Source of the DNA: a bacterium
GTDB taxonomy: Bacteria; JAHJDO01
Length of the DNA: 64,000 nt
Reading direction: 5' to 3'
Assembly (NCBI GenBank): GCA_018812485.1
Contig: JAHJDO010000033.1
Span: 22,435-86,434 of the forward strand
Both the position numbers and the translations under genes were made by a program. Each line of letters starts with the position of its first letter. Position 1 is the first letter of the stretch. The notes under the pieces are model-generated. The model searched no databases and had not been told where the DNA came from. It saw only the letters and a list, made by a program, of their open reading frames with translations. Below are positions 1 to 64,000 of the stretch, piece after piece.

Positions 1-665
1 TGTCCCGCATTTCCAAAGCCCTGAACTGCAAAGGTGCCTTTGGAACTAATACCACAAGCTTTGCATGCCTCTCTTACAGTAAAGACTCCTCCACGAGCTG
101 TTGCATCTCCACGTCCTTCACTGCCTCCCAATGACAGCGGTTTGCCTGTGATCATCCCTGGATGAGATTCCCCCACTATAGCCTCGTACTCATCCATCAT
201 CCAAGCCATAATTTGTGGTGTTGTGTAAACATCAGGAGCAGGTACATCTTTGTGGACGCCAATGTGAGAAGCAATAGCTCTGATATAAGCTCTTGCAAGA
301 TATTCTTTTTCCCTTTCGGACATTGTCTTAGGATTGCAAATTATACCACCTTTACCCCCTCCAAGAGGGATGTTTACAAGAGCACACTTCCATGTCATCC
401 ACGCAGCTAGAGCGCGCACAGTATCTATCGTTTCTTCAGGATGCCAGCGCACTCCTCCCTTTGTCGGACCAAGAGCCGAATTATATTGAATCCTGAATCC
501 ATGAAAGACCTTGGTAGTTCCATCATCCATCTTTACTGGAAGAGTGAACGTAAATTCCCGTTGAGGCCACCGAAGAAGCTCGTGAGCAGCCTTATTGAGA
601 CCTAACTTCTCAACAGCTTCATCTAATTGGTTCTGTGTAATTTTAAACAGATTTGTTTCAATCAT
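1..665 (-). CDS. gdhA: Glutamate dehydrogenase (Glu/Leu/Phe/Val dehydrogenase family), N-terminal ~221 codons; gene continues past the window start
   Basis: Minus-strand translation from the ATG at 665 (RBS AAGAGGAG upstream) reads [24 protein letters not shown]...GGVRWHPEE...[21 protein letters not shown], which contains the glycine-rich catalytic-lysine loop of the GDH family. There is no stop before position 1, so it is absent from the ORF track. Confidence 0.7.
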
Positions 666-718
666 TTCTTCACTCCTCTTGTTTTTGTCGCTTAAATCAA
701 TTATAGTTATACTATTAT

Positions 719-1741
719 ATGGAAGATAAAATAACAACCCCAAATCTGCGGGACGAAGATAAAGAGTTTGACGTTACGCTGCGGCCTGAAAGGTTTGAGG
801 AATTTGTTGGCCAAAATAAAATCAAGGAACATCTTCAGATTTGCATTCAAGCTGCAAAAAAGAGAAACGAATCGCTTGACCATGTCCTTTTGTATGGACC
901 GCCCGGACTTGGAAAAACAACACTTGCAAACATAATTGCCAGAACTATGGATGTAAATATTAGAACCACTTCCGGACCTGTTATTGAGAGAGCTGGTGAT
1001 TTAGCTGGCGTTCTCACAAATCTGGACGATGGAGATGTTATATTTATAGATGAGGTGCATCGGCTAAGTCACGTCGTAGAAGAATATTTATATCCTGCTA
1101 TGGAAAGCTATAAAATAGACATTATGATTGACAAAGGTCCAAGCGCAAGGTCAGTAAAGCTAGATCTTCCTTCTTTTACACTTATTGGAGCAACAACGCG
1201 CGCTGGGCTTCTTACTTCTCCTCTAAGGTCGAGATTTGGTATCGTGTCCAGATTGGAGTTTTACGGACAGGATGATCTATATGATATTATCATTCGCTCT
1301 GCAAGGATTCTTCGTGTTGAGATAACAGCTGAAGGAGCTATGGAGATTGCAAAAAGGTCACGCGGTACACCAAGAATAGGTAACAGATTGCTTAGACGTG
1401 TAAGAGACTATGCACAAGTGAAGGCAGACGGGAAGATTACTAATGAAGTTGCTGATAAAGCTTTAGTGATGCTTGAGGTAGATAAATACGGTTTGGATGA
1501 TATGGATAAAAAAATCCTTGAGACGATTATTCATAAATTTAATGGAGGACCTGTAGGAGCAGGAACAATTGCTGTTGCTATAGGTGAAGAACAGGATACA
1601 ATAGAAGAGATCTATGAACCATATCTCATACAGCAGGGATTTATCAAACGTACGCCAAGCGGCAGGAAAGCAACTAAACTTGCATATCAGCACCTTGGTG
1701 TCAAACCTAATCCACAAATTCAACAAAAAGAACTATTTTAA
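719..1741 (+). CDS. ruvB: Holliday junction branch-migration ATPase RuvB
   Basis: 340 aa; Walker [10 protein letters not shown]; full-length RuvB-like sequence ([19 protein letters not shown]...FIDEVHRL...RTPSGR). Confidence 0.95.
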
Positions 1742-1748
1742 TTTAATT

Positions 1749-2165
1749 GTGAAAATATTTTTTTCTATAATTTTTCTCTTTATCTCCGCTCTAACATATG
1801 CAGAGGTAAATAGTTCTGAAACATCCATGCCTGAAATCGCAGTATTCCAGAAACCACCTCTTGTGAAAAGGATAGATAAAGAACTTGAGAGAATACAGCC
1901 AGAGGAAGCAAAAGGTCCGAATGCAAAGTTAACGATTATCAGCACATGGAAGGAAGGGACAAACTACACTGTTAATATGAGCATAAAAAACCTCAATAAG
2001 GAACAGGGATATAGAACTGTATACCTGTTAAGTTATGACAATGATGGAAGAATTGTAGCTGTGTCTTCTGACAGAAAGTATTTTCAATCATATCAGGAAT
2101 ACTTTACGCAGTATAAGTTTACAAAATCATCTTCTATAATCAGATGGAGGTTTTATGTTAAATAA
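1749..2165 (+). CDS. Hypothetical small secreted protein (signal peptide); 3' end overlaps the secretin start
   Basis: A GTG at 1749 gives VKIFFSIIFLFISALTYA/EVN, a signal-peptide-like N-terminus. The track ORF 1614..2165 overlaps the ruvB 3' end, so a later start is likely. No clear SD; alternative ATG at 1826. Ends 11 nt inside the secretin gene. Confidence 0.35.
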   Translation: MKIFFSIIFLFISALTYAEVNSSETSMPEIAVFQKPPLVKRIDKELERIQPEEAKGPNAKLTIISTWKEGTNYTVNMSIKNLNKEQGYRTVYLLSYDNDGRIVAVSSDRKYFQSYQEYFTQYKFTKSSSIIRWRFYVK

Positions 2166-3687
2166 AAATGTTCTTAGGATATTGGTCCCGATATTCATCG
2201 GGATGGCTGCTGTTATATCAGGTGGAATTTGTTTCTCTGAGGATTTATGGACAGGAGCTATATCAAAAATAACAGTAACAGATATTGATAGCGAGACATC
2301 GAAAATAGATATGGTGCTTGATAAAAACGAAGAAAATAATATTTCATTCGATCAATCAAAAACAATATCCATAGAAACTGGTCAATTAGAGAGAAAAACA
2401 AAAATCTATCTGGACGGAGTGAATCCAGCAAAGAAAGCAGGTTTTTGTCATAAAAAAGACAAGCTTATATCTGAGCTAAAGATATCCAGAATTTCAGGAA
2501 GTATTTCAAATCCGAGCATACAGGCAACGAATGATGGAGCTCCTGTATTTTCTACGCTGATTGATATAATTACAAATAAAACGGTAATTGTTAATATTGT
2601 TAGCAAGGAGAAAAATGGAGATGTTGAAATTACAATCACAATTACAGCATCTAAAGAACAAGATCTAAGCTTACAAACTCCCAGCATTATTGATATAACT
2701 TCTCAGGAGTTCGACAATCCTTTATCAAAAGAGACTGGGACAAATATTAATGAGAAAATGCTGAAGAAGATGTTACCTGATGATTTTATCACAGCCGTAT
2801 TTCCCTTACAGCATATTGATCCTGCTACAGCAAAAACAATTGTCCAAAATGAGCTCTCATCAAGAGGAATGGTACAGGTCTATCTGGACAAATCCCAGCT
2901 TATAGTAACCGATACAGTTTCATACATTAGAAGCATAGGAAAGCTTATTGAAAATATTGATATAAAAGTGCCTCAGGTACTTATTGAAGCGCGAATATTT
3001 GAAGTTAGCTATGATAAAGAAACTGAAATAGGGATTGACTGGAGCCTTGCTCGTCCGTCCGTAACTGCAACCATTGAACATACACTAAACGCAGCAGTAA
3101 AAGAAACAAGAGGAACAGAACTTATAGTAAGGGGCCTTTTAGGAGACCGCTACAAAAGAGATGCTCTTTTTGCAACAATAGATGCTCTTGTCAGCGAAGG
3201 TAAGGCAAAGATAGTTGCGCGGCCAAAGGTGGTTGTTCTCAATAATCAGAAAGCAATTATCACATCTGGAGATAATATACCTTATAGAAAAGAAAACTAT
3301 GATAATAGAGGAGCAGGAGTAGGAGCAGGGACACAATATTTTGTAACTGATTTTCTGCAGACAGGTATAACCTTGACTGTTACCCCGCATGTCAGAAATA
3401 ATGATCTTATTGTTTTAAATGTGAAACCAGAAGTAAAATATATCATTGGATATAAAGGTGAATATGATATGCCTGTTTTCAGCACAAGATCAACGGACAC
3501 AGTTGTTAGCGTGAAAAATGGCGATACTCTGGTTATAGGCGGGCTCTTTAAAGAGGGCAAAAAGACTATTGAACACGGTATTCCTCTATTAAAAGATATT
3601 CCAATACTGGGATATTTGTTTAAGCATAAAAGAGATATTAATATTAAGACAGAAGTGGTCATATGCATAACAACAACACTGATTTGA
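2155..3687 (+). CDS. Outer-membrane secretin (type II secretion / type IV pilus GspD/PilQ family)
   Basis: 510 aa; RBS GGAGG; N-terminal hydrophobic segment. Secretin-domain hallmarks VPQVLIEARIFEVSYDKETEIGIDWS and C-terminal GDTLVIGGLFKEGKKTIEHGIPLLKDIPILGYLFKHK...TEVVICITTTLI. Confidence 0.85.
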   Translation: MLNKNVLRILVPIFIGMAAVISGGICFSEDLWTGAISKITVTDIDSETSKIDMVLDKNEENNISFDQSKTISIETGQLERKTKIYLDGVNPAKKAGFCHKKDKLISELKISRISGSISNPSIQATNDGAPVFSTLIDIITNKTVIVNIVSKEKNGDVEITITITASKEQDLSLQTPSIIDITSQEFDNPLSKETGTNINEKMLKKMLPDDFITAVFPLQHIDPATAKTIVQNELSSRGMVQVYLDKSQLIVTDTVSYIRSIGKLIENIDIKVPQVLIEARIFEVSYDKETEIGIDWSLARPSVTATIEHTLNAAVKETRGTELIVRGLLGDRYKRDALFATIDALVSEGKAKIVARPKVVVLNNQKAIITSGDNIPYRKENYDNRGAGVGAGTQYFVTDFLQTGITLTVTPHVRNNDLIVLNVKPEVKYIIGYKGEYDMPVFSTRSTDTVVSVKNGDTLVIGGLFKEGKKTIEHGIPLLKDIPILGYLFKHKRDINIKTEVVICITTTLI

Positions 3688-5132
3688 AGAACGCAAGAGT
3701 TCGTTTTGCTCCATCCCCAACAGGTTCCCTTCACCTTGGCAATGTAAGAACTGCTATATTCAACTGGCTCTTCGCAAGACACGCAAAAGGCACCTTCATA
3801 CTGCGCATGGAGGACACAGACAAAGAACGTTCAACTCCTGAATCAGTAAGTTTAATACTTGAAAGCTTAAGATGGCTTGGACTGGACTGGGATGAGGGGC
3901 CTGATGTTGGAGGAGATTTTGGTCCTTATTATCAGATGCAAAGACTGGATAAATATAAAAAGTACATAGATATATTGATTAAGGGAAATATGGTTTATCC
4001 CTGTTTCTGTACTTCTGAGAGACTTGCAGAGATGAGACTACAGATGCAGAAGCAAAAATTGCCGCCCAGATATGACGGTAAATGCAGGAATTTAAGCAAA
4101 GAAGAAATAGAGCATCTAATATCTCAGGGCACAAAACATGTTCTGCGATTCAAAGTTCCCGCTGCCGGCATTACAGAATTTAAAGATCTCATTCACGGAG
4201 GAATATCTATTGATAACTCAGTTCTGGATGATTTTATTATTGTTAAATCCGATGCTGGTCCGACGTATAACTTTGCATGTGTAGTTGATGACATTGAGAT
4301 GAAGATAACTCATGTTATAAGAGGGGATGACCATATCTCAAACACGCCGAAACAGATTGCTGTATACAAGGCATTAGGAATTACTTCCCCTGTATTTGCG
4401 CATATTCCTTTAATTCTCGGTCCTGATAAGGCAAAATTGAGCAAACGCCACGGAGCAGCTTCCCCTCTTGAATATAGAGATATGGGCTATCTTCCTCATG
4501 CATTACTTAACTTTCTTACCCTGCTTGGCTGGGCTCCCGGAGATAACCGTGAAGTTATGAGCAGGGATGAAATTATAGAGAGCTTTTCAATAGAAAAGAT
4601 AAATGACAGAAATGCTGTTTTTGACAGCCAGAAGCTTGATTGGATGAATGGAGTATATATAAGAAAAATGCCTCTGAAAAAACTTGTAGGCATTGCTTTG
4701 GAAGAATTAAAGAAGGCGAAGCTTATAAAAGATACCAAGGAAGTTGATATTAATAAAACAACCAAAATAGTTGGACTAATCCAGGAACGTCTCAAAAAAT
4801 TCTCTGAAATTCCCCAACTTATAAATTACTTTTTTATGGATACTCCGATATATGAGGAGAAAGCAGTTAATAAGTTCTTAAAAAAAGATGGTGTTTCAGA
4901 AATGCTGCAGGAGTTAGGCAGAGTAATAGAAGGAGTAAAATCATTTGATATAGAAACACTTGAGAGCGTAGTAAGAGCATTTATTGAGAAAAAAGGACTG
5001 AAGCCGGGAGATGTCATTCATCCTGTAAGAGTTGCACTTACCGGCCGCGCTGCCAGCCCGCCAATATTTGACGTAATGAATGTTCTGGGAAAACAAACCT
5101 GCCTGAAAAGAATCAAAAAGTTTTTAAAATAA
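3663..5132 (+). CDS. gltX: Glutamate--tRNA ligase
   Basis: 489 aa; class I HIGH-type motif PSPTGSLHLGNVRTA; KMSKS-type motif KLSKR; Zn-binding CFCTSERL...C region. Confidence 0.95.
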   Translation: MHNNNTDLKNARVRFAPSPTGSLHLGNVRTAIFNWLFARHAKGTFILRMEDTDKERSTPESVSLILESLRWLGLDWDEGPDVGGDFGPYYQMQRLDKYKKYIDILIKGNMVYPCFCTSERLAEMRLQMQKQKLPPRYDGKCRNLSKEEIEHLISQGTKHVLRFKVPAAGITEFKDLIHGGISIDNSVLDDFIIVKSDAGPTYNFACVVDDIEMKITHVIRGDDHISNTPKQIAVYKALGITSPVFAHIPLILGPDKAKLSKRHGAASPLEYRDMGYLPHALLNFLTLLGWAPGDNREVMSRDEIIESFSIEKINDRNAVFDSQKLDWMNGVYIRKMPLKKLVGIALEELKKAKLIKDTKEVDINKTTKIVGLIQERLKKFSEIPQLINYFFMDTPIYEEKAVNKFLKKDGVSEMLQELGRVIEGVKSFDIETLESVVRAFIEKKGLKPGDVIHPVRVALTGRAASPPIFDVMNVLGKQTCLKRIKKFLK

Positions 5133-5186
5133 AAAGGGTCAAGTCTTTATTGAGGTTGCAGGTAATTTGGGGTAGGGTAGTATTAA
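5130..5186 (+). repeat. Copy 1 of a ~57-bp direct repeat (AAAAAGGGTCAAGTCTTTATTGAGGTT-GCA-GGTAATTTG-GG-GTAGGGTAGTATTAA) immediately 5' of the cupin gene
   Basis: About 54 of 57 nt identical to copy 2 at 5565..5620. Contains a possible sigma70-like TTGCAG-16-TAGTAT. Confidence 0.8.
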
Positions 5187-5216
5187 AGTATAAGTGGTTG
5201 TTATATGGAGGAAAAC

Positions 5217-5534
5217 ATGAATCAAGAAGCGAAACCAGAAACTGTAAATGACTTAGTGAATTACCAAGATGAATCAGTTGTAAGTAGAACTTTAATAGAA
5301 AAAGAAACTGGAACAATAACATTGTTTGCATTTAGTAAAGGACAGGCATTAAGTGAACATACAGCTCCATTTGATGCTATGGTTTATATTCTTGATGGCA
5401 AAGCAGAAATCACAATTTCGGGTAATCCAAATACTTTAGAATCAGGTCAGATGATTGTTATGCCAGCAAATAAGCCTCATGCATTAAAGGCTACAGAAAA
5501 TTTCAAAATGTTGCTAACAATGATTCGATCATAA
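5217..5534 (+). CDS. Cupin-domain protein (small, ~105 aa)
   Basis: ATG at 5217 preceded by GGAGGAAAAC (the track start at 5205 lies inside that RBS). Cupin-like two-His/Glu region MVYILDGKAEITISGNPNTLESGQMIVMPANKPHALKA. Confidence 0.6.
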   Translation: MNQEAKPETVNDLVNYQDESVVSRTLIEKETGTITLFAFSKGQALSEHTAPFDAMVYILDGKAEITISGNPNTLESGQMIVMPANKPHALKATENFKMLLTMIRS

Positions 5535-5564
5535 CTTAATAAAATGCCTAACAATTCGCTACTA

Positions 5565-5620
5565 AAAAAGGGTCAAGTCTTTATTGAGGTTTTAGGTAAT
5601 TTGAGGTAGGGTAGTATTAA
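5565..5620 (+). repeat. Copy 2 of the ~57-bp direct repeat, immediately 5' of the 142-aa hypothetical gene
   Basis: AAAAAGGGTCAAGTCTTTATTGAGGTTTTAGGTAATTTGAGGTAGGGTAGTATTAA, followed by RBS AGGAGG and the ATG at 5636. Confidence 0.8.
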
Positions 5621-5635
5621 GAGGAGGAATATTGA

Positions 5636-6064
5636 ATGCTAGAACAACCTGTTCCAAAAGCAAATGCAATGCTAATTTGTGATTCTGTTATTACTGATAA
5701 GCATACAAACAAAAAAAGTCTAATTGGAGTTTTTGAAGATATTAATGCCTCTAAATTTCCATGTGTGCATCATTCCCTAGCTGTATATATAAAACTTACA
5801 GATGCGAGAGGAAAATATAGATTTCGCCTGGAATTAGTAGATTTAGAAGAGAATCTTATAATTAGGAAGACAGAGTTGCCACAAGATATAAGCATCAATA
5901 ATCCACTTGGAACTTATGACCTTGTTATTAACTTTGGCGGATTAACGTTTAAGCATGCCGGTGAATATGACTTTAGGATGTTTGCAAATAATAAAATTTT
6001 TGAACAGAAGAAGTTTTCCGTGAAGCAAATACAAATAAAGAAATTACCAGAAAAAGGGTATTAG
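5636..6064 (+). CDS. Hypothetical protein (142 aa, no recognisable motif)
   Basis: Strong RBS AGGAGGAATATTGA before the ATG; long clean ORF; function unknown. Confidence 0.45.
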   Translation: MLEQPVPKANAMLICDSVITDKHTNKKSLIGVFEDINASKFPCVHHSLAVYIKLTDARGKYRFRLELVDLEENLIIRKTELPQDISINNPLGTYDLVINFGGLTFKHAGEYDFRMFANNKIFEQKKFSVKQIQIKKLPEKGY

Positions 6065-6158
6065 AATTAAAAACGACTCATCACCCTTTTCCCCAAATAC
6101 CTCAACAACACTTGTTGATCTCGTTGACAAAATTCTTGCTCTCACCAAATCTACAGAT

Positions 6159-6200
6159 AACCGCCAGCTAAAGCAGGCGGTTGCGATGGAGCGATTTTTT
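6159..6200 (+). terminator. Possible intrinsic terminator after the 142-aa gene
   Basis: AACCGCC-N10-GGCGGTT hairpin (6159..6182) with a T6 run at 6195..6200. The T-run is 12 nt from the stem, so this is only a weak call. Confidence 0.25.
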
Positions 6201-6204
6201 CGGC

Positions 6205-6233
6205 TTGACAAAAGTCACTCTAGTTGCTATTTT
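6205..6233 (+). promoter_or_regulatory. Sigma70-like promoter of the hrcA operon
   Basis: TTGACA (6205-6210), a 17-bp spacer, TATTTT (6228-6233); the CIRCE element begins 11 bp downstream. Confidence 0.45.
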
Positions 6234-6243
6234 ATGCTTAAGT

Positions 6244-6270
6244 TTAGCACTCTCAGCTTTAGAGTGCTAA
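6244..6270 (+). promoter_or_regulatory. CIRCE element (HrcA operator), perfect inverted repeat
   Basis: TTAGCACTC-TCAGCTTTA-GAGTGCTAA matches the CIRCE consensus TTAGCACTC-N9-GAGTGCTAA exactly. Sits 13 nt upstream of the hrcA GTG start. Confidence 0.9.
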
Positions 6271-6282
6271 AAAAGGAGTAAA

Positions 6283-7338
6283 GTGATTAAAAAAACAGTA
6301 GGCGTCAACAGGGAAGCCGATATCTTAAAGGCGGCAATTCATTCGTATATTGATACTGCAGAGCCTATTGCTTCCCAAAAACTGGTTAAGACTTATAAAT
6401 TAAACATATCATCAGCTACTGTCAGGAATGTTTTGGTAAAATTGGAAGAGCAAGGCTACCTGATACAGCCTCATACTTCTGCAGGCAGAGTCCCTACCGA
6501 TAAAGGGTACCGTTTTTATGTTAAATTTCTTATAGAAACAGAGTTGCTTACAAGTGAAGAAAGGAACTTTATAGATGATGCATATTCAAGTATTAATTAT
6601 GATATTGAGTCAATAATTAAAGAAACAACAAAGATGCTGTCTTTTATAACCAATTATATGGGATTTGCAGAACTGCCAAGATTTCATGATAGTGGAACAT
6701 TCAAACATTTAGAGCTTATAGCCCTTCAGGGTCACAGAATTATGATTATTATTATTATGAATTCAGGAGACATGAAAAAAAAGGTAGTTTGTTTTAGGGA
6801 TGAAGTATCTGGCGCTGATCTGCAAAGAATATGCGCATTTCTAAATGAAAATCTGGAAGGACTTGACTTTACTCATATCCGTTCAGATTTTAAGGAGATT
6901 TTTAAAGAAAAATCTTTTCATCTTGATAAAATAATATATAACTGTGTGCTGTCCATACTGGATGTAATCCTTTCTTTTGAGGAAGAAAAGAAAGTTTTCA
7001 TTGATGGCTATGAGTATCTTATGCAGTATCCGGAATTTAGGGATATTAATAAAGCACAGGCTGTGTTCAAGGCATTGAATGCAAGGTATTTATCTAAAAT
7101 TCTTAATATGCCCATTGATAGCAAGGAATGCATAAAAGTTCTTATTGGCAGGGAAACAGCTGATAGTGATATAGAAAATTGTAGTTTACTTACGGTAAGA
7201 TATAGCTTATTTAGATCCCCGATGGGATCATTGGGCATAATAGGTCCCAGAAGAATGGCATATTCAAAAGTAATAAGTAAATTAAATTATACTGCGTGCA
7301 AACTTAGTGATATTATGAAAAAGCTCTTGCTTGAATAG
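6283..7338 (+). CDS. hrcA: Heat-inducible transcription repressor HrcA
   Basis: 351 aa; GTG start with RBS GGAG; N-terminal winged helix (...SQKLVKTYKLNISSATVRNVLVKLEEQGYLIQPHTSAGRVPTDKGYRFYV) typical of HrcA; followed by grpE-dnaK-dnaJ. Confidence 0.9.
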   Translation: MIKKTVGVNREADILKAAIHSYIDTAEPIASQKLVKTYKLNISSATVRNVLVKLEEQGYLIQPHTSAGRVPTDKGYRFYVKFLIETELLTSEERNFIDDAYSSINYDIESIIKETTKMLSFITNYMGFAELPRFHDSGTFKHLELIALQGHRIMIIIIMNSGDMKKKVVCFRDEVSGADLQRICAFLNENLEGLDFTHIRSDFKEIFKEKSFHLDKIIYNCVLSILDVILSFEEEKKVFIDGYEYLMQYPEFRDINKAQAVFKALNARYLSKILNMPIDSKECIKVLIGRETADSDIENCSLLTVRYSLFRSPMGSLGIIGPRRMAYSKVISKLNYTACKLSDIMKKLLLE

Positions 7339-7351
7339 GCAGGAAGGAAAA

Positions 7352-7852
7352 ATGAAGACACGGGAAAAAACAAAATATACCGAAAAAGAATTAAAGAAGA
7401 TGGAAGAAAAATCTAAGCTATGCGATGAAAGTCGCGACCAGCTTTTGAGGGTGCACGCAGAGTTTGATAATTTCAAAAAGAGAACGGCAAGAGAATATGA
7501 GTCTCTTATTAAGTTTGCAAATGAGAAGTTAATCAACGAAATATTGCCTGTTGTTGATAATTTTAAAAGGGCAATAGATTCAGCAGATAAGGCAACTAAT
7601 ATCAAAGACCTCAAAAACGGCATTAAACTGGTTTTGAAGCAATTTGAGGATATCTTGCGGCAAAATGGGCTGGAAGAGATACAGTCTCACGGCGCTCAAT
7701 TTAATCCTGACAAGCATGAGGCTGTTATACAGGTGGAAACTGATAAACACCCTGAGGATACAGTAGTTGAAGAAATTAGAACAGGCTACAAACTGCATGG
7801 GAAGGTTATAAGGCCGTCTCTTGTAAAAGTGTCAAAAAAACAAAATAAATAA
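7352..7852 (+). CDS. grpE: Nucleotide exchange factor GrpE
   Basis: ATG at 7352 after RBS AGGAAGGA (the track start 7331 is a TTG inside the hrcA 3' end). GrpE-like LLRVHAEFDNFKKRTAREYESL...ILPVVDNFKRA. Confidence 0.9.
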   Translation: MKTREKTKYTEKELKKMEEKSKLCDESRDQLLRVHAEFDNFKKRTAREYESLIKFANEKLINEILPVVDNFKRAIDSADKATNIKDLKNGIKLVLKQFEDILRQNGLEEIQSHGAQFNPDKHEAVIQVETDKHPEDTVVEEIRTGYKLHGKVIRPSLVKVSKKQNK

Positions 7853-7876
7853 TAGAATAAAAAAGGAGGCTTAATA

Positions 7877-9748
7877 ATGGGTAAAGTAATAGGTATTGAT
7901 TTGGGAACAACTAATTCCTGCATGGCAGTTATGGAAGGCGGGAAACCTGTTGTTATTGTTAATGCAGAAGGAAGCAGAACCACTCCGTCCGTTGTGGCAA
8001 TATCCAAAACAGGAGAAAGGCTGGTCGGCCAGATTGCTAAAAGACAGGCAGTGTCAAATCCGGAAAATACAATAAGCTCGATAAAGAGGAAGATGGGACA
8101 AAAGATAAAGGTAAAAGCCGGTGATAAGGAATATACACCTCCTGAGATCTCTGCCGCGATACTCCAGAAGTTCAAACATGATGCAGAAAGTTATCTTGGA
8201 GATAAAGTAGAAAAAGCGGTCATTACAGTGCCTGCATATTTTAGTGACAGTCAGAGGCAGGCAACTAAGGATGCCGGTAAGATTGCAGGTCTTGAAGTGC
8301 TCAGAATCATAAATGAGCCGACTGCCGCTGCTCTGGCATATGGGCTTGATAAAAAAGGAAATCAGACTATTGCGGTATACGACCTCGGTGGAGGCACATT
8401 TGATATCTCTATACTTGAAATAGGTGATGGGGTTTTTGAAGTTAAGGCAACCAATGGCAATACAAAACTTGGAGGAGATGACTTTGACCAGAAGATTATT
8501 GACTGGCTGGTCAGTGAGTTTAAGAAATCAAATGGTATGGATTTAAGTAATGACAGGATGGCAATGCAGAGATTAAAAGAGGCCGCTGAGAAGGCAAAGG
8601 CAGAACTTTCTACTGCGCAGACAGCAAACATAAATCTTCCATTTATAACAGCGGATCAAAACGGACCGAAGCATCTGGATATAACACTTAGGCGCGCGCA
8701 GTTGGAAAAGCTGACAAAGGACCTTGTAGACAGCACAATTGGTCCGTGTAAGCAGGCAGTGGCTGATTCAAAAATAGAAAAAAAAGATATTGATCATGTA
8801 ATATTAGTTGGAGGACAGACAAGGTCTCCAATGGTCCAGGAAGTGGTAAAGCAATTTTTTGGTAAAGAACCTCATAAGGGCGTTAATCCAGACGAGGTTG
8901 TTGCTGTTGGGGCAGCCATTCAGGCTGGAGTCCTTTCCGGGGAAGTTAAAGACGTGCTACTTCTAGATGTTACTCCGCTTTCGTTAGGCATTGAGACATT
9001 GGGAGGAGTTTGCACAAGGCTTATAGAGAGGAACACAACCATTCCAACGAAGAAATCCCAGATATTCAGCACTGCTGCAGATAACCAGCCTGCTGTAAAT
9101 ATACATGTGCTGCAGGGAGAGAGAGAGATGGCGCAGTATAATAAAACGCTTGGAAGGTTCGACTTAGTAGGGATACCCTCCGCTCCGCGTGGAGTGCCTC
9201 AAATAGAAGTAACTTTTAATATTGATGCAAATGGAATTACACATGTATCGGCCAAGGATTTAGCTACAGGCAAGGAACAGTCAATTGTGATAAAATCCTC
9301 CGGCGGCTTGAGTGAAGAAGAAGTGGAAAAAATGGTTAAGGATGCAGAAGCTCATGCGGAAGAGGATAAGAAGAAAAAAGAAACAATTGAAGTTCATAAT
9401 CAATTGGATTCTTTGATTTATACAACAGAGAAATCCCTGAAGGATCATGGGGATAAAGTAGACTCATCTGAGAAAGGTAAGATACAATCTGCTCTGGACG
9501 AAGCTAAAAAAGCTTTGGAGGCTAATGATATGGAGCAGATGAAAAAGACTTCTGAAAGCCTGCAGCAAGCTGCTCATAAGCTGGCTGAGGTTATGTATCA
9601 GCAAGCTGCAAAACAGCAGCAGCAAGCAGGAGCAGAAGACCAGGCTCAGGCAGGGCAAAATCAGGAAAAGAAAAAGTCTGATAAAGAAGAGGATGTAATA
9701 GATGCAGACTATAAAGTGGAAGACGACGGGGAGAAAAAGGGTAAGTAG
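7877..9748 (+). CDS. dnaK: Chaperone DnaK (Hsp70)
   Basis: 623 aa; RBS AGGAGG; canonical Hsp70 motifs [35 protein letters not shown]. Confidence 0.97.
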
Positions 9749-10881
9749 TGGCTGGTAAAAGAGACTATTATGAGATACTTGATGTTGAGAGGCACGCTGC
9801 AATAGATGAGATAAAGCGTGCTTACAGGAAACTCGCACATAAGTATCATCCTGATAAGAATCAAGGGAATAAAGAGTATGAGGAGAAGTTCAAAGAGGCT
9901 TCGGAGGCTTATGCAGTATTGAGTGATCCCCAAAAAAGAGCAACTTATGACCAGTTTGGACACAGCGGATTGGAAGGAGGAGGTTTTAGCGGGTTCAGAA
10001 ATGCCTCGGACATATTTAGCAGTGATATATTTAGTGATTTTGGGGATATATTGGGGGGGGTTTTTGGCAGGAGCTCTCAGGGCGCAGGAAGAAGCGGTGG
10101 ACATAACAGAGGAGAGCACCTTAGATATGACCTGCAAATTACTTTAAAAGAGGCTGCATTTGGTACTGATAAAAAAATTCGCATCTCCAGGCCACAGACA
10201 TGTGAAGCATGTAATGGCTCTGGGGCAAAAAAGGGAACAAAACGTATCAGTTGTCTTCAATGCGGAGGCAGCGGACAGGTAAGCTATGCGCAAGGTTTCT
10301 TTAGTATAAATAGAACATGTGATAGATGCGGCGGAGAGGGTACAATAATAACAAATCCATGCGGGACTTGCAGAGGCACTGGAAGAGTAAATAAACCTCG
10401 TGAACTTACTGTCAAGATACCTCCTGGAGTTGATACAGGTTCCCAATTAAAGGTCAGAGGAGAAGGGGAAGCAGGCACAAGAGGCGGAAGCCCGGGAGAC
10501 CTATACGTAGTAATTCATGTAGGGGATGATGAATTTTTCACTCGGCATGATGATGATATACTGTGTGAAGTTCCTATAAGCATAACGCAGGCAACGCTGG
10601 GCGCAGAAATAGAGGTTCCTACTCTTAAGGGTAAGGCAAAGATGAAGATTCCCCCAGGTACACAGTCTGGAAAAGCATTCCGCTTGCGCGGTCAAGGTGT
10701 TCCAAGTCTGCACGGATATGGTAAAGGAGATGAACTCATTAGAGTTATAGTTGAAATACCTGTAAAACTGAATAATGAGCAACAAGAACTTCTCAGAAAG
10801 TTTGCTGAGATAAGCGGCGAGAATTTAACCCCTATACGCAGGGGCTTTATGCAGAAGTTTAAATCCAAGTTTGGCGGGTGA
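9748..10881 (+). CDS. dnaJ: Chaperone DnaJ (Hsp40)
   Basis: 377 aa; GTG start overlapping the dnaK stop. J-domain with HPD ([13 protein letters not shown]), G/F-rich linker, four CxxCxGxG zinc-finger repeats. Confidence 0.95.
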
Positions 10882-10904
10882 GAGTGAGCTTGAGTAAAGC
10901 ATTA

Positions 10905-11597
10905 TCATTGTCCATAATATGCATTTTTACCATGTTTTCTTAAATAGTGTTTGTCCAGAAGAGTTTGTTTTATTGATGTTATATGAGGATTGAGAGTTTT
11001 GGTAAAAAGCGCAGTTTTTGCAATTTCTTCCAGGGCTACTGCATTTTTCACAACATCTTCTATGTCCTTTCCCCAGATAAACGGACCATGTGAAGCTACA
11101 AGAACTGCCGGTATTTTCTCAGGATCAATTCCTCTATCAAAAAAAGTCCTGACTATTAAATTACCGGTTTCTGTTTCATAATCTTTTTTTATATCTTTAT
11201 CAGAAATCATATCAGTAACTGGTATTTCACCATAGAATTGGTCAGCATGTGTTGTCCCAAGGCAGGGTATGTTTTCCCTCGCCTGTGCAAAGATTGTTGA
11301 ATAGGTAGAATGATTATGTACAACAGCACCAATTGATAGGAATTTATTGTATAGAACTAGATGTGTTTTTGTATCAGAAGAAGGATTATAATTACCTTCA
11401 ACAATATTTCCTTTCATATCTACTAATACCATATGTTCAGGTTTTAAGTTTTTATAAGCTACACCACTTGGTTTTATAGCAATAACCTGTTTCTTTCTAT
11501 CGATACCGCTTGCATTTCCCCATGTGTAGAGCACAAGTCCTCTCTTATAAATTTCCATATTTGCAAGATAAACTTGCTTTTTTAGTTGATTAAGCAT
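10905..11597 (-). CDS. araD: L-ribulose-5-phosphate 4-epimerase (class II aldolase/adducin family)
   Basis: 230 aa; MLNQLKKQVYLANMEIYKRGLVLYTWGNASGIDR...KPSGV...HNHSTYSTIFAQAR, typical AraD. Confidence 0.85.
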   Translation of the reverse strand: MLNQLKKQVYLANMEIYKRGLVLYTWGNASGIDRKKQVIAIKPSGVAYKNLKPEHMVLVDMKGNIVEGNYNPSSDTKTHLVLYNKFLSIGAVVHNHSTYSTIFAQARENIPCLGTTHADQFYGEIPVTDMISDKDIKKDYETETGNLIVRTFFDRGIDPEKIPAVLVASHGPFIWGKDIEDVVKNAVALEEIAKTALFTKTLNPHITSIKQTLLDKHYLRKHGKNAYYGQ

Positions 11598-13254
11598 TTT
11601 TCTTAATTTCCAGCAGCTTTTTCATAACGTGATATAAGTTCTCACTGTACTTCTTTGTTCCAAAGCTATCATGCAGATTTTTATAAAGCTCATATAATTT
11701 CTTATAGATCAGGTGATTTTTCCTGTTTGGATAGTATATTTTCTTTCTGGTGTCACACATATTCTTTTGAGCTTTCTCAGCTGTGGAATACACTCCTCCG
11801 ACAACTGCCCCAAATATTGCAGCACCAAGGGCACAAGTTTCATGGGATTTTGATATTAACATTGGTTTTCCAATTACATCTGCATATATCTGCATAAACA
11901 ATGGGTTTTTAACTGTTATTCCCCCACAGTTGATTACTTTTGAAATCCTGATGCCATATTCTTCTATTCTCTCAATAATTTTTAGAGCACCAAAAGCAGT
12001 AGCTTCTATAAGCGCTCTGTATATTTCCCAGCGTGTAGTTTGCAGGGTCTGTCCTATTAGTAGTCCTGTGAGTTCTGCATCAACAAGTATCGTTCTATTA
12101 CCATTGTTCCAGTCAAGCGCCAGAAGACCACTTTCTCCCGGTTTCGCTCGAGAAGCATCTCTAGTTAGTTTATCATGATATTTCGAATCTTCCTCGCAAA
12201 CTTTACTAACAAACCAGTTCAGAATATCCCCCACAGCTGACTGTCCAGCCTCTATACCAAAGCAGCCTGGCAATACCGAGCTATCAACCATACCACACAC
12301 ACCCGGAATATCATCTATCTTCTGCCCCTTATGTGAAACCATTATATCACATGATGAGGTTCCTATTATTTTCACAAGAATATCTTTACCAACGCCTGCA
12401 CCAACTGCCCCCATATGTGCATCAAATGCACCCACTGCAACAGGAATTCTGCTGGAAAGCCCAAATCTTTTTGTGTATTTATCGGATAAATCTCCTGCTT
12501 TTGTGTTTGAAGCATACGCTTTCTCATACAGTCTTGCGCGCAAATCTGCCATTTGAGGATTAAGCTTTGAGAGAAATTCTTTATCAGGTAATCCGTGCCA
12601 CTTGTCATTATACATTGCTTTATGCCCTGCGGCACATATGCATCTTTTAATTTTAGTTACATCTGTGATTCCACAGATATACGCAGGCATAAAGTCAGCA
12701 AGCTCTACCCATGAATAAGCAGCATCAAACACCTTCTTGTCAATATTCAGACAATGCCATATTTTTGAAAAAAACCATTCAGAGGAATATGTACCACCGC
12801 ATTTTCTGAGATATTGGGGTCTTATACATTCTGCTATCTTAGTTATTTTTTGAGCTTCTTCCATGGATGAATGATCCTTCCAGAGCCATGCCTGAGCATT
12901 TAGATTATTCTTGAATTCCGGAAGAAATGCTAAAGGAACAAGTTCATTTGTGACAGGTATAGGCGTAGAGCCTGTAGTGTCTATTCCTATCCCTACAATA
13001 TTGTCTCGGGAGAAATTCTTGTCTTTTTTTGCTTGTTTAAGAAGTTTTGTAACTACATATTCGAATCCTTCTATATAGTCATAAGGGCTTTGTCTTGCGA
13101 CATTCGGATCTGCTTTATCCAGCAGGATACCATTCTCTCCTCTGGTGTAGTTAAAAACCGCCGATGCAGCATCCCTGCCATTAGCTGTATTTATTAGTAT
13201 GGCACGAACAGAATTTGTTCCATAATCAATACCTATTGCAAATTTATTTTTCAT
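11590..13254 (-). CDS. araB: Ribulokinase (FGGY carbohydrate kinase)
   Basis: 554 aa; N-terminus AIGIDYGTNSVRAILIN and overall AraB-like length; overlaps araD by 8 nt. Confidence 0.8.
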   Translation of the reverse strand: MKNKFAIGIDYGTNSVRAILINTANGRDAASAVFNYTRGENGILLDKADPNVARQSPYDYIEGFEYVVTKLLKQAKKDKNFSRDNIVGIGIDTTGSTPIPVTNELVPLAFLPEFKNNLNAQAWLWKDHSSMEEAQKITKIAECIRPQYLRKCGGTYSSEWFFSKIWHCLNIDKKVFDAAYSWVELADFMPAYICGITDVTKIKRCICAAGHKAMYNDKWHGLPDKEFLSKLNPQMADLRARLYEKAYASNTKAGDLSDKYTKRFGLSSRIPVAVGAFDAHMGAVGAGVGKDILVKIIGTSSCDIMVSHKGQKIDDIPGVCGMVDSSVLPGCFGIEAGQSAVGDILNWFVSKVCEEDSKYHDKLTRDASRAKPGESGLLALDWNNGNRTILVDAELTGLLIGQTLQTTRWEIYRALIEATAFGALKIIERIEEYGIRISKVINCGGITVKNPLFMQIYADVIGKPMLISKSHETCALGAAIFGAVVGGVYSTAEKAQKNMCDTRKKIYYPNRKNHLIYKKLYELYKNLHDSFGTKKYSENLYHVMKKLLEIKKNA

Positions 13255-15730
13255 GAGTTAATTCCTCAAATTTGCTTAATATTTCTCGATACATAATTGT
13301 CCACTTACCCTTATTTGAGCTTTTTAATATCTCCTTCTTTCTTCCTGGAAGAGTAACTTCCGCAGTTATTCCCTGTGGGAGAGAGAGATAAGTCTTTATT
13401 CCCGCCTTTGTCCTTTCCCATCCGCTTTCAATAATTCCTTTAGGAGTTGCTACTTTGCCTCTAACAAAATTTACACAAGTGAAAGTAGGAGAAAAACAAA
13501 TTTTGTTCCACCCAGGACTCTTCTGCCAAATTCCAAGCAAAATATTACTTAAATGAATAATAGGATGAGCAGACCAGGCATGACATAAACTTTCCAAGCC
13601 CGGTTTCGCATTCCAGACTTCTTCTGTAGTACTTAAACCTTTTGCCACCATTTCACCCCACCACCTGTAAATACAATCTGCTACTTCTTCCATGCATCCA
13701 CATTTTTTAAGTGCCTCGAAAATATAGTGCATAAAGAAGGGTGAAGGAATCCCTTTAGCCCCTTTGGCTCCTTCTGCTTGAGGATAGTTCTGCTTAACCA
13801 GAGGAAGAAGGTATTTTTGCACAAAAAGTTGGTGGTATTCTGGAAACAAATCCAGAAGTATAGCCAAGGAGTAAATGTGAGGTGTATTTTCCACCACCGG
13901 CTGATTATTCCAAGACAGCCCTCCATAGAGAGTTTGGGTTTTCCTGTTAAACAGCATTTTCTTGATAGCATTTAGTAAACTTCTTTCTCTCCGACTATAT
14001 AGCTGTACGAGTTTTTCTTCACCTGCTTGCTCTAATAGCTTAATTGTAGTCCGTAGTGCCATTAAATAAAAAAGATTGTATAGCGTAGAATAACCATCCT
14101 TAAAAAGGGGAGACCAATCTAAGAAAAGCGCATATCTATTGTCATAACTAATTAGTCCATTTTTACCTGTCATCTGGAAAAAGTAATCAAACGCTTCATA
14201 AATTTTATCCTTCATTTGCTTGAATAAAGACAAGTCAGCCGTCTGCCAGTAGTAGTCCCAGTGAGTGATAATCCACGTAAGAGTAAAATCTGGTAAAATG
14301 CATCCATGCGCAATGGTCGGAGCGTGTCCGTATGTAAGACCATTAGGTACTTTTTGAGTTCCTATCTGCTTAATACCCCTTTTGAAGAGTCTTTCATCTG
14401 CCGACAGATAAAAAGTATTCTTTGCTTGAATTCTAGCATCACCCCACCATTGAGCTTGCTCTCGCCAAGGACAATCAACATATGCATCCTGCATACAACA
14501 TTGTTGAGTCCACGTGCTCATTTTGTAGATTTTGTTGAGTCTTTCATCAGAAGATTGAAATTCTGCTTTTATCTGTAAAGGGTAACCTACTGATCGGAGT
14601 TTTAACTTTATAGTCAGTTTTTGCTTACTATTTCTAACGATAAGAATTAGATAACGAAATCCCCAGTAATCAAACTGTTCGTATTCGGTTTTTCCAGCTC
14701 GCAGAAATAATCTATTCCCAAAAGCTACCTTACATCCTACCTTAGAGGAATATATTATTGGAGAAAAATTTTCCTTCCCTTCACAGATCATGGTATCAAT
14801 TATTTCACCCCCCTCTCCATTTTCTACATTTAGTAATAATGAACCTACAAATTCCTTTCCAAAATCTATCAGGTATCCCCTATAATCTCTTTCACTAGTA
14901 GCCGGAACTTGGAAGCGAGCCCAATTATCATCTTTTGTTAGGATATTAGTTGTATCGTACCAATTCTTTTCCTCTTCCAAAAAAAGGCTTACTACATTAG
15001 CTATCTTTTCATAATCTACTTTACACTTACCTTTAGTCTCCGAGATTAGTTTATCAGGTATAGCTATAGTCTCTTTCAACAAAGGAATCTCTCTCTTTTC
15101 AAATGAATACCAGGGCATAGAACCAAAATTTCTACAACGAGGATTGTCCCAACTAGAATCATCGTAATCTGAAAGTACCCAAGAATCATCCAGCCTAGCA
15201 TCAAAGAATTCCTGAAATCCTAATTGTAGTGATACACGAGTCGTTACTCTCTTATAACCAGGAGCAATGCGAACTCTCCAACTCTGATTTGTGGATATTT
15301 CTTCATCATCTGCCTTACCTGCTAACAAAAAACCTGCATACCCTTGATGAATGTATTGAAAAGTACTAATCCCCAGATTATGCACCAGAGCGGCAATCAC
15401 ATTTCTACCCTTCTTTAAAAAAGGGGTAATATTCACGTTGTCATAGGACCAAGATTCCTGAAAACCTCGAGCTGGGCCTCGATTAATATAGATACCATTT
15501 ACATAAAGCCGATATTGAGTATCAGCAGTAACGTAAACTATGGAAGTCTTTGGGACCTTTTTTAAATAAAACGTTTTTCTGGTTTGCATCCATGAATTAA
15601 CTAAATCATAGCTTGGACTATCGTACCATATCCATTTGGCACTTTGTACAAACTTCCGGAAATCAATTAAAGTTCCTGGATCTTCGTTCCAATTTATGTA
15701 TGATTGTGTTTTTCTATTAAGTTTCGACAT
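13244..15730 (-). CDS. Alpha-L-rhamnosidase (GH78)
   Basis: 828 aa; N-terminal ...SAKWIWYD... and six-hairpin motif YVDCPWREQAQWWGDARIQ (GH78 DCPxRE...WxGD signature). Confidence 0.75.
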   Translation of the reverse strand: MSKLNRKTQSYINWNEDPGTLIDFRKFVQSAKWIWYDSPSYDLVNSWMQTRKTFYLKKVPKTSIVYVTADTQYRLYVNGIYINRGPARGFQESWSYDNVNITPFLKKGRNVIAALVHNLGISTFQYIHQGYAGFLLAGKADDEEISTNQSWRVRIAPGYKRVTTRVSLQLGFQEFFDARLDDSWVLSDYDDSSWDNPRCRNFGSMPWYSFEKREIPLLKETIAIPDKLISETKGKCKVDYEKIANVVSLFLEEEKNWYDTTNILTKDDNWARFQVPATSERDYRGYLIDFGKEFVGSLLLNVENGEGGEIIDTMICEGKENFSPIIYSSKVGCKVAFGNRLFLRAGKTEYEQFDYWGFRYLILIVRNSKQKLTIKLKLRSVGYPLQIKAEFQSSDERLNKIYKMSTWTQQCCMQDAYVDCPWREQAQWWGDARIQAKNTFYLSADERLFKRGIKQIGTQKVPNGLTYGHAPTIAHGCILPDFTLTWIITHWDYYWQTADLSLFKQMKDKIYEAFDYFFQMTGKNGLISYDNRYALFLDWSPLFKDGYSTLYNLFYLMALRTTIKLLEQAGEEKLVQLYSRRERSLLNAIKKMLFNRKTQTLYGGLSWNNQPVVENTPHIYSLAILLDLFPEYHQLFVQKYLLPLVKQNYPQAEGAKGAKGIPSPFFMHYIFEALKKCGCMEEVADCIYRWWGEMVAKGLSTTEEVWNAKPGLESLCHAWSAHPIIHLSNILLGIWQKSPGWNKICFSPTFTCVNFVRGKVATPKGIIESGWERTKAGIKTYLSLPQGITAEVTLPGRKKEILKSSNKGKWTIMYREILSKFEELTHEK

Positions 15731-15794
15731 AATATTCTCCTATCCAATCCCAAATTTTTTGTACATTTTCTTTAGCAACGTTTTTTGCCATTTG

Positions 15795-16940
15795 CTAGTA
15801 TGACTCTAAATTCCTGTCTTTAACTTTAAAATCAGGTATTTTGAGCATTTTCCCACCTTGAACTATTGATTCTCTTGCATATATTCCAGGCAGGGTGTAA
15901 TTTAGCGCAGCATTTAAACCTATAACGGGTTGCCGATTACTTCTTATGGCAGATATGAACTCTGTGAGCATCCAATATTCAGTTGTACCATGACCCCCGA
16001 GTTTCATTTCTTTTTTCACTTGAAGTCGCTCGGGAATATACTGACGCATAAAATCATCTAAATCTGTCCATGTGTGTTTAGATGATCGCAAAGAGGGGTT
16101 TTTTGTTTCAGCAAGCATTATTCTTGGTTTGTCGCTAAATCCACGCCCGCTTTCAAAAGCACCATGAGTTCCTTGCACGCCATAAAAGTGCAAAAAAGGT
16201 CGCGGAGATGCTAAATCTACCCTTACCCGGATTATTCTCCCCTTTCTAGTATTCATGAACATTGTATGATTAAATTCAGGACAAAGTTCATGGTCTGGAT
16301 CTATGAGTTTTGTAGAATTGCAAATACATGAAACGCGTTCAACACTGTCGTTGAGGATATAGAGTAAGGGACCAAGGCTGTGCGTGCAATATACCCCTAA
16401 TTCTCCCCTTCCTCTCCATGTCAAATCCCCCTTTTTATTTCGCCATAGATACTTACAATCATGTACATATTCAGCTTCTGCATAGTAAATATCTCCGAAG
16501 AACGCTTCGTCTACAAGTCTTTTAACCAATTCGATGTCGTTACGAAAACAGCAATTTTCTGCAATCATATAATAGGCACAACTTTTTCTTTCAGCTTCAA
16601 TAAGTGTGTCTATTTGTTTTATATTTACAACTGCTGGAACCTCTGATAACACATGAATATCTGCTTTGAGCATAGCAATAGCTTGTTCTGTATGAAATTT
16701 TGGTGGTGAAGAAATTACAACCGCATCTAATCCTGAATTTAAAAAGTTTGTAAAATCAGTAAACCAACGAGGTTCATGTTTTCCCTGTGTGTCAAATTTT
16801 GTGTTATTTCGAACTATATCATAGACAGCTGTCACTTCTATATTTTTTAAAACGCTCAATTGTTTTATTAGACTATTGCCGCGACGATGCTCCTTATTGC
16901 CTGCCCCAATTATACCAAACCGAATTGTATTCTTGTTCAC
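15795..16940 (-). CDS. Gfo/Idh/MocA-family NAD(P)-dependent oxidoreductase
   Basis: 381 aa; Rossmann N-terminus IRFGIIGAGNKEHRRGNSLIKQLSVLKNIEVTAVYD; GTG start. Confidence 0.8.
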   Translation of the reverse strand: MNKNTIRFGIIGAGNKEHRRGNSLIKQLSVLKNIEVTAVYDIVRNNTKFDTQGKHEPRWFTDFTNFLNSGLDAVVISSPPKFHTEQAIAMLKADIHVLSEVPAVVNIKQIDTLIEAERKSCAYYMIAENCCFRNDIELVKRLVDEAFFGDIYYAEAEYVHDCKYLWRNKKGDLTWRGRGELGVYCTHSLGPLLYILNDSVERVSCICNSTKLIDPDHELCPEFNHTMFMNTRKGRIIRVRVDLASPRPFLHFYGVQGTHGAFESGRGFSDKPRIMLAETKNPSLRSSKHTWTDLDDFMRQYIPERLQVKKEMKLGGHGTTEYWMLTEFISAIRSNRQPVIGLNAALNYTLPGIYARESIVQGGKMLKIPDFKVKDRNLESY

Positions 16941-16952
16941 GACTTATTTTTT

Positions 16953-19607
16953 CTATCCAAGCTCAATAGTTACTATTTGACTTTCCCCCGCCTTAAAATA
17001 AACTACATTCTCATCCACAATATTTAAATCCTTAATCACTTCCTCGTTCATTTTAACTAACCTTGCCTTTTCTATCTTTTTATAAAACTGTAATTTCCCC
17101 TGAATCTTTTTTTGGCTAGTATTAAATAACCGTATTATTAAGGAATCTTTATCTTCCGCTTTCTTAACGGCACTGATTATAAGTTCCTCTGGCTCAATAG
17201 AAATAAAACTCATTTCACAGGGTAAACTGCCCTTGTGCTCAGTGGTTTGCAACACCCTTTGTTTTATATTGTGTTGATAAGCCAAACGAAATATATTATT
17301 GACTTCCAATTCCTTCTCATGGAGAGCTATGGCATACTCAAATCTATGCTTGCCAATGCATTGAGCTCCTGGAGTAAAGGGAGCATCAACCTTTATGCAA
17401 TTTCCATCCTCCTTCATTATATAAAAATCTTTATTATAAAGTTTTCCTATACTTCTAAGAAGACTTAAATTTAAAATAGTCCCTTGTTTATTTTTAATTG
17501 CTCTATAACAGGGTAAACCCCTATTTATTATCGTCAAACCCCATTTATTATCCTTTATACTAACAAATGATTGTTGAGGCCATATTGGTTCTGGAGGTTT
17601 TGCCCATCTTTTCGTTTTTAGAAGTAGTATATTTCTTCTTACTAAATCAAATTGACCTTCCGCAAAAGTATATCGAGCTTTGATATTTGTGGGAAATCTA
17701 ACCATCAACCAATGGTCTCTGGCTTTATTATCTACTTCAGTTATTACATCAATGCGTCTACTACCTGTAGAAAGACTTATGTAACTTACTATTGAGCAGG
17801 TTATCAGTCTATTACTTCTACTCTTTTTATTCTTGGTTAGACTTCCGGGAAGTAAGAGACGCATATCAATCTTAAAAGTTATCCGCACTGGACCCTTTTC
17901 AACAAGACGAATAGAAACTTTTTTTGGATTCAGTATCTTCCTATCCAACAATGGGTTAGAATAATTATATAAGTCACCAGCATCTCCAATATCTTCAAAA
18001 CAATGCATATTTTTATGTCTAGCCTTAGCAATCTTGTCTAATATTGTCAGAGTTCCATTTTCGTTTATATTAACTCTAAAAAACTCATTCTCCATCATAT
18101 GGCCTTTTACTTTTAGAAAACTGGGGAATTTAGGTTGAGTTTGGACTGGTCTTACTCGATATATTTTATAGCCAAGGGCAGGAACATCTCTGGATAAAAA
18201 TACCGCATTTATTTTTTTATCATCCTGTTTTGTATATATTTTCTGCCGTCCAGTCATGTTTTGTTGAGTAATTATTTGATAAGGGATAGTATTCCCTGCT
18301 AAATCTTCTATAACAAAATATCTAACTTTGGGATCTGAAATACATATGGTAGCTTCAGCTGTATCAGTTCGTTTCCATGACAATGGATTAAATGTTACCA
18401 ATACAAGCTTTCCTTTTTCTTTTATTTTTTTATTGCCTTGAAAAGTATTTATCTTTTGAACAATTTTCTCCAGGTTAATCCATGTAATCTCTTCAGCAAT
18501 CTGTCTAGCTGAGTTAAACCTACTTACTACATCTTTGTCCACTTCATCAATACTACAGCCACAAATACTATCATGAGCATGATTTTTTAAGAGATATTTC
18601 CATGATTGCCATAAAAAATCCTTAGGATAATCCATTCCTAACGACCAAGCAAAACTCGAAAATGGTTCAGCCCATTTCTCTAAGAGAGATTGCACTTCTT
18701 CGTTTTTCTGCTTAATCTCTACTCTAGAGGACAAAGTTCCCGGATAGATTTCTCTCTTTTTAGTCTTTCTTAATTCTCCTTTAATAATTTCTAATCTTGG
18801 TCTATACTCCTTAATTTTGCTAATATACAATGGTAAATTCGACTGGATTGTCTTATCGTTATTTAATAACCTATTAGCTCCTTTGATAATTTCTGGTAGT
18901 CCTTCTTGAGGTAGAAGATGGTCACATCCTTTCATTAACAATACATTCGGAGTTGTTGCTAGAGGAATTATTTTATCTTTAATATTTTTAATTATCTTTA
19001 ATACACTTTCTGAATTGTAAGGAAGATTACCTGATCTTAAAAGGTCAGTGGCATTCGAATATCCTGTAACCAGGTACACTGCCAACACTTTTGAACCGTC
19101 TGGAGATTTCCAGAAAAATTCTGTCCCAACTTTATGCTCCCCTTCTACACCCCGAGATAATACAGCACTATTGATATTAAATCCAAATAATATTTGGGGC
19201 ATTTGTGAAATATGTCCAAACATATCCGGAAGATATCCTATTTCCATTACCCAGCCAAATCTTTTAGCGATTTTATGTCCTAGAAGGAGATTCCTTACTA
19301 GAGATTCTCCGCTTACTAAGAATTCATCCGGCAGTGTATACCATGGACCTACTAACAATCTACTCTGCCTGATATATTTCTTAAGCTGCCTTTCTCTCTC
19401 TGGCTTTAGTTCTAAATAATCTTCTAATATTACCGTTTGCCCATCAAAAGTAAAATACTTAAAATCGGGGTCTTGATCAAACAGTTCTAATATTTTATCC
19501 ATGCATGTTACCAATCTTATTCGAAACTCTTCAAATGTTCTGTACCATTCCCTATCCCAATGGGTATGAGAAACAACATGCATCTTATATTTTAATACAG
19601 TTTTCAT
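16953..19607 (-). CDS. Alpha-mannosidase (GH38)
   Basis: 884 aa; GH38 N-terminal catalytic-domain signature HVVSHTHWDREWYRTFEEF...VGPWYTLPDEFLVSGESLVRNLLLG. Confidence 0.85.
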   Translation of the reverse strand: MKTVLKYKMHVVSHTHWDREWYRTFEEFRIRLVTCMDKILELFDQDPDFKYFTFDGQTVILEDYLELKPERERQLKKYIRQSRLLVGPWYTLPDEFLVSGESLVRNLLLGHKIAKRFGWVMEIGYLPDMFGHISQMPQILFGFNINSAVLSRGVEGEHKVGTEFFWKSPDGSKVLAVYLVTGYSNATDLLRSGNLPYNSESVLKIIKNIKDKIIPLATTPNVLLMKGCDHLLPQEGLPEIIKGANRLLNNDKTIQSNLPLYISKIKEYRPRLEIIKGELRKTKKREIYPGTLSSRVEIKQKNEEVQSLLEKWAEPFSSFAWSLGMDYPKDFLWQSWKYLLKNHAHDSICGCSIDEVDKDVVSRFNSARQIAEEITWINLEKIVQKINTFQGNKKIKEKGKLVLVTFNPLSWKRTDTAEATICISDPKVRYFVIEDLAGNTIPYQIITQQNMTGRQKIYTKQDDKKINAVFLSRDVPALGYKIYRVRPVQTQPKFPSFLKVKGHMMENEFFRVNINENGTLTILDKIAKARHKNMHCFEDIGDAGDLYNYSNPLLDRKILNPKKVSIRLVEKGPVRITFKIDMRLLLPGSLTKNKKSRSNRLITCSIVSYISLSTGSRRIDVITEVDNKARDHWLMVRFPTNIKARYTFAEGQFDLVRRNILLLKTKRWAKPPEPIWPQQSFVSIKDNKWGLTIINRGLPCYRAIKNKQGTILNLSLLRSIGKLYNKDFYIMKEDGNCIKVDAPFTPGAQCIGKHRFEYAIALHEKELEVNNIFRLAYQHNIKQRVLQTTEHKGSLPCEMSFISIEPEELIISAVKKAEDKDSLIIRLFNTSQKKIQGKLQFYKKIEKARLVKMNEEVIKDLNIVDENVVYFKAGESQIVTIELG

Positions 19608-19682
19608 AATGTTTAGAGCATCCGTTACAGTATAACTATAATATTACAGCCATTCGATAATTTTTTATTAATTTTTTTGTCA

Positions 19683-20777
19683 TTAGATATCCGGTTTTGT
19701 AGTCATAACTACTTCTCTCAATTGTTCCATGAAATAGCGATAATTATCCCAACTAACATCAGATAAAACAAAATGATCCGGGCCAGGAATGTAGCGCCCC
19801 TTATGTATCAGCTCACGAGCCTTATCTATTTCAACATCAATTTCTCTCTTCCCTTTAGCCATGACATTCTTATCTAATCCTCCTATGACTCCAAGTTCAG
19901 GAAATCTATCCAAAACTCTACTAACATTATTTCCCGCCTGTACTTCGTAGGGGTAAAGGGTGGTCACACCACTCTCCAACATAAGTTCTGTAATATCCTC
20001 AATGTATCCGTCCGAATCGACTAAGATAATTTTGATTCCATGCTCCTTTGCAAAGCACGCGATCTTAAGATAATTTGGCTTCATAAATTTCCGGAACATC
20101 TCAGGAGAAATGAGAGAACCATTCTTTGAAGCCATATCTTCCCAGCACTCGATCAGATCAAAATCGACATCAGCTAGCATCTTGCTCCATATGGAAATAG
20201 CCATGTCTGTGTACGAGTCCATAATGTCATGGACAAGTTCAGGGTCATCATAGAAGGCATATGCAAGATTCACATCACCCATCATGTCGCGGGCAAAGCC
20301 GTATACACCCCTATGGGTCAACTGAAGTGGATAATCACGTGTGTGGAAGCGAGCAACATGTTCTGGCCAGTCCTTTGGAAATCGCTCCGGGTCTTCTGCC
20401 TGCAAATGACGTTCCTTTACTCGATACCAATCCTTTCGGTTCTTTACGGGCCATTCTATCGTCTGAGAATAATGGTTAGCACCCTTTTTAATGATCCTAA
20501 CAGTACCGTCTCCACGGCTCTGAACTATCTGGGAATTATTTTCCTCTATTACTTTTACATCATCTAATTGAGAAGTTCTCATGTTTACACAAGTTCTCTG
20601 CCAACCACGATATTCTCCTTCAAACTGCAGAATTTCATCAATGCGTTCTGCAATGCCAGAGTATTCCTTTTCCCATCCAGACACAATGGCGTTTGTGCCT
20701 CCAAAAACCTTAATAAAAGGCACACGATCTACTTCTTGACCTGTTAATGTTTTTACAAAACGTTCCCGATGATTCAT
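19683..20777 (-). CDS. Uroporphyrinogen decarboxylase (URO-D)/MtaA-family (beta/alpha)8 protein of unknown substrate
   Basis: N-terminus MNHRERFVKTLTGQEVDRVPFIKV matches the URO-D-family start (M..RERv.aaL.Ge.vDRvP). The C-terminal block ...GVIGGLDKNVM...GRYIPGPDHFVLSDVSWDNYRYFMEQL parallels HemE GNMDP...[25 protein letters not shown]. The alternative longer start at 20864 has RBS GAGGAA but would overlap the upstream gene by 79 nt. Confidence 0.55.
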   Translation of the reverse strand: MNHRERFVKTLTGQEVDRVPFIKVFGGTNAIVSGWEKEYSGIAERIDEILQFEGEYRGWQRTCVNMRTSQLDDVKVIEENNSQIVQSRGDGTVRIIKKGANHYSQTIEWPVKNRKDWYRVKERHLQAEDPERFPKDWPEHVARFHTRDYPLQLTHRGVYGFARDMMGDVNLAYAFYDDPELVHDIMDSYTDMAISIWSKMLADVDFDLIECWEDMASKNGSLISPEMFRKFMKPNYLKIACFAKEHGIKIILVDSDGYIEDITELMLESGVTTLYPYEVQAGNNVSRVLDRFPELGVIGGLDKNVMAKGKREIDVEIDKARELIHKGRYIPGPDHFVLSDVSWDNYRYFMEQLREVVMTTKPDI

Positions 20778-20785
20778 AAGACTAG

Positions 20786-23700
20786 TTATAGGTTTATCTC
20801 TACAATGTATTTCTGATATTCGGTTTTGGGAGATAATTTCAAGATTCCATTTTCTACTGGGCATAGAAATTTCCTCGGCTCTCCCTCCTCGTTATAAGCG
20901 GTAACTTTTATTTCTCGACCGGGTTGATAGTTAGATAAAACAGCTTTAAGATTCAAGCTCAGTTCATAACATCCTCTCTGAGGACCGGGGTCAACACCAA
21001 CACAATCCCTATTTAAGACTTCAGGCACATAATCAAGCTTCATTCTCAAATCACCCACAGGTATTATCTCTATCATATTTTCATTTTTCTTAATCAATAC
21101 AGAACCTTTTATCGAACCAAGATTGGGAAATTTAATAAGATTATCTCTTGTATCAATATATATATACTCGGGCGAGTCAACATAATCTATTTTATGGCCA
21201 TCGACAAGCGCAGAATATTCTAATATTTCACCTTTTTTGCCGGCTACAAAACCTGCTTCCGGCAATGAATATTCTCTCCCAAAGAGAGTTACTTTCCACT
21301 GTTCTTTCGAGCCATAATTTATATACATCTCAAGGCCATTCTTATACCGAATATGAAGGCGACTTTCTTTATAGATGTCTTTGGCTATAGCTTCGCTGGT
21401 TGAGTAAAAATTCTTGCCGTCACTGTACTCTATACTCTCTACCTGATCTGCAATGTAATATTTCTGCAACTGCTGAAACATGCAATAATATTTTATTCTG
21501 GCGGAAAATTCCCATGGAGTTGCAAGCAAGGGAATCATTCCTTGATGGCCATATGCTATCGTTGCGGTAATATATTTATCAAAATATATGTCCCGGCCTT
21601 TATTATCCACAAAAATATCATCAGCTCCTTCTCCCCATCCCTTACCAAAAAAAAGCCCCGCAAAAGATGCCATGCCAATTCCAAATTGTAATGGATGAAG
21701 CTTCAAAAGGTCAAAATCAACAAGAAGCGGTTCTTCAAATGGCTTTTCAGGGAAAAATATGGTCGCAAAATCTCCGTCTGTTAAGCCGGCAAACATCCAG
21801 CGCATTCTTCCCTCACTAACTACAATACCTATGTTCTTTTTTGCTTCCAGGAAAAGCTCTCCCCATGAATTAAATATGGCTTTCATCATCGCTGCATCCG
21901 GGACTCTAGCATCGTAATCAATAAAATAACTGGGATTTATATTTGTATGAATATCAAAGTAGCAGATGCCAGTATGAAATTTTCTCCCTACAATCTTTGT
22001 GAGCTTTTTTGAAAGTAAATAATCATAAGGTGGTCTTACATTGTAATTACATTGCCAATGGTAATTTAGCTTCATAGAACCATCCTGATTACGTGCAATA
22101 ATATCTTCATTCCAATATTTACTATTTGTGCCGATCTCTGTATAACCTAAAAACATTCCGAATATATAACCAAGGCTTCGAACATATTCAGAGTATTCCG
22201 ACATTCTTTTATCACCATAATCTGGTCTTACAGTATCACAAAAAAATCCACACCTATTAGGAATTTCTTCGAAGCTCATCCATTGTTCACCATGATGCCA
22301 TGTCATTATATGGTCTAAACCGTACTTCTTTAAAGTCCCCCAGTATCCCGGTCTCGATGCTCCCCCACCAGTCCAGTTACACACATATTTACTGGCAAGT
22401 TCAAGATATGGGGAAGGGGGGTTTGGTATATTAGGCAATACCTCTTGAAAATCAGGAGACACCGTAATAAACAAACGTTCAGCCAGATTATTATAACTAC
22501 CATCGGTTTTTCTTTGATAACGCGTCCCTCCACTATAAATCGCTTCGTTATCTGAAATTAACTTGCTATCTCCATATAAAACAGAGCAATTTGAATTGTA
22601 CCAATCGATTAAAGAAAGCACAAATAGTCCATCACCATAGACAACATGTGGGCCAGCAGCATACCTGCAATCCTGGCCGCTAATACCTAAATAGGGGACC
22701 TTTATTAACCTTAGATTATTTAGTCCTTTGACACGACCGACTTTAAACTCAATAGCTTTCCCGGAATCAGACTTAACATCTGCTATGAGTGATTTTCCTT
22801 TTATTTGCAAGGATAATGTATGTTGAATAACCTCATCTCCTATTTTCCACGCCCATTTGGTATACAATATTTCATTATCTAAAATTTGAGAAATTAATCT
22901 TGCTTTTATTTCCTCATTACCAGGGGCAATATCAGCGAACTGCTTTCCTATTACTATGCCACCTTCTAAGTTAGTATTAAAAGGTTTCTTATCTTTCCAT
23001 GATACTTGAATATCTGACAAGGTCCCGTCTTTAGGAGCATATAGATATACCAGCCTGCCGTCATCACCCTCATAAATAAATTTATAGACTAGTTCTTCCT
23101 GCTCTACCTTATTTATATACCTTTTTGCGCAACCGGGTAAAATAGTATCCTCAGTCGTCGGGAATTTTCCACTCTTAACCAATTTGGGAATATCTAGTTT
23201 AGATTTTTCTTTATAAAATGACAATGAATCCAGATAGACTGTTTTTTTTAATGAACCTTTCTGCTGAGATTCCCCTCCTGTTCTTACAATAATACTAGTC
23301 AATTTTGCAGGGAAATCAATCTCCCCATTTTTATCTCCATCCCAGCTTTTAAATGTTTTGCCGCCTCCTTCTCCTCTCCATCTATGAGGCAAATACATTT
23401 TATGATATAAACGCCAATTTTCTCCAATTAAAGGGCTCATAATTACGTTATGAAATTCATTCCCTGCATCCTGCACAATTATTTCGATTTCCCCTTCCTT
23501 TCCATAATTTTTAGACAATTTCGAATAAACCCAAATTTCAACTGAATCAAAGCTATCCTGAATAGGTATAGGATGAGGAGGCAACAACTCAACATAACCA
23601 CAATACTTCTCAAAAGTAATCTTACAAACAGAATTATCCCATATTCTTACCTCCCGAGAACGCCCAGCTCCTGCCTTTGCTCCATTATGGCAGAGGATCT

Positions 23701-24601
23701 TCCAACCTTCAAGATCTTCAAAATCCACAAGCTCTTTGTGCGAAGATACGTTTCTGCCTGCGGTAATAATATCATAAGGCCTCTCTCCTACATCCTCAGA
23801 CTTACTTATTTTATTTTCAACAAAATCATTTTTATTTTTATTATTCGATCTTACCAATAGCGGACTAAAACTCCGAGCTTTTTTCGATATCATTACTTCA
23901 TCAATAATACCATCAAACATTTGCATGCCTTTATATAATGACCCTATGTATAAATCCTGATCTGTTTCTTGTAATGTACGTATCTGGGCTAGTTGTCTTA
24001 CGACTTCACCATTTTTATAAAGAGTGATATTTGTCCCATCAACCGTAGCCGCTACATGGGCCCATTCTCCAGCATTAATTATCGGCTTACCTATTGTGTG
24101 CTTACCTATTGAAAACACTTCCTGACTCTTACCCTCTTTGCCAAACATATAAAAGTCAAGTTTTCCATCCCAAATAGAAAGGCTATAATTAACTGTCTTT
24201 ACCATGCAACTTCCATGATTTAATATATAATGACGGCCAGAGACATCATTTGGTTTTATCCAGGCTTCAACTGTCAGTTCTCCTGTGAGATCTAATGCAT
24301 CATGATCATTTACCTTTATATATCCCTTACTATCTGGTTTAAACTCAATTGCTTTTCCAAACTTACCTTCTATCCATACGGGTTTTGGATTACCTTCCCA
24401 ATGTCCATTTAGATTATTTGTTCCCGAATCTAGAATCTTGCTACCATTTCCCTCATCAAAGTGCCATAGAGCTACAGTATCCTTATCTGCTTTTGGAGCC
24501 TCTAATAATGGCATATCCTGAGCAAACACTAGATTAATATTAAAAACTACTGTTAAAACAATAATGCCAATCCCTCTAAAAACTACATTCCTTTTCTTCA
24601 T
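20786..24601 (-). CDS. Large secreted protein (1271 aa) with an N-terminal signal peptide and a LamG / concanavalin-A-like domain; remaining ~1000 aa unassigned (candidate novel carbohydrate-active enzyme)
   Basis: ATG at 24601 with a perfect RBS GGAAGGAGAGATT (the track start 24616 is an in-frame TTG). Signal peptide MKKRNVVFRGIGIIVLTVVFNINLVFAQD. LamG-like block LWHFDEGNGSKILDSGTNNLNGHWEG...GELTVEAWIKPND...EWAHVAATVDGTNITLYKNGEVV. No other motif recognised. Confidence 0.7.
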   Translation of the reverse strand: MKKRNVVFRGIGIIVLTVVFNINLVFAQDMPLLEAPKADKDTVALWHFDEGNGSKILDSGTNNLNGHWEGNPKPVWIEGKFGKAIEFKPDSKGYIKVNDHDALDLTGELTVEAWIKPNDVSGRHYILNHGSCMVKTVNYSLSIWDGKLDFYMFGKEGKSQEVFSIGKHTIGKPIINAGEWAHVAATVDGTNITLYKNGEVVRQLAQIRTLQETDQDLYIGSLYKGMQMFDGIIDEVMISKKARSFSPLLVRSNNKNKNDFVENKISKSEDVGERPYDIITAGRNVSSHKELVDFEDLEGWKILCHNGAKAGAGRSREVRIWDNSVCKITFEKYCGYVELLPPHPIPIQDSFDSVEIWVYSKLSKNYGKEGEIEIIVQDAGNEFHNVIMSPLIGENWRLYHKMYLPHRWRGEGGGKTFKSWDGDKNGEIDFPAKLTSIIVRTGGESQQKGSLKKTVYLDSLSFYKEKSKLDIPKLVKSGKFPTTEDTILPGCAKRYINKVEQEELVYKFIYEGDDGRLVYLYAPKDGTLSDIQVSWKDKKPFNTNLEGGIVIGKQFADIAPGNEEIKARLISQILDNEILYTKWAWKIGDEVIQHTLSLQIKGKSLIADVKSDSGKAIEFKVGRVKGLNNLRLIKVPYLGISGQDCRYAAGPHVVYGDGLFVLSLIDWYNSNCSVLYGDSKLISDNEAIYSGGTRYQRKTDGSYNNLAERLFITVSPDFQEVLPNIPNPPSPYLELASKYVCNWTGGGASRPGYWGTLKKYGLDHIMTWHHGEQWMSFEEIPNRCGFFCDTVRPDYGDKRMSEYSEYVRSLGYIFGMFLGYTEIGTNSKYWNEDIIARNQDGSMKLNYHWQCNYNVRPPYDYLLSKKLTKIVGRKFHTGICYFDIHTNINPSYFIDYDARVPDAAMMKAIFNSWGELFLEAKKNIGIVVSEGRMRWMFAGLTDGDFATIFFPEKPFEEPLLVDFDLLKLHPLQFGIGMASFAGLFFGKGWGEGADDIFVDNKGRDIYFDKYITATIAYGHQGMIPLLATPWEFSARIKYYCMFQQLQKYYIADQVESIEYSDGKNFYSTSEAIAKDIYKESRLHIRYKNGLEMYINYGSKEQWKVTLFGREYSLPEAGFVAGKKGEILEYSALVDGHKIDYVDSPEYIYIDTRDNLIKFPNLGSIKGSVLIKKNENMIEIIPVGDLRMKLDYVPEVLNRDCVGVDPGPQRGCYELSLNLKAVLSNYQPGREIKVTAYNEEGEPRKFLCPVENGILKLSPKTEYQKYIVEINL

Positions 24602-24634
24602 AATCTCTCCTTCCAAATTTTTCCATATTTCAAT

Positions 24635-25489
24635 TTATAACCATTTCTCCCGCACTATGACTGATGCCTGTAAAAATTCTTTAATATCAGCGTATTTTTC
24701 TACTGATACCTCTAACATAAAAACCCCATCATATCCTATATCCTGTAATGTTTTTATCACCTCCTCCCAGTTAATATTTCCCTCTCCAGGCATTAAATGA
24801 GAATCTTTTTGACCATCATTGTCGTGTACATGTAAAGCAAATACTCTGTCATTGCAAGAGTTCATTATTTCTTTTGTATATCCACACATATTTGTATGCC
24901 CGATATCTACGAGTACACCGAAACAGTCAGAGTCAAATGTATCTAATAACTCACGGATTTCTTCTATAGTATCTCCCAGATATGTTCTGTTTTCAGTACG
25001 TGGAGGCATTGTCTCAATAGCAACTTTAATATCTTTTGCCTCGCAGTACGTTATAATAGTTTCCAGACTCTTTTTGCAGTTCTCAAACCGTCTATCTCTG
25101 TTTTCTGCGATAGGAAAGGGAGTAGATAGATGAAAGGTAAGCATTGGCCTATCAAAATCCAAAAAAATGTCAACCCAGCTTTTTAAATGATTAATGGCAT
25201 CCTTTCTTTGCACATTATCTATAGATGAAATATCTATTTTGTTTTCATATCCTGTCGCATGTATATGTGTTATTTTTACACCATGCTCTTTTAGTCTTGT
25301 TTTTAAACTAGTCATGTATCCATTATCTGTGTAGTAGCAATGTGGCAGCACCCTTTTTCCTATCTCTATATTTTTTATCCCATATTTAGCGACTAGTGGA
25401 ATGCTATCTAGAAGGTCATTGTTCCACCACCATGCAGAGACACCAAATTTAAATATTTCTTTATCCATATTAGAACTTTTTAGTTTCAA
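24635..25489 (-). CDS. Sugar phosphate isomerase/epimerase (xylose-isomerase-like TIM barrel)
   Basis: 284 aa; ...FGVLVDIGHTNMCGY...VFALHVHDNDGQKDSHLMPGEGNINWEEVIKTLQDIGYDGVFMLEV, typical of the AP-endonuclease-2 / xylose-isomerase-like fold. Confidence 0.75.
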   Translation of the reverse strand: MKLKSSNMDKEIFKFGVSAWWWNNDLLDSIPLVAKYGIKNIEIGKRVLPHCYYTDNGYMTSLKTRLKEHGVKITHIHATGYENKIDISSIDNVQRKDAINHLKSWVDIFLDFDRPMLTFHLSTPFPIAENRDRRFENCKKSLETIITYCEAKDIKVAIETMPPRTENRTYLGDTIEEIRELLDTFDSDCFGVLVDIGHTNMCGYTKEIMNSCNDRVFALHVHDNDGQKDSHLMPGEGNINWEEVIKTLQDIGYDGVFMLEVSVEKYADIKEFLQASVIVREKWL

Positions 25490-25491
25490 AG

Positions 25492-26826
25492 TTACACTAG
25501 TGCTTTATCTTTCATAAGGTTATCCCGGAGTAAGTTAACATCAAGTTTTAAAGGTATTAGGTGGTTTTTTATACATAGACTAGCTGCTGTACCTGCTGCC
25601 TGCCCCATTGCCATACATACTGGCATAACTCTATATGAACCCATAGCTTCATATGTGCCTGAAATACATCTACCAGCTACAATGAGATTTTCTACTTTTT
25701 GAGGTATAAGAGAACGATAAGGTATTGTATAATAGGTGCCCTTTTTCAAAAAATGGTATTCAATCCCTTGCCCTTGAGGATTATGAATGTCTATGGGATA
25801 TGCACATCTAGCTATAGCATCCTTGAAATGTCTAGCTTTCAAAAAATCATCCTTAGTTAACGTGTACTCTCCTCTGATTCTGCGTGTCTCTCTTATCCCC
25901 AGATTTACAGCCATATCTATAATATAGCTATTCCTAAAACCAGGTACATATTTGCGATAAAAATTGGCTATAAATAGGTTTTGATTTCTGGCCAACAAAT
26001 AGGATTGAGTTAAAGAATCGTTATCTATACCATCCACACGGACTCTTGAAATATTTATAAATACTTGTCCTTTAATAGGAAGTTTGGAGACACCAGATTG
26101 AAATCTTAAGTTTTCAGCATTTTGAACAGGAAATTCTCCTCTTGCCAGAGCTTCTTTATATAACTGTTGAAATTTTTCCCATGAGACAGCTTTGTATTCA
26201 TCAAAGTTTACATTGCCCATCCTAAAACAAAGCGTTCCCGCCTGTAACAATTTTCTATTTTGGGACCAACCCTTTCGGCATGGAACACCACTTAAAAAAG
26301 CAACATCTGCATCACCTGTAGCATCTATGAATATTTTTCCCTTAATAGCCTGAAAGCCTGATTTGTTCCAAACTATTATAGTGTCTATAGTTGATTCTTT
26401 TACTATTGCCTTACAAAAGACCGATTGGAACTTTTTGATAACTTCTGTTTCATTCAGTAATTTAAGAAGAACAGTTTGTAACATTTCTTTGTCAAAGGAA
26501 AGACCTACATCCTTTCTAAAATCACCCAACAAACCTCCAACTTGTCTCATGCGATTAACAATTTCTAAAGGAATCCCACCTATAACAAGATTGCCTTTGT
26601 TATCGTTGTATTGAAGAAAAAGTTGAACACCACCAACTGTTGCCATTCCACCAACAATTGCATATCGTTCAACCAAAACTACTTTAATCCCATTCCTGGC
26701 AGCAGCTATAGCTGCTGCGCACCCGGCTGGGCCACCACCTATTACCACGACGTCTGTGTTTAACACCACGGGAACTCTAGTATTCAAAGACACCAATTTA
26801 TGACCTTTTTTTATGGAATAACCCAC
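25492..26826 (-). CDS. FAD-dependent oxidoreductase (glycan-locus-associated FAD_oxidored type)
   Basis: 444 aa; dinucleotide-binding N-terminus [43 protein letters not shown]. Confidence 0.75.
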
Positions 26827-27428
26827 CAGCTACTCTCCGTATCTTCCTGAGTGTACCAATCAACGTGACCGTCGAAGAAAAGGAAATTTGCTCCATTGTT
26901 ATGAACATAACTAACCTGACTACTATTGGCCATTCGATAGCGTGCAGCTCCTGCAGCCTCAAATCCTCCATCACTCACTGCAACTTTATCGCTGGGAATA
27001 CTAATCCGGCCTAACCTAAACTGCTGATTTTGATTGGGCGAACAATCTGCATTACCGAGATAGGCATTGTAGGCATAATTGACATTGTATGTTCCGAAAG
27101 CTCCAAGGTCCTTATTGCTTTGACAAAATAACAATGATGGTACATTCTTTAGGTCTACCTTCACTCCGTACGGCTCTAAGCATCTATACCAGGTTGCACC
27201 AGACCAAGCCATTGGTACATAGTCATCCCAGTCTGATGCGTACATTATGAGCATCTGATGAACTTGTCTTAGATTACTGATGCATTTTGCACGTCTTGCC
27301 ATCTCTCTTGCCTTGCTAAGTGCCGGGAGCAGCATACTGGCAAGCAAGCCGATAACTGCAATCACGACCAGGAGTTCTAAAAGCGTAAATCCGACACATC
27401 CAAACTTATCCCTCACCCATTTCATCAT
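26811..27428 (-). CDS. Prepilin-type N-terminal cleavage/methylation protein with C-terminal H-X9-DG motif (DUF1559 family)
   Basis: Prepilin leader and hydrophobic helix [36 protein letters not shown]-terminal [16 protein letters not shown] (H-X9-DG). RBS GAGGAGGG. Confidence 0.8.
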
Positions 27429-27482
27429 AATTTGTTCCCTCCTCTTTCTTTCGGAGACAATTATAGCATATAACGGACAACC

Positions 27483-28532
27483 TTAGTACAAAAGTGGTTT
27501 GTAATTTCTTGCATATTTTTTTATTAAAGTAGACTCTCGAACTACTAACTTAGTGTCAAGGGTAATATTTTCTGGCAGACTATCTTTATCTCCTCCCATA
27601 CGCTTTAATAATAACTCGGCAGCAAGTCGACCTTGCTCATACTTGGGCTGATTTACTGTGGTAAGAGGAGGATTCAAAAGAGCCGCCACGTATATGTCGT
27701 CAAATCCAACCAGAGCTATATCCTTAGGTATTTCTTTCCCTCTCTCTTTTATAGCTATCATCGCACCTATAGCTATTACATCATTAGCAGTAAAAATAGC
27801 TGTTGGTGGTGCCTTCATTCTTAAAAATTTTTCTATTCCTCTATAACCACTCTCTTGAGTAAACCCATTCTCTAAAATAAGTTTTCTGTCTACTAATAAA
27901 TTATGTTCAATTAAGGCTTTTCTATACCCTTCTTCTCGCTTTCTGCCAGTTATTATCTCAGACGTACCATTAATAAATCCTATCCGATTATGACCTAGTT
28001 CAATAAGATGAGAAGTAGCTACATAAGCACCTTCTAAGTCGTTAACAAAAATACGGTCTAATAGCAATCCATTTTCCTCTCGTTGGACTAAGACAATAGG
28101 GATATTTTCTTTCATAATTTCGTTAAGAACTTGAGTGGTTTTTTCATCCTCTTTCATCTCTGCACATATAAATATTATTCCATCTAATCGTCTTGACAAG
28201 AAAGTCCTTAGTATACTTTTCTCTTCTTCTGGATCATTGTAGCTATTACCTAAAATAATGTGATAAGCACTTTCTTTTACTCTGTCATAAACACCCTTAA
28301 TAACAGGCGGATAGAAAAAATTAGAAATGTCAGAAATTAAAACTCCTATAATATGAGTCTTCTTTGTTATCAAAACTTGAGCAGTATAATCAGGAATATA
28401 ATTTAGTTTCTTAGCTGCCCTTTCTATGCGACAGCGCGTATCTTTCTTTATATATCCTTTATTATTAAGACAGCGAGAAACTGTGCCACGAGAAACTTTT
28501 GCTTCTTTTGCTACATCGTAAATAGTTATCAT
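27483..28532 (-). CDS. LacI-family transcriptional regulator
   Basis: 349 aa; HTH MITIYDVAKEAKVSRGTVSRCLNNKGYIKKDTRCRIERAAKKLNYIPD plus a periplasmic-binding-fold sugar-sensor domain. Confidence 0.9.
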   Translation of the reverse strand: MITIYDVAKEAKVSRGTVSRCLNNKGYIKKDTRCRIERAAKKLNYIPDYTAQVLITKKTHIIGVLISDISNFFYPPVIKGVYDRVKESAYHIILGNSYNDPEEEKSILRTFLSRRLDGIIFICAEMKEDEKTTQVLNEIMKENIPIVLVQREENGLLLDRIFVNDLEGAYVATSHLIELGHNRIGFINGTSEIITGRKREEGYRKALIEHNLLVDRKLILENGFTQESGYRGIEKFLRMKAPPTAIFTANDVIAIGAMIAIKERGKEIPKDIALVGFDDIYVAALLNPPLTTVNQPKYEQGRLAAELLLKRMGGDKDSLPENITLDTKLVVRESTLIKKYARNYKPLLY

Positions 28533-28636
28533 ATTCTATGAAATCGATTTTCTTATTTAGGGCTATTACACTGCATTTAATAAAAAAATAGCATATCTCT
28601 GAGATATTGTCAAGTATAAAATCGTTTTCATAAATA

Positions 28637-29713
28637 TTAATACCAGCCATAATGCGAAAGTACTTCTTCAGCTTCTTTTTGAGATGAACAACGGGTGGAA
28701 ATTAATAGGCCTTCTGGAGAAAGATTCTCCAGAACAAAATCAATTTCATGTGGTTCACATAAAACCATAATTGCCTTCTTTTTAGCCTGCATTTTCTTAT
28801 AAATTGGTATCCACTTAACAATACCCTCTTTTCTAAATCCAGCTCCAGGAACCCACTCAATTGCATTAAGCCTTGTAATTTCAAGAAGCATATCCAGATG
28901 TTTCAAAGCATCTGGTCCATCAAGATGATAGACCGAATAATCCAGATAATTGATTTCGTTTAGTATTTCTTCTAAGAAAAACTCTTCATACATCTTGGTA
29001 GAAATAAGACATGTAAAATCGTTTTGAACAGGATACATCTTTCCTGGGGCCCAAATATCTATCCAAGAACATATTCCCTTTTGTTTCTCTCTTATAATCT
29101 GATAGCTTTCCTCATAAACTTTATGCCATGAGTTCCATAAAAGTTTCATAGCCTTTTTGACTCCATCAGGATTATCAATTAAATCTATACATAATTTCTC
29201 GGGGCCTCCCCTTAAAACTGCTAATGAATCCATACCAGCATGAAGGTCCGTTATGCCAACAAGGTAATTCCCATGGGAGCGTTCCAGAGCATAGGATGTA
29301 AACTCTTTTGTTTTCTGCCAATAGAAATTATCTTCTTTAATCTCAAGACCAGACAAATCAGAATAATCCTTTAGAACTGGCCTGTTCCAGTTTATCCAAG
29401 AAACAGGTTGATTAGAACCAAGTGGAGAAAATTCCAGGGTTGCACCCATATAAGCAGAGAAAACATCAGGACCAAAGTTTGTCCAATATTGGGGAAAAGC
29501 CAACCCGCCATAAAAGGTGTTTTGAATTTTTCGCTCTGCAAGTTTAATAACCTTCTCTTTATTAAGTCTATCTTTTGGACTTCCAATATACGTTTCATCT
29601 TGTTGATGCTTCTCGCGTGGAGCTTTTACCTCAAGAGCTGCTTTATCCAGAACCTCACAGTTCCACCACGCTATGTAATATTTTTTTATCTTTTCAAAAT
29701 CTTTATTTATCAT
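28637..29713 (-). CDS. Hypothetical protein, 358 aa; weak resemblance to URO-D/MtaA-like TIM-barrel proteins (unverified)
   Basis: Long ORF abutting the GH4 gene stop. A loose URO-D-like pattern (...YHLDGPDALKHLDMLLEITRLNAIEWVPGAG...) but no firm motif. Confidence 0.3.
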   Translation of the reverse strand: MINKDFEKIKKYYIAWWNCEVLDKAALEVKAPREKHQQDETYIGSPKDRLNKEKVIKLAERKIQNTFYGGLAFPQYWTNFGPDVFSAYMGATLEFSPLGSNQPVSWINWNRPVLKDYSDLSGLEIKEDNFYWQKTKEFTSYALERSHGNYLVGITDLHAGMDSLAVLRGGPEKLCIDLIDNPDGVKKAMKLLWNSWHKVYEESYQIIREKQKGICSWIDIWAPGKMYPVQNDFTCLISTKMYEEFFLEEILNEINYLDYSVYHLDGPDALKHLDMLLEITRLNAIEWVPGAGFRKEGIVKWIPIYKKMQAKKKAIMVLCEPHEIDFVLENLSPEGLLISTRCSSQKEAEEVLSHYGWY

Positions 29714-31036
29714 TTAAATCCCAATATTCTTAAACTGAGTCAAATATTTTTTGTTCTTACGAAGCATCTCGCTTACCATTTTTTTAATTTCTGCTAATGA
29801 TAGGACAGCAGCTGTCAGCGGGTCATAGGCAATTGCCTGAAATAACAGTTTTGGGTCTCCGGTAAGTATCGCCTCAACAGCCATTTCTTCAACAGCAATA
29901 CTTATATTGTTCAGTGCAGCAAGCTGTGGAGGAAGTTTGCCGACATGTACAGGATTAAAACCCCTTCTGTCCGCAAAAACAGGTACTTCTACACATGCCT
30001 CAGGCGGCAGATTGCTGATAATCCCGCTATTCGGGACATTGCCGTTAAACTGAAACGGCTCTCCACCCATATAGGCATTGATGATAGATGCAGCGTATTC
30101 GTGCCCTCTTTCCAGCTTAGCATGTTTTTTAAACCACTTTTCAACCTCATTCTTCCAGTTTTTTTCTCTTATCAGATAATGTTTCACCAAATATGCATAT
30201 TCACCCGGATTCCAGCCTGTACCGTTAATACAATATTTCTTGATAAGATCCTGTCTTTTGCGAAACCACCAGTTATATTCGGAGTTATGTCCGCTGGATT
30301 CTGTAACGTAGTAATCGAGGTGCAGAAACATTTCATTGCGCACGATTTCTTCGTTATATATTTCCTTGTTTTTTGTTACTGCTTTGCGAATAAGAGGATA
30401 TGCGTCTTTGCCGTCTTTTTTAAATTCAAGATACCATGCCTGATGGTTTATTCCCCCACAAAGATAGGTGATTTTTTCCATAGAGGTATTTATCCACTTT
30501 GCCAGCATCAGGGCTGTTCCCTGAACGCTATGACATAATCCTGTAACCTTGATAAATGTATTGGCTTGCATGGCTCTGCATAGCATTGCCATGGGATTTG
30601 TGTAGTTAAGTAAGATTGCATCAGGACAGAGACGCTCCATATCTTTACAAATATCAAGCATAGTCGGAATTGTGCGAGCTGCTCTGAAAATGCCGGATGG
30701 ACCGCGTGTATCTCCTATGTTTATATCCACTCCATATTTCTTGGGAATCTCAATATCATGCCTCCAGATATCCACTCCGCCAGCCAAAATTGTACACAGT
30801 ACCGCATCCGCGTTCCTTAAGGCTTTTTTCCTGTCCATAGTTGCTATAAGTTTTGCTGGATATTTTCCCGCGTCTATTATGCGTTGTACAGCTTTTCTGG
30901 CAAAGTCCAGGCGTTCCTTATCAATATCCATTAAAACCAATGTGGAATCCTTAAGGATAGGGAATGTTAAAATATCTCTTACCAGACCGCGTGTAAATCC
31001 AAGACTTCCTGCCCCAATAAAAACTATTCTTGCCAT
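29714..31036 (-). CDS. GH4-family NAD+/Mn2+-dependent glycosidase (alpha-galactosidase/alpha-glucosidase type)
   Basis: 440 aa; N-terminal Rossmann segment [23 protein letters not shown]...[11 protein letters not shown], followed by ...[15 protein letters not shown] and the Cys-containing region GLCHSV, all typical of GH4. Confidence 0.8.
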
Positions 31037-31154
31037 GCCACAACTCCTCTTTTATTATTATAGAATAATTATGATATTTCCTGTATAATAGAATATAATA
31101 AGTGGCTATGATCGTAAATAGTAAAGTTGTGATAAATAATAGCATTTTCGTGAT

Positions 31155-31994
31155 ATGGAAAATGATGGGTTAATGAATAACCAATTATTATGCCGTCTTC
31201 TTTTTACGGGGCGTGCGATTCAGTCAACCACCCGTTATGACTGGCATGGATTAAAGAGAAGAGATCAACCATGCTGTATCATGCAGTATACGATCTCAGG
31301 GAAAGGGCTTTATGAGGATCCAATCGGCTCATTTTCTGTCCCAACAGAACATGCAATGTTATTATCCGTTCCCGAAGAGCATAGGTACCGGTTCCCTGGA
31401 GGGAAAATACCATGGGAATTTATATGGATTGCGTTTACAGGAGAATGTGCACACAAGATATGGAATTCTATAAGAGAAAAATTCGGTTCTATAGTTTATT
31501 TCCCAAAAACAAGTGACCCGATAAAGATTTTATACAATATACACGAAAAATACCAGAAGCACCGTATTTTTAATAGATACACTTCTTCAGAGCTTGTTTA
31601 CCAGCTTCTAATGTCAGTATTAAGGTTCTTGAACGAGCCGTCTGTTCGGAAAAGTCAGAAAATGGCTATCAATAATGCAGCAGGCTTTATAGCAGAACAT
31701 TATATGGAACCGATTGGTGTGGAACAGATAGCAGCACGTTTTGATTATTCAAGAGAACATTTCAGTCGTATATTCAAGAAATATTGTGGGATTTCTCCTT
31801 TTGAGTATCTTCAAAAAAACAGGATTCAGGAGGCGATTTATTTATTAAGAACAGGCACATTAAGTGTTAAAGAGATTGCGAAAAAAGCTGGTTTTGATTC
31901 AGCAAGTTACTTCTGCAGAGTCTTTAGAAAAACTATCAGAATTTCCCCTGCCCAATATCGCAGGCAGAAGAATTTTATTATATCAGATATTTAA
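31155..31994 (+). CDS. AraC-family transcriptional regulator (divergent from the glycosidase operon)
   Basis: 279 aa; C-terminal double HTH IAARFDYSREHFSRIFKKYCGISPFEYLQKNRIQEAIYLL...IAKKAGFDSASYFCRVFRKTIRISPAQYRR. Confidence 0.85.
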   Translation: MENDGLMNNQLLCRLLFTGRAIQSTTRYDWHGLKRRDQPCCIMQYTISGKGLYEDPIGSFSVPTEHAMLLSVPEEHRYRFPGGKIPWEFIWIAFTGECAHKIWNSIREKFGSIVYFPKTSDPIKILYNIHEKYQKHRIFNRYTSSELVYQLLMSVLRFLNEPSVRKSQKMAINNAAGFIAEHYMEPIGVEQIAARFDYSREHFSRIFKKYCGISPFEYLQKNRIQEAIYLLRTGTLSVKEIAKKAGFDSASYFCRVFRKTIRISPAQYRRQKNFIISDI

Positions 31995-32900
31995 AATATC
32001 TTTTATTTTATCCAGAGAAAGGTTGTCTGTTTTAACAATCTTTGCATTCTCACCTCTTGGTCCCCAGATATTTGGATCTGTCTTGCTAAAAAGCGCTACT
32101 GTTTTAATGCCAACTGCTGCAGCAAGATGAGTAATGCCTGAATCATTTCCTATGTACCAGTTACATCTGGCAATTAATGAAGCTAGGTTAACCAGTTCAA
32201 TATGTTTAGCAATAACAAACTTTTCATCAAGCAGAAGGTTTTTGCATTCTCCTATAATTTGTTCATCTGCCTCTCCACAGATAATTAAAACTTTACCATG
32301 TTTATCCATCCACCAGTTTATTACGTTTGCAAAGTTCTGAACATCCCAGCATTTTTTTAGAGAACCACTACCAGGATGAACAGCTAACACTTTATCCACC
32401 AATTTATTATCAGCAAAAAAACTGTTTGCCCAGTCCTTGTGTTCATCTTTTAAGAATATTTGTGGACGATTAATATCAATTTTTATTCCGAGGTTTTTTA
32501 CAGGGATTAATAGATAATCTATGATATGCTGTTTTGTTTGAGTATCAGGAAAAGACGCATGAAAAATAATTTTCTTTTTGTTCACTCTTTCTAAATTTTC
32601 CTGAAAGATGCCCTCTTTATCAGGGAGGTAGGATAATATCAAATCAAAAGATTTAAAATAATCTTTCATTATGCTAACGTTACCTCCCTGCAGGAAAAAT
32701 TGACTTATAGCAGCCTGATCTATAGAATATGCAGAATTTGCATAAAACTTATTTTCTACCAGTTTAAAAAATCTGAGATGCGTCATTACTTCAATATAGG
32801 AGTTTGAGTAGCATTTTCGGAGAGCATATATGGCAGGTAAAGTCAATATAAAATCCCCAATCCCTCCGCCTCTTATGATGAGGATACGGTCAGAATTCAT
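31983..32900 (-). CDS. Glycosyltransferase family 9 (ADP-heptose:LPS heptosyltransferase-like)
   Basis: Starts at ATG 32900 (MNSDRILIIRGGGIGDFILTLPAIYALRKCY, GT9 signature); the track's longer N-terminus would overlap the upstream lipoprotein gene. Confidence 0.7.
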   Translation of the reverse strand: MNSDRILIIRGGGIGDFILTLPAIYALRKCYSNSYIEVMTHLRFFKLVENKFYANSAYSIDQAAISQFFLQGGNVSIMKDYFKSFDLILSYLPDKEGIFQENLERVNKKKIIFHASFPDTQTKQHIIDYLLIPVKNLGIKIDINRPQIFLKDEHKDWANSFFADNKLVDKVLAVHPGSGSLKKCWDVQNFANVINWWMDKHGKVLIICGEADEQIIGECKNLLLDEKFVIAKHIELVNLASLIARCNWYIGNDSGITHLAAAVGIKTVALFSKTDPNIWGPRGENAKIVKTDNLSLDKIKDILNI

Positions 32901-32905
32901 ATTTT

Positions 32906-33508
32906 TTAACCGTCTTTTCTCCAAACCCTCTTCAATAAATCGGCAAAAGAAGTAATTATTTCTCTTGCATCTTCTTTTATAAGGAAATTTGGGTCTCCAC
33001 CTGCTATAGATTCCCAACCTGTTCCTATTAGGAAGTCTTTATACTTTGAGACGATAGTATTTGTTTTTGCATCCTTTAATTTTATTTCCAGCAAAATTTT
33101 TGTTTTGCCAAAACCCAGAAAACCAAGATGAGATCTCCATGACTGGTTTCCATAATCAACTGTGAAATTGGATGTAACTTTTAACACATCAGGTTTGTTT
33201 AGCACATTTTTATCGTATGTAACACGTTTGAAAAGACCGGCTCTCTCAAAAACTATACCAATTTGGCCTTTTATATATTTCTGAATTATTTGATCGTCTG
33301 CTGTTAGGTTTTTACCGTTTTTTTCTGGCCTCTGTATATATGCTATTTCATAATTTTTAAGCTTAACGCGTGGATTTATATAGAATTTTGCATCTGGCTT
33401 ATAGGAATTTCTGATGAGACATCTTTGCGTGGAACATCCAGAGATAAATACGGCAGGCAATAAAAGACACAGACAAAGAAGAAAAATCCTAAATCTGAAA
33501 TTTATCAT
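32906..33508 (-). CDS. Hypothetical lipoprotein
   Basis: 200 aa; signal peptide with lipobox MINFRFRIFLLCLCLLLPAVFISGC. Confidence 0.5.
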   Translation of the reverse strand: MINFRFRIFLLCLCLLLPAVFISGCSTQRCLIRNSYKPDAKFYINPRVKLKNYEIAYIQRPEKNGKNLTADDQIIQKYIKGQIGIVFERAGLFKRVTYDKNVLNKPDVLKVTSNFTVDYGNQSWRSHLGFLGFGKTKILLEIKLKDAKTNTIVSKYKDFLIGTGWESIAGGDPNFLIKEDAREIITSFADLLKRVWRKDG

Positions 33509-33897
33509 TTTATTTTAACCAGTACTCTCCTTGTTCTTGGTCCATCAAATTCGCAGAAATAGATAGATTGCCATGTCCCAAGCACAAGGTGCCCATTATC
33601 TACAAAAACTGTTTTGTTGCAGCCTACCATACTTGACTTTATATGAGCTGGAGAATTGCCCTCCATATGGTGATATTTGCCTTCATAAGGGACACATCTG
33701 TCCAGCCCGTATTCTAGATCCCTCAGAACATCTGGATCAGCTCCCTCGTTTATAGTAACACCAGCTGTAGTATGAGGAATAAATATATGACAGAGCCCAC
33801 TACTTATTCCAGATTCTTTAACTTTATTTTCAATATCTGAAGTGATATTAATAAATTCCTCTCTTTTATGGCTCTTAACAGACAATTCAAAAATCAT
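33505..33897 (-). CDS. yjbQ: YjbQ/UPF0047-family protein (secondary thiamine-phosphate synthase family)
   Basis: Aligns along its length with the YjbQ family (HIFIPHTTAGVTINEGADPDVLRDLE...EGNSPAHIKSSMVGCNKTVFVDNGHLVLGTWQSIYFCEFDGPR). ATG at 33897 gives the canonical ~130 aa (the track's TTG start at 33933 is longer). Confidence 0.75.
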   Translation of the reverse strand: MIFELSVKSHKREEFINITSDIENKVKESGISSGLCHIFIPHTTAGVTINEGADPDVLRDLEYGLDRCVPYEGKYHHMEGNSPAHIKSSMVGCNKTVFVDNGHLVLGTWQSIYFCEFDGPRTRRVLVKIK

Positions 33898-33963
33898 AAA
33901 ATCAACATAACACACAAGTAATTGTTTTTGCAAATTCTTTGCAGCATTGGTAGAATTGCGAAT

Positions 33964-36099
33964 ATGGATACAGTCTTAAGTTCCTTAAATCCTGCTCAAA
34001 AAGAAGCTGTTATATATCATAATGCTCCGCTTCTTATACTGGCTGGGGCCGGCAGCGGCAAGACACGCGTACTGACTCATAGGATTGCATACTTTATTAA
34101 GAAAGGTGTAAGTCCCTCTACCATGATAGCAGTAACATTTACAAATAAGGCTGCAGAGGAGATGCGGAAACGTATCAGCTCTCTTGTATCCGAATCTTTT
34201 AAAAGGGAACTGTGGATAGGCACATTCCACTCTGTTTGTCTTAGAATTCTGAAGAGCGAAAAGATAGTGCCGGATTTCATAATATATGATGAAGCAGACC
34301 AAACTAATCTCATAAAGGAATGCATTAAAAGATTGAATTTAAGCGATAAACAATTTCGACCTAAAGTCGTTCTGGAAAAGATAAGCAGAGCAAAGGATGC
34401 ACTTCTTGATATTGATGAATACAGCGAATTTTGCGGGAATTTTTATGAGAAAAAAGTTGCTGATATTTACAAAGAATATCAAATACGCCTTAAAGAAATA
34501 AAAGCACTTGATTTTGGGGATCTTATAATGAACACAGTTAAGATATTTAATGACTTTCCTGATATTCTGGATAAGTATCGTGGTAAATTCAGGCATATTT
34601 TTGTTGATGAATATCAGGATACAAACCATGCTCAATATGAACTAATTCGGCTTCTTGCTGTTGGATGCGCAAGTATATCTGTTGTAGGAGATCCTGATCA
34701 ATCAATATATAAATGGCGAGGAGCAGATATTTCTAATATCATGAATTTTGAAAGGGATTTTGCAGGAGCTAAGATAATAAAGCTTGAGGAGAATTATCGT
34801 TCAACACAGGCAATTTTATCTGCAGCAAATAGTGTGATTAAAAATAACACAAATAGAAAAGAAAAAAGTTTGTGGACTCGTAATCTTGAAGGAGCTAATC
34901 CAATATATTATCAAGCGTATGATGAAATCGAAGAAGCGAAGTTTATCTCAGAACAAATAAAAAATTTGCTTATAAACAATAAAACCTATAAGAATATTGC
35001 AATATTCTATCGTGTACATGCATTATCAAGACTGCTTGAAGATAGTTTTAGACGCGAAGGGATACCATATAAGATAGTGGGAGGAGTAAGATTTTATGAT
35101 AGAAAAGAAGTTAAGGATATACTTGGATATTTGAGAGTAATTTCAAGCCCGGACGATTTGGTCAATATAAGAAGAATTATCAATCTGCCTCCAAGAGGTA
35201 TTGGAGATACAACGTTAAAAAAGCTGGAGAAGTCTGCGAAAGAAAAGAAGCTACCCCTATTCAGCATCTTGGATAAGATTGCTAACGTTTCTGATTTAAC
35301 TTCAGGAACAAAGAACAAGATAAAATTTTTTGCGAATATTATTAAAAAATATCAGACTTTTAAAGGAAGTATCACTAAAATGGCAAAAGATCTAATAGCA
35401 GAGATAAATTATACAGGTTATCTTCATAGTACAGACCCAGGCACTGCACATGAAAGAGAGGAGAACGTCTTTGGAGTTGTTTCTGCAATTGCAGAATATG
35501 AGGAAAAAGCACAGAATCCACTGCTTAGAGATTTTTTAGATCAGGTTGCACTTTTCTCTAATGTTGATAACTGGGATTCTGAAAGTAATGCAATTACATT
35601 AATGACTGTTCATGGCGCTAAAGGATTGGAATTTCCAGTTTGTTTTATGGCAGGTATGGAAGAGGATATTTTCCCGCACATAAATTCCTCTATTGAGATA
35701 AGTGACCTTGAAGAAGAAAGACGTCTTTGCTATGTAGGTATGACAAGAGCAAAGGAAAAGCTGTATCTCTCGTCAGCTTTAAGAAGAAGGCTTCATGGCA
35801 CATGGAGAAATACCATAACGTCAAGATTTATAGATGAAATTCCCGATAGTTTATTGTTTAAGACGTATAAAAGAACTGAGTTAAATAATTCCATAGACAA
35901 TAGTCTAAGATATGAAAGCTTAGAGGATGATGCGTGTGCATACAAGGTTGGACAGAGAATTATACATCCAAAATGGGGACAGGGGACAGTTGTCAGTAAA
36001 ACAGGGCATGGAGATAGGACAAAGCTTACAGTTCATTTCTGGAAGGAAAATATTAGAAAAACCTTATTAGTTAAATATGCGAATTTGAGGAATATGTAG
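33964..36099 (+). CDS. uvrD: UvrD/PcrA/Rep-family ATP-dependent DNA helicase
   Basis: Walker A LILAGAGSGKTRVLTHRIAYFI, motif II FVDEYQDTN, YRST.. motif ENYRSTQAIL. ATG at 33964 (MDTVLSSLNPAQKEAV) is the likely start. Confidence 0.9.
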   Translation: MDTVLSSLNPAQKEAVIYHNAPLLILAGAGSGKTRVLTHRIAYFIKKGVSPSTMIAVTFTNKAAEEMRKRISSLVSESFKRELWIGTFHSVCLRILKSEKIVPDFIIYDEADQTNLIKECIKRLNLSDKQFRPKVVLEKISRAKDALLDIDEYSEFCGNFYEKKVADIYKEYQIRLKEIKALDFGDLIMNTVKIFNDFPDILDKYRGKFRHIFVDEYQDTNHAQYELIRLLAVGCASISVVGDPDQSIYKWRGADISNIMNFERDFAGAKIIKLEENYRSTQAILSAANSVIKNNTNRKEKSLWTRNLEGANPIYYQAYDEIEEAKFISEQIKNLLINNKTYKNIAIFYRVHALSRLLEDSFRREGIPYKIVGGVRFYDRKEVKDILGYLRVISSPDDLVNIRRIINLPPRGIGDTTLKKLEKSAKEKKLPLFSILDKIANVSDLTSGTKNKIKFFANIIKKYQTFKGSITKMAKDLIAEINYTGYLHSTDPGTAHEREENVFGVVSAIAEYEEKAQNPLLRDFLDQVALFSNVDNWDSESNAITLMTVHGAKGLEFPVCFMAGMEEDIFPHINSSIEISDLEEERRLCYVGMTRAKEKLYLSSALRRRLHGTWRNTITSRFIDEIPDSLLFKTYKRTELNNSIDNSLRYESLEDDACAYKVGQRIIHPKWGQGTVVSKTGHGDRTKLTVHFWKENIRKTLLVKYANLRNM

Positions 36100-36101
36100 T
36101 T

Positions 36102-36881
36102 TTATTCTTCAAACTCCAGGATGTTATAATCTTCGTAAAGATTGAACGCCTGTCTGGAAAGTTTTGCACTGCTCGATAATTCTTTATCTTCCAGATATAC
36201 TGAATAGTCATATCTGCATAATGCAAAAAGCCACTTATCACCAGCTTTTGGATTTTTATCTATAGTTTCTCTAAATGCGTCGAAAGGAATTGCCACCTCA
36301 GCTGTCCAGCCTGCATCTTTATCCTTCCAGGTATTCAATGTCCCATAGACTCGAACCGCACTCTTTAGTCCTGACTCATAAGATTTTGTCCCATCACAAA
36401 AAGGTCTGCCCCTGCTCGGATAAAATATATCCAATAAGATATTCTTAGGACTCAGTTCAAACTCGTACAGATGACGCTTGTCTTTACTTGGCTTGAGAAA
36501 TATTTCTAACACATCTTCACTCCATAGATTACCGTCATGTTCTTCTATCGTTGCCCAGATATCTTTATCCTTTGCTTCTAATGCAACATACAGGTTGTTT
36601 TTGTCCCATAATAGCATGCCGCTTGTTGGGAAAAACGGCTTATTATAAGTCTGCTTCTCATCTCCTTTGTTTAAATGATAAAATCTGATTTTTTTTGCTT
36701 TTTCCCAGCAGAGCTCATTAAAAACTCCATCCAGTTTTATTGTCTCATCGGTATAATGACATATATACTTTCGGACATATTTCTCGGCCTCAGGTTCCGA
36801 ATCCTGCTTAAAGAAACTCCATCCTGTAAGAAAACAAGACAAGGTAAGGATTAATGACGTTATTAACATTTTTCTTTTCAT
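36102..36881 (-). CDS. Secreted hypothetical protein, possibly CBM9-like carbohydrate-binding fold
   Basis: Signal peptide MKRKMLITSLILTLSCFLTGWSF; ...IKLDGVFNELCWEKAKKIRFY... resembles the start of CBM9-like domains. Confidence 0.4.
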   Translation of the reverse strand: MKRKMLITSLILTLSCFLTGWSFFKQDSEPEAEKYVRKYICHYTDETIKLDGVFNELCWEKAKKIRFYHLNKGDEKQTYNKPFFPTSGMLLWDKNNLYVALEAKDKDIWATIEEHDGNLWSEDVLEIFLKPSKDKRHLYEFELSPKNILLDIFYPSRGRPFCDGTKSYESGLKSAVRVYGTLNTWKDKDAGWTAEVAIPFDAFRETIDKNPKAGDKWLFALCRYDYSVYLEDKELSSSAKLSRQAFNLYEDYNILEFEE

Positions 36882-36920
36882 CTGACAAACCTCCTTATAT
36901 TTTCCCTTGCATTTTAGTAG

Positions 36921-38093
36921 TTACTTTCTATTTTTGCAATTTATTTTCTCATAAATCTCCAAGATACGCTTTGCATTGTGTTTCCAGGTATAGTAATTTA
37001 CTATTTTTCGTCTTGCATTAGAACCTAATTTTCCCCTAAGAATAGTATTTTTAGCAAGTTTTATAATATTGGTCAGGAGTTCTTCTTTATCCTCAGGCTT
37101 GATTAATAATATTTCTTTTTCATTTTCAAAGAATCTATTCATTTGGCCTTGTGCCGGGGCAATAGTAGGTTTAGCCATTGCCATATATTCAAAAATTTTA
37201 ACGGGAGAGCTGTAAATACTCATATTGGGAAGAACTGTTATATCCATTGCTGCAATATATGTGGGTATATCGTTATGTGAAACAGCGCCAGTAAAAGTAA
37301 CAATATTCTCTAATTTGTTACTTTTAACAAATTTTTTTAATTTGTGTTCTTCGAATCCCTCTCCGACTATAAGGAAGTGAATATCTGGTATTTGCTGTTT
37401 GCATTTTGCTGCTACATCAAGAAGTAGAGAGAGACCCTGCCTTTTGCTGAGACTTCCAACAAATCCCACAATTTGTTTTTTCTCAAGTTTGTATTTTTTT
37501 CTAATGGGAATCCCGGATATCTTCGGATTGAATTTTTCGGAATCTACACCATCAGGGACTTCAAAAACCTTGTTTTTATCTACCCCTTTTCTGATAACAT
37601 AGTCTCTAAGATTATCTGTCGTTATAATTATTGCCCCAGCGCTTCTGAATATATTATTTTCTACGTATCTGGCTAAAGGTCTGAAATTCAATCTCCGCTT
37701 AGGACCCCGCAAAAGCGCTGCATTAACCTCTAACATAAATGGTATGTTAAATTTTTGAGCTAACTTCATGCCTGCGCTTCCATAAAGCTCATATCGTTCA
37801 TAGATTAAATCTGGCTTTGCATTGTTAAATAGGATCATGGCTTTTTTGTAGAGCTTGCCGCTCGTAATTGCCATTCTTAGATCAGAACCCAATTTCTTTG
37901 ATGTAAATGGGGATACTTCGTGAATCGCATATTGCCCATTTTCATGGTTTTCTGCGCCCTTATTTGTTGCGATTACAGATACTTCGTGATTTAATTTAAT
38001 TAGCGCATTAATAACTTCGCGTATATGAATAGAAGCCCCCTTTACTCCCATTATTGGAATTTGGCTGTCTTCACAGAGGTATGCTATTTTCAT
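36921..38093 (-). CDS. Glycosyltransferase family 4 (GT-B, group 1)
   Basis: 390 aa; C-terminal GT4 region EGFEEHKLKKF...SPVKIFEYMAMAKPTIAP. Confidence 0.8.
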   Translation of the reverse strand: MKIAYLCEDSQIPIMGVKGASIHIREVINALIKLNHEVSVIATNKGAENHENGQYAIHEVSPFTSKKLGSDLRMAITSGKLYKKAMILFNNAKPDLIYERYELYGSAGMKLAQKFNIPFMLEVNAALLRGPKRRLNFRPLARYVENNIFRSAGAIIITTDNLRDYVIRKGVDKNKVFEVPDGVDSEKFNPKISGIPIRKKYKLEKKQIVGFVGSLSKRQGLSLLLDVAAKCKQQIPDIHFLIVGEGFEEHKLKKFVKSNKLENIVTFTGAVSHNDIPTYIAAMDITVLPNMSIYSSPVKIFEYMAMAKPTIAPAQGQMNRFFENEKEILLIKPEDKEELLTNIIKLAKNTILRGKLGSNARRKIVNYYTWKHNAKRILEIYEKINCKNRK

Positions 38094-38097
38094 ATAA

Positions 38098-38490
38098 TCA
38101 GAACCTGTTTATTTGAAACCTGCCTTCATCTATCATTCGAGCAAGTTTTTTCTTCACTAAATACTTTATCCATTTTCTCGTAACAGGGATTATGGCTACT
38201 AATCCAATAAAGTCTGTAATTAAGCCGGGGGTGAGCAAGAGAAGTCCTCCTGCTAGTATCATTATTCCATCCAGAATTTCTTCCTTTGGCATAATACCAA
38301 CAGAAAGCTGATTTTGAACCTCTCTAATTACTGCTAATCCCTGCCATCTTGCAAGTGAAGCGCCAAAAATACCCGTTGTAACAACAATTAAAATTGTATT
38401 TAAGAGGCCAATGTGACGGCCGATTTTTATTAGCAGAACCAGCTCTGTCATTGGAAGAAGCGTAAAGAGCAAAAGCAGGTAAAAGAACAT
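38098..38490 (-). CDS. fxsA: FxsA-family cytoplasmic membrane protein
   Basis: 130 aa; MFFYLLLLFTLLPMTELVLLIKIGRHIGLLNTILIVVTTGIFGASLARWQG follows the FxsA pattern (LLPLLEI.L.I.VG..IG...TLLLI..T...G..L.R.QG). Confidence 0.7.
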   Translation of the reverse strand: MFFYLLLLFTLLPMTELVLLIKIGRHIGLLNTILIVVTTGIFGASLARWQGLAVIREVQNQLSVGIMPKEEILDGIMILAGGLLLLTPGLITDFIGLVAIIPVTRKWIKYLVKKKLARMIDEGRFQINRF

Positions 38491-38509
38491 AGCTAGTTAG
38501 AACAGCAAT

Positions 38510-38962
38510 TCATTTTTTATAGCTTTTAAAGTATTCATCTCTGACATAGTTGCGGATTTTCAGGCGGTCTTCATACAGAACAGATATAAATTCTATTCCG
38601 CATACATCTCTTTTTAAGTCTATCCACACAACTCTGCCAACAGTGTTAATCTCTTCCTTATTTTCGCCATGAATTGAAATTATTAGTTTCAACTCCGTTC
38701 CTTCTTTTATGTTTGCCTTTAAAAGTTCTTTTAAATCCTCGTCTTCCAGGCATAGTCCTCCTTCACAGATATCTTTTGTATGCCCATTATATTCTAATTC
38801 AACAGAATCTAACAGGCCATATTGAACAGGAAGTTCTTTATCAAGCTTGACAATCCCGTATTTTACACTAAACGCTTTCTCAAGCCTGACATACCTTCTT
38901 TTGTCTTCATGTCTCCGTTTCCTGAAAAACATATCACTACTCCCTTTTATTTGGATTACCAC
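38510..38962 (-). CDS. PilZ-domain protein (putative c-di-GMP receptor)
   Basis: 150 aa; RxxxR-type motif RRHEDKRRYVR; DxSxxG-like motif DICEGGLCL. Confidence 0.6.
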   Translation of the reverse strand: MVIQIKGSSDMFFRKRRHEDKRRYVRLEKAFSVKYGIVKLDKELPVQYGLLDSVELEYNGHTKDICEGGLCLEDEDLKELLKANIKEGTELKLIISIHGENKEEINTVGRVVWIDLKRDVCGIEFISVLYEDRLKIRNYVRDEYFKSYKK

Positions 38963-38964
38963 TA

Positions 38965-40086
38965 TTAAGTGTAAAAATCATACAAATTCTCTGTTTTTTC
39001 AACCATTCTGTCAATACTAAAGTTTAACACTCTTTTCTCTGCTTCTTCTCCCATCTTTTTTGCCAGTTCTTGATTATTAATCAGATTGAGACTATATAAA
39101 GCCAGGTCTTCAGGAGATTGAGGCGGGATGATAAATCCTGTTTCTCCATGTTTTACAACTTCACTATTACCTCCAACGTCTGTTACAACAACAGGTTTTC
39201 CAGCAGCCATGGATTCTAGAATTGTTATTGAGAATCCCTCTCTTAAAGAAGTCAGAACAGATATATCTGACATTGCAAGAATTTGTGGAATGTCCTCTCT
39301 CAAACCTGCAAATATTACATTTTTGCTAATCTCCAAATCCTCTGACATACTTCTTAACTGCTTCTTCAGTGGGCCATCACCTACAATTAAAAATTTTACA
39401 TTTAGGTTTTTCTTTCCTATTATTTGGGCTGCTTTTAAAAAGCAAACGTGTCCTTTCTGTTGATGCAAGCGTCCTATTGTAGTTATAACTTTATCATCTG
39501 ATTTTATCCCAAATTCTTCCCTTTTTTTGTTTATATTCACATAAGTTTGAAATTTTGGAATATCAACTCCATTATAAATTGTAATAATTTTATCTTCAGA
39601 TATTCCTATTTTTTTAACATAAAAATCTTTGACTGCCTCAGACACAGCAATAATTTTATTTGTAATTCCTGCTAATACTCTGTCACTCAATCTCTGAGGA
39701 AATTTCTTCCATGAATCAATATTGTGTTCATTAGCTATTATTACTGGTACTACTGCTAATTTGGCAGCTATTCTTCCTGCAAGGTTTGCTCTATATAGAT
39801 GAGTATGTACAATATCTATTTTCATCCTTCTGATAAGAGCAGCAAGTCTTACTATTCCTCCTATATATCTTCCATCAAAATCTAGTCGTGCTCTCATTCT
39901 AAATTTTATAATAGGGATACCTAAAGATTCTATATCATTTGCCAATTTATCTCGTCTAAAAAGACAACATACATAAACTTTATATTTTGTTTTATCTAAT
40001 CTTGGAAGTACGGATGTCAGTGTTCTTTCAACGCCACCCATTTCAAGAGAAGGGACTATGCGGAGAATTCTAACTAGCTTTTTCAT
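38965..40086 (-). CDS. Glycosyltransferase family 4
   Basis: 373 aa; N-terminus VRILRIVPSLEMGGVERTL; C-terminal ...SLREGFSITILESMAAGKPVVVTDVGGNSEVV. Confidence 0.8.
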   Translation of the reverse strand: MKKLVRILRIVPSLEMGGVERTLTSVLPRLDKTKYKVYVCCLFRRDKLANDIESLGIPIIKFRMRARLDFDGRYIGGIVRLAALIRRMKIDIVHTHLYRANLAGRIAAKLAVVPVIIANEHNIDSWKKFPQRLSDRVLAGITNKIIAVSEAVKDFYVKKIGISEDKIITIYNGVDIPKFQTYVNINKKREEFGIKSDDKVITTIGRLHQQKGHVCFLKAAQIIGKKNLNVKFLIVGDGPLKKQLRSMSEDLEISKNVIFAGLREDIPQILAMSDISVLTSLREGFSITILESMAAGKPVVVTDVGGNSEVVKHGETGFIIPPQSPEDLALYSLNLINNQELAKKMGEEAEKRVLNFSIDRMVEKTENLYDFYT

Positions 40087-40180
40087 AGCAGCGTTATTGT
40101 ATAGACAAGTACTAATTTGGTCAAGCTAAGTGACAAACTGAAGCGAAAATGGGTATCGATAAAAGAATGCAGTGCGAAAT

Positions 40181-41035
40181 TTAAGAAGAGGTTTTTATTT
40201 CATCAATAAATCGAGAAAGAGCGGTTTCTGTTTCCTTATCGTTTGAGATAAATTGTATCCCAATATTGTAATCTTCTTTTTTCTGTAAGCGCCAGACTGT
40301 CTGTCCATTTATTTCTAAATATTTTTTGACATCCAACAAAGGAATTCTCACTTTAAGTTTTATATCTTCTTTTATTCTGGAGTCGTTTGTATCCTTATGC
40401 TTTGGTAGCGTTATACAGATCCCGCCAAGACTTATATCTTTTGTATAGCCATAGTATACAATCAGATGTTTTTCTGAATCTTTTTGCAATCTTAACTCAA
40501 CGGCTTCACCAACAGCATATCGCGGATATTTCCTTCGCTCTTGTTCTATGTGTTTATTCATATCGCTTCTTTCCGCAGGAGGTTTTTCCTCCATAGCAAT
40601 TAGTTTTATTATGTCTTCTGAAGACGTAGCATTCATCAAAGCATCCCTGAAAGCTTTATTTCTAAGAAGGCGGGATATTCTGGCTAGAGTTTTCAAGTGC
40701 GGACAAATTTCTCTGCTTGGAGAAATGATCATAAAGAAAAGATTTACAGGCTCATTATCGATTGCATCAAAACTTATGCCTTTTTTTGATCTTCCAAAAA
40801 CGATAATTTTTTCTTTAATAGAAGATGTTTCTGCATGCGGAATAGCAACCCCATTTCCTATTGCAGTGCTGCCGCGCGCTTCTCTCTCTAAAACGGCTTT
40901 ATGCAGTGCATTTTCTGAATTGGCAAGCCCCTTTTTTATGATTGGAGATATTAACTCTTTGATTACGTCTTCTTTTTTATCAGACAAGAGATCAAGAAGA
41001 ACTAACTCTTTTCGCATGAAATCAGAAAGACTCAT
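40181..41035 (-). CDS. Fusion of a PTS EIIA-type-2 (PtsN / EIIA-Ntr-like) domain with a C-terminal PilZ domain
   Basis: N-terminus ...LHKAVLEREARGSTAIGNGVAIPHAETSS...VNLFFMIISP (EIIA-2 fold with the phospho-His region IPHA). C-terminus ERRKYPRYAV (RxxxR) and DISLGGICI (DxSxxG), i.e. PilZ. Confidence 0.65.
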   Translation of the reverse strand: MSLSDFMRKELVLLDLLSDKKEDVIKELISPIIKKGLANSENALHKAVLEREARGSTAIGNGVAIPHAETSSIKEKIIVFGRSKKGISFDAIDNEPVNLFFMIISPSREICPHLKTLARISRLLRNKAFRDALMNATSSEDIIKLIAMEEKPPAERSDMNKHIEQERRKYPRYAVGEAVELRLQKDSEKHLIVYYGYTKDISLGGICITLPKHKDTNDSRIKEDIKLKVRIPLLDVKKYLEINGQTVWRLQKKEDYNIGIQFISNDKETETALSRFIDEIKTSS

Positions 41036-41136
41036 CCGTTCTCCAGCTTTCTTGTGTCACGTATGTATTCTAATTTTATAAGAAGATATAAACAATGGGG
41101 ATTCTGCGGGTGGATAATGGGTATATAAAATACCCG

Positions 41137-42864
41137 CTAAATGGTTTGGAGGAAGGAAGTTAAGTTGATATCTTTTTTGTGTATTCCCATTTTGCGTCTG
41201 ATATTTTTGCGGTGTTTTTCAACTGTCTGGTAAGAAATATTTAAAAGCCCGGAAATCTCTTTACTTGTGAGCTTGCCCTTTATCATATTGCAGATTTCAA
41301 TTTCCCTGGGAGTTAGATTAAGTCTTTTCCCTCTTATTTTACGGCCAAACGAAGACACCAATTCCCCTAAATGGTTTTTTAATAAATCAACATATTTACC
41401 GGCAGTCTTCTCTAATTCAAGCTTTTCTAAAATTGGAAACAATAATTCACTTACATTAGCCGCTATATTATCTTTCATCTTTTTCTTTTCCACTTCAATC
41501 TGCGCTATGATTTCGCTGAGCGCAATGTTTTTTTGCTCCAAAGCCGATTTTTGTCTCTGCAATTTTGCTGCCGTCTCTTTCAACATCTTCTCTGTCCTCT
41601 TACGCTCGGTGATGTCCCAAGAAATACCCAATAGCCCAACGATGTTGTCCCGTTCATCCCTAGCAGGACACTTGACTGTGTATTCAATGAATTCTTTTTC
41701 ATTTATGACACGTTTATCTTCTATTTCTTCTGTTTTTCCGGATTTGATAATCCTTTCATCATCTGCTCTATATTTCTCAGCCAGTTCCTTTGGAAAGAAA
41801 TCATAATCTGTTTTTCCTGCGATTTCTTCACGCCTGATTTTTTTGTCTCGTACAAAGCTTTCGTTACAAGAGACAAAAACCAAATTGCTGTCCAATAAAA
41901 ATACCTTCTGAGGAAGATTCTCAAGAAGTGTTTTGTACTTGTTTTTACTATTACGCAGCTCCTCCTCTGTGAGTTTGCGTTCAGTGATTTCCTTTTCAAG
42001 TTCTGCTGTACGACTATCGACCATGTCTTCCAGATGATCGCGGTACTTTTTTAATTCCTTCTCTATCCTCTTGCGCCCTGTAATATCTCTGACTGTCGCC
42101 TGCAGGAAAGTTTTTTCTCCGATACTTATTCTTGTCAGCAAAACGGTGGAAAAGAAGTCCTCGCCATTCAGCTTTTTGTGCGTCCACTCAAAAAAGTTTG
42201 ATCCTTTTTCCATTGCTATGTTAATCATTTTTTTTGCTTTACTTATGGAGGATTGTCCGTCCGGCTGAAACTCTGGAGAGTACTTCCACGGAGGCGCAGA
42301 AACAAACGTTTCTTCATCTTTCACGCCGAACAGTTCAAGCGTGGCAGCATTTCCTGAAGTAAAATTCCAGGACGGCGGAGCAAGTGTCATTATTGCGTCA
42401 CGTGAAGTTTCAAATAAGAGCCGATATCTTTCCTCACTTTCATCCAATTGCTTTCTCGTCTTCCTTTGCTTGCTAATATCCCAGAAGATACCCAATATTC
42501 CTACGATATTGCCTCCTTTATCATCCCTAACAGGTGTTTTGATTGTATGAACAAATACTTTTCGTCCATCCAGAAGATACTCTTCTTCAATATCTTCTGC
42601 TATTCCGGATTTTATAATTCTTTTATCGTCTATCCTGTATTTTTCGGCTAATTTCTTAGAGTAAAAATCGTGATCCGTCTTTCCGACGATTTCTGAAACT
42701 TTAATCTTTAAGTCCCTGGCATAATTCTCGTTGCAGTAGATATAAACTGAGTTTTTATCTTTAAGAAATATTTTTTGCGGAAGATTCTCAAGGAGCGTTC
42801 TATACATGTTTTCGCTTTCCTGCAGAGCTTTCTCCGCACTTTTTAATTTGGATATATTCGTCAT
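41137..42864 (-). CDS. Triple-PAS sensor fused to a LuxR/GerE-type HTH (transcriptional regulator)
   Basis: 575 aa; PAS modules 1 and 3 are clear internal duplicates (ENLPQKIFLKDKNSVYIYCNENYARD... and ENLPQKVFLLDSNLVFVSCNESFVRD...). C-terminal HTH LTPREIEICNMIKGKLTSKEISGLLNISYQTVEKHRKNIRRKMGI. Confidence 0.7.
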   Translation of the reverse strand: MTNISKLKSAEKALQESENMYRTLLENLPQKIFLKDKNSVYIYCNENYARDLKIKVSEIVGKTDHDFYSKKLAEKYRIDDKRIIKSGIAEDIEEEYLLDGRKVFVHTIKTPVRDDKGGNIVGILGIFWDISKQRKTRKQLDESEERYRLLFETSRDAIMTLAPPSWNFTSGNAATLELFGVKDEETFVSAPPWKYSPEFQPDGQSSISKAKKMINIAMEKGSNFFEWTHKKLNGEDFFSTVLLTRISIGEKTFLQATVRDITGRKRIEKELKKYRDHLEDMVDSRTAELEKEITERKLTEEELRNSKNKYKTLLENLPQKVFLLDSNLVFVSCNESFVRDKKIRREEIAGKTDYDFFPKELAEKYRADDERIIKSGKTEEIEDKRVINEKEFIEYTVKCPARDERDNIVGLLGISWDITERKRTEKMLKETAAKLQRQKSALEQKNIALSEIIAQIEVEKKKMKDNIAANVSELLFPILEKLELEKTAGKYVDLLKNHLGELVSSFGRKIRGKRLNLTPREIEICNMIKGKLTSKEISGLLNISYQTVEKHRKNIRRKMGIHKKDINLTSFLQTI

Positions 42865-43955
42865 CGATACACCTTCGCTGTCAGCTGTGCAAGTCTGGTT
42901 TCTGAAAATTCATTTATGATAACTTGTTTTCCTTTTCTTGCCATTTCTAAGAATTTGTGTCTATTATTTATCACATCAAGAATAGCATTGGCTAAAGCTT
43001 CTGGATTATGAGGCGAAACTAAAATGCCTGTAACTCCATCCTGGATTATCTCGGGAATTCCGCCTACATTAGTTGAAACAACAGGTTTTTCCATAATAAG
43101 TGCTTCCTTGATTACAGCAGGAGATCCTTCAACAGAAGAAGAAAGCACAAATATATCAATTTCTGAGAGGATTCGGGGGATATCTTCTCTTTTACCTGCG
43201 AATATAACGTAATTACTTAATTCCATTTTTTGAACCATGCTTTTAAGTTCCGATTCCAGAATTCCATCTCCAACAATCAGTAATTTAATATTCCTAACTC
43301 TTTTAATAATAATCTTTAGTGCCTCAAACATATTCGGATAGTCTTTATGTTCCCTCAATCTGCCTATCATGCCTAGAACTACTGTATCAGAAGCAATACT
43401 AAACTCCTTGCGTATAGCTTCTCCACTAAAGTTGTCATTGAATTTTTTTACATCTATAGAACTATGAATAGTAATGATTTTATTCTTGAAAATGTTATTT
43501 TCATCAATTAGCTGTCTTTTTATTACTTCAGCCACTGCTATTATTCTATCTGTCCATTCTTTATAAAGTTTATTGTTTATCCAGTTGTTTTTTATTCTTG
43601 TGAAATTATGGCGTGTGCGGATAATTTTGCATTGACCGGACAAACCAAATAATCTAACAGCCAAGACACCAATCCAGTGGTCTGATGAACGGTGTGTGTG
43701 CAAGATATCAACTTTATGAGTTTTTAGAAACCTTGACAGTTTCCATATAACTACCGGGTTAAATTTCCATTTGCCTATTTTAAGAGACAATAACGGGATA
43801 TTATACGAACCTGCTTTTTTACATAATGGGCTTGACGGAGACACAGCTAGAATTATTTTAAACTGATCACTGTTAAGCAATCTGCTGATTGAGAATATTC
43901 TCTGCTCTATCCCGCTCCAAACCTCACCTGCGTTTATGTGTAAGATAGTTCGCAC
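42861..43955 (-). CDS. Glycosyltransferase family 4
   Basis: 364 aa; ...SSSVEGSPAVIKEALIMEKPVVSTNVGGIPEIIQDGVTGILV (GT4 C-terminal E-x7-E region). Confidence 0.8.
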   Translation of the reverse strand: MRTILHINAGEVWSGIEQRIFSISRLLNSDQFKIILAVSPSSPLCKKAGSYNIPLLSLKIGKWKFNPVVIWKLSRFLKTHKVDILHTHRSSDHWIGVLAVRLFGLSGQCKIIRTRHNFTRIKNNWINNKLYKEWTDRIIAVAEVIKRQLIDENNIFKNKIITIHSSIDVKKFNDNFSGEAIRKEFSIASDTVVLGMIGRLREHKDYPNMFEALKIIIKRVRNIKLLIVGDGILESELKSMVQKMELSNYVIFAGKREDIPRILSEIDIFVLSSSVEGSPAVIKEALIMEKPVVSTNVGGIPEIIQDGVTGILVSPHNPEALANAILDVINNRHKFLEMARKGKQVIINEFSETRLAQLTAKVYR

Positions 43956-45325
43956 TATATCTCAAGTTCCTTCTTAAATGCCTTCTTAATGTATTCAAAA
44001 TATAACTCTTTATTCTCACTATTCTCTGGCAGGGTCTCGTTTGTAATAGCTTCAAGTATCTTATGTTTCATTTTCCCTATTAAAGGAGATGGGGAAAGAT
44101 TAAATTTATCCATTAACTCATCTCCGGTGATTGGAAATTTGGATTCTTTTGCTGAAATCAGCTCCTCACATCTCCCCTCAAGCTCAGATAATTCTTCCAG
44201 CTTTTTTCGAACCCTCTCCTTCTTGTATGATGTTATATCTGCCTTAGAAATACTGAGAATATCTGAGAGCTTATCCCCCATCTTGGTTGCAAACCGTCTC
44301 ACTGCGGTGTCTGTCCATAGAGAAGTATAAAGATTTGCTCTCATATGTTTCCTGATTAAAAAGCATATGTGCTTGCGATCCTGATTGGAGAATCTGAGTC
44401 TTGTAAGGATTCCCCATGCCATCTTAGCGCCTAAATCTTCATGCCTATAAAAATGCACATTTTTCTCATCTATTGTTCTTACGTATGGTTTCGCTATGTC
44501 GTGAAGCAGTGCAGTCCATCTGATTTTCTCATCTAAAGGGCAATTTTTAACAACTTTTACTGTATGCATCCATACGTCCTTATGATGAAGCTGGCTATCT
44601 TCATGCAGGTTCTTCAGAGGAACAAGTTCTGGTATGAAGTAGTTAATCACTTCGTTTTTCATCAAATTTTCCAGCGCTAGTTCCAAATGATTTCCAAGTA
44701 ATAGCTTAGTCATTTCATCTCTTATTCTTTCACTCGAGAGGTTCAGCAGTCTGTAAGCGTTCTTTTTTAAGGATGAGCGAGTCTTCTCTTCAATCTCAAA
44801 TCCTAATTGAGATTGGAACCTTAATGCTCTTAGAATTCTCAGAGAATCATCTGCAAATGCAGTGTCTGGATTCTTAGGTGTTCTGATTAATTTTTGCTCT
44901 AAATCTTCCCTTCCTTTAAAAGGATCAATTATTTTTGAGTCAGCAGCGCCTATCGCTATCGTATTTATTGTAAAATCCCTGCGCTCTAAGTCCTCCATTA
45001 TATTGCTTCCAAAATCCACATCCGGTTTTCTGCTAATACCTCTGTATATCTCTTTTTTCCTGAATGTTGTAATATGCAATTCAACTTTGTCTATGAATGC
45101 GCCGACTGTTCCAAAATTTATGCCGACAGGATATGTTTTTATCCTGCTATTTCGTAGAATTTTGATAATTTCAGAAGGTGTTGCAGAGGTAGCAAAATCG
45201 TAATCATTGAGAGGCTTTTCCATTAACAGATCGCGCACTGAGCCCCCAACAAGATATACGGATTTCCCTGCCTGGCTGAAGATTCTAAAAATACTCTGTA
45301 TTATTCTATTTTCTATTTTTAGCAT
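43955..45325 (-). CDS. cca: tRNA nucleotidyltransferase (CCA-adding enzyme) with HD domain
   Basis: 456 aa; polymerase-beta head YLVGGSVRDLLMEKPLNDYDFAT...RRDFTINTIA; HD motif ALLHDIAKP. Confidence 0.8.
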   Translation of the reverse strand: MLKIENRIIQSIFRIFSQAGKSVYLVGGSVRDLLMEKPLNDYDFATSATPSEIIKILRNSRIKTYPVGINFGTVGAFIDKVELHITTFRKKEIYRGISRKPDVDFGSNIMEDLERRDFTINTIAIGAADSKIIDPFKGREDLEQKLIRTPKNPDTAFADDSLRILRALRFQSQLGFEIEEKTRSSLKKNAYRLLNLSSERIRDEMTKLLLGNHLELALENLMKNEVINYFIPELVPLKNLHEDSQLHHKDVWMHTVKVVKNCPLDEKIRWTALLHDIAKPYVRTIDEKNVHFYRHEDLGAKMAWGILTRLRFSNQDRKHICFLIRKHMRANLYTSLWTDTAVRRFATKMGDKLSDILSISKADITSYKKERVRKKLEELSELEGRCEELISAKESKFPITGDELMDKFNLSPSPLIGKMKHKILEAITNETLPENSENKELYFEYIKKAFKKELEI

Positions 45326-46425
45326 TACTTTGTCTTTATATATTCCATAATAGGAGTCATCATCTTTAACGGCAAATTTAACAACCGCTGAAACAATCCT
45401 AATGTCATGTCTTCCAGTAATTCATGCTGAACCACTGTTGCCTTTAAATGTCCGCCTTTACTCCTTTTTAATCTGACATAGAAAGCAAGTAAGTTCCCAT
45501 CCTCTCCTGTTATAATATAACCCAAAATTGGTATTTTATTCAACACCTCATCAACAATCTGCATCAGCTCAATTCCAAAAATCATATCTGTTGACTCTTT
45601 AACCATATCAATATCGCCTTTGCCTGAAATTCTCATTCTCTCGCCGTCAATATATAGACTTTCTACATTAATTACTCCAGAATTTATTACTGCTTTAGCC
45701 GTGGCTGTACTATATTTTATTCCCTCCTCATCCATTTTAGGCAGTCTTAATTTTATTACATCATACATATTAATAAGAGTGAACATTCTAACGAATATAT
45801 GTTGTTTAGTTAAATATCCATTATTTAATATTATATCTAAATTTCCGTTCAGGTTCTTTTTTATTTCATCAATAGACTTGCCACGGCTTCTTATATTTCC
45901 CTCGCAGTTCAGCACTCCACTAAATGTAAGATTTTTAATGCCAAACTTTGGAGCCAGTTTTTGGATATCAACATTTTTTATTTTGTATATTGAATCAAAT
46001 TCAATGCCATATGGGGAAGAAAAATTAAGTTTACCTGAAAGCTCAGCTTCCCCCTCTGCTAGTTTTAATTTTATCCTATGGATATGCAGTATCCTGTCTT
46101 TTATATAGAGTGGCAGATGTGGCGTAACGATTTTTATGTCATCATATATGCCCTTTTCTATTTCAAAGCTTGTCATGTTATTCTCCAAGATAACTTTACC
46201 TGTAAAATCAATAGGAATGGCAGGGGTTGAATTTTTGATTGAGACATTTGCAGAGTGAAGATCAAATCCTATCTGTACTCTCTCAACATGAACTCTATTC
46301 TGCGAAATTTTATTAACAACTCTCTTAATATACAAGCTTCCGATCACTCCAATCAGTCTGTAACATATAAATAGGATAATGAAGATAAAAAATACAATAT
46401 AAAGAGCTTTCTTAAATTTGGGCAT
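45325..46425 (-). CDS. Membrane-anchored hypothetical protein, AsmA-like
   Basis: 366 aa; single N-terminal TM (LYIVFFIFIILFICYRLIGVIGSL) followed by an extended beta-rich region, as in AsmA/DUF748-type proteins. Weak call. Confidence 0.35.
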   Translation of the reverse strand: MPKFKKALYIVFFIFIILFICYRLIGVIGSLYIKRVVNKISQNRVHVERVQIGFDLHSANVSIKNSTPAIPIDFTGKVILENNMTSFEIEKGIYDDIKIVTPHLPLYIKDRILHIHRIKLKLAEGEAELSGKLNFSSPYGIEFDSIYKIKNVDIQKLAPKFGIKNLTFSGVLNCEGNIRSRGKSIDEIKKNLNGNLDIILNNGYLTKQHIFVRMFTLINMYDVIKLRLPKMDEEGIKYSTATAKAVINSGVINVESLYIDGERMRISGKGDIDMVKESTDMIFGIELMQIVDEVLNKIPILGYIITGEDGNLLAFYVRLKRSKGGHLKATVVQHELLEDMTLGLFQRLLNLPLKMMTPIMEYIKTK

Positions 46426-46444
46426 TTCGATTCTTTCTTGCGGT

Positions 46445-47164
46445 TTATTTATTTATATACTTAAGGGTAATGGAGAAAACAAATTTCAACATGTTTGTAT
46501 TATTCTTTACAGGTATTCTTCGCAGCTCAAATATGGTTTCAGTTGTATGATTCATACCTCTTTTTGTTGTGCATGCTCCTTTGTACCCGGCTTGAGCAAG
46601 AAAATTCTTTGTATTTTCATTGTAATCTCCGTATGGATAGCAAAAGTATTTTACCGGCTGGGACAGATTTTCTTCAATAATTTGTTTTGATTTTGTTATT
46701 TCGTCCCATGCATCCTCATCTGTTAATCCAGTCATACGTTTGTGTGTACATGAATGAGACCCGAAACTAAATCCAAATGCCATCATCTTCTTTGCATTTT
46801 CCCATGACATAAATTTCTCTGGAACCTTTTCTTTGCTTTCATCAAAAGCCATAGTTTTGCCAACTGCATCTGTTGTTAAGAAAACCGTACCTGTAAAGCC
46901 CAGATTTTTCATAATGGGAAATGCGTATGTATAATTGTCAAGATAGCCATCATCAAAGGTTATTACGACAGGTTTTTGAGGAAACTCTTTATTTCTTTTA
47001 GTGCTCGCAATGACCTCATCAAGTGAAACAGTCATATAGTTCCATTTTTTAAGAAGATTCATCTGTTTTTCAAAATCCTCCGGTCTTACGTACAGGCATT
47101 GTTCTGTGGCTTTAGGATTGGGATAATTAATTTTATGATAGAAAAGGATTGGTATCCTACTCAT
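46445..47164 (-). CDS. Polysaccharide deacetylase (CE4 / NodB homology)
   Basis: 239 aa; NodB motifs VVITFDDGYLDNYTYAFPIMKNLGFTGTVFL and ...GSHSCTHKRMTGL. Confidence 0.8.
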   Translation of the reverse strand: MSRIPILFYHKINYPNPKATEQCLYVRPEDFEKQMNLLKKWNYMTVSLDEVIASTKRNKEFPQKPVVITFDDGYLDNYTYAFPIMKNLGFTGTVFLTTDAVGKTMAFDESKEKVPEKFMSWENAKKMMAFGFSFGSHSCTHKRMTGLTDEDAWDEITKSKQIIEENLSQPVKYFCYPYGDYNENTKNFLAQAGYKGACTTKRGMNHTTETIFELRRIPVKNNTNMLKFVFSITLKYINK

Positions 47165-47167
47165 AGG

Positions 47168-48241
47168 TCATTCCTCCATGCTATTATTATTCCAGAATTT
47201 GTTTTTTAATATTTCTGCAAGTTTTTCTCCAGCAACACGTATGGAGTATTTTTCTTCAACAGTTTTTCTTCCGTTTATAGCTATTTGTTCCTTAAGTTGG
47301 TTGTTCTCAATTAAACTCCTGAGTTTAGTTTCCCATTCATCAGGGGTTCTTGCCAGAAGTCCATCTTTTCCGTCTTTTATAAAATACTTATTTTCACCTA
47401 TATTACTGCATACAGCAGCAATACCTGTAGACATATACTCCAGGGCTTTAAGGCCGCATTTCCCCTTATTCCATTCATTATCCAGTAAAGGATACACCCC
47501 TACATCGAATGTTATCAATTCAGAGGGTATCTCATCAGGTTCCATCCAATCGATCATCTCAACTTTTAAATGTTCACATTCTCCATAAGCTTCCTTTAGT
47601 TTATGGCAGTCTTTAGTGCCTATTATCTCAAACATTATATTATGGGTTCTTGCAAGAGATATTAAAGGCTTCTTCAGCATTATGAGGTCATCCTGATATG
47701 TCTTTCCATCCCCAACCCAGCCTATTTTAAATTCAGCTTTTTTCTCCAGGTATGCAGGCTTAAATTTATCCGTATCAATAGCTGTTGACATAATGTAAAC
47801 ATTATCATTGCATTTTTGAGCATACTCAGCCAGAAAGTGGCTCCCAACAATAACAACATCTGCAATCTTTAACATGCGGTTTGTGCGCTTCTTACGCCTT
47901 AAGAATATTGCATCATCAAAATCAAAGACCACACTTATATTAAATAGTTTTTTATATACCCATAGAAATCTTATAAAGTCTGACTGATAGACAGTTCTTT
48001 GAGCGTAAATAATAGTATTTTTGCGACTTTGGTTTAATTCTCTTATCGACTTTATTGCTTCTCTGTATCGTTCAATGCATATATTCTTTTTGAGTATCAG
48101 GCGTGGAGACATTATAGAAGTAGAAAATCCGTACTTTTTCAATTCCCTAGCAAAAAGCATACATCTGTATCTTGTGCTTGGTATGCTATAATCGCCCTTT
48201 GGGAAAAATACAATTCTGCTAGGCGTGTTTTTCTTTTTCAT
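47168..48241 (-). CDS. Glycosyltransferase (GT-B, GT4-like)
   Basis: 357 aa; C-terminal ...GKCGLKALEYMSTGIAAVCSNIGENKYFIKDGKDGLL resembles the GT4 donor-binding region. Confidence 0.55.
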   Translation of the reverse strand: MKKKNTPSRIVFFPKGDYSIPSTRYRCMLFARELKKYGFSTSIMSPRLILKKNICIERYREAIKSIRELNQSRKNTIIYAQRTVYQSDFIRFLWVYKKLFNISVVFDFDDAIFLRRKKRTNRMLKIADVVIVGSHFLAEYAQKCNDNVYIMSTAIDTDKFKPAYLEKKAEFKIGWVGDGKTYQDDLIMLKKPLISLARTHNIMFEIIGTKDCHKLKEAYGECEHLKVEMIDWMEPDEIPSELITFDVGVYPLLDNEWNKGKCGLKALEYMSTGIAAVCSNIGENKYFIKDGKDGLLARTPDEWETKLRSLIENNQLKEQIAINGRKTVEEKYSIRVAGEKLAEILKNKFWNNNSMEE

Positions 48242-49466
48242 TAGTTCCTATACCTATGGATATAGCCATGTATAACCAAAACATAAGTCCTATTCTATCT
48301 TCATAAAAATATCCGGAAATACTGCAAGCTAAAAAACCAATAATTGTCAGAAGAATTGTGAATAATATGTCCTTTTTAAAATAGTCTTCTGTATGCATGT
48401 ATGACTTATAAGCACATTTTATATGTCTTGCTAAGAGATACATAAAAACTACAATGCCCACTATCCCTGTCTCTATAGGGATCTGCAAATAGAGATTGTG
48501 TGCATCTGACTGCTGGAAATTGCCATGAGGATCAGTAATATAGAATTTATATTCCGGATGTAGATACATTTTTCTAAAGATATTCGGCCCATATCCCACA
48601 CCTAGCACGGGATGTTTTTTTATAATCTGAAGACTATTATGCCATAATGTTAAGCGTCCGGATAAAGCTCGGTTAATACCTTCTTTAACCTCAAATGTAA
48701 ATTTTACTCTTTCAGTAACCGGGGCATAAAAAAGGCCCAAAAGTAGCAATACTGCTAAGAAGGCTATTAACATCTTCTTACTTTTTTTGAACAGTAATAT
48801 TAAGAGAATAACAAATAGTATTACCCATGGCCCGCGAGTGAAAGTTAGCACTAATAATATACCTGTTAAGAGGGCAGATAAAACTAGACCAAGTTTTATA
48901 TATTTGTTTTTGGTATGAAAAAACACTATTAGAATTAAAGGGATAACAAGTATACAATACATTGCTGAACGGCTATAGCTGTCAAAGGCGCCTATAGCTC
49001 TTCCATACTCTGTCAATGTGTTATTAAAATAGCCAGATATGCCATATATGGAAAAAGCACATGCCGAAATAGCTAATATGTATACTATTTTCAGTATCTG
49101 TTTTTTGGTCCTTATATTATTTATTACAATAAAAAATAGAATAATTTGTTTCAAAAACTGTGACCTGAATTCATAAAAGCTATACGTCTGAGCTATGGAA
49201 CCAATGGAGGCTAACACAACAACAATTCCCCAATACATAATAGGGAAATTTAGAGGTGTTTTTATAAAATGCGCATCAGGAACATATTTCAGTTTTACTA
49301 TCCATGCAATGAGAGGGATAAGAAGAGCCGCTGATTCAATAGATGCAGTATGCTTAAACGGCATAATAAAAACTAAAAGGAGCATGCTGTACTCAATAAT
49401 TATGTTACATATAATGGATATTTTTGAGCTGTTCATTTTTATTTCGTCACGAGTAGTTTCATGCAT
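48219..49466 (-). CDS. O-antigen ligase / Wzy-like polytopic membrane protein
   Basis: 415 aa, about 10 hydrophobic spans; central loop ...FTRGPWVILF... resembles the O-antigen-ligase (Wzy_C) region; overlaps neighbours on both sides. Confidence 0.55.
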   Translation of the reverse strand: MHETTRDEIKMNSSKISIICNIIIEYSMLLLVFIMPFKHTASIESAALLIPLIAWIVKLKYVPDAHFIKTPLNFPIMYWGIVVVLASIGSIAQTYSFYEFRSQFLKQIILFFIVINNIRTKKQILKIVYILAISACAFSIYGISGYFNNTLTEYGRAIGAFDSYSRSAMYCILVIPLILIVFFHTKNKYIKLGLVLSALLTGILLVLTFTRGPWVILFVILLILLFKKSKKMLIAFLAVLLLLGLFYAPVTERVKFTFEVKEGINRALSGRLTLWHNSLQIIKKHPVLGVGYGPNIFRKMYLHPEYKFYITDPHGNFQQSDAHNLYLQIPIETGIVGIVVFMYLLARHIKCAYKSYMHTEDYFKKDILFTILLTIIGFLACSISGYFYEDRIGLMFWLYMAISIGIGTNEKEKHA

Positions 49467-50461
49467 GCTTCAAAAACCTCATCAACGGATATATTTTTCA
49501 TGCAATCAATTTTACCACATTCTCTCTTCCAACACGAGGCACATGGTATATCTTTCTGAATAATAATATTCTTTGTTCCATACGGGCCATTTCTTTTAGG
49601 GTCTGACGGACCATACAGGCCAACAACAGGAACTTCTAATGCAGCTGCAAGATGTGTAGGACCTGTGTCAGAGCCAACAAAAAGATCACAGCTCTTAATT
49701 ATTGCTGCAAGTTGTTTTATAGTAGATTGAGGCATTATTGCAATTCTGTCGTTCATGTTGCTTCTAATATTTTCTATTAACTCTTTTTCTTGGGGCCCCC
49801 ATGACATAATTACCTTTGCATTAGCATTGCTATTAGCACTGCTACATTTTGTTAATTTATCTGCAAGACGCGGAAAGTTTTCAGCTGGCCAGCGCTTTGT
49901 CGGCCATCCAGCGCCGGGGTTTAGCATGATGATTTTATCTTTTTTTGGAACTAGTTTTCTTGATGCAAAAAAATCCTTTGCAAATCTTAAATCCTGTGCG
50001 GATATAGGAATTTTAAAATTATATATATATTCAGATATGCCCAGCGGTTCAAGCAGGCTCATGTTTTTATCCACTACATGGACAGCTTTTTGAGGCGGAG
50101 TTACTTTATGATTGTAGAATATATGACTCAATTCGCGACTGTTAATCTTACTGAAGCCGATCCTATGGCTTGCCTTGCTGAAATAAGCTAAAATTCCGCT
50201 TCTGAATAATCCCTGAAGGTCCAGCGCTACATCAAACTTCTTTTTGCGCAGTATTTTGATTAATTGCAAAAAACCACTATTATCAAATGGAATGACATCT
50301 GTTAGATCAGGATTCCCTGCTAATAAATCAGAAAATTTGTTTTTAACAATCCATGTGATTTCTGCTTCAGGATAGTGTTTTCTCAATGTTGCAAGTACTG
50401 GCAGAGCGTGAATAATATCGCCCATTGAGGAGGGTTTGATGATTAGAAATTTTCTCCTCAA
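49439..50461 (-). CDS. Glycosyltransferase family 9 (LPS heptosyltransferase WaaC/WaaF-like)
   Basis: 340 aa; N-terminus LIIKPSSMGDIIHALPVLATLRKHYPEAEITWIV; C-terminal ...FVGSDTGPTHLAAALEVPVVGLYGPSDPKRNGPYG. Confidence 0.8.
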   Translation of the reverse strand: MRRKFLIIKPSSMGDIIHALPVLATLRKHYPEAEITWIVKNKFSDLLAGNPDLTDVIPFDNSGFLQLIKILRKKKFDVALDLQGLFRSGILAYFSKASHRIGFSKINSRELSHIFYNHKVTPPQKAVHVVDKNMSLLEPLGISEYIYNFKIPISAQDLRFAKDFFASRKLVPKKDKIIMLNPGAGWPTKRWPAENFPRLADKLTKCSSANSNANAKVIMSWGPQEKELIENIRSNMNDRIAIMPQSTIKQLAAIIKSCDLFVGSDTGPTHLAAALEVPVVGLYGPSDPKRNGPYGTKNIIIQKDIPCASCWKRECGKIDCMKNISVDEVFEACMKLLVTK

Positions 50462-50464
50462 TTT

Positions 50465-50977
50465 TTACGGCCCCTGCAAATATATATTCCCAGTATTATC
50501 GTCATTTCCTGCAGAGTATTCGTTCTGAAGGACGCCAGCATCCACAAAATCGCTATAAACTGTACCATTAGGGACTTTATCTGGACCAACACTAAAAAGC
50601 ACCCATGCTGTCGCTGTATCATCGGTGTCCTCCACTTCATCATTACAATAATATCTGTAGTAAGCATACCCATCATTCGCAGGGAAAGGATCTGTTGGAA
50701 CGCTGCTCATATAGGCTTTTGTATCCTCTACTAATTTGTTTAATCCTTTAGTATCTGTAACTCTGTAGTTTGTCGGATAGGTGGAGTAATCTGCATAGTA
50801 TTGTTCCAGAGACACCCTGATATTTATCATTTCTGCCTTAGCTTTTGCAACCCTTGCCCTTATCCGCGCTTTTGATAAAGCCGGAAGCAGCATGCCTGCA
50901 AGCAGAGCTATTATTGCAACTACAGCAAGCATCTCAACAAGCGTAAACCCCGTTCTTTTGCCAAAAAACTTTATCAT
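50465..50977 (-). CDS. Prepilin-type N-terminal cleavage/methylation protein (type IV pilin / T2SS pseudopilin-like)
   Basis: 170 aa; RBS GGGAGGA; class III leader [35 protein letters not shown]. Confidence 0.75.
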   Translation of the reverse strand: MIKFFGKRTGFTLVEMLAVVAIIALLAGMLLPALSKARIRARVAKAKAEMINIRVSLEQYYADYSTYPTNYRVTDTKGLNKLVEDTKAYMSSVPTDPFPANDGYAYYRYYCNDEVEDTDDTATAWVLFSVGPDKVPNGTVYSDFVDAGVLQNEYSAGNDDNTGNIYLQGP

Positions 50978-51118
50978 ATCAATTATCCTCCCTTAATTAC
51001 ATTTAATATACCAAATAGTTAGGTTGAATTTCAAGGCAAATCAATTTGAGAACATCCCCTAATTTCGTCTCAAGCGAGACCGTCCCCCTTTGAAGGGGGA
51101 TTCAGGGGGATGTAAAAG

Positions 51119-51820
51119 CTATTTCGGAATGCGATAAATAGAAATGGTGGTATTTTTCCCTGATTCAACAACAATTCCTCCAAGCTGAGAGGCAAATGCT
51201 CTTTTTATATCCTGATTTGGCTTGCTTTTATCTATTGCTTCTCTTAAGACAAAATCTGCATTCTTGATCGGTTTCCAATCCTCATCAAAATTCTTGAACG
51301 TATAAATGTCAAATCTCCTGAACGCAAAATTCTTCCCCATGGAAGTTTTTCTATCCCTGTGTTTTTCTACAAGCACTTTTGCAGTATAGATATTTCCCTG
51401 AAACATTATCACTTTTTTTGAATCGAAAAAGTCTTTTTCCTCTTCTATTTTCTTACTGATTGCTCTTTTCTCAAGTAAGCTCAAAGGGACTCCATTTCCC
51501 TCCACCCTAAGATTTACTCCCTCAATGGCTAGATCATGTGTTATTACAGAAATATCATATGTTCCGGAAGGGATGTTTTCTATGGAGAATCCGCCTGTAG
51601 TTTTGTTGAAATCGGCTTTGTATCTATTTCCCTTGCCATCTTTGTTAAAAGGTCCCGTTGCTCTAACCAATGCGTGTATACTGACTACTTTTTCTTTTGG
51701 CTCTATTGTACCTGATATTGAGCCGGTAGTTTGTGCGAAACTAGTTCTAATTAACAATAAGGACAGCAAAATAGAAACTGGAATTATTTTAAATGGATTA
51801 TTGCTTTTTGAAATGGTCAT
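51119..51820 (-). CDS. Secreted hypothetical protein with carboxypeptidase-regulatory-like (CarboxypepD_reg) beta-sandwich
   Basis: ATG at 51820 (the track TTG is at 51826). Signal peptide MTISKSNNPFKIIPVSILLSLLLIRTSFAQ; GSISGTIEP...ATGPFNKDGKG...FSIENIPSGTYDISV pattern. Confidence 0.45.
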   Translation of the reverse strand: MTISKSNNPFKIIPVSILLSLLLIRTSFAQTTGSISGTIEPKEKVVSIHALVRATGPFNKDGKGNRYKADFNKTTGGFSIENIPSGTYDISVITHDLAIEGVNLRVEGNGVPLSLLEKRAISKKIEEEKDFFDSKKVIMFQGNIYTAKVLVEKHRDRKTSMGKNFAFRRFDIYTFKNFDEDWKPIKNADFVLREAIDKSKPNQDIKRAFASQLGGIVVESGKNTTISIYRIPK

Positions 51821-52742
51821 ATCCAAACTTCGTAAGTTTTGTTAGTCTATTGTCTTTTTTCAGATAAATACCCTTACCCTTAGTAATTTCGCCGACACAG
51901 TAGCCGTATGCTTTTTTGCTTCTTTCTTTTGAAACAGTATAAACAAGCTCAAAATCCTCTCCTCCATAAAGAGCAAAATCCAAAGCATCTTCTCCACAAG
52001 CCTGAGCAGCCATATGAGTTTGGTCATTTATGGGAACCTTATCTGCATATATAATAACTCCACATTTGCTCTGCTCGGAGATATTTCTGAGCTCAGAGGC
52101 AAGCCCGTCACTTATATCCTCCATTGCATTGGCATAGCCTGCAATCTCCCATGATACATCCAGCCTTGATTGAGGGGTAGTGTGGCATCTTTTAGTCACT
52201 TCAAATCCTTTTATTTCTTTTCTGAAAAGATGCAAGCCTGCTGTTGATGCGCCGAGAAGCCCTGTTACAAATATAAGGTCTCCCGCCTTTGCATCTTTTC
52301 TCATACAAAGATGTTTTTTATCTGTTTCGCCTATCAAAGTTATAGTAATAACATTCGCATTTCCGTGTGTAGTGTCGCCTCCTATTATATCGACATTATG
52401 CTTTTTGCACCTATTTCTCATCCCTTTGTATATTTCCTCAACCATATGCATTGTTGAATCAGATTTTAATACAAGAGAAACCAATACATACAAAGGCACA
52501 CCTCCCATTGCAGCAATATCGGAAAAATTACTTTCAATGGCTTTTATGCCAATCTGCTCAGGTGTAAAATAGGAAAAAGAAAAATGATCATGTTCAACAA
52601 TAGTGTCCGTTGTTAATAAAAGAAACTTGTTACCATATTTTATTACAGCAGCATCATCTCCTATGCCGCAGATTACTTCCTTTCTTACTGCGCGAGCAGC
52701 AATATGTTTTATTAACTCAAACTCTCCGCTAAGCTTTGTCAC
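51798..52742 (-). CDS. thiL: Thiamine-monophosphate kinase
   Basis: 314 aa; AIR-synthase-related fold with ThiL N-terminus FELIKHIAARAVRKEVICGIGDDAAVIKYGNKFLLLTTDTIVEHDHF. Confidence 0.8.
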   Translation of the reverse strand: MTKLSGEFELIKHIAARAVRKEVICGIGDDAAVIKYGNKFLLLTTDTIVEHDHFSFSYFTPEQIGIKAIESNFSDIAAMGGVPLYVLVSLVLKSDSTMHMVEEIYKGMRNRCKKHNVDIIGGDTTHGNANVITITLIGETDKKHLCMRKDAKAGDLIFVTGLLGASTAGLHLFRKEIKGFEVTKRCHTTPQSRLDVSWEIAGYANAMEDISDGLASELRNISEQSKCGVIIYADKVPINDQTHMAAQACGEDALDFALYGGEDFELVYTVSKERSKKAYGYCVGEITKGKGIYLKKDNRLTKLTKFGYDHFKKQ

Positions 52743-53988
52743 GTTGCCAGTCCTTCATTACACAAAACTCTCCACACATTGTGCACTCTTCATCTTTACC
52801 TATTCTGCTGTGTTTTCTATATTCCCTTGCTTTTTCAGGATCTATTGAAAGAGCTATCATGCCTTCCCAATCCAGTTTCTTCCTGCTTACAGACATTCTC
52901 CTATCCCAGTCCAAAGCTTTTTTATGTCCCCTTGCCACATCCGCTGCATGCGCAGCTATCTTTGTGGCAATTACACCTTCTTTTACATCGGCTTCTGTCG
53001 GCAGGCTCAAGTGTTCTGCAGGAGTAACATAACATAGAAAAGATGCTCCATAATATGCAGCAAGGGTTCCTCCTATTGCGCATGTTATATGATCGTATCC
53101 CGGCGCAATATCTGTTACAAGCGGGCCAAGAACATAAAACGGCGCATTCTTGCAATATTTTTTCTGAAGCTTTATGTTCTTCTCAATCTGATTCAATGGA
53201 ATATGTCCGGGCCCTTCTATCATTGCCTGAACCCCTCTATTCCGAGCTCTTTCAGCTAATATACCGAGATTCTTAAGTTCTTTTATCTGTGCTTTATCTG
53301 TTGCATCTGCAATGCATCCAGGCCTCAGGCCATCCCCAAGACTCAGAGTCATATCATATTCTTTTGCTATGTCCATGACCTCATCATAATACTCAAATAA
53401 CGGATTTTCCCTGCCGTGATACTGCATCCATCTCATTATAAAAGTTCCTCCTCTGGACACAACACCGGTTATTCTGTTTTTCAACAGAGGAATGCAATCT
53501 CTTGTGAATCCGCAGTGAACAGTTATAAAATCAACCCCCTGCTCACCGTGTATTCGAATTGTATTTAATATATCTTCTTTGCTTATCCTAGCAATATGCT
53601 TTTTTTCTACCATTACCTGATAAACAGGGACAGTTCCCACTGGTACGCTTGATTCTTTAATAATTGTCCTGCGTATCTTATTCAGATCGCCTCCTGTGCT
53701 TAAATCCATGACTGCATCAGCGCCAGACTTAATTGCAACACGGAGTTTTTTCAACTCCTTTTTAATATCTGCATCCTTTGGAGACGTACCTATATTTGCG
53801 TTTATCTTTACCATTAAACCAGACCCAATACCTATTGGAGAGAATTTATGCTTTTTGCTTTTAGGAATAACTATTTCTCCTGCAGCGATTCTTTGAACTA
53901 ACTTATTTGTGTCTATCCCTTCTTTTTTAGCTACTATTTTTATATCATTTGTAATGATATGCTTCTTTGCCGCCTCAAGTAATGTCAT
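52729..53988 (-). CDS. thiC: Phosphomethylpyrimidine synthase (radical SAM)
   Basis: 419 aa; full-length ThiC similarity, including the C-terminal CTMCGEFCVMK cluster motif (CX2CX4C). Confidence 0.9.
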   Translation of the reverse strand: MTLLEAAKKHIITNDIKIVAKKEGIDTNKLVQRIAAGEIVIPKSKKHKFSPIGIGSGLMVKINANIGTSPKDADIKKELKKLRVAIKSGADAVMDLSTGGDLNKIRRTIIKESSVPVGTVPVYQVMVEKKHIARISKEDILNTIRIHGEQGVDFITVHCGFTRDCIPLLKNRITGVVSRGGTFIMRWMQYHGRENPLFEYYDEVMDIAKEYDMTLSLGDGLRPGCIADATDKAQIKELKNLGILAERARNRGVQAMIEGPGHIPLNQIEKNIKLQKKYCKNAPFYVLGPLVTDIAPGYDHITCAIGGTLAAYYGASFLCYVTPAEHLSLPTEADVKEGVIATKIAAHAADVARGHKKALDWDRRMSVSRKKLDWEGMIALSIDPEKAREYRKHSRIGKDEECTMCGEFCVMKDWQRDKA

Positions 53989-54767
53989 ACGTTTCCCCTT
54001 AGTTTCTTTATTATCATCTCTGATGCTTTTTTACCAGATAGCAGCATTCCTCCAAAAATGGGCCCCATTCTGGGTCCTCCAAATGCCGCATTTGCTGCCA
54101 TGCCAACCACAAATAATCCGGGATATATCTCCTTTGTATTCTTTATTGTATCCTTTTCTGCTTTATCTGCATTCATGGGCATTTCTCCCATTATTTTACC
54201 TGTCTTTGTTCCTAACTTTACACGGGCCTTTTTCTCAAGCACGGTCAATACTTCAAGAGGATGCCCTGTTGCCTCTATGGCGTATTTGCTTTTAACAGTT
54301 AAAGGATCAACATGCAGGTTGGCAATCCCTACTGAAGACCAGTTAATAACAAATCCTTTTACGGTATTGTCAATAATTACAGTATCCTCTACAGATATGC
54401 AGTTGAATATTTTTACACCTGCAGACATTGCTTTTGCCAGAAGCTTTGACATTGCCTCAACTGAATCAGCTACGTAATAATTTTTTTGATATTCTTTATA
54501 TGAAATGTCAAACTCATCAAGGATACCTAAAGCGTTTGCCTGCACAACGATCTGGTTGAACATCATGCCTCCTCCCCACATACCTCCGCCAGGCGAGAGT
54601 TTTCTTTCGAATATTGCAACATGTAATCCTTTTCTTGCCATATAATAGGAAGCTACTATGCCTGCAGGCCCTGCGCCTGCAATTGCTACATCAAGGTTCA
54701 GACAATTTATAAGCTTCTTGTTATATGTTTCCAGTATAGCTTTTGAGATTATTGTTTCATCCAACAT
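53985..54767 (-). CDS. thi4: Thiazole synthase of the Thi4/THI1 family (archaeal/eukaryotic-type), not ThiG
   Basis: 260 aa; FAD/NAD-fold LDVAIAGAGPAGIVASYYMARKGLHVAIFERKLSPGGGMWGGGMMFNQIVV, typical of Thi4; RBS GGAGGTG. Confidence 0.8.
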   Translation of the reverse strand: MLDETIISKAILETYNKKLINCLNLDVAIAGAGPAGIVASYYMARKGLHVAIFERKLSPGGGMWGGGMMFNQIVVQANALGILDEFDISYKEYQKNYYVADSVEAMSKLLAKAMSAGVKIFNCISVEDTVIIDNTVKGFVINWSSVGIANLHVDPLTVKSKYAIEATGHPLEVLTVLEKKARVKLGTKTGKIMGEMPMNADKAEKDTIKNTKEIYPGLFVVGMAANAAFGGPRMGPIFGGMLLSGKKASEMIIKKLRGNV

Positions 54768-54832
54768 TTTTCACCTCCATAAAAAAATCTGCTCCATTCA
54801 GGAACAGATTAAAACCAATTCTAATTTATTTT

Positions 54833-54915
54833 CCGTTCCCTACGCGGGTATTATCCCAACAGGTTCAAGGGGTCTTCCGAATACTTTCGGAACTCTCAGC
54901 TCTACGCTCCCCCAG
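54833..54915 (-). ncRNA. TPP riboswitch (THI element) in the thi4-thiC-thiL leader
   Basis: Minus-strand RNA reads CUGGGGGAGCGUAGAGCUGAGAGUUCCGAAAGUAUUCGGAAGACCCCUUGAACCUGUUGGGAUAAUACCCGCGUAGGGAA. It carries the conserved CUGAGA and ACCC-UUGAACCUGxUxGGxUAAUxCCxGCGxAGGGA cores. About 65 nt separate it from the thi4 ATG. Confidence 0.85.
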
Positions 54916-54939
54916 ATTTTTATTATAATTCTTTTATGA

Positions 54940-57399
54940 CTAAATTACAATATTAACTAATTTTCCAGGAACTACAAATATCTTCCGAATTGTTTTATTG
55001 GCTATAATTTCTTTTATACACTGATTATCCAGAGCAAGTTTTTTGATTTCTTCTTCGCTGAGATTCGTGCTTATTTGCATTCTGCTTTTTATCTTCCCAT
55101 TAATCTGCACAACGATCTCAATTTCATCAACTTTTATCGCGTCCTCATTATACTCAGGCCACACCTGCTTGTGGATACTATGCTGATGCCCCGTAACATG
55201 CCACAGTTCCTCTGATAGAAAAGGAGTAACAGGGGACAATAATCTTATCAATGTTTCCAAAGCCTCTATCCACAGTTTAGAGGATGTAACTTCTTTATCC
55301 TTCTTAATCTCATATAAATAGTTGATATACTCCATTAAAGCAGCAACAGCAGTATTAAACTGAAGACGCTCAATATCAGCGGTAAACCTCTTAATCGTCT
55401 TGTGTATCCACATGTTTAATATTTTATCTTTCTTGTTATCCCTTCTTTGTGCCTCTGTCCCTTTGTGCCTCTGTGCCTCAAGCACGATATCCCATACTCT
55501 GTTAAGAAAACGAGATACTCCCTTTATTCCTTTTTGTTCCCATTTTACTTCCTGGTCGAATGGACCCATGAACAGAATATACGCTCTGAGAGCGTCTGTT
55601 CCAAATTCTTCTGCCACACTGTCCGGGGTTATAACATTGCCCTTTGACTTTGACATCTTCTGATTATCATGGGAAAGCATCATTCCCTGATTTTTCAAAA
55701 CTTTAAATGGCTCATCGAATTCTATTAATCCCTCGTCATACATCACTTTTGTCCAGAAGCGCGCATATAGAAGGTGCATAACTGCATGCTCTGCGCCGCC
55801 AACATATAAATCTACAGGCAGCCAATACTTGACCTTTTCTTTATCAAAAGGAGCTCTTGAAGAATCCGGATTTGGAAATCGCAGAAAATACCATGAAGAA
55901 CATGCAAAGCCGTCCATTGTATCAGTTTCTCTTTGTGCAGGCCCCCCGCATTTTGGGCATTTAGTATTTACAAAATCATCTACCTTTGCCAGAGGAGAAC
56001 GGCCTGTCCCTGTTGGCTGAAAATCCTCAATGTCCGGCAGCAATACCGGGAGTTCATTCTCTGGCACAGGAACTATGCCGCATTTTTTACACTGAATTAT
56101 GGGAATAGGCGCTCCCCAATATCTTTGACGGGATATGAGCCAGTCTCTGAATCTGTACGAAATTTTTTTACCGCCAAATCCGTGTTCTTTAGCAAATTCA
56201 CTAAGCTTCTCAATCCCCTCTTCTGATGATAAACCATTAAACTGATCTGAATTTATCATTATTCCATATTCAACATATGCATCCCCTAACACATGTTCTT
56301 TCCCATCAGGGCTTATAACCTCTTTAATGGGAATATTATATTTTTTAGCAAAAGCAAAATCTCTTTTGTCATGCGCAGGTACTGCCATCACTGCGCCAGT
56401 CCCATAGGAAAGAAGAACATAATCCCCAATCCAGATTGGCACTTTATCACCATTAAATGGATTTTCTGCATAGGAGCCTGTAAAAACGCCTGTCTTTTCT
56501 TTCTCTGTAGATAGACGTTCTATTTCACTCTCTCTGCGCGATTCTTCAACATACGCTTCTACCTTGTTTTTTTGTTCGGATGTAGTTAGCTTTTCTACAA
56601 GAGGATGTTCCGGAGCAAGTGTCATAAACGTAATGCCGTATATAGTATCAACCCTTGTTGTAAAAACAGGAATATTATGTTTGTTTCCACCAGTATCAAC
56701 AGTCTTGAATATTATTTCCGTCCCTTCACTGCGGCCAATCCAGTTGCGTTGCATCATTTTTATAGATTCAGGCCAGTCAACCTTATCCAGGTCATTGATA
56801 AGCCGGTCTGCATAATCTGTTATTTTAAAATACCACTGCTTTAGGGCCTTTCTTGTAACATCCGAGTTGCAGCGCCAGCATTTTCCTGCTTCTACCTGTT
56901 CATTTGCCAGAATTGTTTTGCATGAAGGGCACCACCACTGGGAACCCATAGCCTGATATGCAAGCCCTCTTTTGAAAAGCAGTAAGAAAAACCACTGTGT
57001 CCAGCGATAATAAGCAGGATCCGTAGAATTGATTTCCTTTGTCCAATCATAACTTGCTTCAATTAGATTAAACTGGCGTTTATAGTTTGCTGCATTTTGA
57101 GCAGTAGTTTTTGCCGGATGCATTTTCATCTTTAACGCATAGTTTTCTGCCGGAAGGCCAAAACCATCCCATCCCATTGGATGCAGCACATTATATCCCT
57201 GCATTCTTTTTAGTCTGGTTACAACATCTGACGGGATGTAATTACGGCAATGCCCGACACTCAGACCATCGCCAGAAGGGTAGGGGAAAAAGTCCAGACA
57301 GTAAAACTTTGGTTTGTTTTTGTCTTTACCTGTGGCATACAGATCCATCTTCTGCCATACTGGCCGCCACTTTTTTTCTATTTCTTTAAATGGATACAT
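54940..57399 (-). CDS. leuS: Leucine--tRNA ligase
   Basis: 819 aa; HIGH-type region PYPSGDGLSVGHCRNY; KMSKS motif KMSKSKGNV; CP1 editing-domain length. Confidence 0.95.
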   Translation of the reverse strand: MYPFKEIEKKWRPVWQKMDLYATGKDKNKPKFYCLDFFPYPSGDGLSVGHCRNYIPSDVVTRLKRMQGYNVLHPMGWDGFGLPAENYALKMKMHPAKTTAQNAANYKRQFNLIEASYDWTKEINSTDPAYYRWTQWFFLLLFKRGLAYQAMGSQWWCPSCKTILANEQVEAGKCWRCNSDVTRKALKQWYFKITDYADRLINDLDKVDWPESIKMMQRNWIGRSEGTEIIFKTVDTGGNKHNIPVFTTRVDTIYGITFMTLAPEHPLVEKLTTSEQKNKVEAYVEESRRESEIERLSTEKEKTGVFTGSYAENPFNGDKVPIWIGDYVLLSYGTGAVMAVPAHDKRDFAFAKKYNIPIKEVISPDGKEHVLGDAYVEYGIMINSDQFNGLSSEEGIEKLSEFAKEHGFGGKKISYRFRDWLISRQRYWGAPIPIIQCKKCGIVPVPENELPVLLPDIEDFQPTGTGRSPLAKVDDFVNTKCPKCGGPAQRETDTMDGFACSSWYFLRFPNPDSSRAPFDKEKVKYWLPVDLYVGGAEHAVMHLLYARFWTKVMYDEGLIEFDEPFKVLKNQGMMLSHDNQKMSKSKGNVITPDSVAEEFGTDALRAYILFMGPFDQEVKWEQKGIKGVSRFLNRVWDIVLEAQRHKGTEAQRRDNKKDKILNMWIHKTIKRFTADIERLQFNTAVAALMEYINYLYEIKKDKEVTSSKLWIEALETLIRLLSPVTPFLSEELWHVTGHQHSIHKQVWPEYNEDAIKVDEIEIVVQINGKIKSRMQISTNLSEEEIKKLALDNQCIKEIIANKTIRKIFVVPGKLVNIVI

Positions 57400-57573
57400 G
57401 TTAACAGCTAATTTTTAATTTTCAATTATTAATTGATATCAGAGCAGAATTAAGTATATTGCGAGAGGATGAAAAGTCAAGCGGATTTATATCAAGAGTC
57501 GCCCCAATTTTTTCAGAGATGGAAGAGCAGATTCTTATGATCTGCTCTGGGGAGAAATAACTTATGGGTTATA

Positions 57574-57621
57574 ACGTGCTCTTCACCGGCCGAGTTTATG
57601 AGGTCCGGTGCAAGAGACGTG
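57574..57621 (-). terminator. Candidate intrinsic terminator after the small lipoprotein gene (imperfect ~14-bp stem)
   Basis: ACGTGCTCTTCACCGG ... CCGGTGCAAGAGACGTG inverted repeat lies 9 nt downstream of the stop at 57630 (minus strand), followed by TTATAACCCATAAGTTATTT. Confidence 0.35.
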
Positions 57622-57629
57622 TTCTGTAA

Positions 57630-57920
57630 TTATTCATGTGTACTTGGTTCATTTTTTTTGAGCCAATCTTTTGGTAAATCATCCACCGAAGTTATGAAAT
57701 ATGTGTCTTTCCATTTCTTCTGATTCAGAGTGGACATCTCGGAAACTTTCAGAATAGCCTTGTCATCTTTCACTGCAACGAACTTTGTACAACGCATGGA
57801 TTCTGGATTTCTGGCTAGCATTTCCATGAATTCTTGACCAGTAATTTGCTTTGGTTCATTGCATCCAGTCAAAAAAAGCAGACTGCTGGCTATAAGCATT
57901 GTAAAAATTACGTTTTTCAT
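57630..57920 (-). CDS. Small lipoprotein (96 aa)
   Basis: ATG at 57920 with RBS AGGAGG; MKNVIFTMLIASSLLFLTGC lipobox. Confidence 0.5.
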   Translation of the reverse strand: MKNVIFTMLIASSLLFLTGCNEPKQITGQEFMEMLARNPESMRCTKFVAVKDDKAILKVSEMSTLNQKKWKDTYFITSVDDLPKDWLKKNEPSTHE

Positions 57921-58086
57921 TTCATACCTCCTTGTACATAACAATTAATATACAAACTTCTTTTTTGCATTATCTTTCTCTATTTTGTTTAGAATATCAC
58001 ACTTTTCTGAACAAAAAAAGCACAAAACTAAAGAATTACAGCGTTTTTGTCATTGCGGGCGTTAGCAAAGCGAATATTTGCCTCCA

Positions 58087-59130
58087 TTAAGAGATAGGCA
58101 TTGTTAGAAGTTTATAATATGTTGCCTTGCCTTTGCCCAATTTTTCGATAATTCTCAAATCTATCAATTTTCTAAAATCAAGATTTCTGGTTGGCTTGGC
58201 TCTATCGGTTAATTTAGCATAATCGCGACCAGTGATGTAACCATGCTCTTTAATGTAATAAATTATTTTTTTGTGGTAATCTTTCAGCTCTGTCTTTGGA
58301 GATATCGTCTCCCGAGTTAATTCTTTGATGACTCTAAGTAATTCATCAATAAGTCCGTCAGTAAAATATTCCAGCCAGAAAGTAAAATCAATTTGATCTT
58401 TGATGTCGTAATAATTGCCAAAAGCTCCGACTTCTTGAAAATATTTGCTGACATTTTGATTGTAATAATTTTCAAAGCTAAAAAGGTTAAAAGTATCCAA
58501 TCCCATTTTGGCGAGTAGTATTTTAGTAGCTAAACGAGTCGTACGTCCATTACCGTCTGTAAAAGGATGAATGATAACAAATTGTTTATGGAAGATGCCT
58601 GCCAAGATTAGGGGATCGACTTTATTTTGATTCCTATTAATGTAATTGAGCAGATCATTGAGCAGCGCTAATACTTCTTCTTGGTCAGGCGGCCAGTAAA
58701 CAGTCTGTCGGGTTTGTGGATTATTCACAAAAACTGGTTCTTGTCTTATCTTGCCTGAGTTATAGTTAGCGATTAAATCTTGAGTAATGATTTTTTGGAT
58801 ATGTAAAATTAAAGGCAAGTCAAAGACCGCCTTTTTTGTTGCAGTTAATTCATTCAATTCAACGAGGGCGCTATTATAATTCAAAACTTCTTTTTCACTA
58901 TCACGGATATGTTCGGGCCTGTTTTTTAAAATCCTTTTGACATCAGTGAGCGGCAAGGGATTGCCTTCTATGCTGGTAGATGAAAATGCCGACATTTCTC
59001 TGGCTTTTCTTTCCATTCTGGCTAAAACAACCTTTGGAAAACTGCGGCTATTGAGATCAAAAATAATTTCGCTTATTCTTTTGATATTTGAAAGAAGTCT
59101 GTCTGTAATTGTATATTTAGGCTGAAACAT
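58087..59130 (-). CDS. Fic-family protein (class II, with N-terminal inhibitory helix)
   Basis: 347 aa; canonical Fic motif HPFTDGNGRTTR; N-terminal SAFSSTSIEGN fits the (S/T)xxxE(G/N) inhibitory motif; flanked by AT-rich intergenic DNA. Confidence 0.85.
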   Translation of the reverse strand: MFQPKYTITDRLLSNIKRISEIIFDLNSRSFPKVVLARMERKAREMSAFSSTSIEGNPLPLTDVKRILKNRPEHIRDSEKEVLNYNSALVELNELTATKKAVFDLPLILHIQKIITQDLIANYNSGKIRQEPVFVNNPQTRQTVYWPPDQEEVLALLNDLLNYINRNQNKVDPLILAGIFHKQFVIIHPFTDGNGRTTRLATKILLAKMGLDTFNLFSFENYYNQNVSKYFQEVGAFGNYYDIKDQIDFTFWLEYFTDGLIDELLRVIKELTRETISPKTELKDYHKKIIYYIKEHGYITGRDYAKLTDRAKPTRNLDFRKLIDLRIIEKLGKGKATYYKLLTMPIS

Positions 59131-59257
59131 AATAGACGTATTATAGACGATTCATAGACAATTATCAACTTCTATTTCTCGCCAAGAGATTGCTTCATCT
59201 GGAGATGTGATTTTGGTTTTTCTTGTATTTTAAATTTAATTTATATAAAGTATCGGC

Positions 59258-60364
59258 ATGGATAATTGTACAGCGCTTATAATTTTGAATTTACTCCCCG
59301 GCTTGGGGCCAATTGGCATACAAAACTTGATAGATAAACTTGGAGAGCCAGGAGCAATATTAGAAACGTCAGAGAGTGAGTTAAAGAAAATCAGCGGTCT
59401 AAGAAAAAACCTTTTAGAGAGCATAATACATTGGGAAAGAATTGTTGATATAGAGCGGGAATTAGCTTTAATCAAAGAGAAAGGAATAAGAATTATTACA
59501 ATTCTGGATGATGAGTATCCTTTTTATCTAAAGAATATTCATTCTCCGCCAGCAGTGCTCTATATTAAAACCAGTTCTCCTCTTGAGTTTATTCCGTCAA
59601 TAGCTATAGTTGGGACAAGAAAAGCCTCTCCCTACGGCGAAAAGATCACAAAAGAACTGAGTGCAGAGCTTTCCGCGCGGGGTTTTATAATTGTGAGCGG
59701 AATGGCAAGAGGAATAGACTCCATTGCTCACAGGGCAGCTCTCAGCGCAGGAGGCAGGACCATTGCTGTTTTAGGCTGCGGGGTTGACATTGTATATCCA
59801 AAAGAGAATGAGGAACTTGCTGAGCAAATTCAGAAACAGGGAGCTCTGATTTCAGAGTTTGGCATGGGAACCTCTCCGTCAAGAGAGAACTTTCCAAGAA
59901 GAAACAGGATAATTAGCGGACTGTGTCTGGGAGTAATTGTTACTGAGGCCTCAGCCCGCAGTGGATCACTTATTACAACCAGATTTGCTTTAGAACAAGG
60001 CAGGGAGATTTTCTCTGTACCGGGAAAAATCAACGCGCAGAATTCAGAAGGCGTGAATGGATTAATAAAGCATGGAGCGAAACTTGTTCAGAGTGTTGAG
60101 GACATACTTTCGGAACTCCAGCCAGCAATGTACACGAACAAAATAACGCGTAAAAAAATCAGAGAGAATATACCTCTAAAGCCGGCAAATCTATCTCCGG
60201 AGGAAAAGAAGATATATGATACTCTGTCCGATGAACCTGTTCATATAGATGGGATTATGGATAAGACGCAATTCTCAATAGGTACTCTATCGCAGATTCT
60301 CTTGACCTTGGAGCTTAAAAAGATTATAAAGCAAGTTCCGGGTAAAATGTTCATAAGGATATAA
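59258..60364 (+). CDS. dprA: DNA processing protein DprA (Smf)
   Basis: 368 aa; Rossmann-like DprA core IAIVGTRKASPYGEKITKELSAELSARGFIIVSGMARGIDSIAHRAAL...GGRTIAVLGCGVDIVYP. Confidence 0.9.
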   Translation: MDNCTALIILNLLPGLGPIGIQNLIDKLGEPGAILETSESELKKISGLRKNLLESIIHWERIVDIERELALIKEKGIRIITILDDEYPFYLKNIHSPPAVLYIKTSSPLEFIPSIAIVGTRKASPYGEKITKELSAELSARGFIIVSGMARGIDSIAHRAALSAGGRTIAVLGCGVDIVYPKENEELAEQIQKQGALISEFGMGTSPSRENFPRRNRIISGLCLGVIVTEASARSGSLITTRFALEQGREIFSVPGKINAQNSEGVNGLIKHGAKLVQSVEDILSELQPAMYTNKITRKKIRENIPLKPANLSPEEKKIYDTLSDEPVHIDGIMDKTQFSIGTLSQILLTLELKKIIKQVPGKMFIRI

Positions 60365-60367
60365 GGC

Positions 60368-62473
60368 ATGTCTAAATCACTTGTCATTGTTGAATCGCCT
60401 GCAAAGGCAAAAACGATCAACCGATATTTAGGTTCCAATTTTGTCGTAAAAGCATCCATGGGACATATTATAGACTTGCCTGCAAAAGAATTCGGAGTAG
60501 ATATCGAGCATGATTTTAATCCTAAGTATGTTGTCATAAAGGGCAAACAAAAAATCCTTAAGGAACTAGCCGCGCAAGCGCAGAAATCTGATGTAGTCTA
60601 TCTTGCAACTGACCCGGACAGAGAGGGCGAAGCAATATCATGGCATTTAAAAAACTCAATATGCAAGAATAAAAAGGGGTTGCGTGTCCTGCTCCATGAA
60701 ATTACCTCATCTTCAGTAAAGGCTGCTTTTAATAATCCCTCAGATATTAAAATGGATAAAGTAAATGCTCAGCAGGCAAGAAGAATTCTGGACAGGGTTG
60801 TAGGATATAAAATCAGTCCTGTTTTATGGAAAAAAGTGGGAAGAAACTTAAGTGCCGGAAGAGTTCAGTCTGTTGCAGTAAGAATTATAATTGACAGGGA
60901 GAGAGAGATTCAGAAATTCAAGTCCGAAGAGTATTGGGCAATAATAGTAGATCTTAAAACTTCTGCCAGCGAAAATTTGAGAGCAAAGTTATCTAAGCTT
61001 AAGGTTACAAATAAAGCACAGGCAGACAAGATAGCTGAAAATGTTAAAAATGCGGAATTTGTTGTATCTAAGGTAGATACAAAAACTCAGAAAAAACCTG
61101 CTTCTCCTCCATTCATAACAAGCAGACTTCAGCAGGAGGCAAGTTCAAAATTGCACTTTTCATCTACAAGAACCATGAGAATCGCGCAGCAACTCTATGA
61201 AGGGCTGGAAACGGGTGAAGGTACAGCAGGACTGATTACTTATATGCGTACGGATTCTGTGCGTGTATCAGGGGAGGCTATTAATGAGGTAAGAAATTAC
61301 ATAAAAAATAAATATGGAGAGAAGTATCTGCCATCTAAACCTAATTTTTACAAAAGCAAAAAAACAGCGCAAGACGCACATGAAGCAATTCGTCCAACAA
61401 GCGCTTCAAGAGATCCTGAAAAAATCAAAAAATTCCTTACAGATGATCAGTTCAAGCTGTACAAGCTTATATGGAATAAATTTATTGCAAGCCAGATGGC
61501 GCCTGCAGTCGTTCAGTCCACAACAGCAGAAATTAAAGCAGGCGACTATATATTCACTGCTTCAGGATCAACTGTCTTATTTCATGGATATATGGCAATT
61601 CACGGAAATGACACTAAAGAAGACGAGACAAAACTCCCTTTGCTAAAAGAAGGTGATATATTGAAATTGATAAAGCTATTACCTGAACAACATTTCACAA
61701 AGCCGCCTTCCCGATATACAGAAGGCACCTTGATACGCGTATTGGATGAGAAAGGAATAGGAAGACCTTCCACTTATGCGCCGACAATTAATACTATACA
61801 GAACAGAAAATACGTAACAAAGATAAAAGGATTCTTTCATCCTACAAATACCGGAGTACTTACAAATAATTTTTTAATTGAAAAATTCTCTGACATCCTT
61901 GATATAAAGTTTACCGCAGATATGGAATCGCTTCTAGACCTGATTGAAAGCGGCAAAAAAGACTGGCTTGATGTGCTTAAGCAGTTTTATGTGCATTTTG
62001 AAAAGAACCTTACACAAGCTGAAACTCCGGAAAAGACCAATGTGAAATGTGAAAAGTGCGGGAGTCCCATGGTTATTAGATGGAGATTTGGCAGAAAATT
62101 CTACGCATGTAGCGCGTTTCCAAAGTGCAAAGAAACAAAATCTTTTGGAAATGATGATCCATTGATAAAAGACATGCCTACGCAGGAAACCGAATATAAG
62201 TGCGAGAAATGCGGGAGCTCTATGCTGATAAGAACATCCAGAGGCGGGCAATTTCTGGCATGCAGCAGCTATCCTAAATGCAGGAACACAAAGAGTCTTG
62301 ATAAGGACGGAAAGATCGTAGAAAGAAAGCCTCCTGAAGAATCGGATCAGGTTTGCGAAAAGTGCGGAAGCAAAATGCTGATAAAAACAAACCGGCGAGG
62401 ACAAAAATTCTTAGCGTGCAGTGGCTATCCTAAATGCAAAAACGCAAAACCTCTGCCAAAATCAAATAAGTAA
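60368..62473 (+). CDS. topA: DNA topoisomerase I with three C-terminal C4 zinc ribbons
   Basis: 701 aa; TOPRIM N-terminus LVIVESPAKAKTI; catalytic-Tyr region ITYMRTDS; three repeats of CEKCGS-M-I...ACS-YPKC. Confidence 0.95.
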   Translation: MSKSLVIVESPAKAKTINRYLGSNFVVKASMGHIIDLPAKEFGVDIEHDFNPKYVVIKGKQKILKELAAQAQKSDVVYLATDPDREGEAISWHLKNSICKNKKGLRVLLHEITSSSVKAAFNNPSDIKMDKVNAQQARRILDRVVGYKISPVLWKKVGRNLSAGRVQSVAVRIIIDREREIQKFKSEEYWAIIVDLKTSASENLRAKLSKLKVTNKAQADKIAENVKNAEFVVSKVDTKTQKKPASPPFITSRLQQEASSKLHFSSTRTMRIAQQLYEGLETGEGTAGLITYMRTDSVRVSGEAINEVRNYIKNKYGEKYLPSKPNFYKSKKTAQDAHEAIRPTSASRDPEKIKKFLTDDQFKLYKLIWNKFIASQMAPAVVQSTTAEIKAGDYIFTASGSTVLFHGYMAIHGNDTKEDETKLPLLKEGDILKLIKLLPEQHFTKPPSRYTEGTLIRVLDEKGIGRPSTYAPTINTIQNRKYVTKIKGFFHPTNTGVLTNNFLIEKFSDILDIKFTADMESLLDLIESGKKDWLDVLKQFYVHFEKNLTQAETPEKTNVKCEKCGSPMVIRWRFGRKFYACSAFPKCKETKSFGNDDPLIKDMPTQETEYKCEKCGSSMLIRTSRGGQFLACSSYPKCRNTKSLDKDGKIVERKPPEESDQVCEKCGSKMLIKTNRRGQKFLACSGYPKCKNAKPLPKSNK

Positions 62474-62593
62474 GGTTTTATTTCTCCGTTTTTTCTTCCA
62501 TATATTGCTTACAACGTTGGAAGTGAGGGGCTGACAGCGCGTCATCAGTGCTGGTATAGTCCCTCTCCACTGACTTGTTGGGAAAATCAGATA

Positions 62594-63484
62594 CTATTCC
62601 TTGGTTTCTAATTTGTTTTCATAAGTGCGAAACTCTTGGGATTCCAATATGTCCCAAATATATGAAATAGGGACGACCAAAGAAAATTTACCGCCTGTTT
62701 TGTCGGAGAGTGCACTGCTCTGTAAACCCAGCAAGTGTAATTTTTCACCACCCTTCATCTGTTGATTACCAATCGATATTCCAGACATAATATCTTCTAT
62801 ATAAAATACGGGCGCTCCGCTGTATCCTTGAGAAAGTGCTTGGTCAAGGAGGATGAAATGAAGATCAGGTGAGATGCTAGGGTTGTCTATAGATGTTAAT
62901 TTGCTAGCCACCTTAGCCTCCTTTGCAACAGGGCTTAGTTTTTCTAGAACGCCCAAACCCAATGGGAACCCCACAATATATGCCGAGTTAAGCAATATTA
63001 TCTCTGTGGCTTGCTTCGGATAAAGATCTTCGCTTATGGCTAAAATGTCGAAACTATTATTATAAGCTACAGGGTGAACAGATATATCAGCTTTTGGGTG
63101 GTGAAACCAATGTGCTCCCTTTATTATGTTTTCTTGCAATAGCCACTGAAACGTGATGCTCGCACTTTTTCCTTCAGGCAGATTCATAACAATTTCACCT
63201 GTTGGTGAAAGTGATTCTGCAACGTGTTTAGCCGTTACGAGGTAATCTCTTTTTTTATATCTAAGAATAAAACCCGATCCTCCATTAGATTTTATCATCG
63301 GTTTAAAATCTTCAGTGCCAGGGTAACGGAACCACACCTCGGCAAGCTTCCCATCTACCTCCACTTTTTGCTGTGATTGTTGCCGAAGAAAAACAACAGT
63401 TTTGCTCAAATCATCTATCGATATAGCAAAAGAAACAGAGTGAAATAAAAAAACAAAAATACAAGCACTCAATAAACTTCTCAT
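62594..63484 (-). CDS. Secreted trypsin-like serine peptidase (S1 / chymotrypsin fold)
   Basis: ATG at 63484 with RBS GAGGAAA; signal peptide MRSLLSACIFVFLFHSVSFA; His region GSGFIL...YLVTAKHV; Ser region GYSGAPVF. Confidence 0.6.
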   Translation of the reverse strand: MRSLLSACIFVFLFHSVSFAISIDDLSKTVVFLRQQSQQKVEVDGKLAEVWFRYPGTEDFKPMIKSNGGSGFILRYKKRDYLVTAKHVAESLSPTGEIVMNLPEGKSASITFQWLLQENIIKGAHWFHHPKADISVHPVAYNNSFDILAISEDLYPKQATEIILLNSAYIVGFPLGLGVLEKLSPVAKEAKVASKLTSIDNPSISPDLHFILLDQALSQGYSGAPVFYIEDIMSGISIGNQQMKGGEKLHLLGLQSSALSDKTGGKFSLVVPISYIWDILESQEFRTYENKLETKE

Positions 63485-63639
63485 TTTATATTTCCTCTCT
63501 TTAATTTTATGCTTCCTAACATATATCATTGAATAGTTACCTTTATTGTATTCAAGGTAGTGAATAATTTTATATATGTCAAAGGATTTTTATGTGAAAA
63601 TACTGGATTCCTCCGCCAAGTCGGAAAACGCCGAACTTT

Positions 63640-64000
63640 TCAAACCAGAACCCTTTCTTTAGATTCTATCGATTTCAGTTCAGCAGTTACTATTTTTATT
63701 GTATCTCGAGCACTTTTGGGAGTAACTATTTCAGGATTTCTGCCTTTTTCTATACAGTCTGCAAAATACGATAGCTCTTTTTCGTATGCGTCTTTTGTTC
63801 CAGGTTCAGGAATGAAAGGATCTTTGCCTTTTGGATATACTGTAACTTTGGGATTGTTCTTGGAAGAGAAAATAATAGTGCCTTCTTCAAAACATGCTCT
63901 GTAACTCATCTCGAATCCAAATCCTCCAGAGACAACCCAGTTGCAATCCACTGTTACAACAATATCTTTATCGTATAAGTACTGTGTTGACAATATATCA
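63640..64000 (-). CDS. Gfo/Idh/MocA-family oxidoreductase, C-terminal part (gene continues past the window end)
   Basis: C-terminal alpha/beta domain ...GGFGFEMSYRACFEEGTIIFSS...ELSYFADCIEKGRNPEIVTPKSARDTIKIV. The M at 63993 is probably internal. Confidence 0.55.
   Translation of the reverse strand, partial: DILSTQYLYDKDIVVTVDCNWVVSGGFGFEMSYRACFEEGTIIFSSKNNPKVTVYPKGKDPFIPEPGTKDAYEKELSYFADCIEKGRNPEIVTPKSARDTIKIVTAELKSIESKERVLV

What the first reader, a model, noticed from the sequence alone, without database searches (positions are those of the whole stretch)
5130..5620. Duplicated ~57-bp leader element upstream of two unrelated small genes, next to the heat-shock operon
AAAAAGGGTCAAGTCTTTATTGAGGTT...GGTAATTTG..GTAGGGTAGTATTAA occurs twice, at 5130-5186 and 5565-5620, with about 54 of 57 nt identical. 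Each copy lies just before a strong RBS and ATG, one for the cupin and one for the 142-aa unknown. Conservation extends about 25 nt upstream of any plausible -35. That suggests a shared regulator operator or a structured 5'-UTR rather than only a promoter. The location immediately upstream of the CIRCE/hrcA operon suggests a stress regulon.
Basis: seen in the sequence. Interest (0 to 1): 0.5.

Follow-up and report, generated by a model that had tools for sequence, protein, structure and literature searches.

The report
Reused promoter-leader in a variable island
The duplicated 56-bp element is real, but it is not a stress-regulon operator or a folded RNA: it is most likely a reusable promoter/leader module that heads swappable accessory genes in a variable island inserted between gltX and hrcA in an uncultured bacterial lineage.

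Summary
The repeat is real: window 5131-5186 and 5565-5620 are 53/56 identical, same strand, 434 bp apart, and nothing like it occurs in shuffles. I call it E.

E has no other copy in the 64-kb window. I also found none in about 250 kb of related DNA outside this one locus, in the viral contigs, or as true hits in the metagenome scan.

In related genomes (HrcA 82-90% identical) E recurs only between gltX and hrcA. It is always on the coding strand, 15-117 nt upstream of the start of seven unrelated genes.

One relative has an empty site, with the gltX stop overlapping the hrcA -35. The region is therefore an inserted, variable island.

The cargo is far more conserved than the core genes: cupin 99.7-100% and DUF6941 95-99% nucleotide identity, against 84-91% for core genes. 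That indicates recent exchange.

The nine E copies share a 41-nt core, TTGAGG-N17-TAGGGT-AGTATTAA.

E does not fold, shows no covariation, matches no Rfam family and contains no CIRCE.

Best reading: a propagated promoter plus a C-poor leader, a "putative mobile promoter". The exact hexamers and the sigma factor are unproven. This is ordinary-to-moderately interesting.

The parts
5131..5204 (+). E copy 1. The 56-nt repeat is 5131-5186. A leader extension to about 5204 is shared with the copies upstream of cupin and other genes in L007 and L008. It starts inside the gltX stop codon.
5565..5620 (+). E copy 2. It is truncated at ...GTATTAA and fused directly to the RBS of DUF6941.
5146..5186 (+). 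Conserved 41-nt core of E copy 1, TTTaTTGAGgtTttaGgtAaTTTGaggTagGGTagTATTaA. It has 24 columns invariant across the 9 distinct copies. Favoured hexamers are -35 TTGAGG 5150-5155 and -10 TAGGGT 5173-5178, which is an inference.
5580..5620 (+). Conserved core of E copy 2. Putative -35 TTGAGG 5584-5589 and -10 TAGGGT 5607-5612. The predicted +1 is about 5619-5620, which is the junction with the DUF6941 cassette.
5217..5534 (+). Cupin_2 gene, 105 aa, with RBS GGAGG at 5207-5211. It is cargo: 99.7-100% nucleotide identity with L007 and L008. It is also found at 91% nucleotide identity without E in an unrelated context (L027).
5636..6064 (+). DUF6941 gene, 142 aa, with RBS GAGGAGG at 5621-5627. It is cargo. 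In L008 and L018 the same gene has a different upstream region with TTGTAA-16-TACAAT instead of E.
6068..6191 (+). Block B, a recurrent C-rich 3' module of the island. It contains the palindrome TCAACAAcacTTGTTGA and the hairpin AACCGCC..GGCGGTT followed by a T-run. It is probably a terminator or insulator placed before hrcA.
3663..5132 (+). gltX, the left core flank of the island.
6205..6270 (+). hrcA promoter (TTGACA-17-TATTTT, 6205-6233) and CIRCE (6244-6270), the right core flank. In the empty-site genome L024 the gltX stop codon lies inside this -35.

Best explanation
E is a propagated expression module: a promoter plus a short, C-poor, unstructured 5' leader. It stands in front of accessory genes in a variable island inserted between the 3' end of gltX and the hrcA promoter.

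The conserved 41-nt core most likely supplies a -35 (TTGAGG), a 17-nt spacer and a -10 (TAGGGT, TATGGT or TACGGT). Transcription would then start near the end of ...GTATTAA. The G/A/U-rich leader that follows (AGUAGAAGUGG..., and in five copies ..UAGUGAUUAAUGUUAG) keeps the RBS unpaired.

The two copies in this window exist because gene units were stacked at this hotspot.
- E1 drives the captured cupin gene.
- E2 originally headed a different downstream unit: FRG in L008, a 187-aa gene in L007.
- A deletion or recombination at the TATTAA(A)G / TATCAAAG microhomology then fused E2 to the RBS of DUF6941. This replaced the gene's own promoter at its predicted +1.

Block B at the 3' end probably terminates these transcripts before hrcA.

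Shown: the repeat, its restriction to the island, its position and orientation before seven unrelated genes, the empty site, the excess identity of the cargo, and the lack of RNA structure.

Inferred: promoter activity, the identity of the hexamers, the transcription start, the deletion history, and the terminator role of B.
For: - Nine distinct E copies occur in five island variants: window, L007, L008/L009, L018 and L020. All are on the gene strand and lie 15-117 nt upstream of cupin, DUF6941, a 187-aa gene, FRG, a 125-aa gene, a trypsin-like gene and a 145-aa gene.
- The invariant columns all fall within one 41-nt core. The flanks on both sides vary or are replaced.
- The island is an insertion. 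The site is empty in L024 and L021 keeps a gltX-tail remnant.
- The contents differ in every genome.
- The cargo is 95-100% identical at the nucleotide level against 84-91% for gltX, hrcA, grpE and dnaK.
- Elsewhere the cupin gene travels without E. In L027 homology starts at the RBS. So E is supplied by the locus and not by the gene.
- In L008 and L018 DUF6941 has a consensus-like promoter, TTGTAA-16-TACAAT, whose -10 ends 7 nt before the point where the window sequence switches to E2. E2's TAGGGT sits at the same distance.
- E has 2-3 C in 56-74 nt and no stable fold.
- The pair meets the published operational definition of a putative mobile promoter (PMC3488235).
Against: - The favoured hexamers match the sigma-70 consensus in only 7 of 12 positions, and the promoter scan did not flag E.
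- In L018 the -10 reads TGGGGT, losing the conserved A.
- Better-scoring -10-like hexamers lie just upstream of E in two cases: CTGAAA-16-TAAAAT at window 5103-5130 and TTGAAG-17-TAAAAT at L020 4671-4699. No terminator separates gltX from E1. E could therefore be only a transcribed leader.
- No transcript data were available.
- The sample is small, nine copies from a few genomes that exchange DNA, so the conservation pattern is weak evidence of selection.
Confidence: 0.55

Rival explanations
1. E is purely a transcribed 5' leader or intercistronic element. It would be read from upstream promoters or from gltX read-through. It would act at the RNA level as an unstructured, SD-like-rich (UGAGGU x2, AGGUA) ribosome landing or standby region, or as a binding site for a protein or sRNA.
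For: - E shows extreme strand asymmetry, with 23 G against 3 C in E1, and no stable fold.
- It always lies in the sense orientation close to an RBS.
- -10-like hexamers sit immediately upstream of E in the window and in L020.
- There is no terminator between gltX and E1.
- A further leader motif, UAGUGAUUAAUGUUAG, is conserved in five copies.
Against: - The sequences immediately upstream of E differ between copies and share no common -10.
- E2 in the window lacks the whole downstream leader yet keeps the core.
- No known RNA family matches.
Confidence: 0.2
2. E, possibly together with block B, is a recombination or attachment site of an unrecognised cassette-capture system. The duplication would be the footprint of cassette integration, analogous to integron attI/attC sites.
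For: - The array has small single-gene units of about 430 bp in the window.
- Direct repeats flank the cupin unit.
- The cargo is near-identical between species and differs between genomes.
- B contains, in inverted orientation, the box TTGTTGAGG, which resembles E's TTATTGAGG. The E versus reverse-complement-B local alignment is reached by only 12 of 500 shuffles.
- Truncated B copies break inside the same hairpin.
Against: - E has no inverted-repeat structure.
- The last unit of an array is not followed by E. E always lies 5' of genes and never 3' of the terminal one.
- The ends of the 100%-identity cupin tract fall at non-equivalent positions of E1 and E2, roughly E positions 65 and 29. This does not fit a single crossover point.
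- No integrase or transposase was called in any of the fetched island loci.
- The TTRTTGAGG excess is weak, with 5 of 100 shuffles reaching it.
Confidence: 0.1
3. E is the operator or promoter of a dedicated regulator or alternative sigma factor. One candidate is a sigma-B/SigF-type general stress promoter, reading (G)GTTTTA-N14-GGGTA(G/A). This would be the first reader's stress-regulon idea in a modified form.
For: - Most copies read GTTTTA-N14-GGGTAG or GGGTAA. From my own knowledge this is close to the Bacillus/Listeria sigma-B and mycobacterial SigF consensus, GTTTAA-N12-15-GGGTAT.
- The internal direct repeat TTGAGGT-N10-TTGAGGT could be a regulator site.
- The match to sigma-70 is poor.
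Against: - The -35-like part is among the variable columns: GTTGCA in w1, ATTTTG in L020. The -10-like part degrades to GGGTGG in L018.
- No copies occur outside this island, so there is no regulon.
- No sigma-factor signature was found in the DNA held, although the regex search was crude.
- E carries no CIRCE.
Confidence: 0.08
4. E has no function of its own. It would be a hitch-hiking remnant duplicated by local recombination in a fast-rearranging island.
For: - E is restricted to one locus.
- The copies within a genome are near-identical, as expected for recent duplication.
- The locus is full of other rearrangement scars: truncated B copies, hairpin insertions and CGCAATGAC-type repeats.
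Against: - E keeps a consistent orientation and distance to seven different start codons.
- The same 41-nt core is retained in copies whose flanks are replaced on both sides, in genomes with only 82-87% HrcA identity.
Confidence: 0.07

Closest known systems
Putative mobile promoters (PMPs; Matus-Garcia, Nijveen & van Passel 2012, PMC3488235)
   Same: A stretch of at least 50 nt with at least 80% identity lies in the promoter region of non-homologous genes, and the upstream genes are also non-homologous. Family size of 2 is the commonest class. Copies are shared between related species. Like the example in that paper, conservation runs from close to the start codon to about -100.
   Different: All copies sit in one variable island, stacked head-to-tail with their cargo, rather than dispersed around the chromosome. 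The module is paired with a recurrent 3' block (B). Promoter activity is untested, as it is for most PMPs.
Integron gene-cassette arrays (attI/attC, IntI)
   Same: A tandem array of small, mostly single-gene units of unrelated function. The units differ between close relatives and are shared between species. A repeated sequence lies at unit boundaries.
   Different: The repeat lies 5' of the genes and looks like a promoter/leader, not a 3' imperfect palindrome. It has no attC-type structure, there is no integrase nearby, and the terminal unit lacks the repeat. Breakpoints are not at one crossover point.
Promoter-carrying intergenic repeats such as Neisseria Correia elements and other MITE/REP-type repeats (own knowledge)
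   Same: A short non-coding repeat that can supply expression signals to whatever gene lies downstream.
   Different: E has no terminal inverted repeats, no target-site duplication and no genome-wide dispersal. It has two copies in 64 kb, both at one locus.
Accessory-gene and defence hotspots between conserved core genes ('defence islands')
   Same: The gltX-hrcA interval is empty in one relative and filled with different small genes in others. These include matches to PADLOC candidate defence families: FRG = PDC-S15 and RhuM/Fic = PDC-S23/S05.
   Different: The two genes in this window, cupin and DUF6941, match no defence model. The distinctive feature here is the standardised 5' (E) and 3' (B) non-coding modules around the cargo.

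Membership tests
Putative mobile promoter (PMC3488235) | Two upstream regions, within about 150 nt of the start codon, align over more than 50 nt at 80% identity or better | tested here: met
   56 nt at 95% identity. The copies end 30 nt and 15 nt before the start codons. The definition was read.
Putative mobile promoter (PMC3488235) | Downstream CDSs are not homologous | tested here: met
   Cupin_2 against DUF6941. BLASTP E = 14.
Putative mobile promoter (PMC3488235) | Upstream CDSs are not homologous | tested here: met
   The upstream gene of E1 is gltX (tRNA-synt_1c) and that of E2 is the cupin.
Putative mobile promoter (PMC3488235) | Actually initiates transcription | not testable with these tools
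   No transcript data were available. It needs 5'-RACE, dRNA-seq or a reporter.
Sigma-70 housekeeping promoter | TTGACA-16..18-TATAAT with at least 9 of 12 matches | tested here: not met
   The scan of 4900-6400 does not flag E. The best reading, TTGAGG-17-TAGGGT, matches 7 of 12 but keeps T1, A2 and T6 of the -10.
Structured cis-regulatory RNA / riboswitch | Match to a curated RNA family | tested here: not met
   At the Rfam gathering threshold the window has only a TPP riboswitch, at 54818-54923. At E <= 1 on 5000-6400 the only hit is a chance YenS match at 17 bits, outside E.
Structured cis-regulatory RNA / riboswitch | Fold more stable than shuffles, and pairs supported by covariation | tested here: not met
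   z = +1.33 and +1.25 on the + strand. Alifold gives -0.57 kcal/mol and 0 compensatory pairs in 9 copies.
HrcA/CIRCE heat-shock regulon | CIRCE inverted repeat TTAGCACTC-N9-GAGTGCTAA in the regulatory region | tested here: not met
   At up to 3 mismatches the only match in the window is 6244-6270, upstream of hrcA. There is none in E.
Integron cassette / attC | Recombination site is an imperfect inverted repeat lying 3' of every cassette ORF | tested here: not met
   There are no inverted repeats in 4900-6400. E always lies 5' of genes and is absent after the terminal unit, as with the L008 125-aa gene and the window DUF6941.
Integron cassette / attC | Adjacent tyrosine-recombinase integrase | tested here: not met
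   No recombinase Pfam family appears among the called genes of the fetched island loci L007, L008, L018 and L020. The test covers only about 10 kb of flank.
MITE / REP-type dispersed repeat | Terminal inverted repeats and many dispersed copies | tested here: not met
   E has no terminal inverted repeats. There are two copies in the window at up to 3 mismatches. The 22-mer occurs only at this locus in the one GTDB representative genome that has it. nhmmer finds no copy outside the island in about 250 kb.
Sigma-B/SigF-type promoter (consensus from own knowledge) | GTTTAA-N12-15-GGGTAT, and a cognate group-3 sigma factor in the genome | tested here: inconclusive
   GTTTTA-N14-GGGTAG or GGGTAA is present in most copies but degraded in w1, L018 and L020. 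No sigma-factor signature was found in the DNA held, by a crude regex. Whole genomes were not available.

The most novel reading that the evidence does not exclude
E (5') and B (3') are the standard ends of a previously undescribed, integrase-less or unknown-recombinase gene-cassette system. In a deep-branching uncultured lineage it would capture foreign genes at the gltX/hrcA junction and give each one a ready-made promoter/leader and terminator. It would be a functional analogue of an integron in which the repeated boundary element is the expression signal itself. The shared TTRTTGAGG box, direct in E and inverted in the palindrome of B, would be the site of the protein that mediates capture or control.
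Probability: 0.1. Interest if true: 0.6.

Novelty: new member of a known kind. Interest (0 to 1): 0.3.

Why it matters
If E is confirmed as a portable promoter/leader, it would be a clean natural example of how horizontally acquired genes get expressed. The cupin gene here circulates among several phyla at about 90% identity, and the locus rather than the gene supplies a standard expression module. It would also provide a first usable promoter/leader part for a lineage with no cultured member. The finding removes a false lead, because the element is not part of the heat-shock regulon. The wider observation is a hotspot with standard 5' and 3' modules and cargo exchanged between species. That would matter more if a dedicated capture mechanism exists, but present evidence does not require one.

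Tried and rejected
- **Structured RNA:** rejected on single-sequence folds of both strands, alifold on 9 copies, and Rfam at the gathering threshold and at E <= 1.
- **Dispersed regulon motif:**
  - Searches of each half at 3 mismatches and of a degenerate 24-position core at 3 mismatches found only the two copies in the window.
  - The genome-collection scan of the 22-mer found only the orthologous locus of one MAG.
  - The metagenome scan of the 20-mer gave only chance hits inside an ABC-ATPase gene, L004-L006.
  - Two viral scans gave nothing.
  - The scanned 22-mer and 20-mer lie in the upstream part that later proved dispensable, so diverged copies elsewhere could have been missed.
- **CIRCE/HrcA control of E:** rejected.
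- **Integron-like attC:** rejected on structure, position and breakpoints.
- **E and B as terminal inverted repeats:** the local alignment is only marginal, with 12 of 500 shuffles reaching it, and the TTRTTGAGG excess is weak. I left this as an unexplained lead.
- **E as the cupin gene's native promoter:** rejected. The closest cupin elsewhere (L027, 91% nucleotide identity) has no E, and homology starts at the RBS.
- **Sigma factor in the DNA held:** a regex for sigma region 2 found nothing, which is uninformative.
- **Literature on DUF6941:** none found.
- **** failed on a malformed reference and was repeated.
Full report
**1. The observation**

The repeat finder reports one direct-repeat family of 56 nt, 5131-5186 and 5565-5620, 53/56 identical and 434 bp apart. 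It finds no inverted repeats in 4900-6400. Either half of the element matches only these two places in the 64-kb window at up to 3 mismatches, and none of 100 shuffles gives a match.

Copy 1 begins inside the gltX stop codon. It is followed by GGAGG (5207-5211) and ATG 5217 of a 105-aa Cupin_2 protein. Copy 2 is followed directly by GAGGAGG and ATG 5636 of a 142-aa protein, which Pfam assigns to DUF6941. The two proteins are unrelated. hrcA-grpE-dnaK follows, with a TTGACA-17-TATTTT promoter and a perfect CIRCE at 6244-6270. The identical arrangement occurs in two Logan assemblies. A near-identical one occurs in an NCBI MAG and in two JGI contigs, so the arrangement is real. I call the element E.

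**2. Is it a folded RNA or a known RNA?**

No.
- The sense strand of both copies folds less well than shuffles (z = +1.33 and +1.25), and the antisense strand is unremarkable.
- An alignment of nine distinct copies has a consensus energy of -0.57 kcal/mol and no compensatory pair.
- At the Rfam gathering threshold the window has only a TPP riboswitch far away. At E <= 1 nothing overlaps E.
- E is strikingly C-poor, with 3 C in 74 nt and 2 C in 56 nt. That explains the lack of structure.

**3. Is it a dispersed regulon motif?**

No copy was found outside this locus.
- A 22-mer from E occurs in only one genome among the 185,579 species representatives, and there only twice, at the orthologous locus.
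- A 20-mer scan of JGI metagenomes gave only chance hits inside an ABC-ATPase gene.
- Viral contigs gave nothing for the 20-mer or for a degenerate pattern of the 24 invariant core positions.
- That degenerate pattern, at up to 3 mismatches, finds only the two copies in the window.
- nhmmer with an E profile finds no copy outside the island in about 250 kb of DNA from this lineage.

One caveat applies. The 22-mer and 20-mer lie in the part of E that later proved dispensable, so diverged copies elsewhere in those collections could have been missed.

**4. What the locus is**

HrcA of the window has relatives at 81-100% identity, then nothing above 39%. All are named only 'bacterium'. This is an isolated, uncultured lineage. 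I fetched the hrcA neighbourhoods of these relatives, which gave the layouts below.

| Locus | Layout between the flanks |
|---|---|
| Window | gltX, E-cupin, E-DUF6941-B, hrcA |
| L007 | gltX, E-cupin, E-six small ORFs-B, RhuM/Fic, hrcA |
| L008 | gltX end, B12-binding + 210-aa gene, E-cupin, E-FRG + two ORFs-B', DUF6941-B, E'-125-aa gene, hrcA |
| L018 | gltX, ferredoxin, E-trypsin-like-B', DUF6941-B, RhuM/Fic, hrcA |
| L020 | different left flank, then E-145-aa + 198-aa genes-B, hrcA |
| L024 | gltX directly followed by hrcA |

B is a second recurrent block of about 125 nt, at window 6068-6191.

In L024 the gltX stop codon (TGA) lies inside the hrcA -35 TTGACA. L021 keeps an 85-nt gltX 3' remnant fused to the hrcA promoter in the same way. 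The gltX-hrcA junction is therefore the ancestral state. Everything between, including both E copies, is an inserted, variable island.

The proximity of E to the heat-shock operon is thus a property of an insertion hotspot, not of regulation. E contains no CIRCE.

**5. Cargo is exchanged**

Between the window and L007, L008 or L018, the core genes are 84-91% identical at the nucleotide level. These are the secretin gene, gltX, hrcA, grpE and dnaK. The island parts are much more similar.

| Segment | Nucleotide identity |
|---|---|
| Core genes | 84-91% |
| Cupin | 99.7-100% |
| DUF6941 | 94.8-98.6% |
| B | 93-98% |

A sliding comparison with L007 shows about 89% identity across E1. It rises to 99-100% from about 5195, just before the cupin RBS, through the cupin gene and the spacer and into the left part of E2.

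The cupin belongs to a family that is 90-93% identical in protein sequence in MAGs labelled Aegiribacteria, NPL-UPA2, Cloacimonetes, Victivallales and others. In one such genome (L027) the gene is 91% identical in DNA from its RBS to about 17 nt past the stop. There it sits behind a dihydrolipoyl dehydrogenase gene and has no E or B. The cupin is therefore a captured, horizontally circulating gene, and E belongs to the locus rather than to the gene.

Some cargo in sister islands matches PADLOC candidate defence families: FRG = PDC-S15 and RhuM/Fic = PDC-S23/S05. The two genes in this window match none.

**6. Anatomy of E**

Nine distinct copies align. All 24 invariant columns fall within a 41-nt core, TTTaTTGAGgtTttaGgtAaTTTGaggTagGGTagTATTaA (window 5146-5186 and 5580-5620).

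- They are identical only among the recently related copies.
- They are diverged, with an insertion, in L018.
- They are replaced altogether by a GC hairpin plus GAAATTAAA in L008c and L020.

Downstream, most copies continue AAGTAGAAGTGG. Five then carry (T)TAGTGATTAATGTTAG before their RBS.

Every copy is on the gene strand, 15-117 nt before the called start of a different gene.

The best sigma-70-like reading is TTGAGG, invariant except for one TTGAGA, followed by 17 nt and then TAGGGT, TATGGT or TACGGT. It matches only 7 of 12 positions and the consensus scan did not flag it. In L018 the -10 reads TGGGGT.

Other readings exist.
- TAGTAT or TAATAT, or TATTAA, as the -10.
- A sigma-B/SigF-like GTTTTA-N14-GGGTA(G/A), compared with the consensus from memory only.
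- An internal direct repeat, TTGAGGT-N10-TTGAGGT.

None of these can be decided from sequence.

**7. How the second copy came to head DUF6941**

In L008 and L018 the same DUF6941 gene is preceded by about 100 nt containing TTGTAA-16-TACAAT, not by E. The scan flags this at 9 of 12.

The window sequence switches from E2 to the DUF6941 unit between ...GTATTAA and GAGGAGG. In L008 that point lies 7 nt after TACAAT (TACAAT AATATCA | AAGAGGAGG). In the window it lies 7 nt after TAGGGT (TAGGGT AGTATTA | AGAGGAGG).

In L007 and L008, E2 heads other genes and continues AAGTAGAAG.. . The simplest history is a deletion or recombination at the TATTAA(A)G / TATCAAAG microhomology in an L008-like ancestor. 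That event would have replaced the DUF6941 promoter with E2 at the predicted transcription start. This preserved geometry is the best internal support for TAGGGT being the -10, but it remains an inference.

**8. Block B**

B folds better than shuffles on the + strand (z = -2.66). Its hairpin AACCGCC..GGCGGTT is kept in all complete copies. In the window and in L020 the outer stem is followed by a T-run just before the hrcA promoter. I read it as a terminator or insulator, although the simple terminator scan did not flag it on the + strand.

B also holds a perfect palindrome, TCAACAAcacTTGTTGA. Its left half, read on the other strand, is TTGTTGAGG, which resembles E's TTATTGAGG.
- The E versus reverse-complement-B alignment is reached by 12 of 500 shuffles.
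- TTRTTGAGG occurs 5 times in the window against 1.6 expected, and 5 of 100 shuffles reach that.

This is suggestive but weak, and I leave it unexplained.

**9. Interpretation**

The best-supported explanation (about 0.55) is that E is a propagated promoter-plus-leader module. It is supplied by the island to whatever cargo sits behind it, and B closes the unit.

| Rival | Confidence | Main evidence for or against |
|---|---|---|
| E is only a transcribed leader | about 0.2 | Supported by its C-poverty, by -10-like hexamers just upstream in the window (5103-5130) and in L020, and by the absence of a terminator after gltX |
| E (with B) is a recombination site of a cassette-capture system | about 0.1 | Contradicted by the lack of inverted repeats, its 5'-only position, non-equivalent breakpoints and no nearby recombinase |
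| E is an alternative-sigma or regulator site of a stress regulon | about 0.08 | There is no regulon, and the key positions are variable |
| E is a functionless remnant | about 0.07 | Contradicted by the retained core and the consistent geometry |

**10. Comparison with known things**

The pair meets every sequence criterion of 'putative mobile promoters' (PMC3488235). These are more than 50 nt at 80% identity or better, upstream of non-homologous genes, with non-homologous upstream genes. That paper found more than 4000 such families in 1043 genomes, so the kind is known and common.

E differs in being confined to one hotspot, stacked with its cargo, and paired with a standard 3' block. It is not an integron, a MITE or REP element, a riboswitch, or a CIRCE site. 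The membership table lists the tests for each.

**11. Verdict**

It is wrong on the structured UTR, on the significance of the upstream conservation, and on the stress regulon.

Novelty: a new member of a known kind. Interest is about 0.3. Most of that comes from the island architecture and the inter-species exchange of cargo, not from the duplicated element itself.

Noticed in passing
window 6068-6191 (also L007 13434-13564, L008 3970-4079 and 4612-4744, L018 8121-8195 and 8731-8849, L020 5840-5964): Block B is a C-rich, roughly 125-nt non-coding module that recurs at the 3' side of island units. It is 93-98% identical between genomes whose core genes are 84-91% identical. It contains a perfect 7-3-7 palindrome and a conserved hairpin. 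Truncated copies break inside the hairpin loop.
   Followed up: partly
window 6100-6108 (-) versus 5147-5155 and 5581-5589 (+): The box TTRTTGAGG occurs directly in both E copies and inverted in B's palindrome. The E versus reverse-complement-B alignment is reached by only 12 of 500 shuffles. This could be a shared protein-binding site, or chance.
   Followed up: partly
L024 3600-3640 and L021 5413-5495: In the empty-site relative the gltX stop codon TGA lies inside the hrcA -35 (TTGACA). In L021 an 85-nt gltX 3' remnant is still fused to the hrcA promoter, but it is preceded by two tRNA-like sequences and spoVG. This shows a rearrangement at the same junction.
   Followed up: partly
window 5217-5534; L027 4032-4379: The small cupin is 90-93% identical in protein sequence in MAGs labelled as several different phyla. 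It is 91% identical in DNA in an unrelated genomic context. It is an unusually promiscuous or strongly conserved small gene of unknown role.
   Followed up: partly
L008 2069-3172; L007 13730-14719; L018 7261-8058 and 8889-9860: Sister islands carry genes that match PADLOC candidate defence families: FRG = PDC-S15, RhuM/Fic = PDC-S23/S05, and a weak match for the trypsin-like gene to PDC-S45/RT-protease. The gltX-hrcA hotspot may act partly as a defence island.
   Followed up: partly
L008 1960-2030; L008 4740-4775; L020 4660-4695: GC-rich hairpins (CACCCCGTTAG...CTAACGGGGTA, CAACCCCCTTCGAAGGGGGTTG, TCCCCCTTTGAAGGGGGA) are inserted inside or just upstream of E copies. CGCAATGAC-containing short repeats also occur in L008, L018, L025 and L007. 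They look like small REP-like elements of this lineage.
   Followed up: no
window 54818-54923 (-): A TPP riboswitch (RF00059, 58.6 bits, above the gathering threshold) lies upstream of the gene ending at about 54767.
   Followed up: no
window 1-64000: HrcA of this organism has no relative between 81% and 39% identity in a database of 5.8 billion proteins. All close relatives are named only 'bacterium'. This is a phylogenetically isolated, uncultured lineage with about 37% G+C.
   Followed up: no

What the first reader, a model, noticed from the sequence alone, without database searches (positions are those of the whole stretch)
20786..24601. 1271-aa secreted LamG-domain protein of unknown function inside a glycoside-hydrolase operon: candidate new CAZyme family
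The largest gene in the window has a clear signal peptide and a ~220-aa concanavalin-A/LamG-like lectin domain. The remaining ~1000 residues carry no motif I can assign to any GH, PL, CE or peptidase family. It sits between a URO-D-family gene and a TIM-barrel sugar isomerase. It appears co-transcribed with GH78, GH38 and GH4 enzymes, which is the usual context for a catalytic glycan-active protein rather than a structural one.
Basis: partly seen in the sequence, partly recalled or inferred. Interest (0 to 1): 0.65.

Follow-up and report, generated by a model that had tools for sequence, protein, structure and literature searches.

The report
Secreted GH101/GH129-like alpha-glycosidase, uncharacterised family
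The large "unknown" protein is very probably a secreted sugar-cleaving enzyme: behind its lectin-like module sits a barrel-shaped catalytic domain distantly related to two known enzyme families (GH101 and GH129), and it belongs to a sizeable, unstudied family found almost only in uncultured bacteria, so its target sugar is still unknown.

Summary
The gene is real: minus strand, ATG 24601 to stop 20786-20788, 1271 aa, with a Sec-type signal peptide and a Laminin_G_3 domain. No Pfam, NCBIfam or single-sequence PDB match covers residues 260-1271.

D883 aligns with the NagBb catalytic Asp435 and is kept in 258 of 259 family members. E930, at the end of strand 5, is also kept in 258 of 259.

I read it as a secreted, probably retaining, alpha-glycosidase of an uncharacterised family: about 1100 clusters at 50% identity, in PVC bacteria, Armatimonadota and Hydrogenedentota. 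It is related to GH101, GH129 and DUF5696 at superfamily level.

The glycosidase operon around it is not conserved in 84 homologous loci, so context says little about substrate. This is a candidate new GH family, not a new kind of enzyme.

The parts
20786..24601 (-). Complete gene, 1271 codons plus stop (20786-20788). Identical to NCBI MBU0477418.1, 'LamG domain-containing protein [bacterium]'.
24521..24601 (-). Predicted Sec signal peptide, residues 1-27 (cleavage VFA|QD)
   Evidence: Read from the sequence, by eye. At least 155 of 217 full-length homologues also pass a simple signal-peptide heuristic.
23870..24331 (-). LamG / concanavalin-A-like module (Pfam Laminin_G_3, residues 91-244). 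An accessory, probably carbohydrate-binding, module that is not part of the conserved family core.
   Evidence: E 4.5e-24. One search shows that most homologues lack it or carry other modules in its place.
23210..23707 (-). First beta-sandwich of the conserved core (residues ~299-464)
   Evidence: AF2 model strands 42-204 in C-terminal numbering. The family profile matches spirochaete FlaA sheath proteins here, E 3e-6.
22457..23119 (-). Large N-terminal beta-sandwich preceding the barrel (residues ~495-715), as in GH101, GH129, GH31 and GH36
21455..22387 (-). (beta/alpha)8 catalytic barrel (residues ~739-1049)
21953..21955 (-). Codon of D883, the proposed catalytic nucleophile (motif YFDIHT, end of strand 4)
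   Evidence: Aligns with NagBb D435 and with the EngBF YLDV Asp. D435 is named as catalytic in PMC5698469. Conserved in 258 of 259 members.
21812..21814 (-). Codon of E930, the proposed general acid/base (motif VSEG, end of strand 5)
   Evidence: Conserved in 258 of 259 members. Position taken from the model's secondary structure. The role is inferred.
21917..21919 (-). Codon of D895, a third near-invariant carboxylate (motif DYDAR, loop after strand 4). Role unknown; substrate or metal binding is possible.
   Evidence: Conserved in 255 of 258 members
21035..21442 (-). C-terminal beta-sandwich of the conserved core (residues ~1054-1189)
20795..20995 (-). Terminal small beta domain (residues ~1203-1269), shared only with the closest homologues

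Best explanation
The gene encodes a secreted, multi-domain glycoside hydrolase of an uncharacterised family. That family is a remote branch of the GH101/GH129 (and DUF5696) alpha-glycosidase superfamily.

Proposed working:
- A Sec signal peptide exports the protein.
- The LamG module and the first beta-sandwich hold it on a glycan.
- The (beta/alpha)8 barrel cleaves an alpha-glycosidic bond by double displacement, with retention of configuration. D883, at the end of strand 4, acts as nucleophile, and E930, at the end of strand 5, acts as general acid/base.

The closest solved relatives all act on alpha-galacto-configured sugars: GalNAc-alpha-Ser/Thr, 3,6-anhydro-alpha-D-galactose, alpha-Gal and alpha-GalN. 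A galacto-type alpha-linkage is therefore my best guess for the substrate, but it is only a guess.

In this genome the target is the only enzyme in the cluster that I read as carrying a Sec-type signal peptide; the only other exported-type N-terminus is the prepilin-like DUF1559 protein. It may therefore make the extracellular first cut, with products finished inside the cell by the GH4 alpha-galactosidase, the GH38, the GH78 and AraB/AraD.

Shown here: the gene, its domain architecture, homology to GH101/GH129, and conservation of the carboxylates. Inferred: hydrolase activity, retention, the role of E930, the substrate and the link to the operon.
For: - A profile of 58 homologues hits GH129 NagBb (5wzn) at E 2.3e-12 and ZgGH129 (5opq) at 1.5e-4.
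- A catalytic-domain-only profile hits NagBb at 1.3e-9, EngBF GH101 at 2.7e-4, ZgGH129 at 7.5e-4 and SpGH101 at 9e-4.
- The NagBb and EngBF alignments that were printed place the family's YxDvHT Asp (D883) on the NagBb D435 / EngBF YLDV Asp. D435 is a catalytic residue according to PMC5698469.
- The AF2 model has pLDDT 89.4 and pTM 0.91.
- Foldseek top hits, all at probability 1.0: GH101 3ecq at 5e-22, EngBF at 8e-17, ZgGH129 at 5e-16 and NagBb at 1.7e-12.
- Conservation: D883 in 258 of 259 members, E930 in 258 of 259, D895 in 255 of 258.
- W849 aligns with NagBb W398, the GalNAc stacking platform, and is Trp in 78 of 114 members.
- Family members carry swapped carbohydrate-binding-type modules: LamG, CBM_4_9, CBM96, DUF1080.
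- Most members have signal peptides, and several genomes hold more than one copy. These features are typical of catabolic CAZymes.
- The N-termini of the other enzymes in the cluster show no signal-peptide features by eye.
Against: - No biochemical data exist for any member, and no paper mentions DUF5696 or DUF6259.
- The HMM alignments to solved enzymes stop right after the nucleophile. The equivalence of E930 with the acid/base of NagBb (E478) or of GH101 therefore rests only on its position at the end of strand 5 and on its invariance.
- ZgGH129 shows that acid/base residues are not conserved across this superfamily.
- I could not inspect model coordinates, so pocket shape (exo versus endo) and carboxylate distances are unknown.
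- The operon link is weak because the context is not conserved.
- The query itself matches no Pfam GH model.
Confidence: 0.7

Rival explanations
1. It is simply a very divergent member of an existing CAZy family (GH129 or GH101), not a separate family. It would then be an ordinary alpha-N-acetylgalactosaminidase-type or anhydro-galactosidase-type enzyme.
For: - The family profile reaches NagBb at E 2e-12.
- ZgGH129 is treated as GH129 or GH129-like although it shares only 16% identity with NagBb, so the family as used is broad.
- Some distant relatives pass the Pfam GH101 threshold.
- The domain order is the same.
Against: - Single-sequence phmmer against PDB finds nothing.
- The query's catalytic domain matches no Pfam model even at E<=1.
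- The HMM alignments cover only ~140 residues, strands 1-4.
- Structural alignments show 9-11% identity.
- The authors of the ZgGH129 structure themselves argued that such divergence merits a new family.
- I could not run the CAZy or dbCAN models.
Confidence: 0.2
2. It is a non-catalytic surface or secreted glycan-binding protein (adhesin or lectin scaffold) built on a dead glycosidase fold.
For: - It carries a LamG module and several beta-sandwich modules.
- There is a sub-threshold match to the fimbrial protein TafC.
- The first beta-sandwich resembles the flagellar sheath protein FlaA.
- Homologues are stand-alone genes.
Against: - The nucleophile-position Asp and a strand-5 Glu are kept in 258 of 259 members across many phyla. 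Pseudo-enzymes normally lose such residues.
- The TafC match lies only on the LamG part, at 36 bits against a cut-off of 410.
- The barrel is the best-conserved part of the family.
Confidence: 0.06
3. It is a transglycosylase or glycan-remodelling enzyme acting on the cell's own envelope or exopolysaccharide, rather than a catabolic hydrolase.
For: - Homologues usually sit outside sugar-catabolic operons.
Against: - Several genomes hold more than one copy, and accessory binding modules are swapped among members. Both point to diversified catabolic specificities.
- In this window the gene lies among catabolic genes under a LacI-type regulator.
- No envelope-biosynthesis genes recur next to the homologues.
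Confidence: 0.1

Closest known systems
GH129 alpha-N-acetylgalactosaminidase NagBb, Bifidobacterium bifidum (PDB 5WZN)
   Same: - It is the best sequence-profile match (E 2.3e-12).
- Its catalytic Asp435 aligns with D883, and its stacking Trp398 aligns with W849.
   Different: - Identity is about 10%, and the sequence alignment covers only strands 1-4.
- NagBb is ~640 aa, and no secretion signal or accessory binding modules are described for it in the sources I read. The target is twice as long, with a signal peptide, a LamG module and extra beta-sandwiches.
- The acid/base and Ca2+ ligands could not be matched.
ZgGH129 / DagB alpha-1,3-(3,6-anhydro)-D-galactosidase, Zobellia galactanivorans (PDB 5OPQ, 8RZK)
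   Same: - It is a periplasmic or secreted enzyme of polysaccharide catabolism.
- It has a conserved Asp at the nucleophile position (D486).
   Different: - Identity is 11%, and the profile E-value is only 1.5e-4.
- DagB needs a residue (D202) from the second monomer, plus E517 and E531. Whether counterparts exist here is unknown.
- There is no carrageenan-related context in this window.
GH101 endo-alpha-N-acetylgalactosaminidases (EngBF 2ZXQ, SpGH101 3ECQ/5A55)
   Same: - They give the best Foldseek E-values (5e-22 to 1e-15).
- They are large secreted multi-domain enzymes with the same domain order.
- The YLDV nucleophile motif aligns with YFDI.
   Different: - Pfam Glyco_hydro_101 does not match the query.
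- Identity is ~10% and global TM only ~0.3.
- No CBM32-type C-terminal domains were detected.
- The mucin-type substrate is unlikely for what appear to be environmental, uncultured-bacterium (MAG) sources.
Pfam DUF5696 (PF18952), uncharacterised
   Same: The most distant detectable relatives of the query (P0102-P0120, E 1e-55 to 1e-30) carry weak DUF5696 matches on the same ~90-residue stretch of the barrel.
   Different: The query and its nearer relatives do not match the DUF5696 model. DUF5696 has no known function and no literature.

Membership tests
GH101/GH129 superfamily (fold and mechanism level) | An N-terminal beta-sandwich, then a (beta/alpha)8 catalytic barrel, then C-terminal beta-sandwich domain(s) | tested here: met
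   [not shown]
GH101/GH129 superfamily (fold and mechanism level) | A catalytic Asp nucleophile at the end of strand 4 (NagBb D435; the EngBF YLDV Asp) | tested here: met
   HMM alignments place D883 on that Asp. It is conserved in 258 of 259 members. D435 is named as catalytic in PMC5698469.
GH101/GH129 superfamily (fold and mechanism level) | A Glu general acid/base on the following strand (NagBb E478; SpGH101 E796) | tested here: inconclusive
   E930 is invariant (258 of 259) and sits at the end of strand 5 of the model.
CAZy family GH129 (family-level membership) | Significant sequence similarity to NagBb or ZgDagB over the whole catalytic domain | tested here: not met
   phmmer of the protein against PDB gives no hit. 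Profile alignments cover only ~140 residues. Structural alignments show 9-11% identity. The CAZy and dbCAN models themselves were not available.
CAZy family GH101 (family-level membership) | A match to Pfam Glyco_hydro_101 (PF12905) | tested here: not met
   There is no match at E<=1 for the full protein or for its catalytic domain. Only 2 of 24 family representatives, the most distant ones, match.
Pfam DUF5696 (PF18952) | A match to the model above its gathering score | tested here: not met
   The query gives no match. 5 of 24 representatives match, partially (profile positions 266-374 of 612).
Laminin_G_3 / concanavalin-A-like lectin domain | A match to Pfam PF13385 above its gathering score | tested here: met
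   E 4.5e-24, 85.8 bits against a cut-off of 27.6, residues 91-244.
Glycoside hydrolase (any family) | Demonstrated hydrolysis of a glycosidic bond | not testable with these tools
   This needs expression and enzyme assays. No member of the family has been characterised, as far as the searched literature shows.

The most novel reading that the evidence does not exclude
The protein is a founding example of a new CAZy glycoside-hydrolase family, a sister to GH101 and GH129. On this reading the family is widespread in uncultured Planctomycetota, Verrucomicrobiota, Kiritimatiellota, Lentisphaerota, Armatimonadota and Hydrogenedentota, and it cleaves an alpha-linked glycan for which no enzyme is yet known, for example a linkage in algal, microbial or plant heteropolysaccharides.
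Probability: 0.45. Interest if true: 0.55.

Novelty: new variant of a known kind. Interest (0 to 1): 0.42.

Why it matters
If confirmed, about 1100 sequence clusters now annotated as 'hypothetical' or 'LamG domain' proteins would become recognisable as glycosidases. These proteins occur in poorly studied, polysaccharide-degrading phyla, so glycan-degradation predictions for their metagenomes would improve. A new alpha-glycosidase specificity might also emerge. It would extend the small GH101/GH129 group, which so far has very few characterised activities. It would not change any concept, because the fold, the likely mechanism and the modular layout are all standard for CAZymes.

Tried and rejected
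- **Single-sequence searches:** Pfam, NCBIfam and PDB phmmer found only the LamG module.
- **TafC fimbrial match:** I rejected it as an identity. It scores 36 bits against a cut-off of 410 and covers only the LamG region.
- **Weak HLA-DR beta hits in PDB:** chance matches at E ~0.3.
- **Operon-based substrate inference:** I looked for the window's neighbours around 84 homologous loci and found none conserved. Clustering of the neighbour ORFs gave only families that are generically abundant in PVC bacteria: GFO oxidoreductases, sulfatases and DUF1559.
- **Second database search with the catalytic-domain alignment:** it returned only 7 short fragments and added nothing.
- **AlphaFold-database fold search:** unavailable.
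- **First structure job with 114 sequences:** too large; I repeated it with 58.
- **Literature:** searches for DUF5696, DUF6259, PF18952 and GHL1-3 gave nothing relevant. A GH129 mention in a rice GH27 paper was irrelevant.
- **Promoter and terminator scans:** at chance level.
- **Taxonomy of the window:** not determined. The NCBI record says only 'bacterium'.
Full report
**Observation**

The window has an ORF at 20786..24616 on the minus strand. It is the largest ORF in the window.

The N-terminus (MKKRNVVFRGIGIIVLTVVFNINLVFA|QD) looks like a Sec signal peptide; I judged this by eye. Pfam finds Laminin_G_3 at residues 91-244 (E 4.5e-24) and nothing else, even at E<=1. NCBIfam gives only a far sub-threshold TafC match on the same LamG stretch. 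A single-sequence search of PDB sequences finds nothing.

The neighbours are as stated. All lie on the minus strand, listed in order of transcription:
- GH4 alpha-galactosidase-like gene
- a 358-aa ORF with no hits
- LacI regulator
- DUF1559 prepilin-like gene
- PF12831 FAD oxidoreductase
- xylose-isomerase-like TIM gene
- the target
- URO-D/MtaA-like gene
- GH38
- GFO/IDH/MocA oxidoreductase
- GH78-like gene
- ribulokinase AraB
- L-ribulose-5-phosphate 4-epimerase AraD

**The family**

A search with residues 260-1271 found 120 proteins. One is the identical NCBI entry MBU0477418.1, 'LamG domain-containing protein [bacterium]'. All other hits are at most 40% identical, and almost all are unnamed.

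The conserved core spans residues ~265-1185. The LamG module is not part of it. Other members carry CBM_4_9, CBM96/disaggregatase repeats, DUF1080 or long unannotated C-terminal extensions instead.

An exhaustive HMMER search of 1.84 billion representatives found 1123 clusters at E<=1e-3 and 369 at E<=1e-30. A scan of one genome per species found 186 relatives. The 80 loci that were listed are nearly all from metagenome-assembled genomes and none is from a named isolate. They come from Planctomycetota, Verrucomicrobiota, Kiritimatiellota, Lentisphaerota, Armatimonadota, Hydrogenedentota, Omnitrophota, Sumerlaeota, Poribacteria and 'Zipacnadia', and several genomes hold more than one copy. At least 155 of 217 full-length members pass a strict signal-peptide heuristic.

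**What the C-terminal 1000 residues are**

The most distant hits carry weak Pfam matches to DUF5696, Glyco_hydro_101 and DUF6259. All three fall on the same ~90-residue stretch.

A profile built from 58 members (A2) hits solved structures:
- GH129 alpha-N-acetylgalactosaminidase NagBb (5wzn): E 2.3e-12
- ZgGH129 3,6-anhydro-D-galactosidase (5opq): E 1.5e-4

A profile of the catalytic region alone (A3, residues 724-1059) hits NagBb at 1.3e-9, GH101 EngBF at 2.7e-4, ZgGH129 at 7.5e-4 and SpGH101 at 9e-4.

An AlphaFold2 model of residues 260-1271 made with A2 is confident (pLDDT 89.4, pTM 0.91). It shows, in order: a beta-sandwich, a large beta-sandwich, an eight-stranded (beta/alpha) barrel, a further beta-sandwich and a small terminal beta domain.

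| Search | Target | Score |
|---|---|---|
| Foldseek vs PDB | GH101 3ecq | E 5e-22 |
| Foldseek vs PDB | GH101 EngBF 2zxq | E 8e-17 |
| Foldseek vs PDB | ZgGH129 5opq | E 5e-16, target TM 0.56 |
| Foldseek vs PDB | NagBb 5wzn | E 1.7e-12, target TM ~0.6 |

**Active site**

The printed HMM alignments to NagBb and EngBF end at the motif YxDV(H)T. Its Asp is D883 here (YFDIHT). It falls on NagBb Asp435 and on the Asp of EngBF's YLDV. PMC5698469 names Asp435 as one of the two catalytic residues of NagBb, and says it is the one conserved in ZgDagB, as Asp486.

Conservation over 259 aligned family members:
- D883: 258 of 259
- E930 (VSEG): 258 of 259
- D895 (DYDAR): 255 of 258
- G939: invariant
- H969: 239
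- D962: 228

In the model D883 follows strand 4 and E930 ends strand 5. This is the nucleophile and acid/base arrangement of GH13-like barrels, to which GH101 is compared. W849 aligns with NagBb Trp398, the GalNAc stacking platform, and is Trp in 78 of 114 members.

The role of E930 is an inference. No residue-level alignment to a known acid/base was obtained, and ZgDagB shows that acid/base residues vary within this superfamily.

**Context**

In this window the target is separated by 33 nt from the upstream TIM gene and by 8 nt from the likely start of the URO-D-like gene. It is the only enzyme in the cluster that I read as having a Sec-type signal peptide. That suits a model in which it makes the extracellular cut and cytoplasmic GH4, GH38, GH78 and AraB/AraD finish the products.

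The context is not conserved, however. Two homologues examined in detail are stand-alone genes among unrelated functions. In 84 homologous loci none of GH78, GH38, GH4, AraB, AraD, the URO-D-like gene or the TIM gene lies within 10 kb. The only recurring neighbours are families that are abundant everywhere in PVC genomes. Context therefore supports 'glycan catabolism' only weakly and says almost nothing about the substrate. Promoter and terminator scans were at chance level.

**Interpretation and rivals**

The best explanation (confidence 0.7) is a secreted, probably retaining, alpha-glycosidase of an uncharacterised family, with D883 as nucleophile and E930 as acid/base, and with LamG and beta-sandwich modules for glycan binding. 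An alpha-galacto-type substrate is a weak guess, based on what the nearest solved relatives cleave.

Rivals:
- **Divergent member of GH129 or GH101 rather than a separate family (0.2).** This is a classification question that needs the CAZy models.
- **Transglycosylase or envelope-remodelling enzyme (0.1).**
- **Non-catalytic binding protein on a dead fold (0.06).** This is disfavoured by the near-invariant carboxylates.

**Comparison with the known**

The protein works like GH101/GH129 enzymes and shares their fold, domain order and nucleophile. Family-level membership tests fail: there is no Pfam GH101 or DUF5696 match for the query, no single-sequence similarity to any solved member, and only partial profile alignments. 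No paper in the searchable library mentions DUF5696 or DUF6259.

I file it as a new variant of a known kind: a candidate new GH family within a known superfamily.

**Verdict**

The idea of a candidate CAZyme is reasonable. The claim of no detectable relationship to known GH families does not survive profile and structure searches, and the operon argument is weak.

Interest is moderate (0.42). This is a useful annotation lead for a sizeable dark family in understudied phyla, but it is mechanistically conventional.

Noticed in passing
window 23210-23707 (residues ~299-464 of the target): The first conserved beta-sandwich of the family matches spirochaete flagellar filament sheath proteins (FlaA; chains 10lm_V0, 10pl_C, 9pin_A7) at E ~3e-6 with the family profile. 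This is an unexpected sequence-level link between a glycosidase accessory domain and a flagellar sheath protein.
   Followed up: no
window 15795-16940, 24635-25489, 25492-26826: The cluster holds three redox or isomerase-type genes. One is a GFO/IDH/MocA oxidoreductase with a weak levoglucosan-dehydrogenase match. One is a xylose-isomerase-like TIM protein whose best PDB match is MJ1311 (4e-22). One is a PF12831 FAD oxidoreductase. Together they could form an oxidative (3-keto-sugar) glycoside-processing route alongside the hydrolases.
   Followed up: partly
window 19683-20777: A URO-D/MtaA-like (methylcobamide methyltransferase-like) gene sits 8 nt downstream of the target, inside a sugar operon. 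Its mechanical ORF start (20864) overlaps the target by 79 nt; the ATG at 20777 is more likely. A role in handling O-methylated sugars is pure speculation.
   Followed up: partly
window 28637-29713: A 358-aa ORF directly abuts the GH4 gene (0-nt gap). It has no Pfam, NCBIfam or PDB sequence match.
   Followed up: partly
window 26811-27428: A DUF1559 protein with an N-terminal prepilin methylation motif is embedded in the glycan cluster and overlaps the FAD oxidoreductase gene by 16 nt. The same family recurs near homologues of the target in 6-7 of 84 loci.
   Followed up: no
The cluster therefore ends in L-arabinose catabolism.
   Followed up: yes
loci L018/L034, L022/L046, L050/L061; proteins P0092/P0094: Several metagenome-assembled genomes carry two copies of the family. 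In one Planctomycetes contig, two paralogues with different N-terminal modules have locus tags only six apart.
   Followed up: no

What the first reader, a model, noticed from the sequence alone, without database searches (positions are those of the whole stretch)
40181..41035. EIIA(Ntr)-PilZ fusion protein: a possible link between PTS-Ntr signalling and c-di-GMP
A single ORF combines an N-terminal PTS EIIA-2/PtsN-like domain (phosphorylatable His in ...GVAIPHAETSS...) with a C-terminal PilZ domain carrying both RxxxR (RRKYPR) and DxSxxG (DISLGG) motifs. I do not recognise this architecture as a described regulator type. It lies among exopolysaccharide/LPS glycosyltransferases next to a PAS-LuxR regulator. 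It could integrate nitrogen/carbon status (via PtsP/NPr phosphorylation) with c-di-GMP to control surface-polysaccharide synthesis.
Basis: partly seen in the sequence, partly recalled or inferred. Interest (0 to 1): 0.55.

Follow-up and report, generated by a model that had tools for sequence, protein, structure and literature searches.

The report
PTS EIIA domain fused to PilZ
A real, conserved gene in an uncultured bacterial lineage joins a phosphorylatable PTS regulatory domain (EIIA, most like the nitrogen-PTS protein PtsN) to a c-di-GMP-receptor PilZ domain; I found no published description of this pairing, and it probably lets one small protein combine metabolic status with the biofilm second messenger, although its partners and targets are not shown.

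Summary
Window 40181-41035 (minus strand) encodes a 284-aa protein with PTS_EIIA_2 (aa 6-147, E=1e-39) and PilZ (aa 166-278, E=1e-15). His67, Arg51 and His113 align with His73, Arg57 and His120 of E. coli PtsN. RRxxxR and D/NxSxxG are conserved. Models match IIA-Ntr (TM 0.92) and c-di-GMP-bound PilZ structures. It is not a frameshift artefact: 36 clusters (66-100% identity) from independent sources carry it, and both halves are under purifying selection. Sister genomes hold the same two domains as abutting separate genes in the same slot, which argues that the two parts work together. The family is narrow: one 50%-identity representative among 1.84 billion, all from unclassified MAGs. It has paralogues. 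Type A sits in a conserved envelope-glycosyltransferase cluster after a PAS-LuxR gene. Type B sits elsewhere, twice beside Ser/Thr-kinase-PilZ genes. No paper I found describes the architecture. The functional reading is only partly supported. No EI/HPr or c-di-GMP enzymes lie in the window or were tied to these genomes. The EI of the nearest relatives lacks a GAF domain, so nitrogen sensing is doubtful. The polysaccharide target rests on synteny alone. Verdict: a new domain architecture built from known parts, of moderate interest.

The parts
40181..41035 (-). EIIA-PilZ fusion gene (284 aa plus stop)
   Evidence: ORF listing and sequence. Identical protein P0001 is in NCBI/Logan. Both Pfam domains are above their cutoffs.
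41041..41044 (-). Shine-Dalgarno GGAG, 5 nt before the ATG
   Evidence: Read directly from the sequence.
40595..41020 (-). PTS_EIIA_2 domain (aa 6-147), IIA-Ntr-like
   Evidence: Pfam E=1.2e-39. Best PDB sequence hit is E. coli PtsN 1A6J, E=4.7e-20. AF2 pLDDT is about 80-94 over most of the domain. Foldseek top hit is 2A0J IIA-Ntr, TM 0.92, rmsd 1.4 A.
40835..40837 (-). His67 codon (CAT), predicted phosphorylation site
   Evidence: Aligns with His73 of E. coli PtsN; Arg51 and His113 align with Arg57 and His120. Invariant in 59 EIIA sequences.
40541..40594 (-). Purine-rich interdomain linker (aa 148-165), variable in length, and the site of natural gene fission
   Evidence: Linker length differs between homologues (273-287 aa proteins). 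Net 1-nt frameshifts here give the split EIIA + PilZ gene pairs in L004, L021 and L022.
40202..40540 (-). PilZ domain (aa 166-278)
   Evidence: Pfam E=1.3e-15. AF2 model has pLDDT 79 and pTM 0.73, with six strands and a C-terminal helix. The Foldseek hits with E<=0.001 are PilZ-domain proteins, most solved with c-di-GMP bound: YcgR, MotI, Alg44, BcsA, PlzD, MrkH, MapZ.
40520..40537 (-). RRKYPR (aa 167-172): first c-di-GMP-binding motif (RxxxR), placed at the domain junction
   Evidence: R167, R168 and R172 are invariant in 26 fusions. The two RxxxR arginines are invariant in 45 PilZ-module sequences.
40421..40438 (-). DISLGG (aa 200-205): second c-di-GMP-binding motif (D/NxSxxG)
   Evidence: Sequence. 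D or N at 200, S202 and G204 nearly invariant, G205 invariant.
41137..42864 (-). PAS(x3)-LuxR/GerE transcription regulator, always directly upstream of type A copies
   Evidence: Pfam. Adjacency is conserved in L002, L004, L007 and L008, with a varying number of PAS domains.
42861..43955 (-). GT4 glycosyltransferase; its end overlaps the PAS-LuxR start by 4 nt
   Evidence: Pfam; synteny.
38965..40086 (-). GT4 glycosyltransferase, always directly downstream of type A copies (94-nt gap)
   Evidence: Pfam; synteny.
38510..38962 (-). Second, stand-alone PilZ protein (RRYVR; DICEGG, i.e. Ser replaced by Cys)
   Evidence: Pfam PilZ E=3.9e-9. 41% identical over 73 aa to the fused PilZ. Only about 60% conserved between relatives, and absent in L008.
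36921..38490 (-). FxsA-family membrane protein (38098-38490) and a third GT4 (36921-38093), the downstream end of the conserved cluster
   Evidence: Pfam; synteny.

Best explanation
The gene encodes a small cytoplasmic signalling adaptor with two inputs and no enzymatic or DNA-binding output of its own.

Shown:
- The N-terminal half is an IIA-Ntr-like PTS domain with an intact phospho-histidine site.
- The C-terminal half is a canonical PilZ domain with both c-di-GMP-binding motifs.
- Both halves are under purifying selection.
- The two halves also occur as abutting, separately translated genes in sister genomes, so they act together whether or not they are covalently joined.

Inferred:
- His67 is phosphorylated by an HPr-type protein of a permease-less EI-HPr relay. 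That would report PEP/carbon-energy status rather than nitrogen.
- c-di-GMP binds at the RRxxxR motif, which sits exactly at the junction of the two domains. As in YcgR/PlzD-type two-domain PilZ proteins, binding would fix the relative orientation of the domains.
- That reorientation would gate either access of HPr to His67 or binding of the EIIA surface to its target.
- Output would then be by protein-protein contact, as it is for PtsN and for stand-alone PilZ adaptors.
- For the copy in this window (type A), the most likely partners are encoded next to it: the PAS-LuxR regulator and/or the GT4 glycosyltransferases of the LPS-core/envelope-polysaccharide cluster.
For: - Domains and motifs.
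- Catalytic-residue alignment to PtsN His73, Arg57 and His120.
- Folds: EIIA matches IIA-Ntr 2A0J with TM 0.92. The PilZ model's Foldseek hits with E<=0.001 are PilZ-domain proteins, most with c-di-GMP bound.
- dN/dS is 0.15-0.28 for EIIA and 0.23-0.48 for PilZ.
- Fusion versus split in the same syntenic slot: L004/L005, found on 5 contigs, with a TGAtATG junction. Further split pairs are L021 and L022, with different frameshifts.
- The EIIA tree places the split forms inside the fused clade.
- Type A synteny GT4 / PAS-LuxR / EIIA-PilZ / GT4 is conserved in five loci. There is no minus-strand terminator within the cluster.
- There is no EIIB or EIIC anywhere in the 64-kb window.
- The nearest stand-alone EIIA relatives lie in EIIA / CofD-YvcK-like / HPr / EI operons with no permease.
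- Precedents from papers: the PilZ protein HapZ gates His-phosphotransfer (PMC10333796). PtsN acts by binding partners such as GlmS, and PTS-Ntr influences exopolysaccharide production (PMC13104625; PMC5024086). Fused PilZ domains keep c-di-GMP binding, and the C-terminal PilZ helix is an interaction surface (10.1101/814665).
Against: - No EI, HPr or diguanylate cyclase/phosphodiesterase was found in the window or linked to the fusion-bearing genomes. Both inputs are inferred from residue conservation only.
- The interdomain geometry could not be modelled. The PilZ half had pLDDT below 50 in the full-length model.
- Paralogues (type B) sit in unrelated neighbourhoods, so the polysaccharide-cluster target may be incidental or specific to type A.
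- The protein fails the PtsN equivalog cutoffs.
- Promoter and terminator scans were not above chance.
Confidence: 0.55

Rival explanations
1. Same dual-input protein, but it is not dedicated to the neighbouring polysaccharide genes. It would be one node of a lineage-wide c-di-GMP/phospho-signalling network, built from a mobile PilZ module that is attached to different phospho-signalling domains (EIIA, Hanks-type Ser/Thr kinase). Its real partner might then be the kinase-PilZ protein or a global regulator.
For: - The PilZ module (51-74% identity) occurs stand-alone in about 30 clusters, in tandem (P0046), fused to Ser/Thr kinases (P0049-51) and fused to EIIA.
- A kinase-PilZ gene and an EIIA-PilZ gene are in the same MAG, GCA_043824255.1.
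- Type B EIIA-PilZ is directly next to kinase-PilZ in L020, and close to it in L021.
- One MAG (JAUWOV01) has two EIIA-PilZ paralogues.
- L019 lies near a GAF-sigma54 activator, glnA and GOGAT genes.
Against: Type A copies keep the same slot between PAS-LuxR and GT4 in all five loci examined, including the split form. That degree of conservation argues for a local functional link, at least for the window's copy.
Confidence: 0.25
2. One of the two domains is signalling-dead. Either the PilZ domain is only a protein-interaction or localisation module that no longer binds c-di-GMP, or the EIIA domain is a non-phosphorylated regulatory fold.
For: No c-di-GMP-metabolising or PTS phosphorelay gene was seen in the window or tied to the genomes. 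Non-binding PilZ proteins are known (10.1101/814665). The neighbouring PilZ2 has a degenerate DICEGG motif.
Against: - The RxxxR arginines and the final glycine of D/NxSxxG are invariant, and the serine nearly so, across fused, split and kinase-fused copies.
- His67, Arg51 and His113 are invariant or nearly so.
- The census states that PilZ domains in fusion proteins invariably retain c-di-GMP binding.
- Both domains have omega well below 1.
Confidence: 0.12
3. It is an ordinary sugar-PTS component, as NCBI annotates it ('fructose PTS transporter subunit IIA'), passing phosphate to an EIIB/EIIC permease.
For: It passes the NCBIfam fruA IIA subfamily-domain cutoff (115.6 vs 103.5 bits). NCBI uses that name.
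Against: - There is no EIIB or EIIC in 64 kb or in any related locus.
- The closest sequence and structure relatives are IIA-Ntr proteins, well ahead of IIA-Mtl.
- The closest stand-alone homologues are in permease-less EI-HPr-EIIA operons.
- The C-terminal partner is a second-messenger receptor, not IIB.
Confidence: 0.05
4. The fusion is an artefact: a sequencing or assembly frameshift that joined two adjacent genes.
For: Split versions exist, and they differ from fused versions by net 1-nt indels in A-rich linker runs. Such runs are error-prone.
Against: The fused reading frame is found in 36 clusters at 66-100% identity, from NCBI MAGs, JGI, ENA and Logan assemblies, with several linker lengths. 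If anything is at risk of being an artefact, it is the single-contig split forms (L021, L022). The L004-type split is on 5 contigs from independent sources.
Confidence: 0.02

Closest known systems
PtsN / EIIA-Ntr (E. coli 1A6J, N. meningitidis 2A0J, Burkholderia 3URR/4GQX)
   Same: Same fold (TM 0.88-0.92, rmsd 1.4-1.7 A). It is the best sequence match among solved structures. The phospho-His, Arg and second His are conserved. No permease partner is present. PtsN is a regulator that acts by protein-protein contact.
   Different: It fails both PtsN equivalog cutoffs. It is not in an rpoN-hpf-ptsN-rapZ-npr context. It carries a C-terminal PilZ domain that no described PtsN has. The EI of the nearest relatives lacks the GAF domain of PtsP.
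Two-domain PilZ receptors with RxxxR in the interdomain linker (YcgR, PlzD/VCA0042, MotI, MrkH)
   Same: Canonical C-terminal PilZ with RRxxxR placed immediately after a flexible linker from the N-terminal domain. The PilZ fold matches them. In those proteins, c-di-GMP binding at the junction re-orients the two domains (established knowledge; 10.1101/814665).
   Different: The N-terminal domain here is a PTS EIIA, not a degenerate PilZ-like (PilZN/xPilZ) domain.
Stand-alone PilZ adaptors that modulate phospho-signalling (HapZ-SagS, MapZ-CheR1 of P. aeruginosa)
   Same: A PilZ domain uses c-di-GMP to gate a phosphotransfer or methyltransfer partner by direct contact (PMC10333796). The split EIIA + PilZ gene pairs (L004, L021, L022) would work in just this way.
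   Different: The partner would be a PTS EIIA rather than a histidine kinase or CheR. In most members the partner is covalently fused.
Ser/Thr kinase-PilZ proteins (Pkn1/MXAN_1467 type)
   Same: A phospho-signalling domain followed by a C-terminal PilZ. The same lineage has such proteins, with a PilZ module 63-68% identical to the fused one, sometimes encoded next to EIIA-PilZ. The architecture is mentioned in 10.1101/814665.
   Different: A Hanks kinase rather than a PTS EIIA.
EIIA-Glc control of c-di-GMP in Vibrio cholerae (PdeS) and EIIA-Glc/CsrD
   Same: A PTS EIIA protein is coupled to c-di-GMP signalling (PMC6877527; PMC10333796).
   Different: There, a glucose-family EIIA (an unrelated fold) regulates a phosphodiesterase in trans, upstream of c-di-GMP. 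Here, a mannitol/Ntr-family EIIA is physically joined to a c-di-GMP receptor.

Membership tests
PilZ domain (PF07238), canonical c-di-GMP receptor | Match to the family profile above the curated cutoff | tested here: met
   58 bits against a cutoff of 22.5, E=1.3e-15, covering 101 of 102 model positions.
PilZ domain (PF07238), canonical c-di-GMP receptor | RxxxR motif at the N-terminal edge of the domain | tested here: met
   R168-K-Y-P-R172, preceded by R167. Invariant in 26 fusions and in 45 PilZ-module sequences.
PilZ domain (PF07238), canonical c-di-GMP receptor | (D/N)xSxxG motif | tested here: met
   D200-I-S202-L-G-G205. D or N at 200, S202 nearly invariant, G205 invariant across homologues.
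PilZ domain (PF07238), canonical c-di-GMP receptor | [quoted passage not shown] | tested here: met
   AF2 model with pLDDT 79 has six strands plus helix 113-129. Foldseek hits with E<=0.001 are PilZ-domain proteins, most with c-di-GMP bound.
PilZ domain (PF07238), canonical c-di-GMP receptor | Binds c-di-GMP | not testable with these tools
   Needs DRaCALA, ITC or MST on purified protein.
PTS EIIA, mannitol/fructose/Ntr superfamily (PF00359) | Profile match and fold | tested here: met
   136 bits, E=1.2e-39. AF2 pLDDT is about 80-94 over most of the domain. TM 0.8-0.92 to IIA-Ntr and IIA-Mtl structures.
PTS EIIA, mannitol/fructose/Ntr superfamily (PF00359) | Phosphorylatable active-site His with its conserved Arg and second His | tested here: met
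   His67, Arg51 and His113 align with His73, Arg57 and His120 of E. coli PtsN. They are invariant or nearly so in 59 sequences.
PtsN / EIIA-Ntr (TIGR01419, NF008145 equivalogs) | Score above the curated equivalog cutoff | tested here: not met
   86.2 vs 138.7 bits and 84.2 vs 221 bits. It is therefore PtsN-like, not a PtsN equivalog.
PtsN / EIIA-Ntr (TIGR01419, NF008145 equivalogs) | Genomic linkage to rpoN-hpf-rapZ-npr or to EI/NPr genes | tested here: not met
   None of these is in the 64-kb window or in any fusion locus. The nearest stand-alone relatives are linked to CofD/YvcK-like, HPr and EI genes.
PtsN / EIIA-Ntr (TIGR01419, NF008145 equivalogs) | No cognate EIIB/EIIC permease (regulatory PTS branch) | tested here: met
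   No PTS_IIB or PTS_EIIC domain in the window or in related loci. The whole genome was not available.
PtsN / EIIA-Ntr (TIGR01419, NF008145 equivalogs) | Phosphorylated by NPr/HPr from EI(-Ntr) | not testable with these tools
   Needs an in vitro phosphotransfer assay. Whether EI and HPr exist in the same genomes could not be established.
Sugar-specific fructose EIIA (TIGR00848 fruA IIA subfamily domain) | Score above cutoff | tested here: met
   115.6 vs 103.5 bits. This is a domain-level model that does not separate transport from regulatory EIIA proteins.
Sugar-specific fructose EIIA (TIGR00848 fruA IIA subfamily domain) | Partnered with fructose/mannitol-type EIIB/EIIC | tested here: not met
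   No such genes are nearby in any locus. By contrast, other top EIIA hits with C-terminal extensions do carry IIB or IIC.

The most novel reading that the evidence does not exclude
EIIA-PilZ, fused or as a coupled gene pair, is a previously unrecognised class of signal integrator in which c-di-GMP directly gates a PTS phosphorelay branch (or in which EIIA phosphorylation sets the c-di-GMP affinity of PilZ). Together with the co-occurring Ser/Thr-kinase-PilZ paralogues, it would form a lineage-specific network in which one mobile PilZ module puts several phospho-signalling systems under second-messenger control. One output would be outer-membrane/LPS-type polysaccharide assembly.
Probability: 0.3. 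Interest if true: 0.65.

Novelty: new variant of a known kind. Interest (0 to 1): 0.45.

Why it matters
Cross-talk between the PTS and c-di-GMP is known only in trans, through glucose-family EIIA acting on c-di-GMP enzymes. Here a receptor for the messenger is physically coupled to an Ntr-type EIIA. The fused-versus-split pattern is classic 'Rosetta stone' evidence that the two parts interact.

If this is confirmed, three things follow:
- A new PilZ architecture joins the catalogue.
- A PTS regulatory branch gains a new kind of input (or output).
- A compact 284-aa protein with clear point-mutant controls (H67A, R168A/R172A, S202A) becomes available for testing how a second messenger and a phosphorelay are combined.

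It also corrects a database annotation ('fructose PTS transporter subunit IIA').

Two things limit its reach. The family is confined to one narrow, uncultured lineage, and both domains are individually well understood.

Tried and rejected
- **Frameshift artefact:** rejected, because 36 independent clusters carry the fusion.
- **PTS partners in the same organism:** the window has none. A search with an Omnitrophota EI returned more than 120 clusters at 79% identity or above, with nothing that could be assigned to the fusion MAGs, so this led nowhere.
- **c-di-GMP machinery in the window:** no GGDEF, EAL or HD-GYP gene. Rfam found only a TPP riboswitch and no c-di-GMP riboswitch.
- **Full-length AF2 model for domain packing:** the PilZ half had pLDDT below 50 with the first alignment. 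A PilZ-only model with a deeper alignment worked, but it says nothing about interdomain geometry.
- **PilZ against PDB by sequence:** no hit. The fold search was needed.
- **Independent EIIA-PilZ fusions elsewhere:** the exhaustive profile search gave a single representative. Ten other top hits with C-terminal extensions were tandem EIIA, EIIA-IIB(-IIC), or EIIA with an unassigned extension. Fusions scoring below about 125 bits would not appear in the 150 listed.
- **Promoter and terminator scans:** not above shuffled expectation.
- **AFDB fold search:** the library was unavailable.
- **Taxonomy:** all records are labelled only 'bacterium'. Omnitrophota/PVC affinity is suggested only by the nearest EIIA homologues and by DUF1559-type pseudopilins.
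- **L021 as a low-quality assembly:** I suspected this because the upstream gene looked broken. It is in fact an intact kinase-PilZ gene.
Full report
**1. Observation**

The ORF is real. It spans window 40181-41035 on the minus strand and encodes 284 aa. It starts at ATG, with a GGAG Shine-Dalgarno sequence 5 nt upstream.

Pfam finds PTS_EIIA_2 at aa 6-147 (136 bits, E=1.2e-39) and PilZ at aa 166-278 (58 bits, E=1.3e-15, 101 of 102 model positions).
- GVAIPH67AE (His codon 40835-40837)
- RRKYPR, aa 167-172
- DISLGG, aa 200-205

The neighbourhood is as described. A PAS(x3)-LuxR regulator lies directly upstream. GT4 glycosyltransferases flank both genes. Further along the same strand are a second small PilZ protein, FxsA, GT9 heptosyltransferase-like genes, a Wzy_C (O-antigen-ligase-like) gene, a polysaccharide deacetylase and an AsmA/YhdP-like gene.

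**2. Is it a genuine gene?**

Yes. An identical protein is in NCBI, where it is named 'fructose PTS transporter subunit IIA [bacterium]'. A further 35 clusters of full-length fusions (66-91% identity) come from NCBI MAGs, JGI, ENA and Logan assemblies. Three GTDB species representatives carry it.

In 26 full-length members, His67, Arg51, His113, R167, R168, R172 and G205 are invariant, and S202 and G204 are nearly so. Nei-Gojobori dN/dS between seven DNA copies is 0.15-0.28 for the EIIA half and 0.23-0.48 for the PilZ half. A frameshift artefact that joined two genes is therefore excluded.

**3. The two domains**

*EIIA.* The best solved-structure sequence matches are PtsN/IIA-Ntr proteins: E. 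coli 1A6J (E=4.7e-20) and N. meningitidis 2A0J (E=5.4e-18). IIA-Mtl (1A3A) is far behind at E=9e-6. His67, Arg51 and His113 align with PtsN His73, Arg57 and His120.

The AF2 model of this half is confident (pLDDT about 80-94 over most of the domain). It superposes on IIA-Ntr 2A0J with TM 0.92 and rmsd 1.4 A.

It nevertheless fails both PtsN equivalog cutoffs (86 vs 138.7 bits; 84 vs 221 bits), and it passes the generic fruA-IIA domain model (115.6 vs 103.5 bits). I therefore call it IIA-Ntr-like, not a PtsN orthologue.

*PilZ.* Sequence search against the PDB found nothing. A PilZ-only AF2 model built on a 45-sequence alignment reached pLDDT 79 and pTM 0.73. It shows the canonical six strands plus a C-terminal helix. 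Its Foldseek hits with E<=0.001 are PilZ-domain proteins, most solved with c-di-GMP bound: YcgR, MotI, Alg44, BcsA, PlzD, MrkH and MapZ.

**4. Fused and split forms**

In a sister lineage, the same slot between PAS-LuxR and GT4 holds two genes: EIIA (158 aa) and PilZ (126 aa). They are separated by one nucleotide (TGAtATG). This form is found on five contigs, including a JGI contig and an NCBI MAG.

Two further split pairs were verified. L022 has a TGAtATG junction. L021 has a GTGA overlap and sits in a different genomic context.

The junctions differ from one another:
- L022 has a +1 insertion in one A-run.
- L021 has a -1 deletion in a different A-run.
- L004 has a net +4 nt.

In each case the PilZ half restarts at the codon that corresponds to the linker Met159, or at a GTG.

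In an NJ tree of the EIIA part, the EIIA-only forms fall at four or more places inside the fused clade. The simplest history is an ancestral fusion followed by recurrent fission in the purine-rich linker. The single-contig cases could be homopolymer errors; the L004 form cannot be.

Either way, the two parts stay adjacent and intact. This is Rosetta-stone-type evidence that they function together.

**5. Distribution and relatives**

An exhaustive profile search of 1.84 billion 50%-identity representatives found one representative (P0028) that spans both domains. Every other hit in the top 150 (all at or above about 125 bits) matched only the EIIA part or only the PilZ part of the profile. Ten hits with C-terminal extensions were tandem EIIA, EIIA-IIB(-IIC), or EIIA with an unassigned extension. 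More distant independent fusions scoring lower cannot be excluded.

The PilZ module belongs to a lineage-specific expansion:
- about 30 stand-alone clusters of 119-129 aa, at 51-74% identity
- a tandem PilZ-PilZ protein (P0046)
- Ser/Thr-kinase-PilZ proteins (P0049-51, 63-68% identity in the PilZ part), one of them in the same MAG as a fusion

The fusion itself has paralogues. 'Type A' (272-287 aa) occupies the conserved glycosyltransferase slot in L001, L002, L007, L008 and, in split form, L004. 'Type B' (277-281 aa, 66-70% identity) lies elsewhere:
- In L020 it sits directly upstream of a kinase-PilZ gene, in a MAG (JAUWOV01) that also has a type A copy.
- In L021 it sits just downstream of a kinase-PilZ gene and an HTH_8 gene.
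- In L019 it sits between NTase/HEPN pairs, 1.3 kb upstream of a GAF-sigma54 activator, glnA and GOGAT genes.

**6. The inputs are inferred, not shown**

The scanned ORFs of the 64-kb window contain no EI, HPr/NPr, HprK, EIIB/EIIC, GGDEF, EAL or HD-GYP gene. There is no c-di-GMP riboswitch either.

The nearest stand-alone EIIA homologues (44-47% identity, Omnitrophota) sit in EIIA / CofD-YvcK-like / HPr / EI operons with no permease. Their EI is 576-578 aa and has no GAF domain. That EI is very widely conserved, with more than 120 clusters at 79% identity or above, but I could not assign any copy to the fusion-bearing MAGs.

A phosphorelay of the PtsI-HPr type, reporting PEP/carbon status, is therefore the most plausible donor.

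**7. Most likely mechanism**

The protein has no enzymatic or DNA-binding output, so it must act by contact. That is how PtsN acts on GlmS and its other partners (PMC13104625; PMC5024086). It is also how stand-alone PilZ adaptors act: HapZ gates SagS phosphotransfer, and MapZ binds CheR1 (PMC10333796).

The RRxxxR motif lies immediately after the flexible linker, exactly at the domain junction. This is the arrangement in YcgR- and PlzD-type proteins, where c-di-GMP binding fixes the interdomain orientation (established knowledge; 10.1101/814665).

I therefore propose that c-di-GMP binding re-orients PilZ against the EIIA domain. This would gate either phosphorylation of His67 or target binding by the EIIA face. 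The protein would then report the conjunction of metabolic state and c-di-GMP level.

For the window's type A copy, the conserved neighbours (the PAS-LuxR regulator and the GT4 enzymes of an LPS-core/envelope-polysaccharide cluster) are the best candidate targets. There is no minus-strand terminator within the cluster, though the scans were not above chance. The type B contexts show that this target cannot hold for the whole family.

**8. Novelty and score**

I found no paper in the library that mentions the architecture. Full-text searches gave nothing. The PilZ census lists REC, GGDEF, EAL, HD-GYP, MCP, CheC, HlyD and kinase fusions, but not PTS. A 2026 PTS-Ntr review has no mention of PilZ, c-di-GMP or fusions. 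Known links between the PTS and c-di-GMP act in trans, through glucose-family EIIA (PMC6877527).

It is a new domain architecture assembled from two well-known domains, confined to one narrow, uncultured lineage. I classify it as a new variant of a known kind, of moderate interest (0.45).

Noticed in passing
window 54818-54923 (-): TPP riboswitch (RF00059, 58.6 bits, E=6e-9) upstream of a thiamine operon: Thi4 (53985-54767), ThiC (52729-53988) and an AIR-synthase-related/ThiL-like gene (51798-52742). Ordinary.
   Followed up: partly
window 38510-38962 (-): A second, stand-alone PilZ protein two genes downstream of the fusion. It has RRYVR but a DICEGG motif (Ser replaced by Cys). It evolves faster than its neighbours (about 60% vs 80-90% identity) and is absent from the same slot in L008. 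It may be a weakened or non-binding PilZ.
   Followed up: partly
L018 8001-9170; L020 1984-3138; L021 2-1177: Ser/Thr-kinase-PilZ proteins (384-391 aa) whose PilZ module is 63-68% identical to the fused one. One is in the same MAG as a fusion. Two are encoded next to type B EIIA-PilZ genes. This suggests a shared pathway.
   Followed up: partly
L019 7180-8025 and 9298-17545: A type B EIIA-PilZ paralogue lies between NTase/HEPN toxin-antitoxin-like pairs and fragments of response-regulator/HisKA genes. It is 1.3 kb upstream of a GAF-sigma54 activator, glnA, NAD synthase and GOGAT subunits. This is a possible nitrogen-assimilation link for that paralogue only.
   Followed up: partly
window 41137-42864 (-) compared with L002 8550-9947 and L004 8617-9894: The PAS-LuxR regulator next to the fusion varies in length between close relatives (575, 465 and 425 aa), through gain or loss of PAS domains.
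   Followed up: no
window 45325-46425 (-): The AsmA/YhdP-like gene is only 366 aa here, against 527 aa in L002 and 646 aa (with DUF748) in L004. The N-terminal part seems to be missing in this genome.
   Followed up: no
L016 6001-9738; L017 6001-9725: Omnitrophota carry a compact, permease-less PTS operon: EIIA, a CofD/YvcK-like gene, HPr and EI. Its EI is at least 79% identical across more than 120 protein clusters, which is unusually strong conservation for a regulatory PTS.
   Followed up: partly
window 10905-29713 (-): A sugar-utilisation island: class II aldolase, FGGY kinase, alpha-L-rhamnosidase, GFO/IDH/MocA oxidoreductase, GH38 alpha-mannosidase, a 1276-aa Laminin_G_3 protein, a xylose-isomerase-like TIM barrel, an FAD oxidoreductase, a DUF1559/N-methyl pseudopilin-like protein and a LacI regulator. 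The DUF1559 protein hints at a PVC-group or Omnitrophota-like organism.
   Followed up: no
window 58087-59130 (-) and 5636-6064 (+): A Fic/DOC-family protein (347 aa) and a DUF6941 protein. Several ORFs have no Pfam match (28637-29713, 57630-57944, 20229-20567, 63640-63993).
   Followed up: no
window 40541-40594 (-) and the homologous linkers in L004, L021 and L022: Many fused genes keep an in-frame Met (Met159) at the end of the A-rich linker. A single-nucleotide indel in the linker then yields a stop codon that overlaps this ATG, so the gene converts to a translationally coupled pair in one step. Whether internal initiation or ribosomal frameshifting also occurs was not tested.
   Followed up: partly
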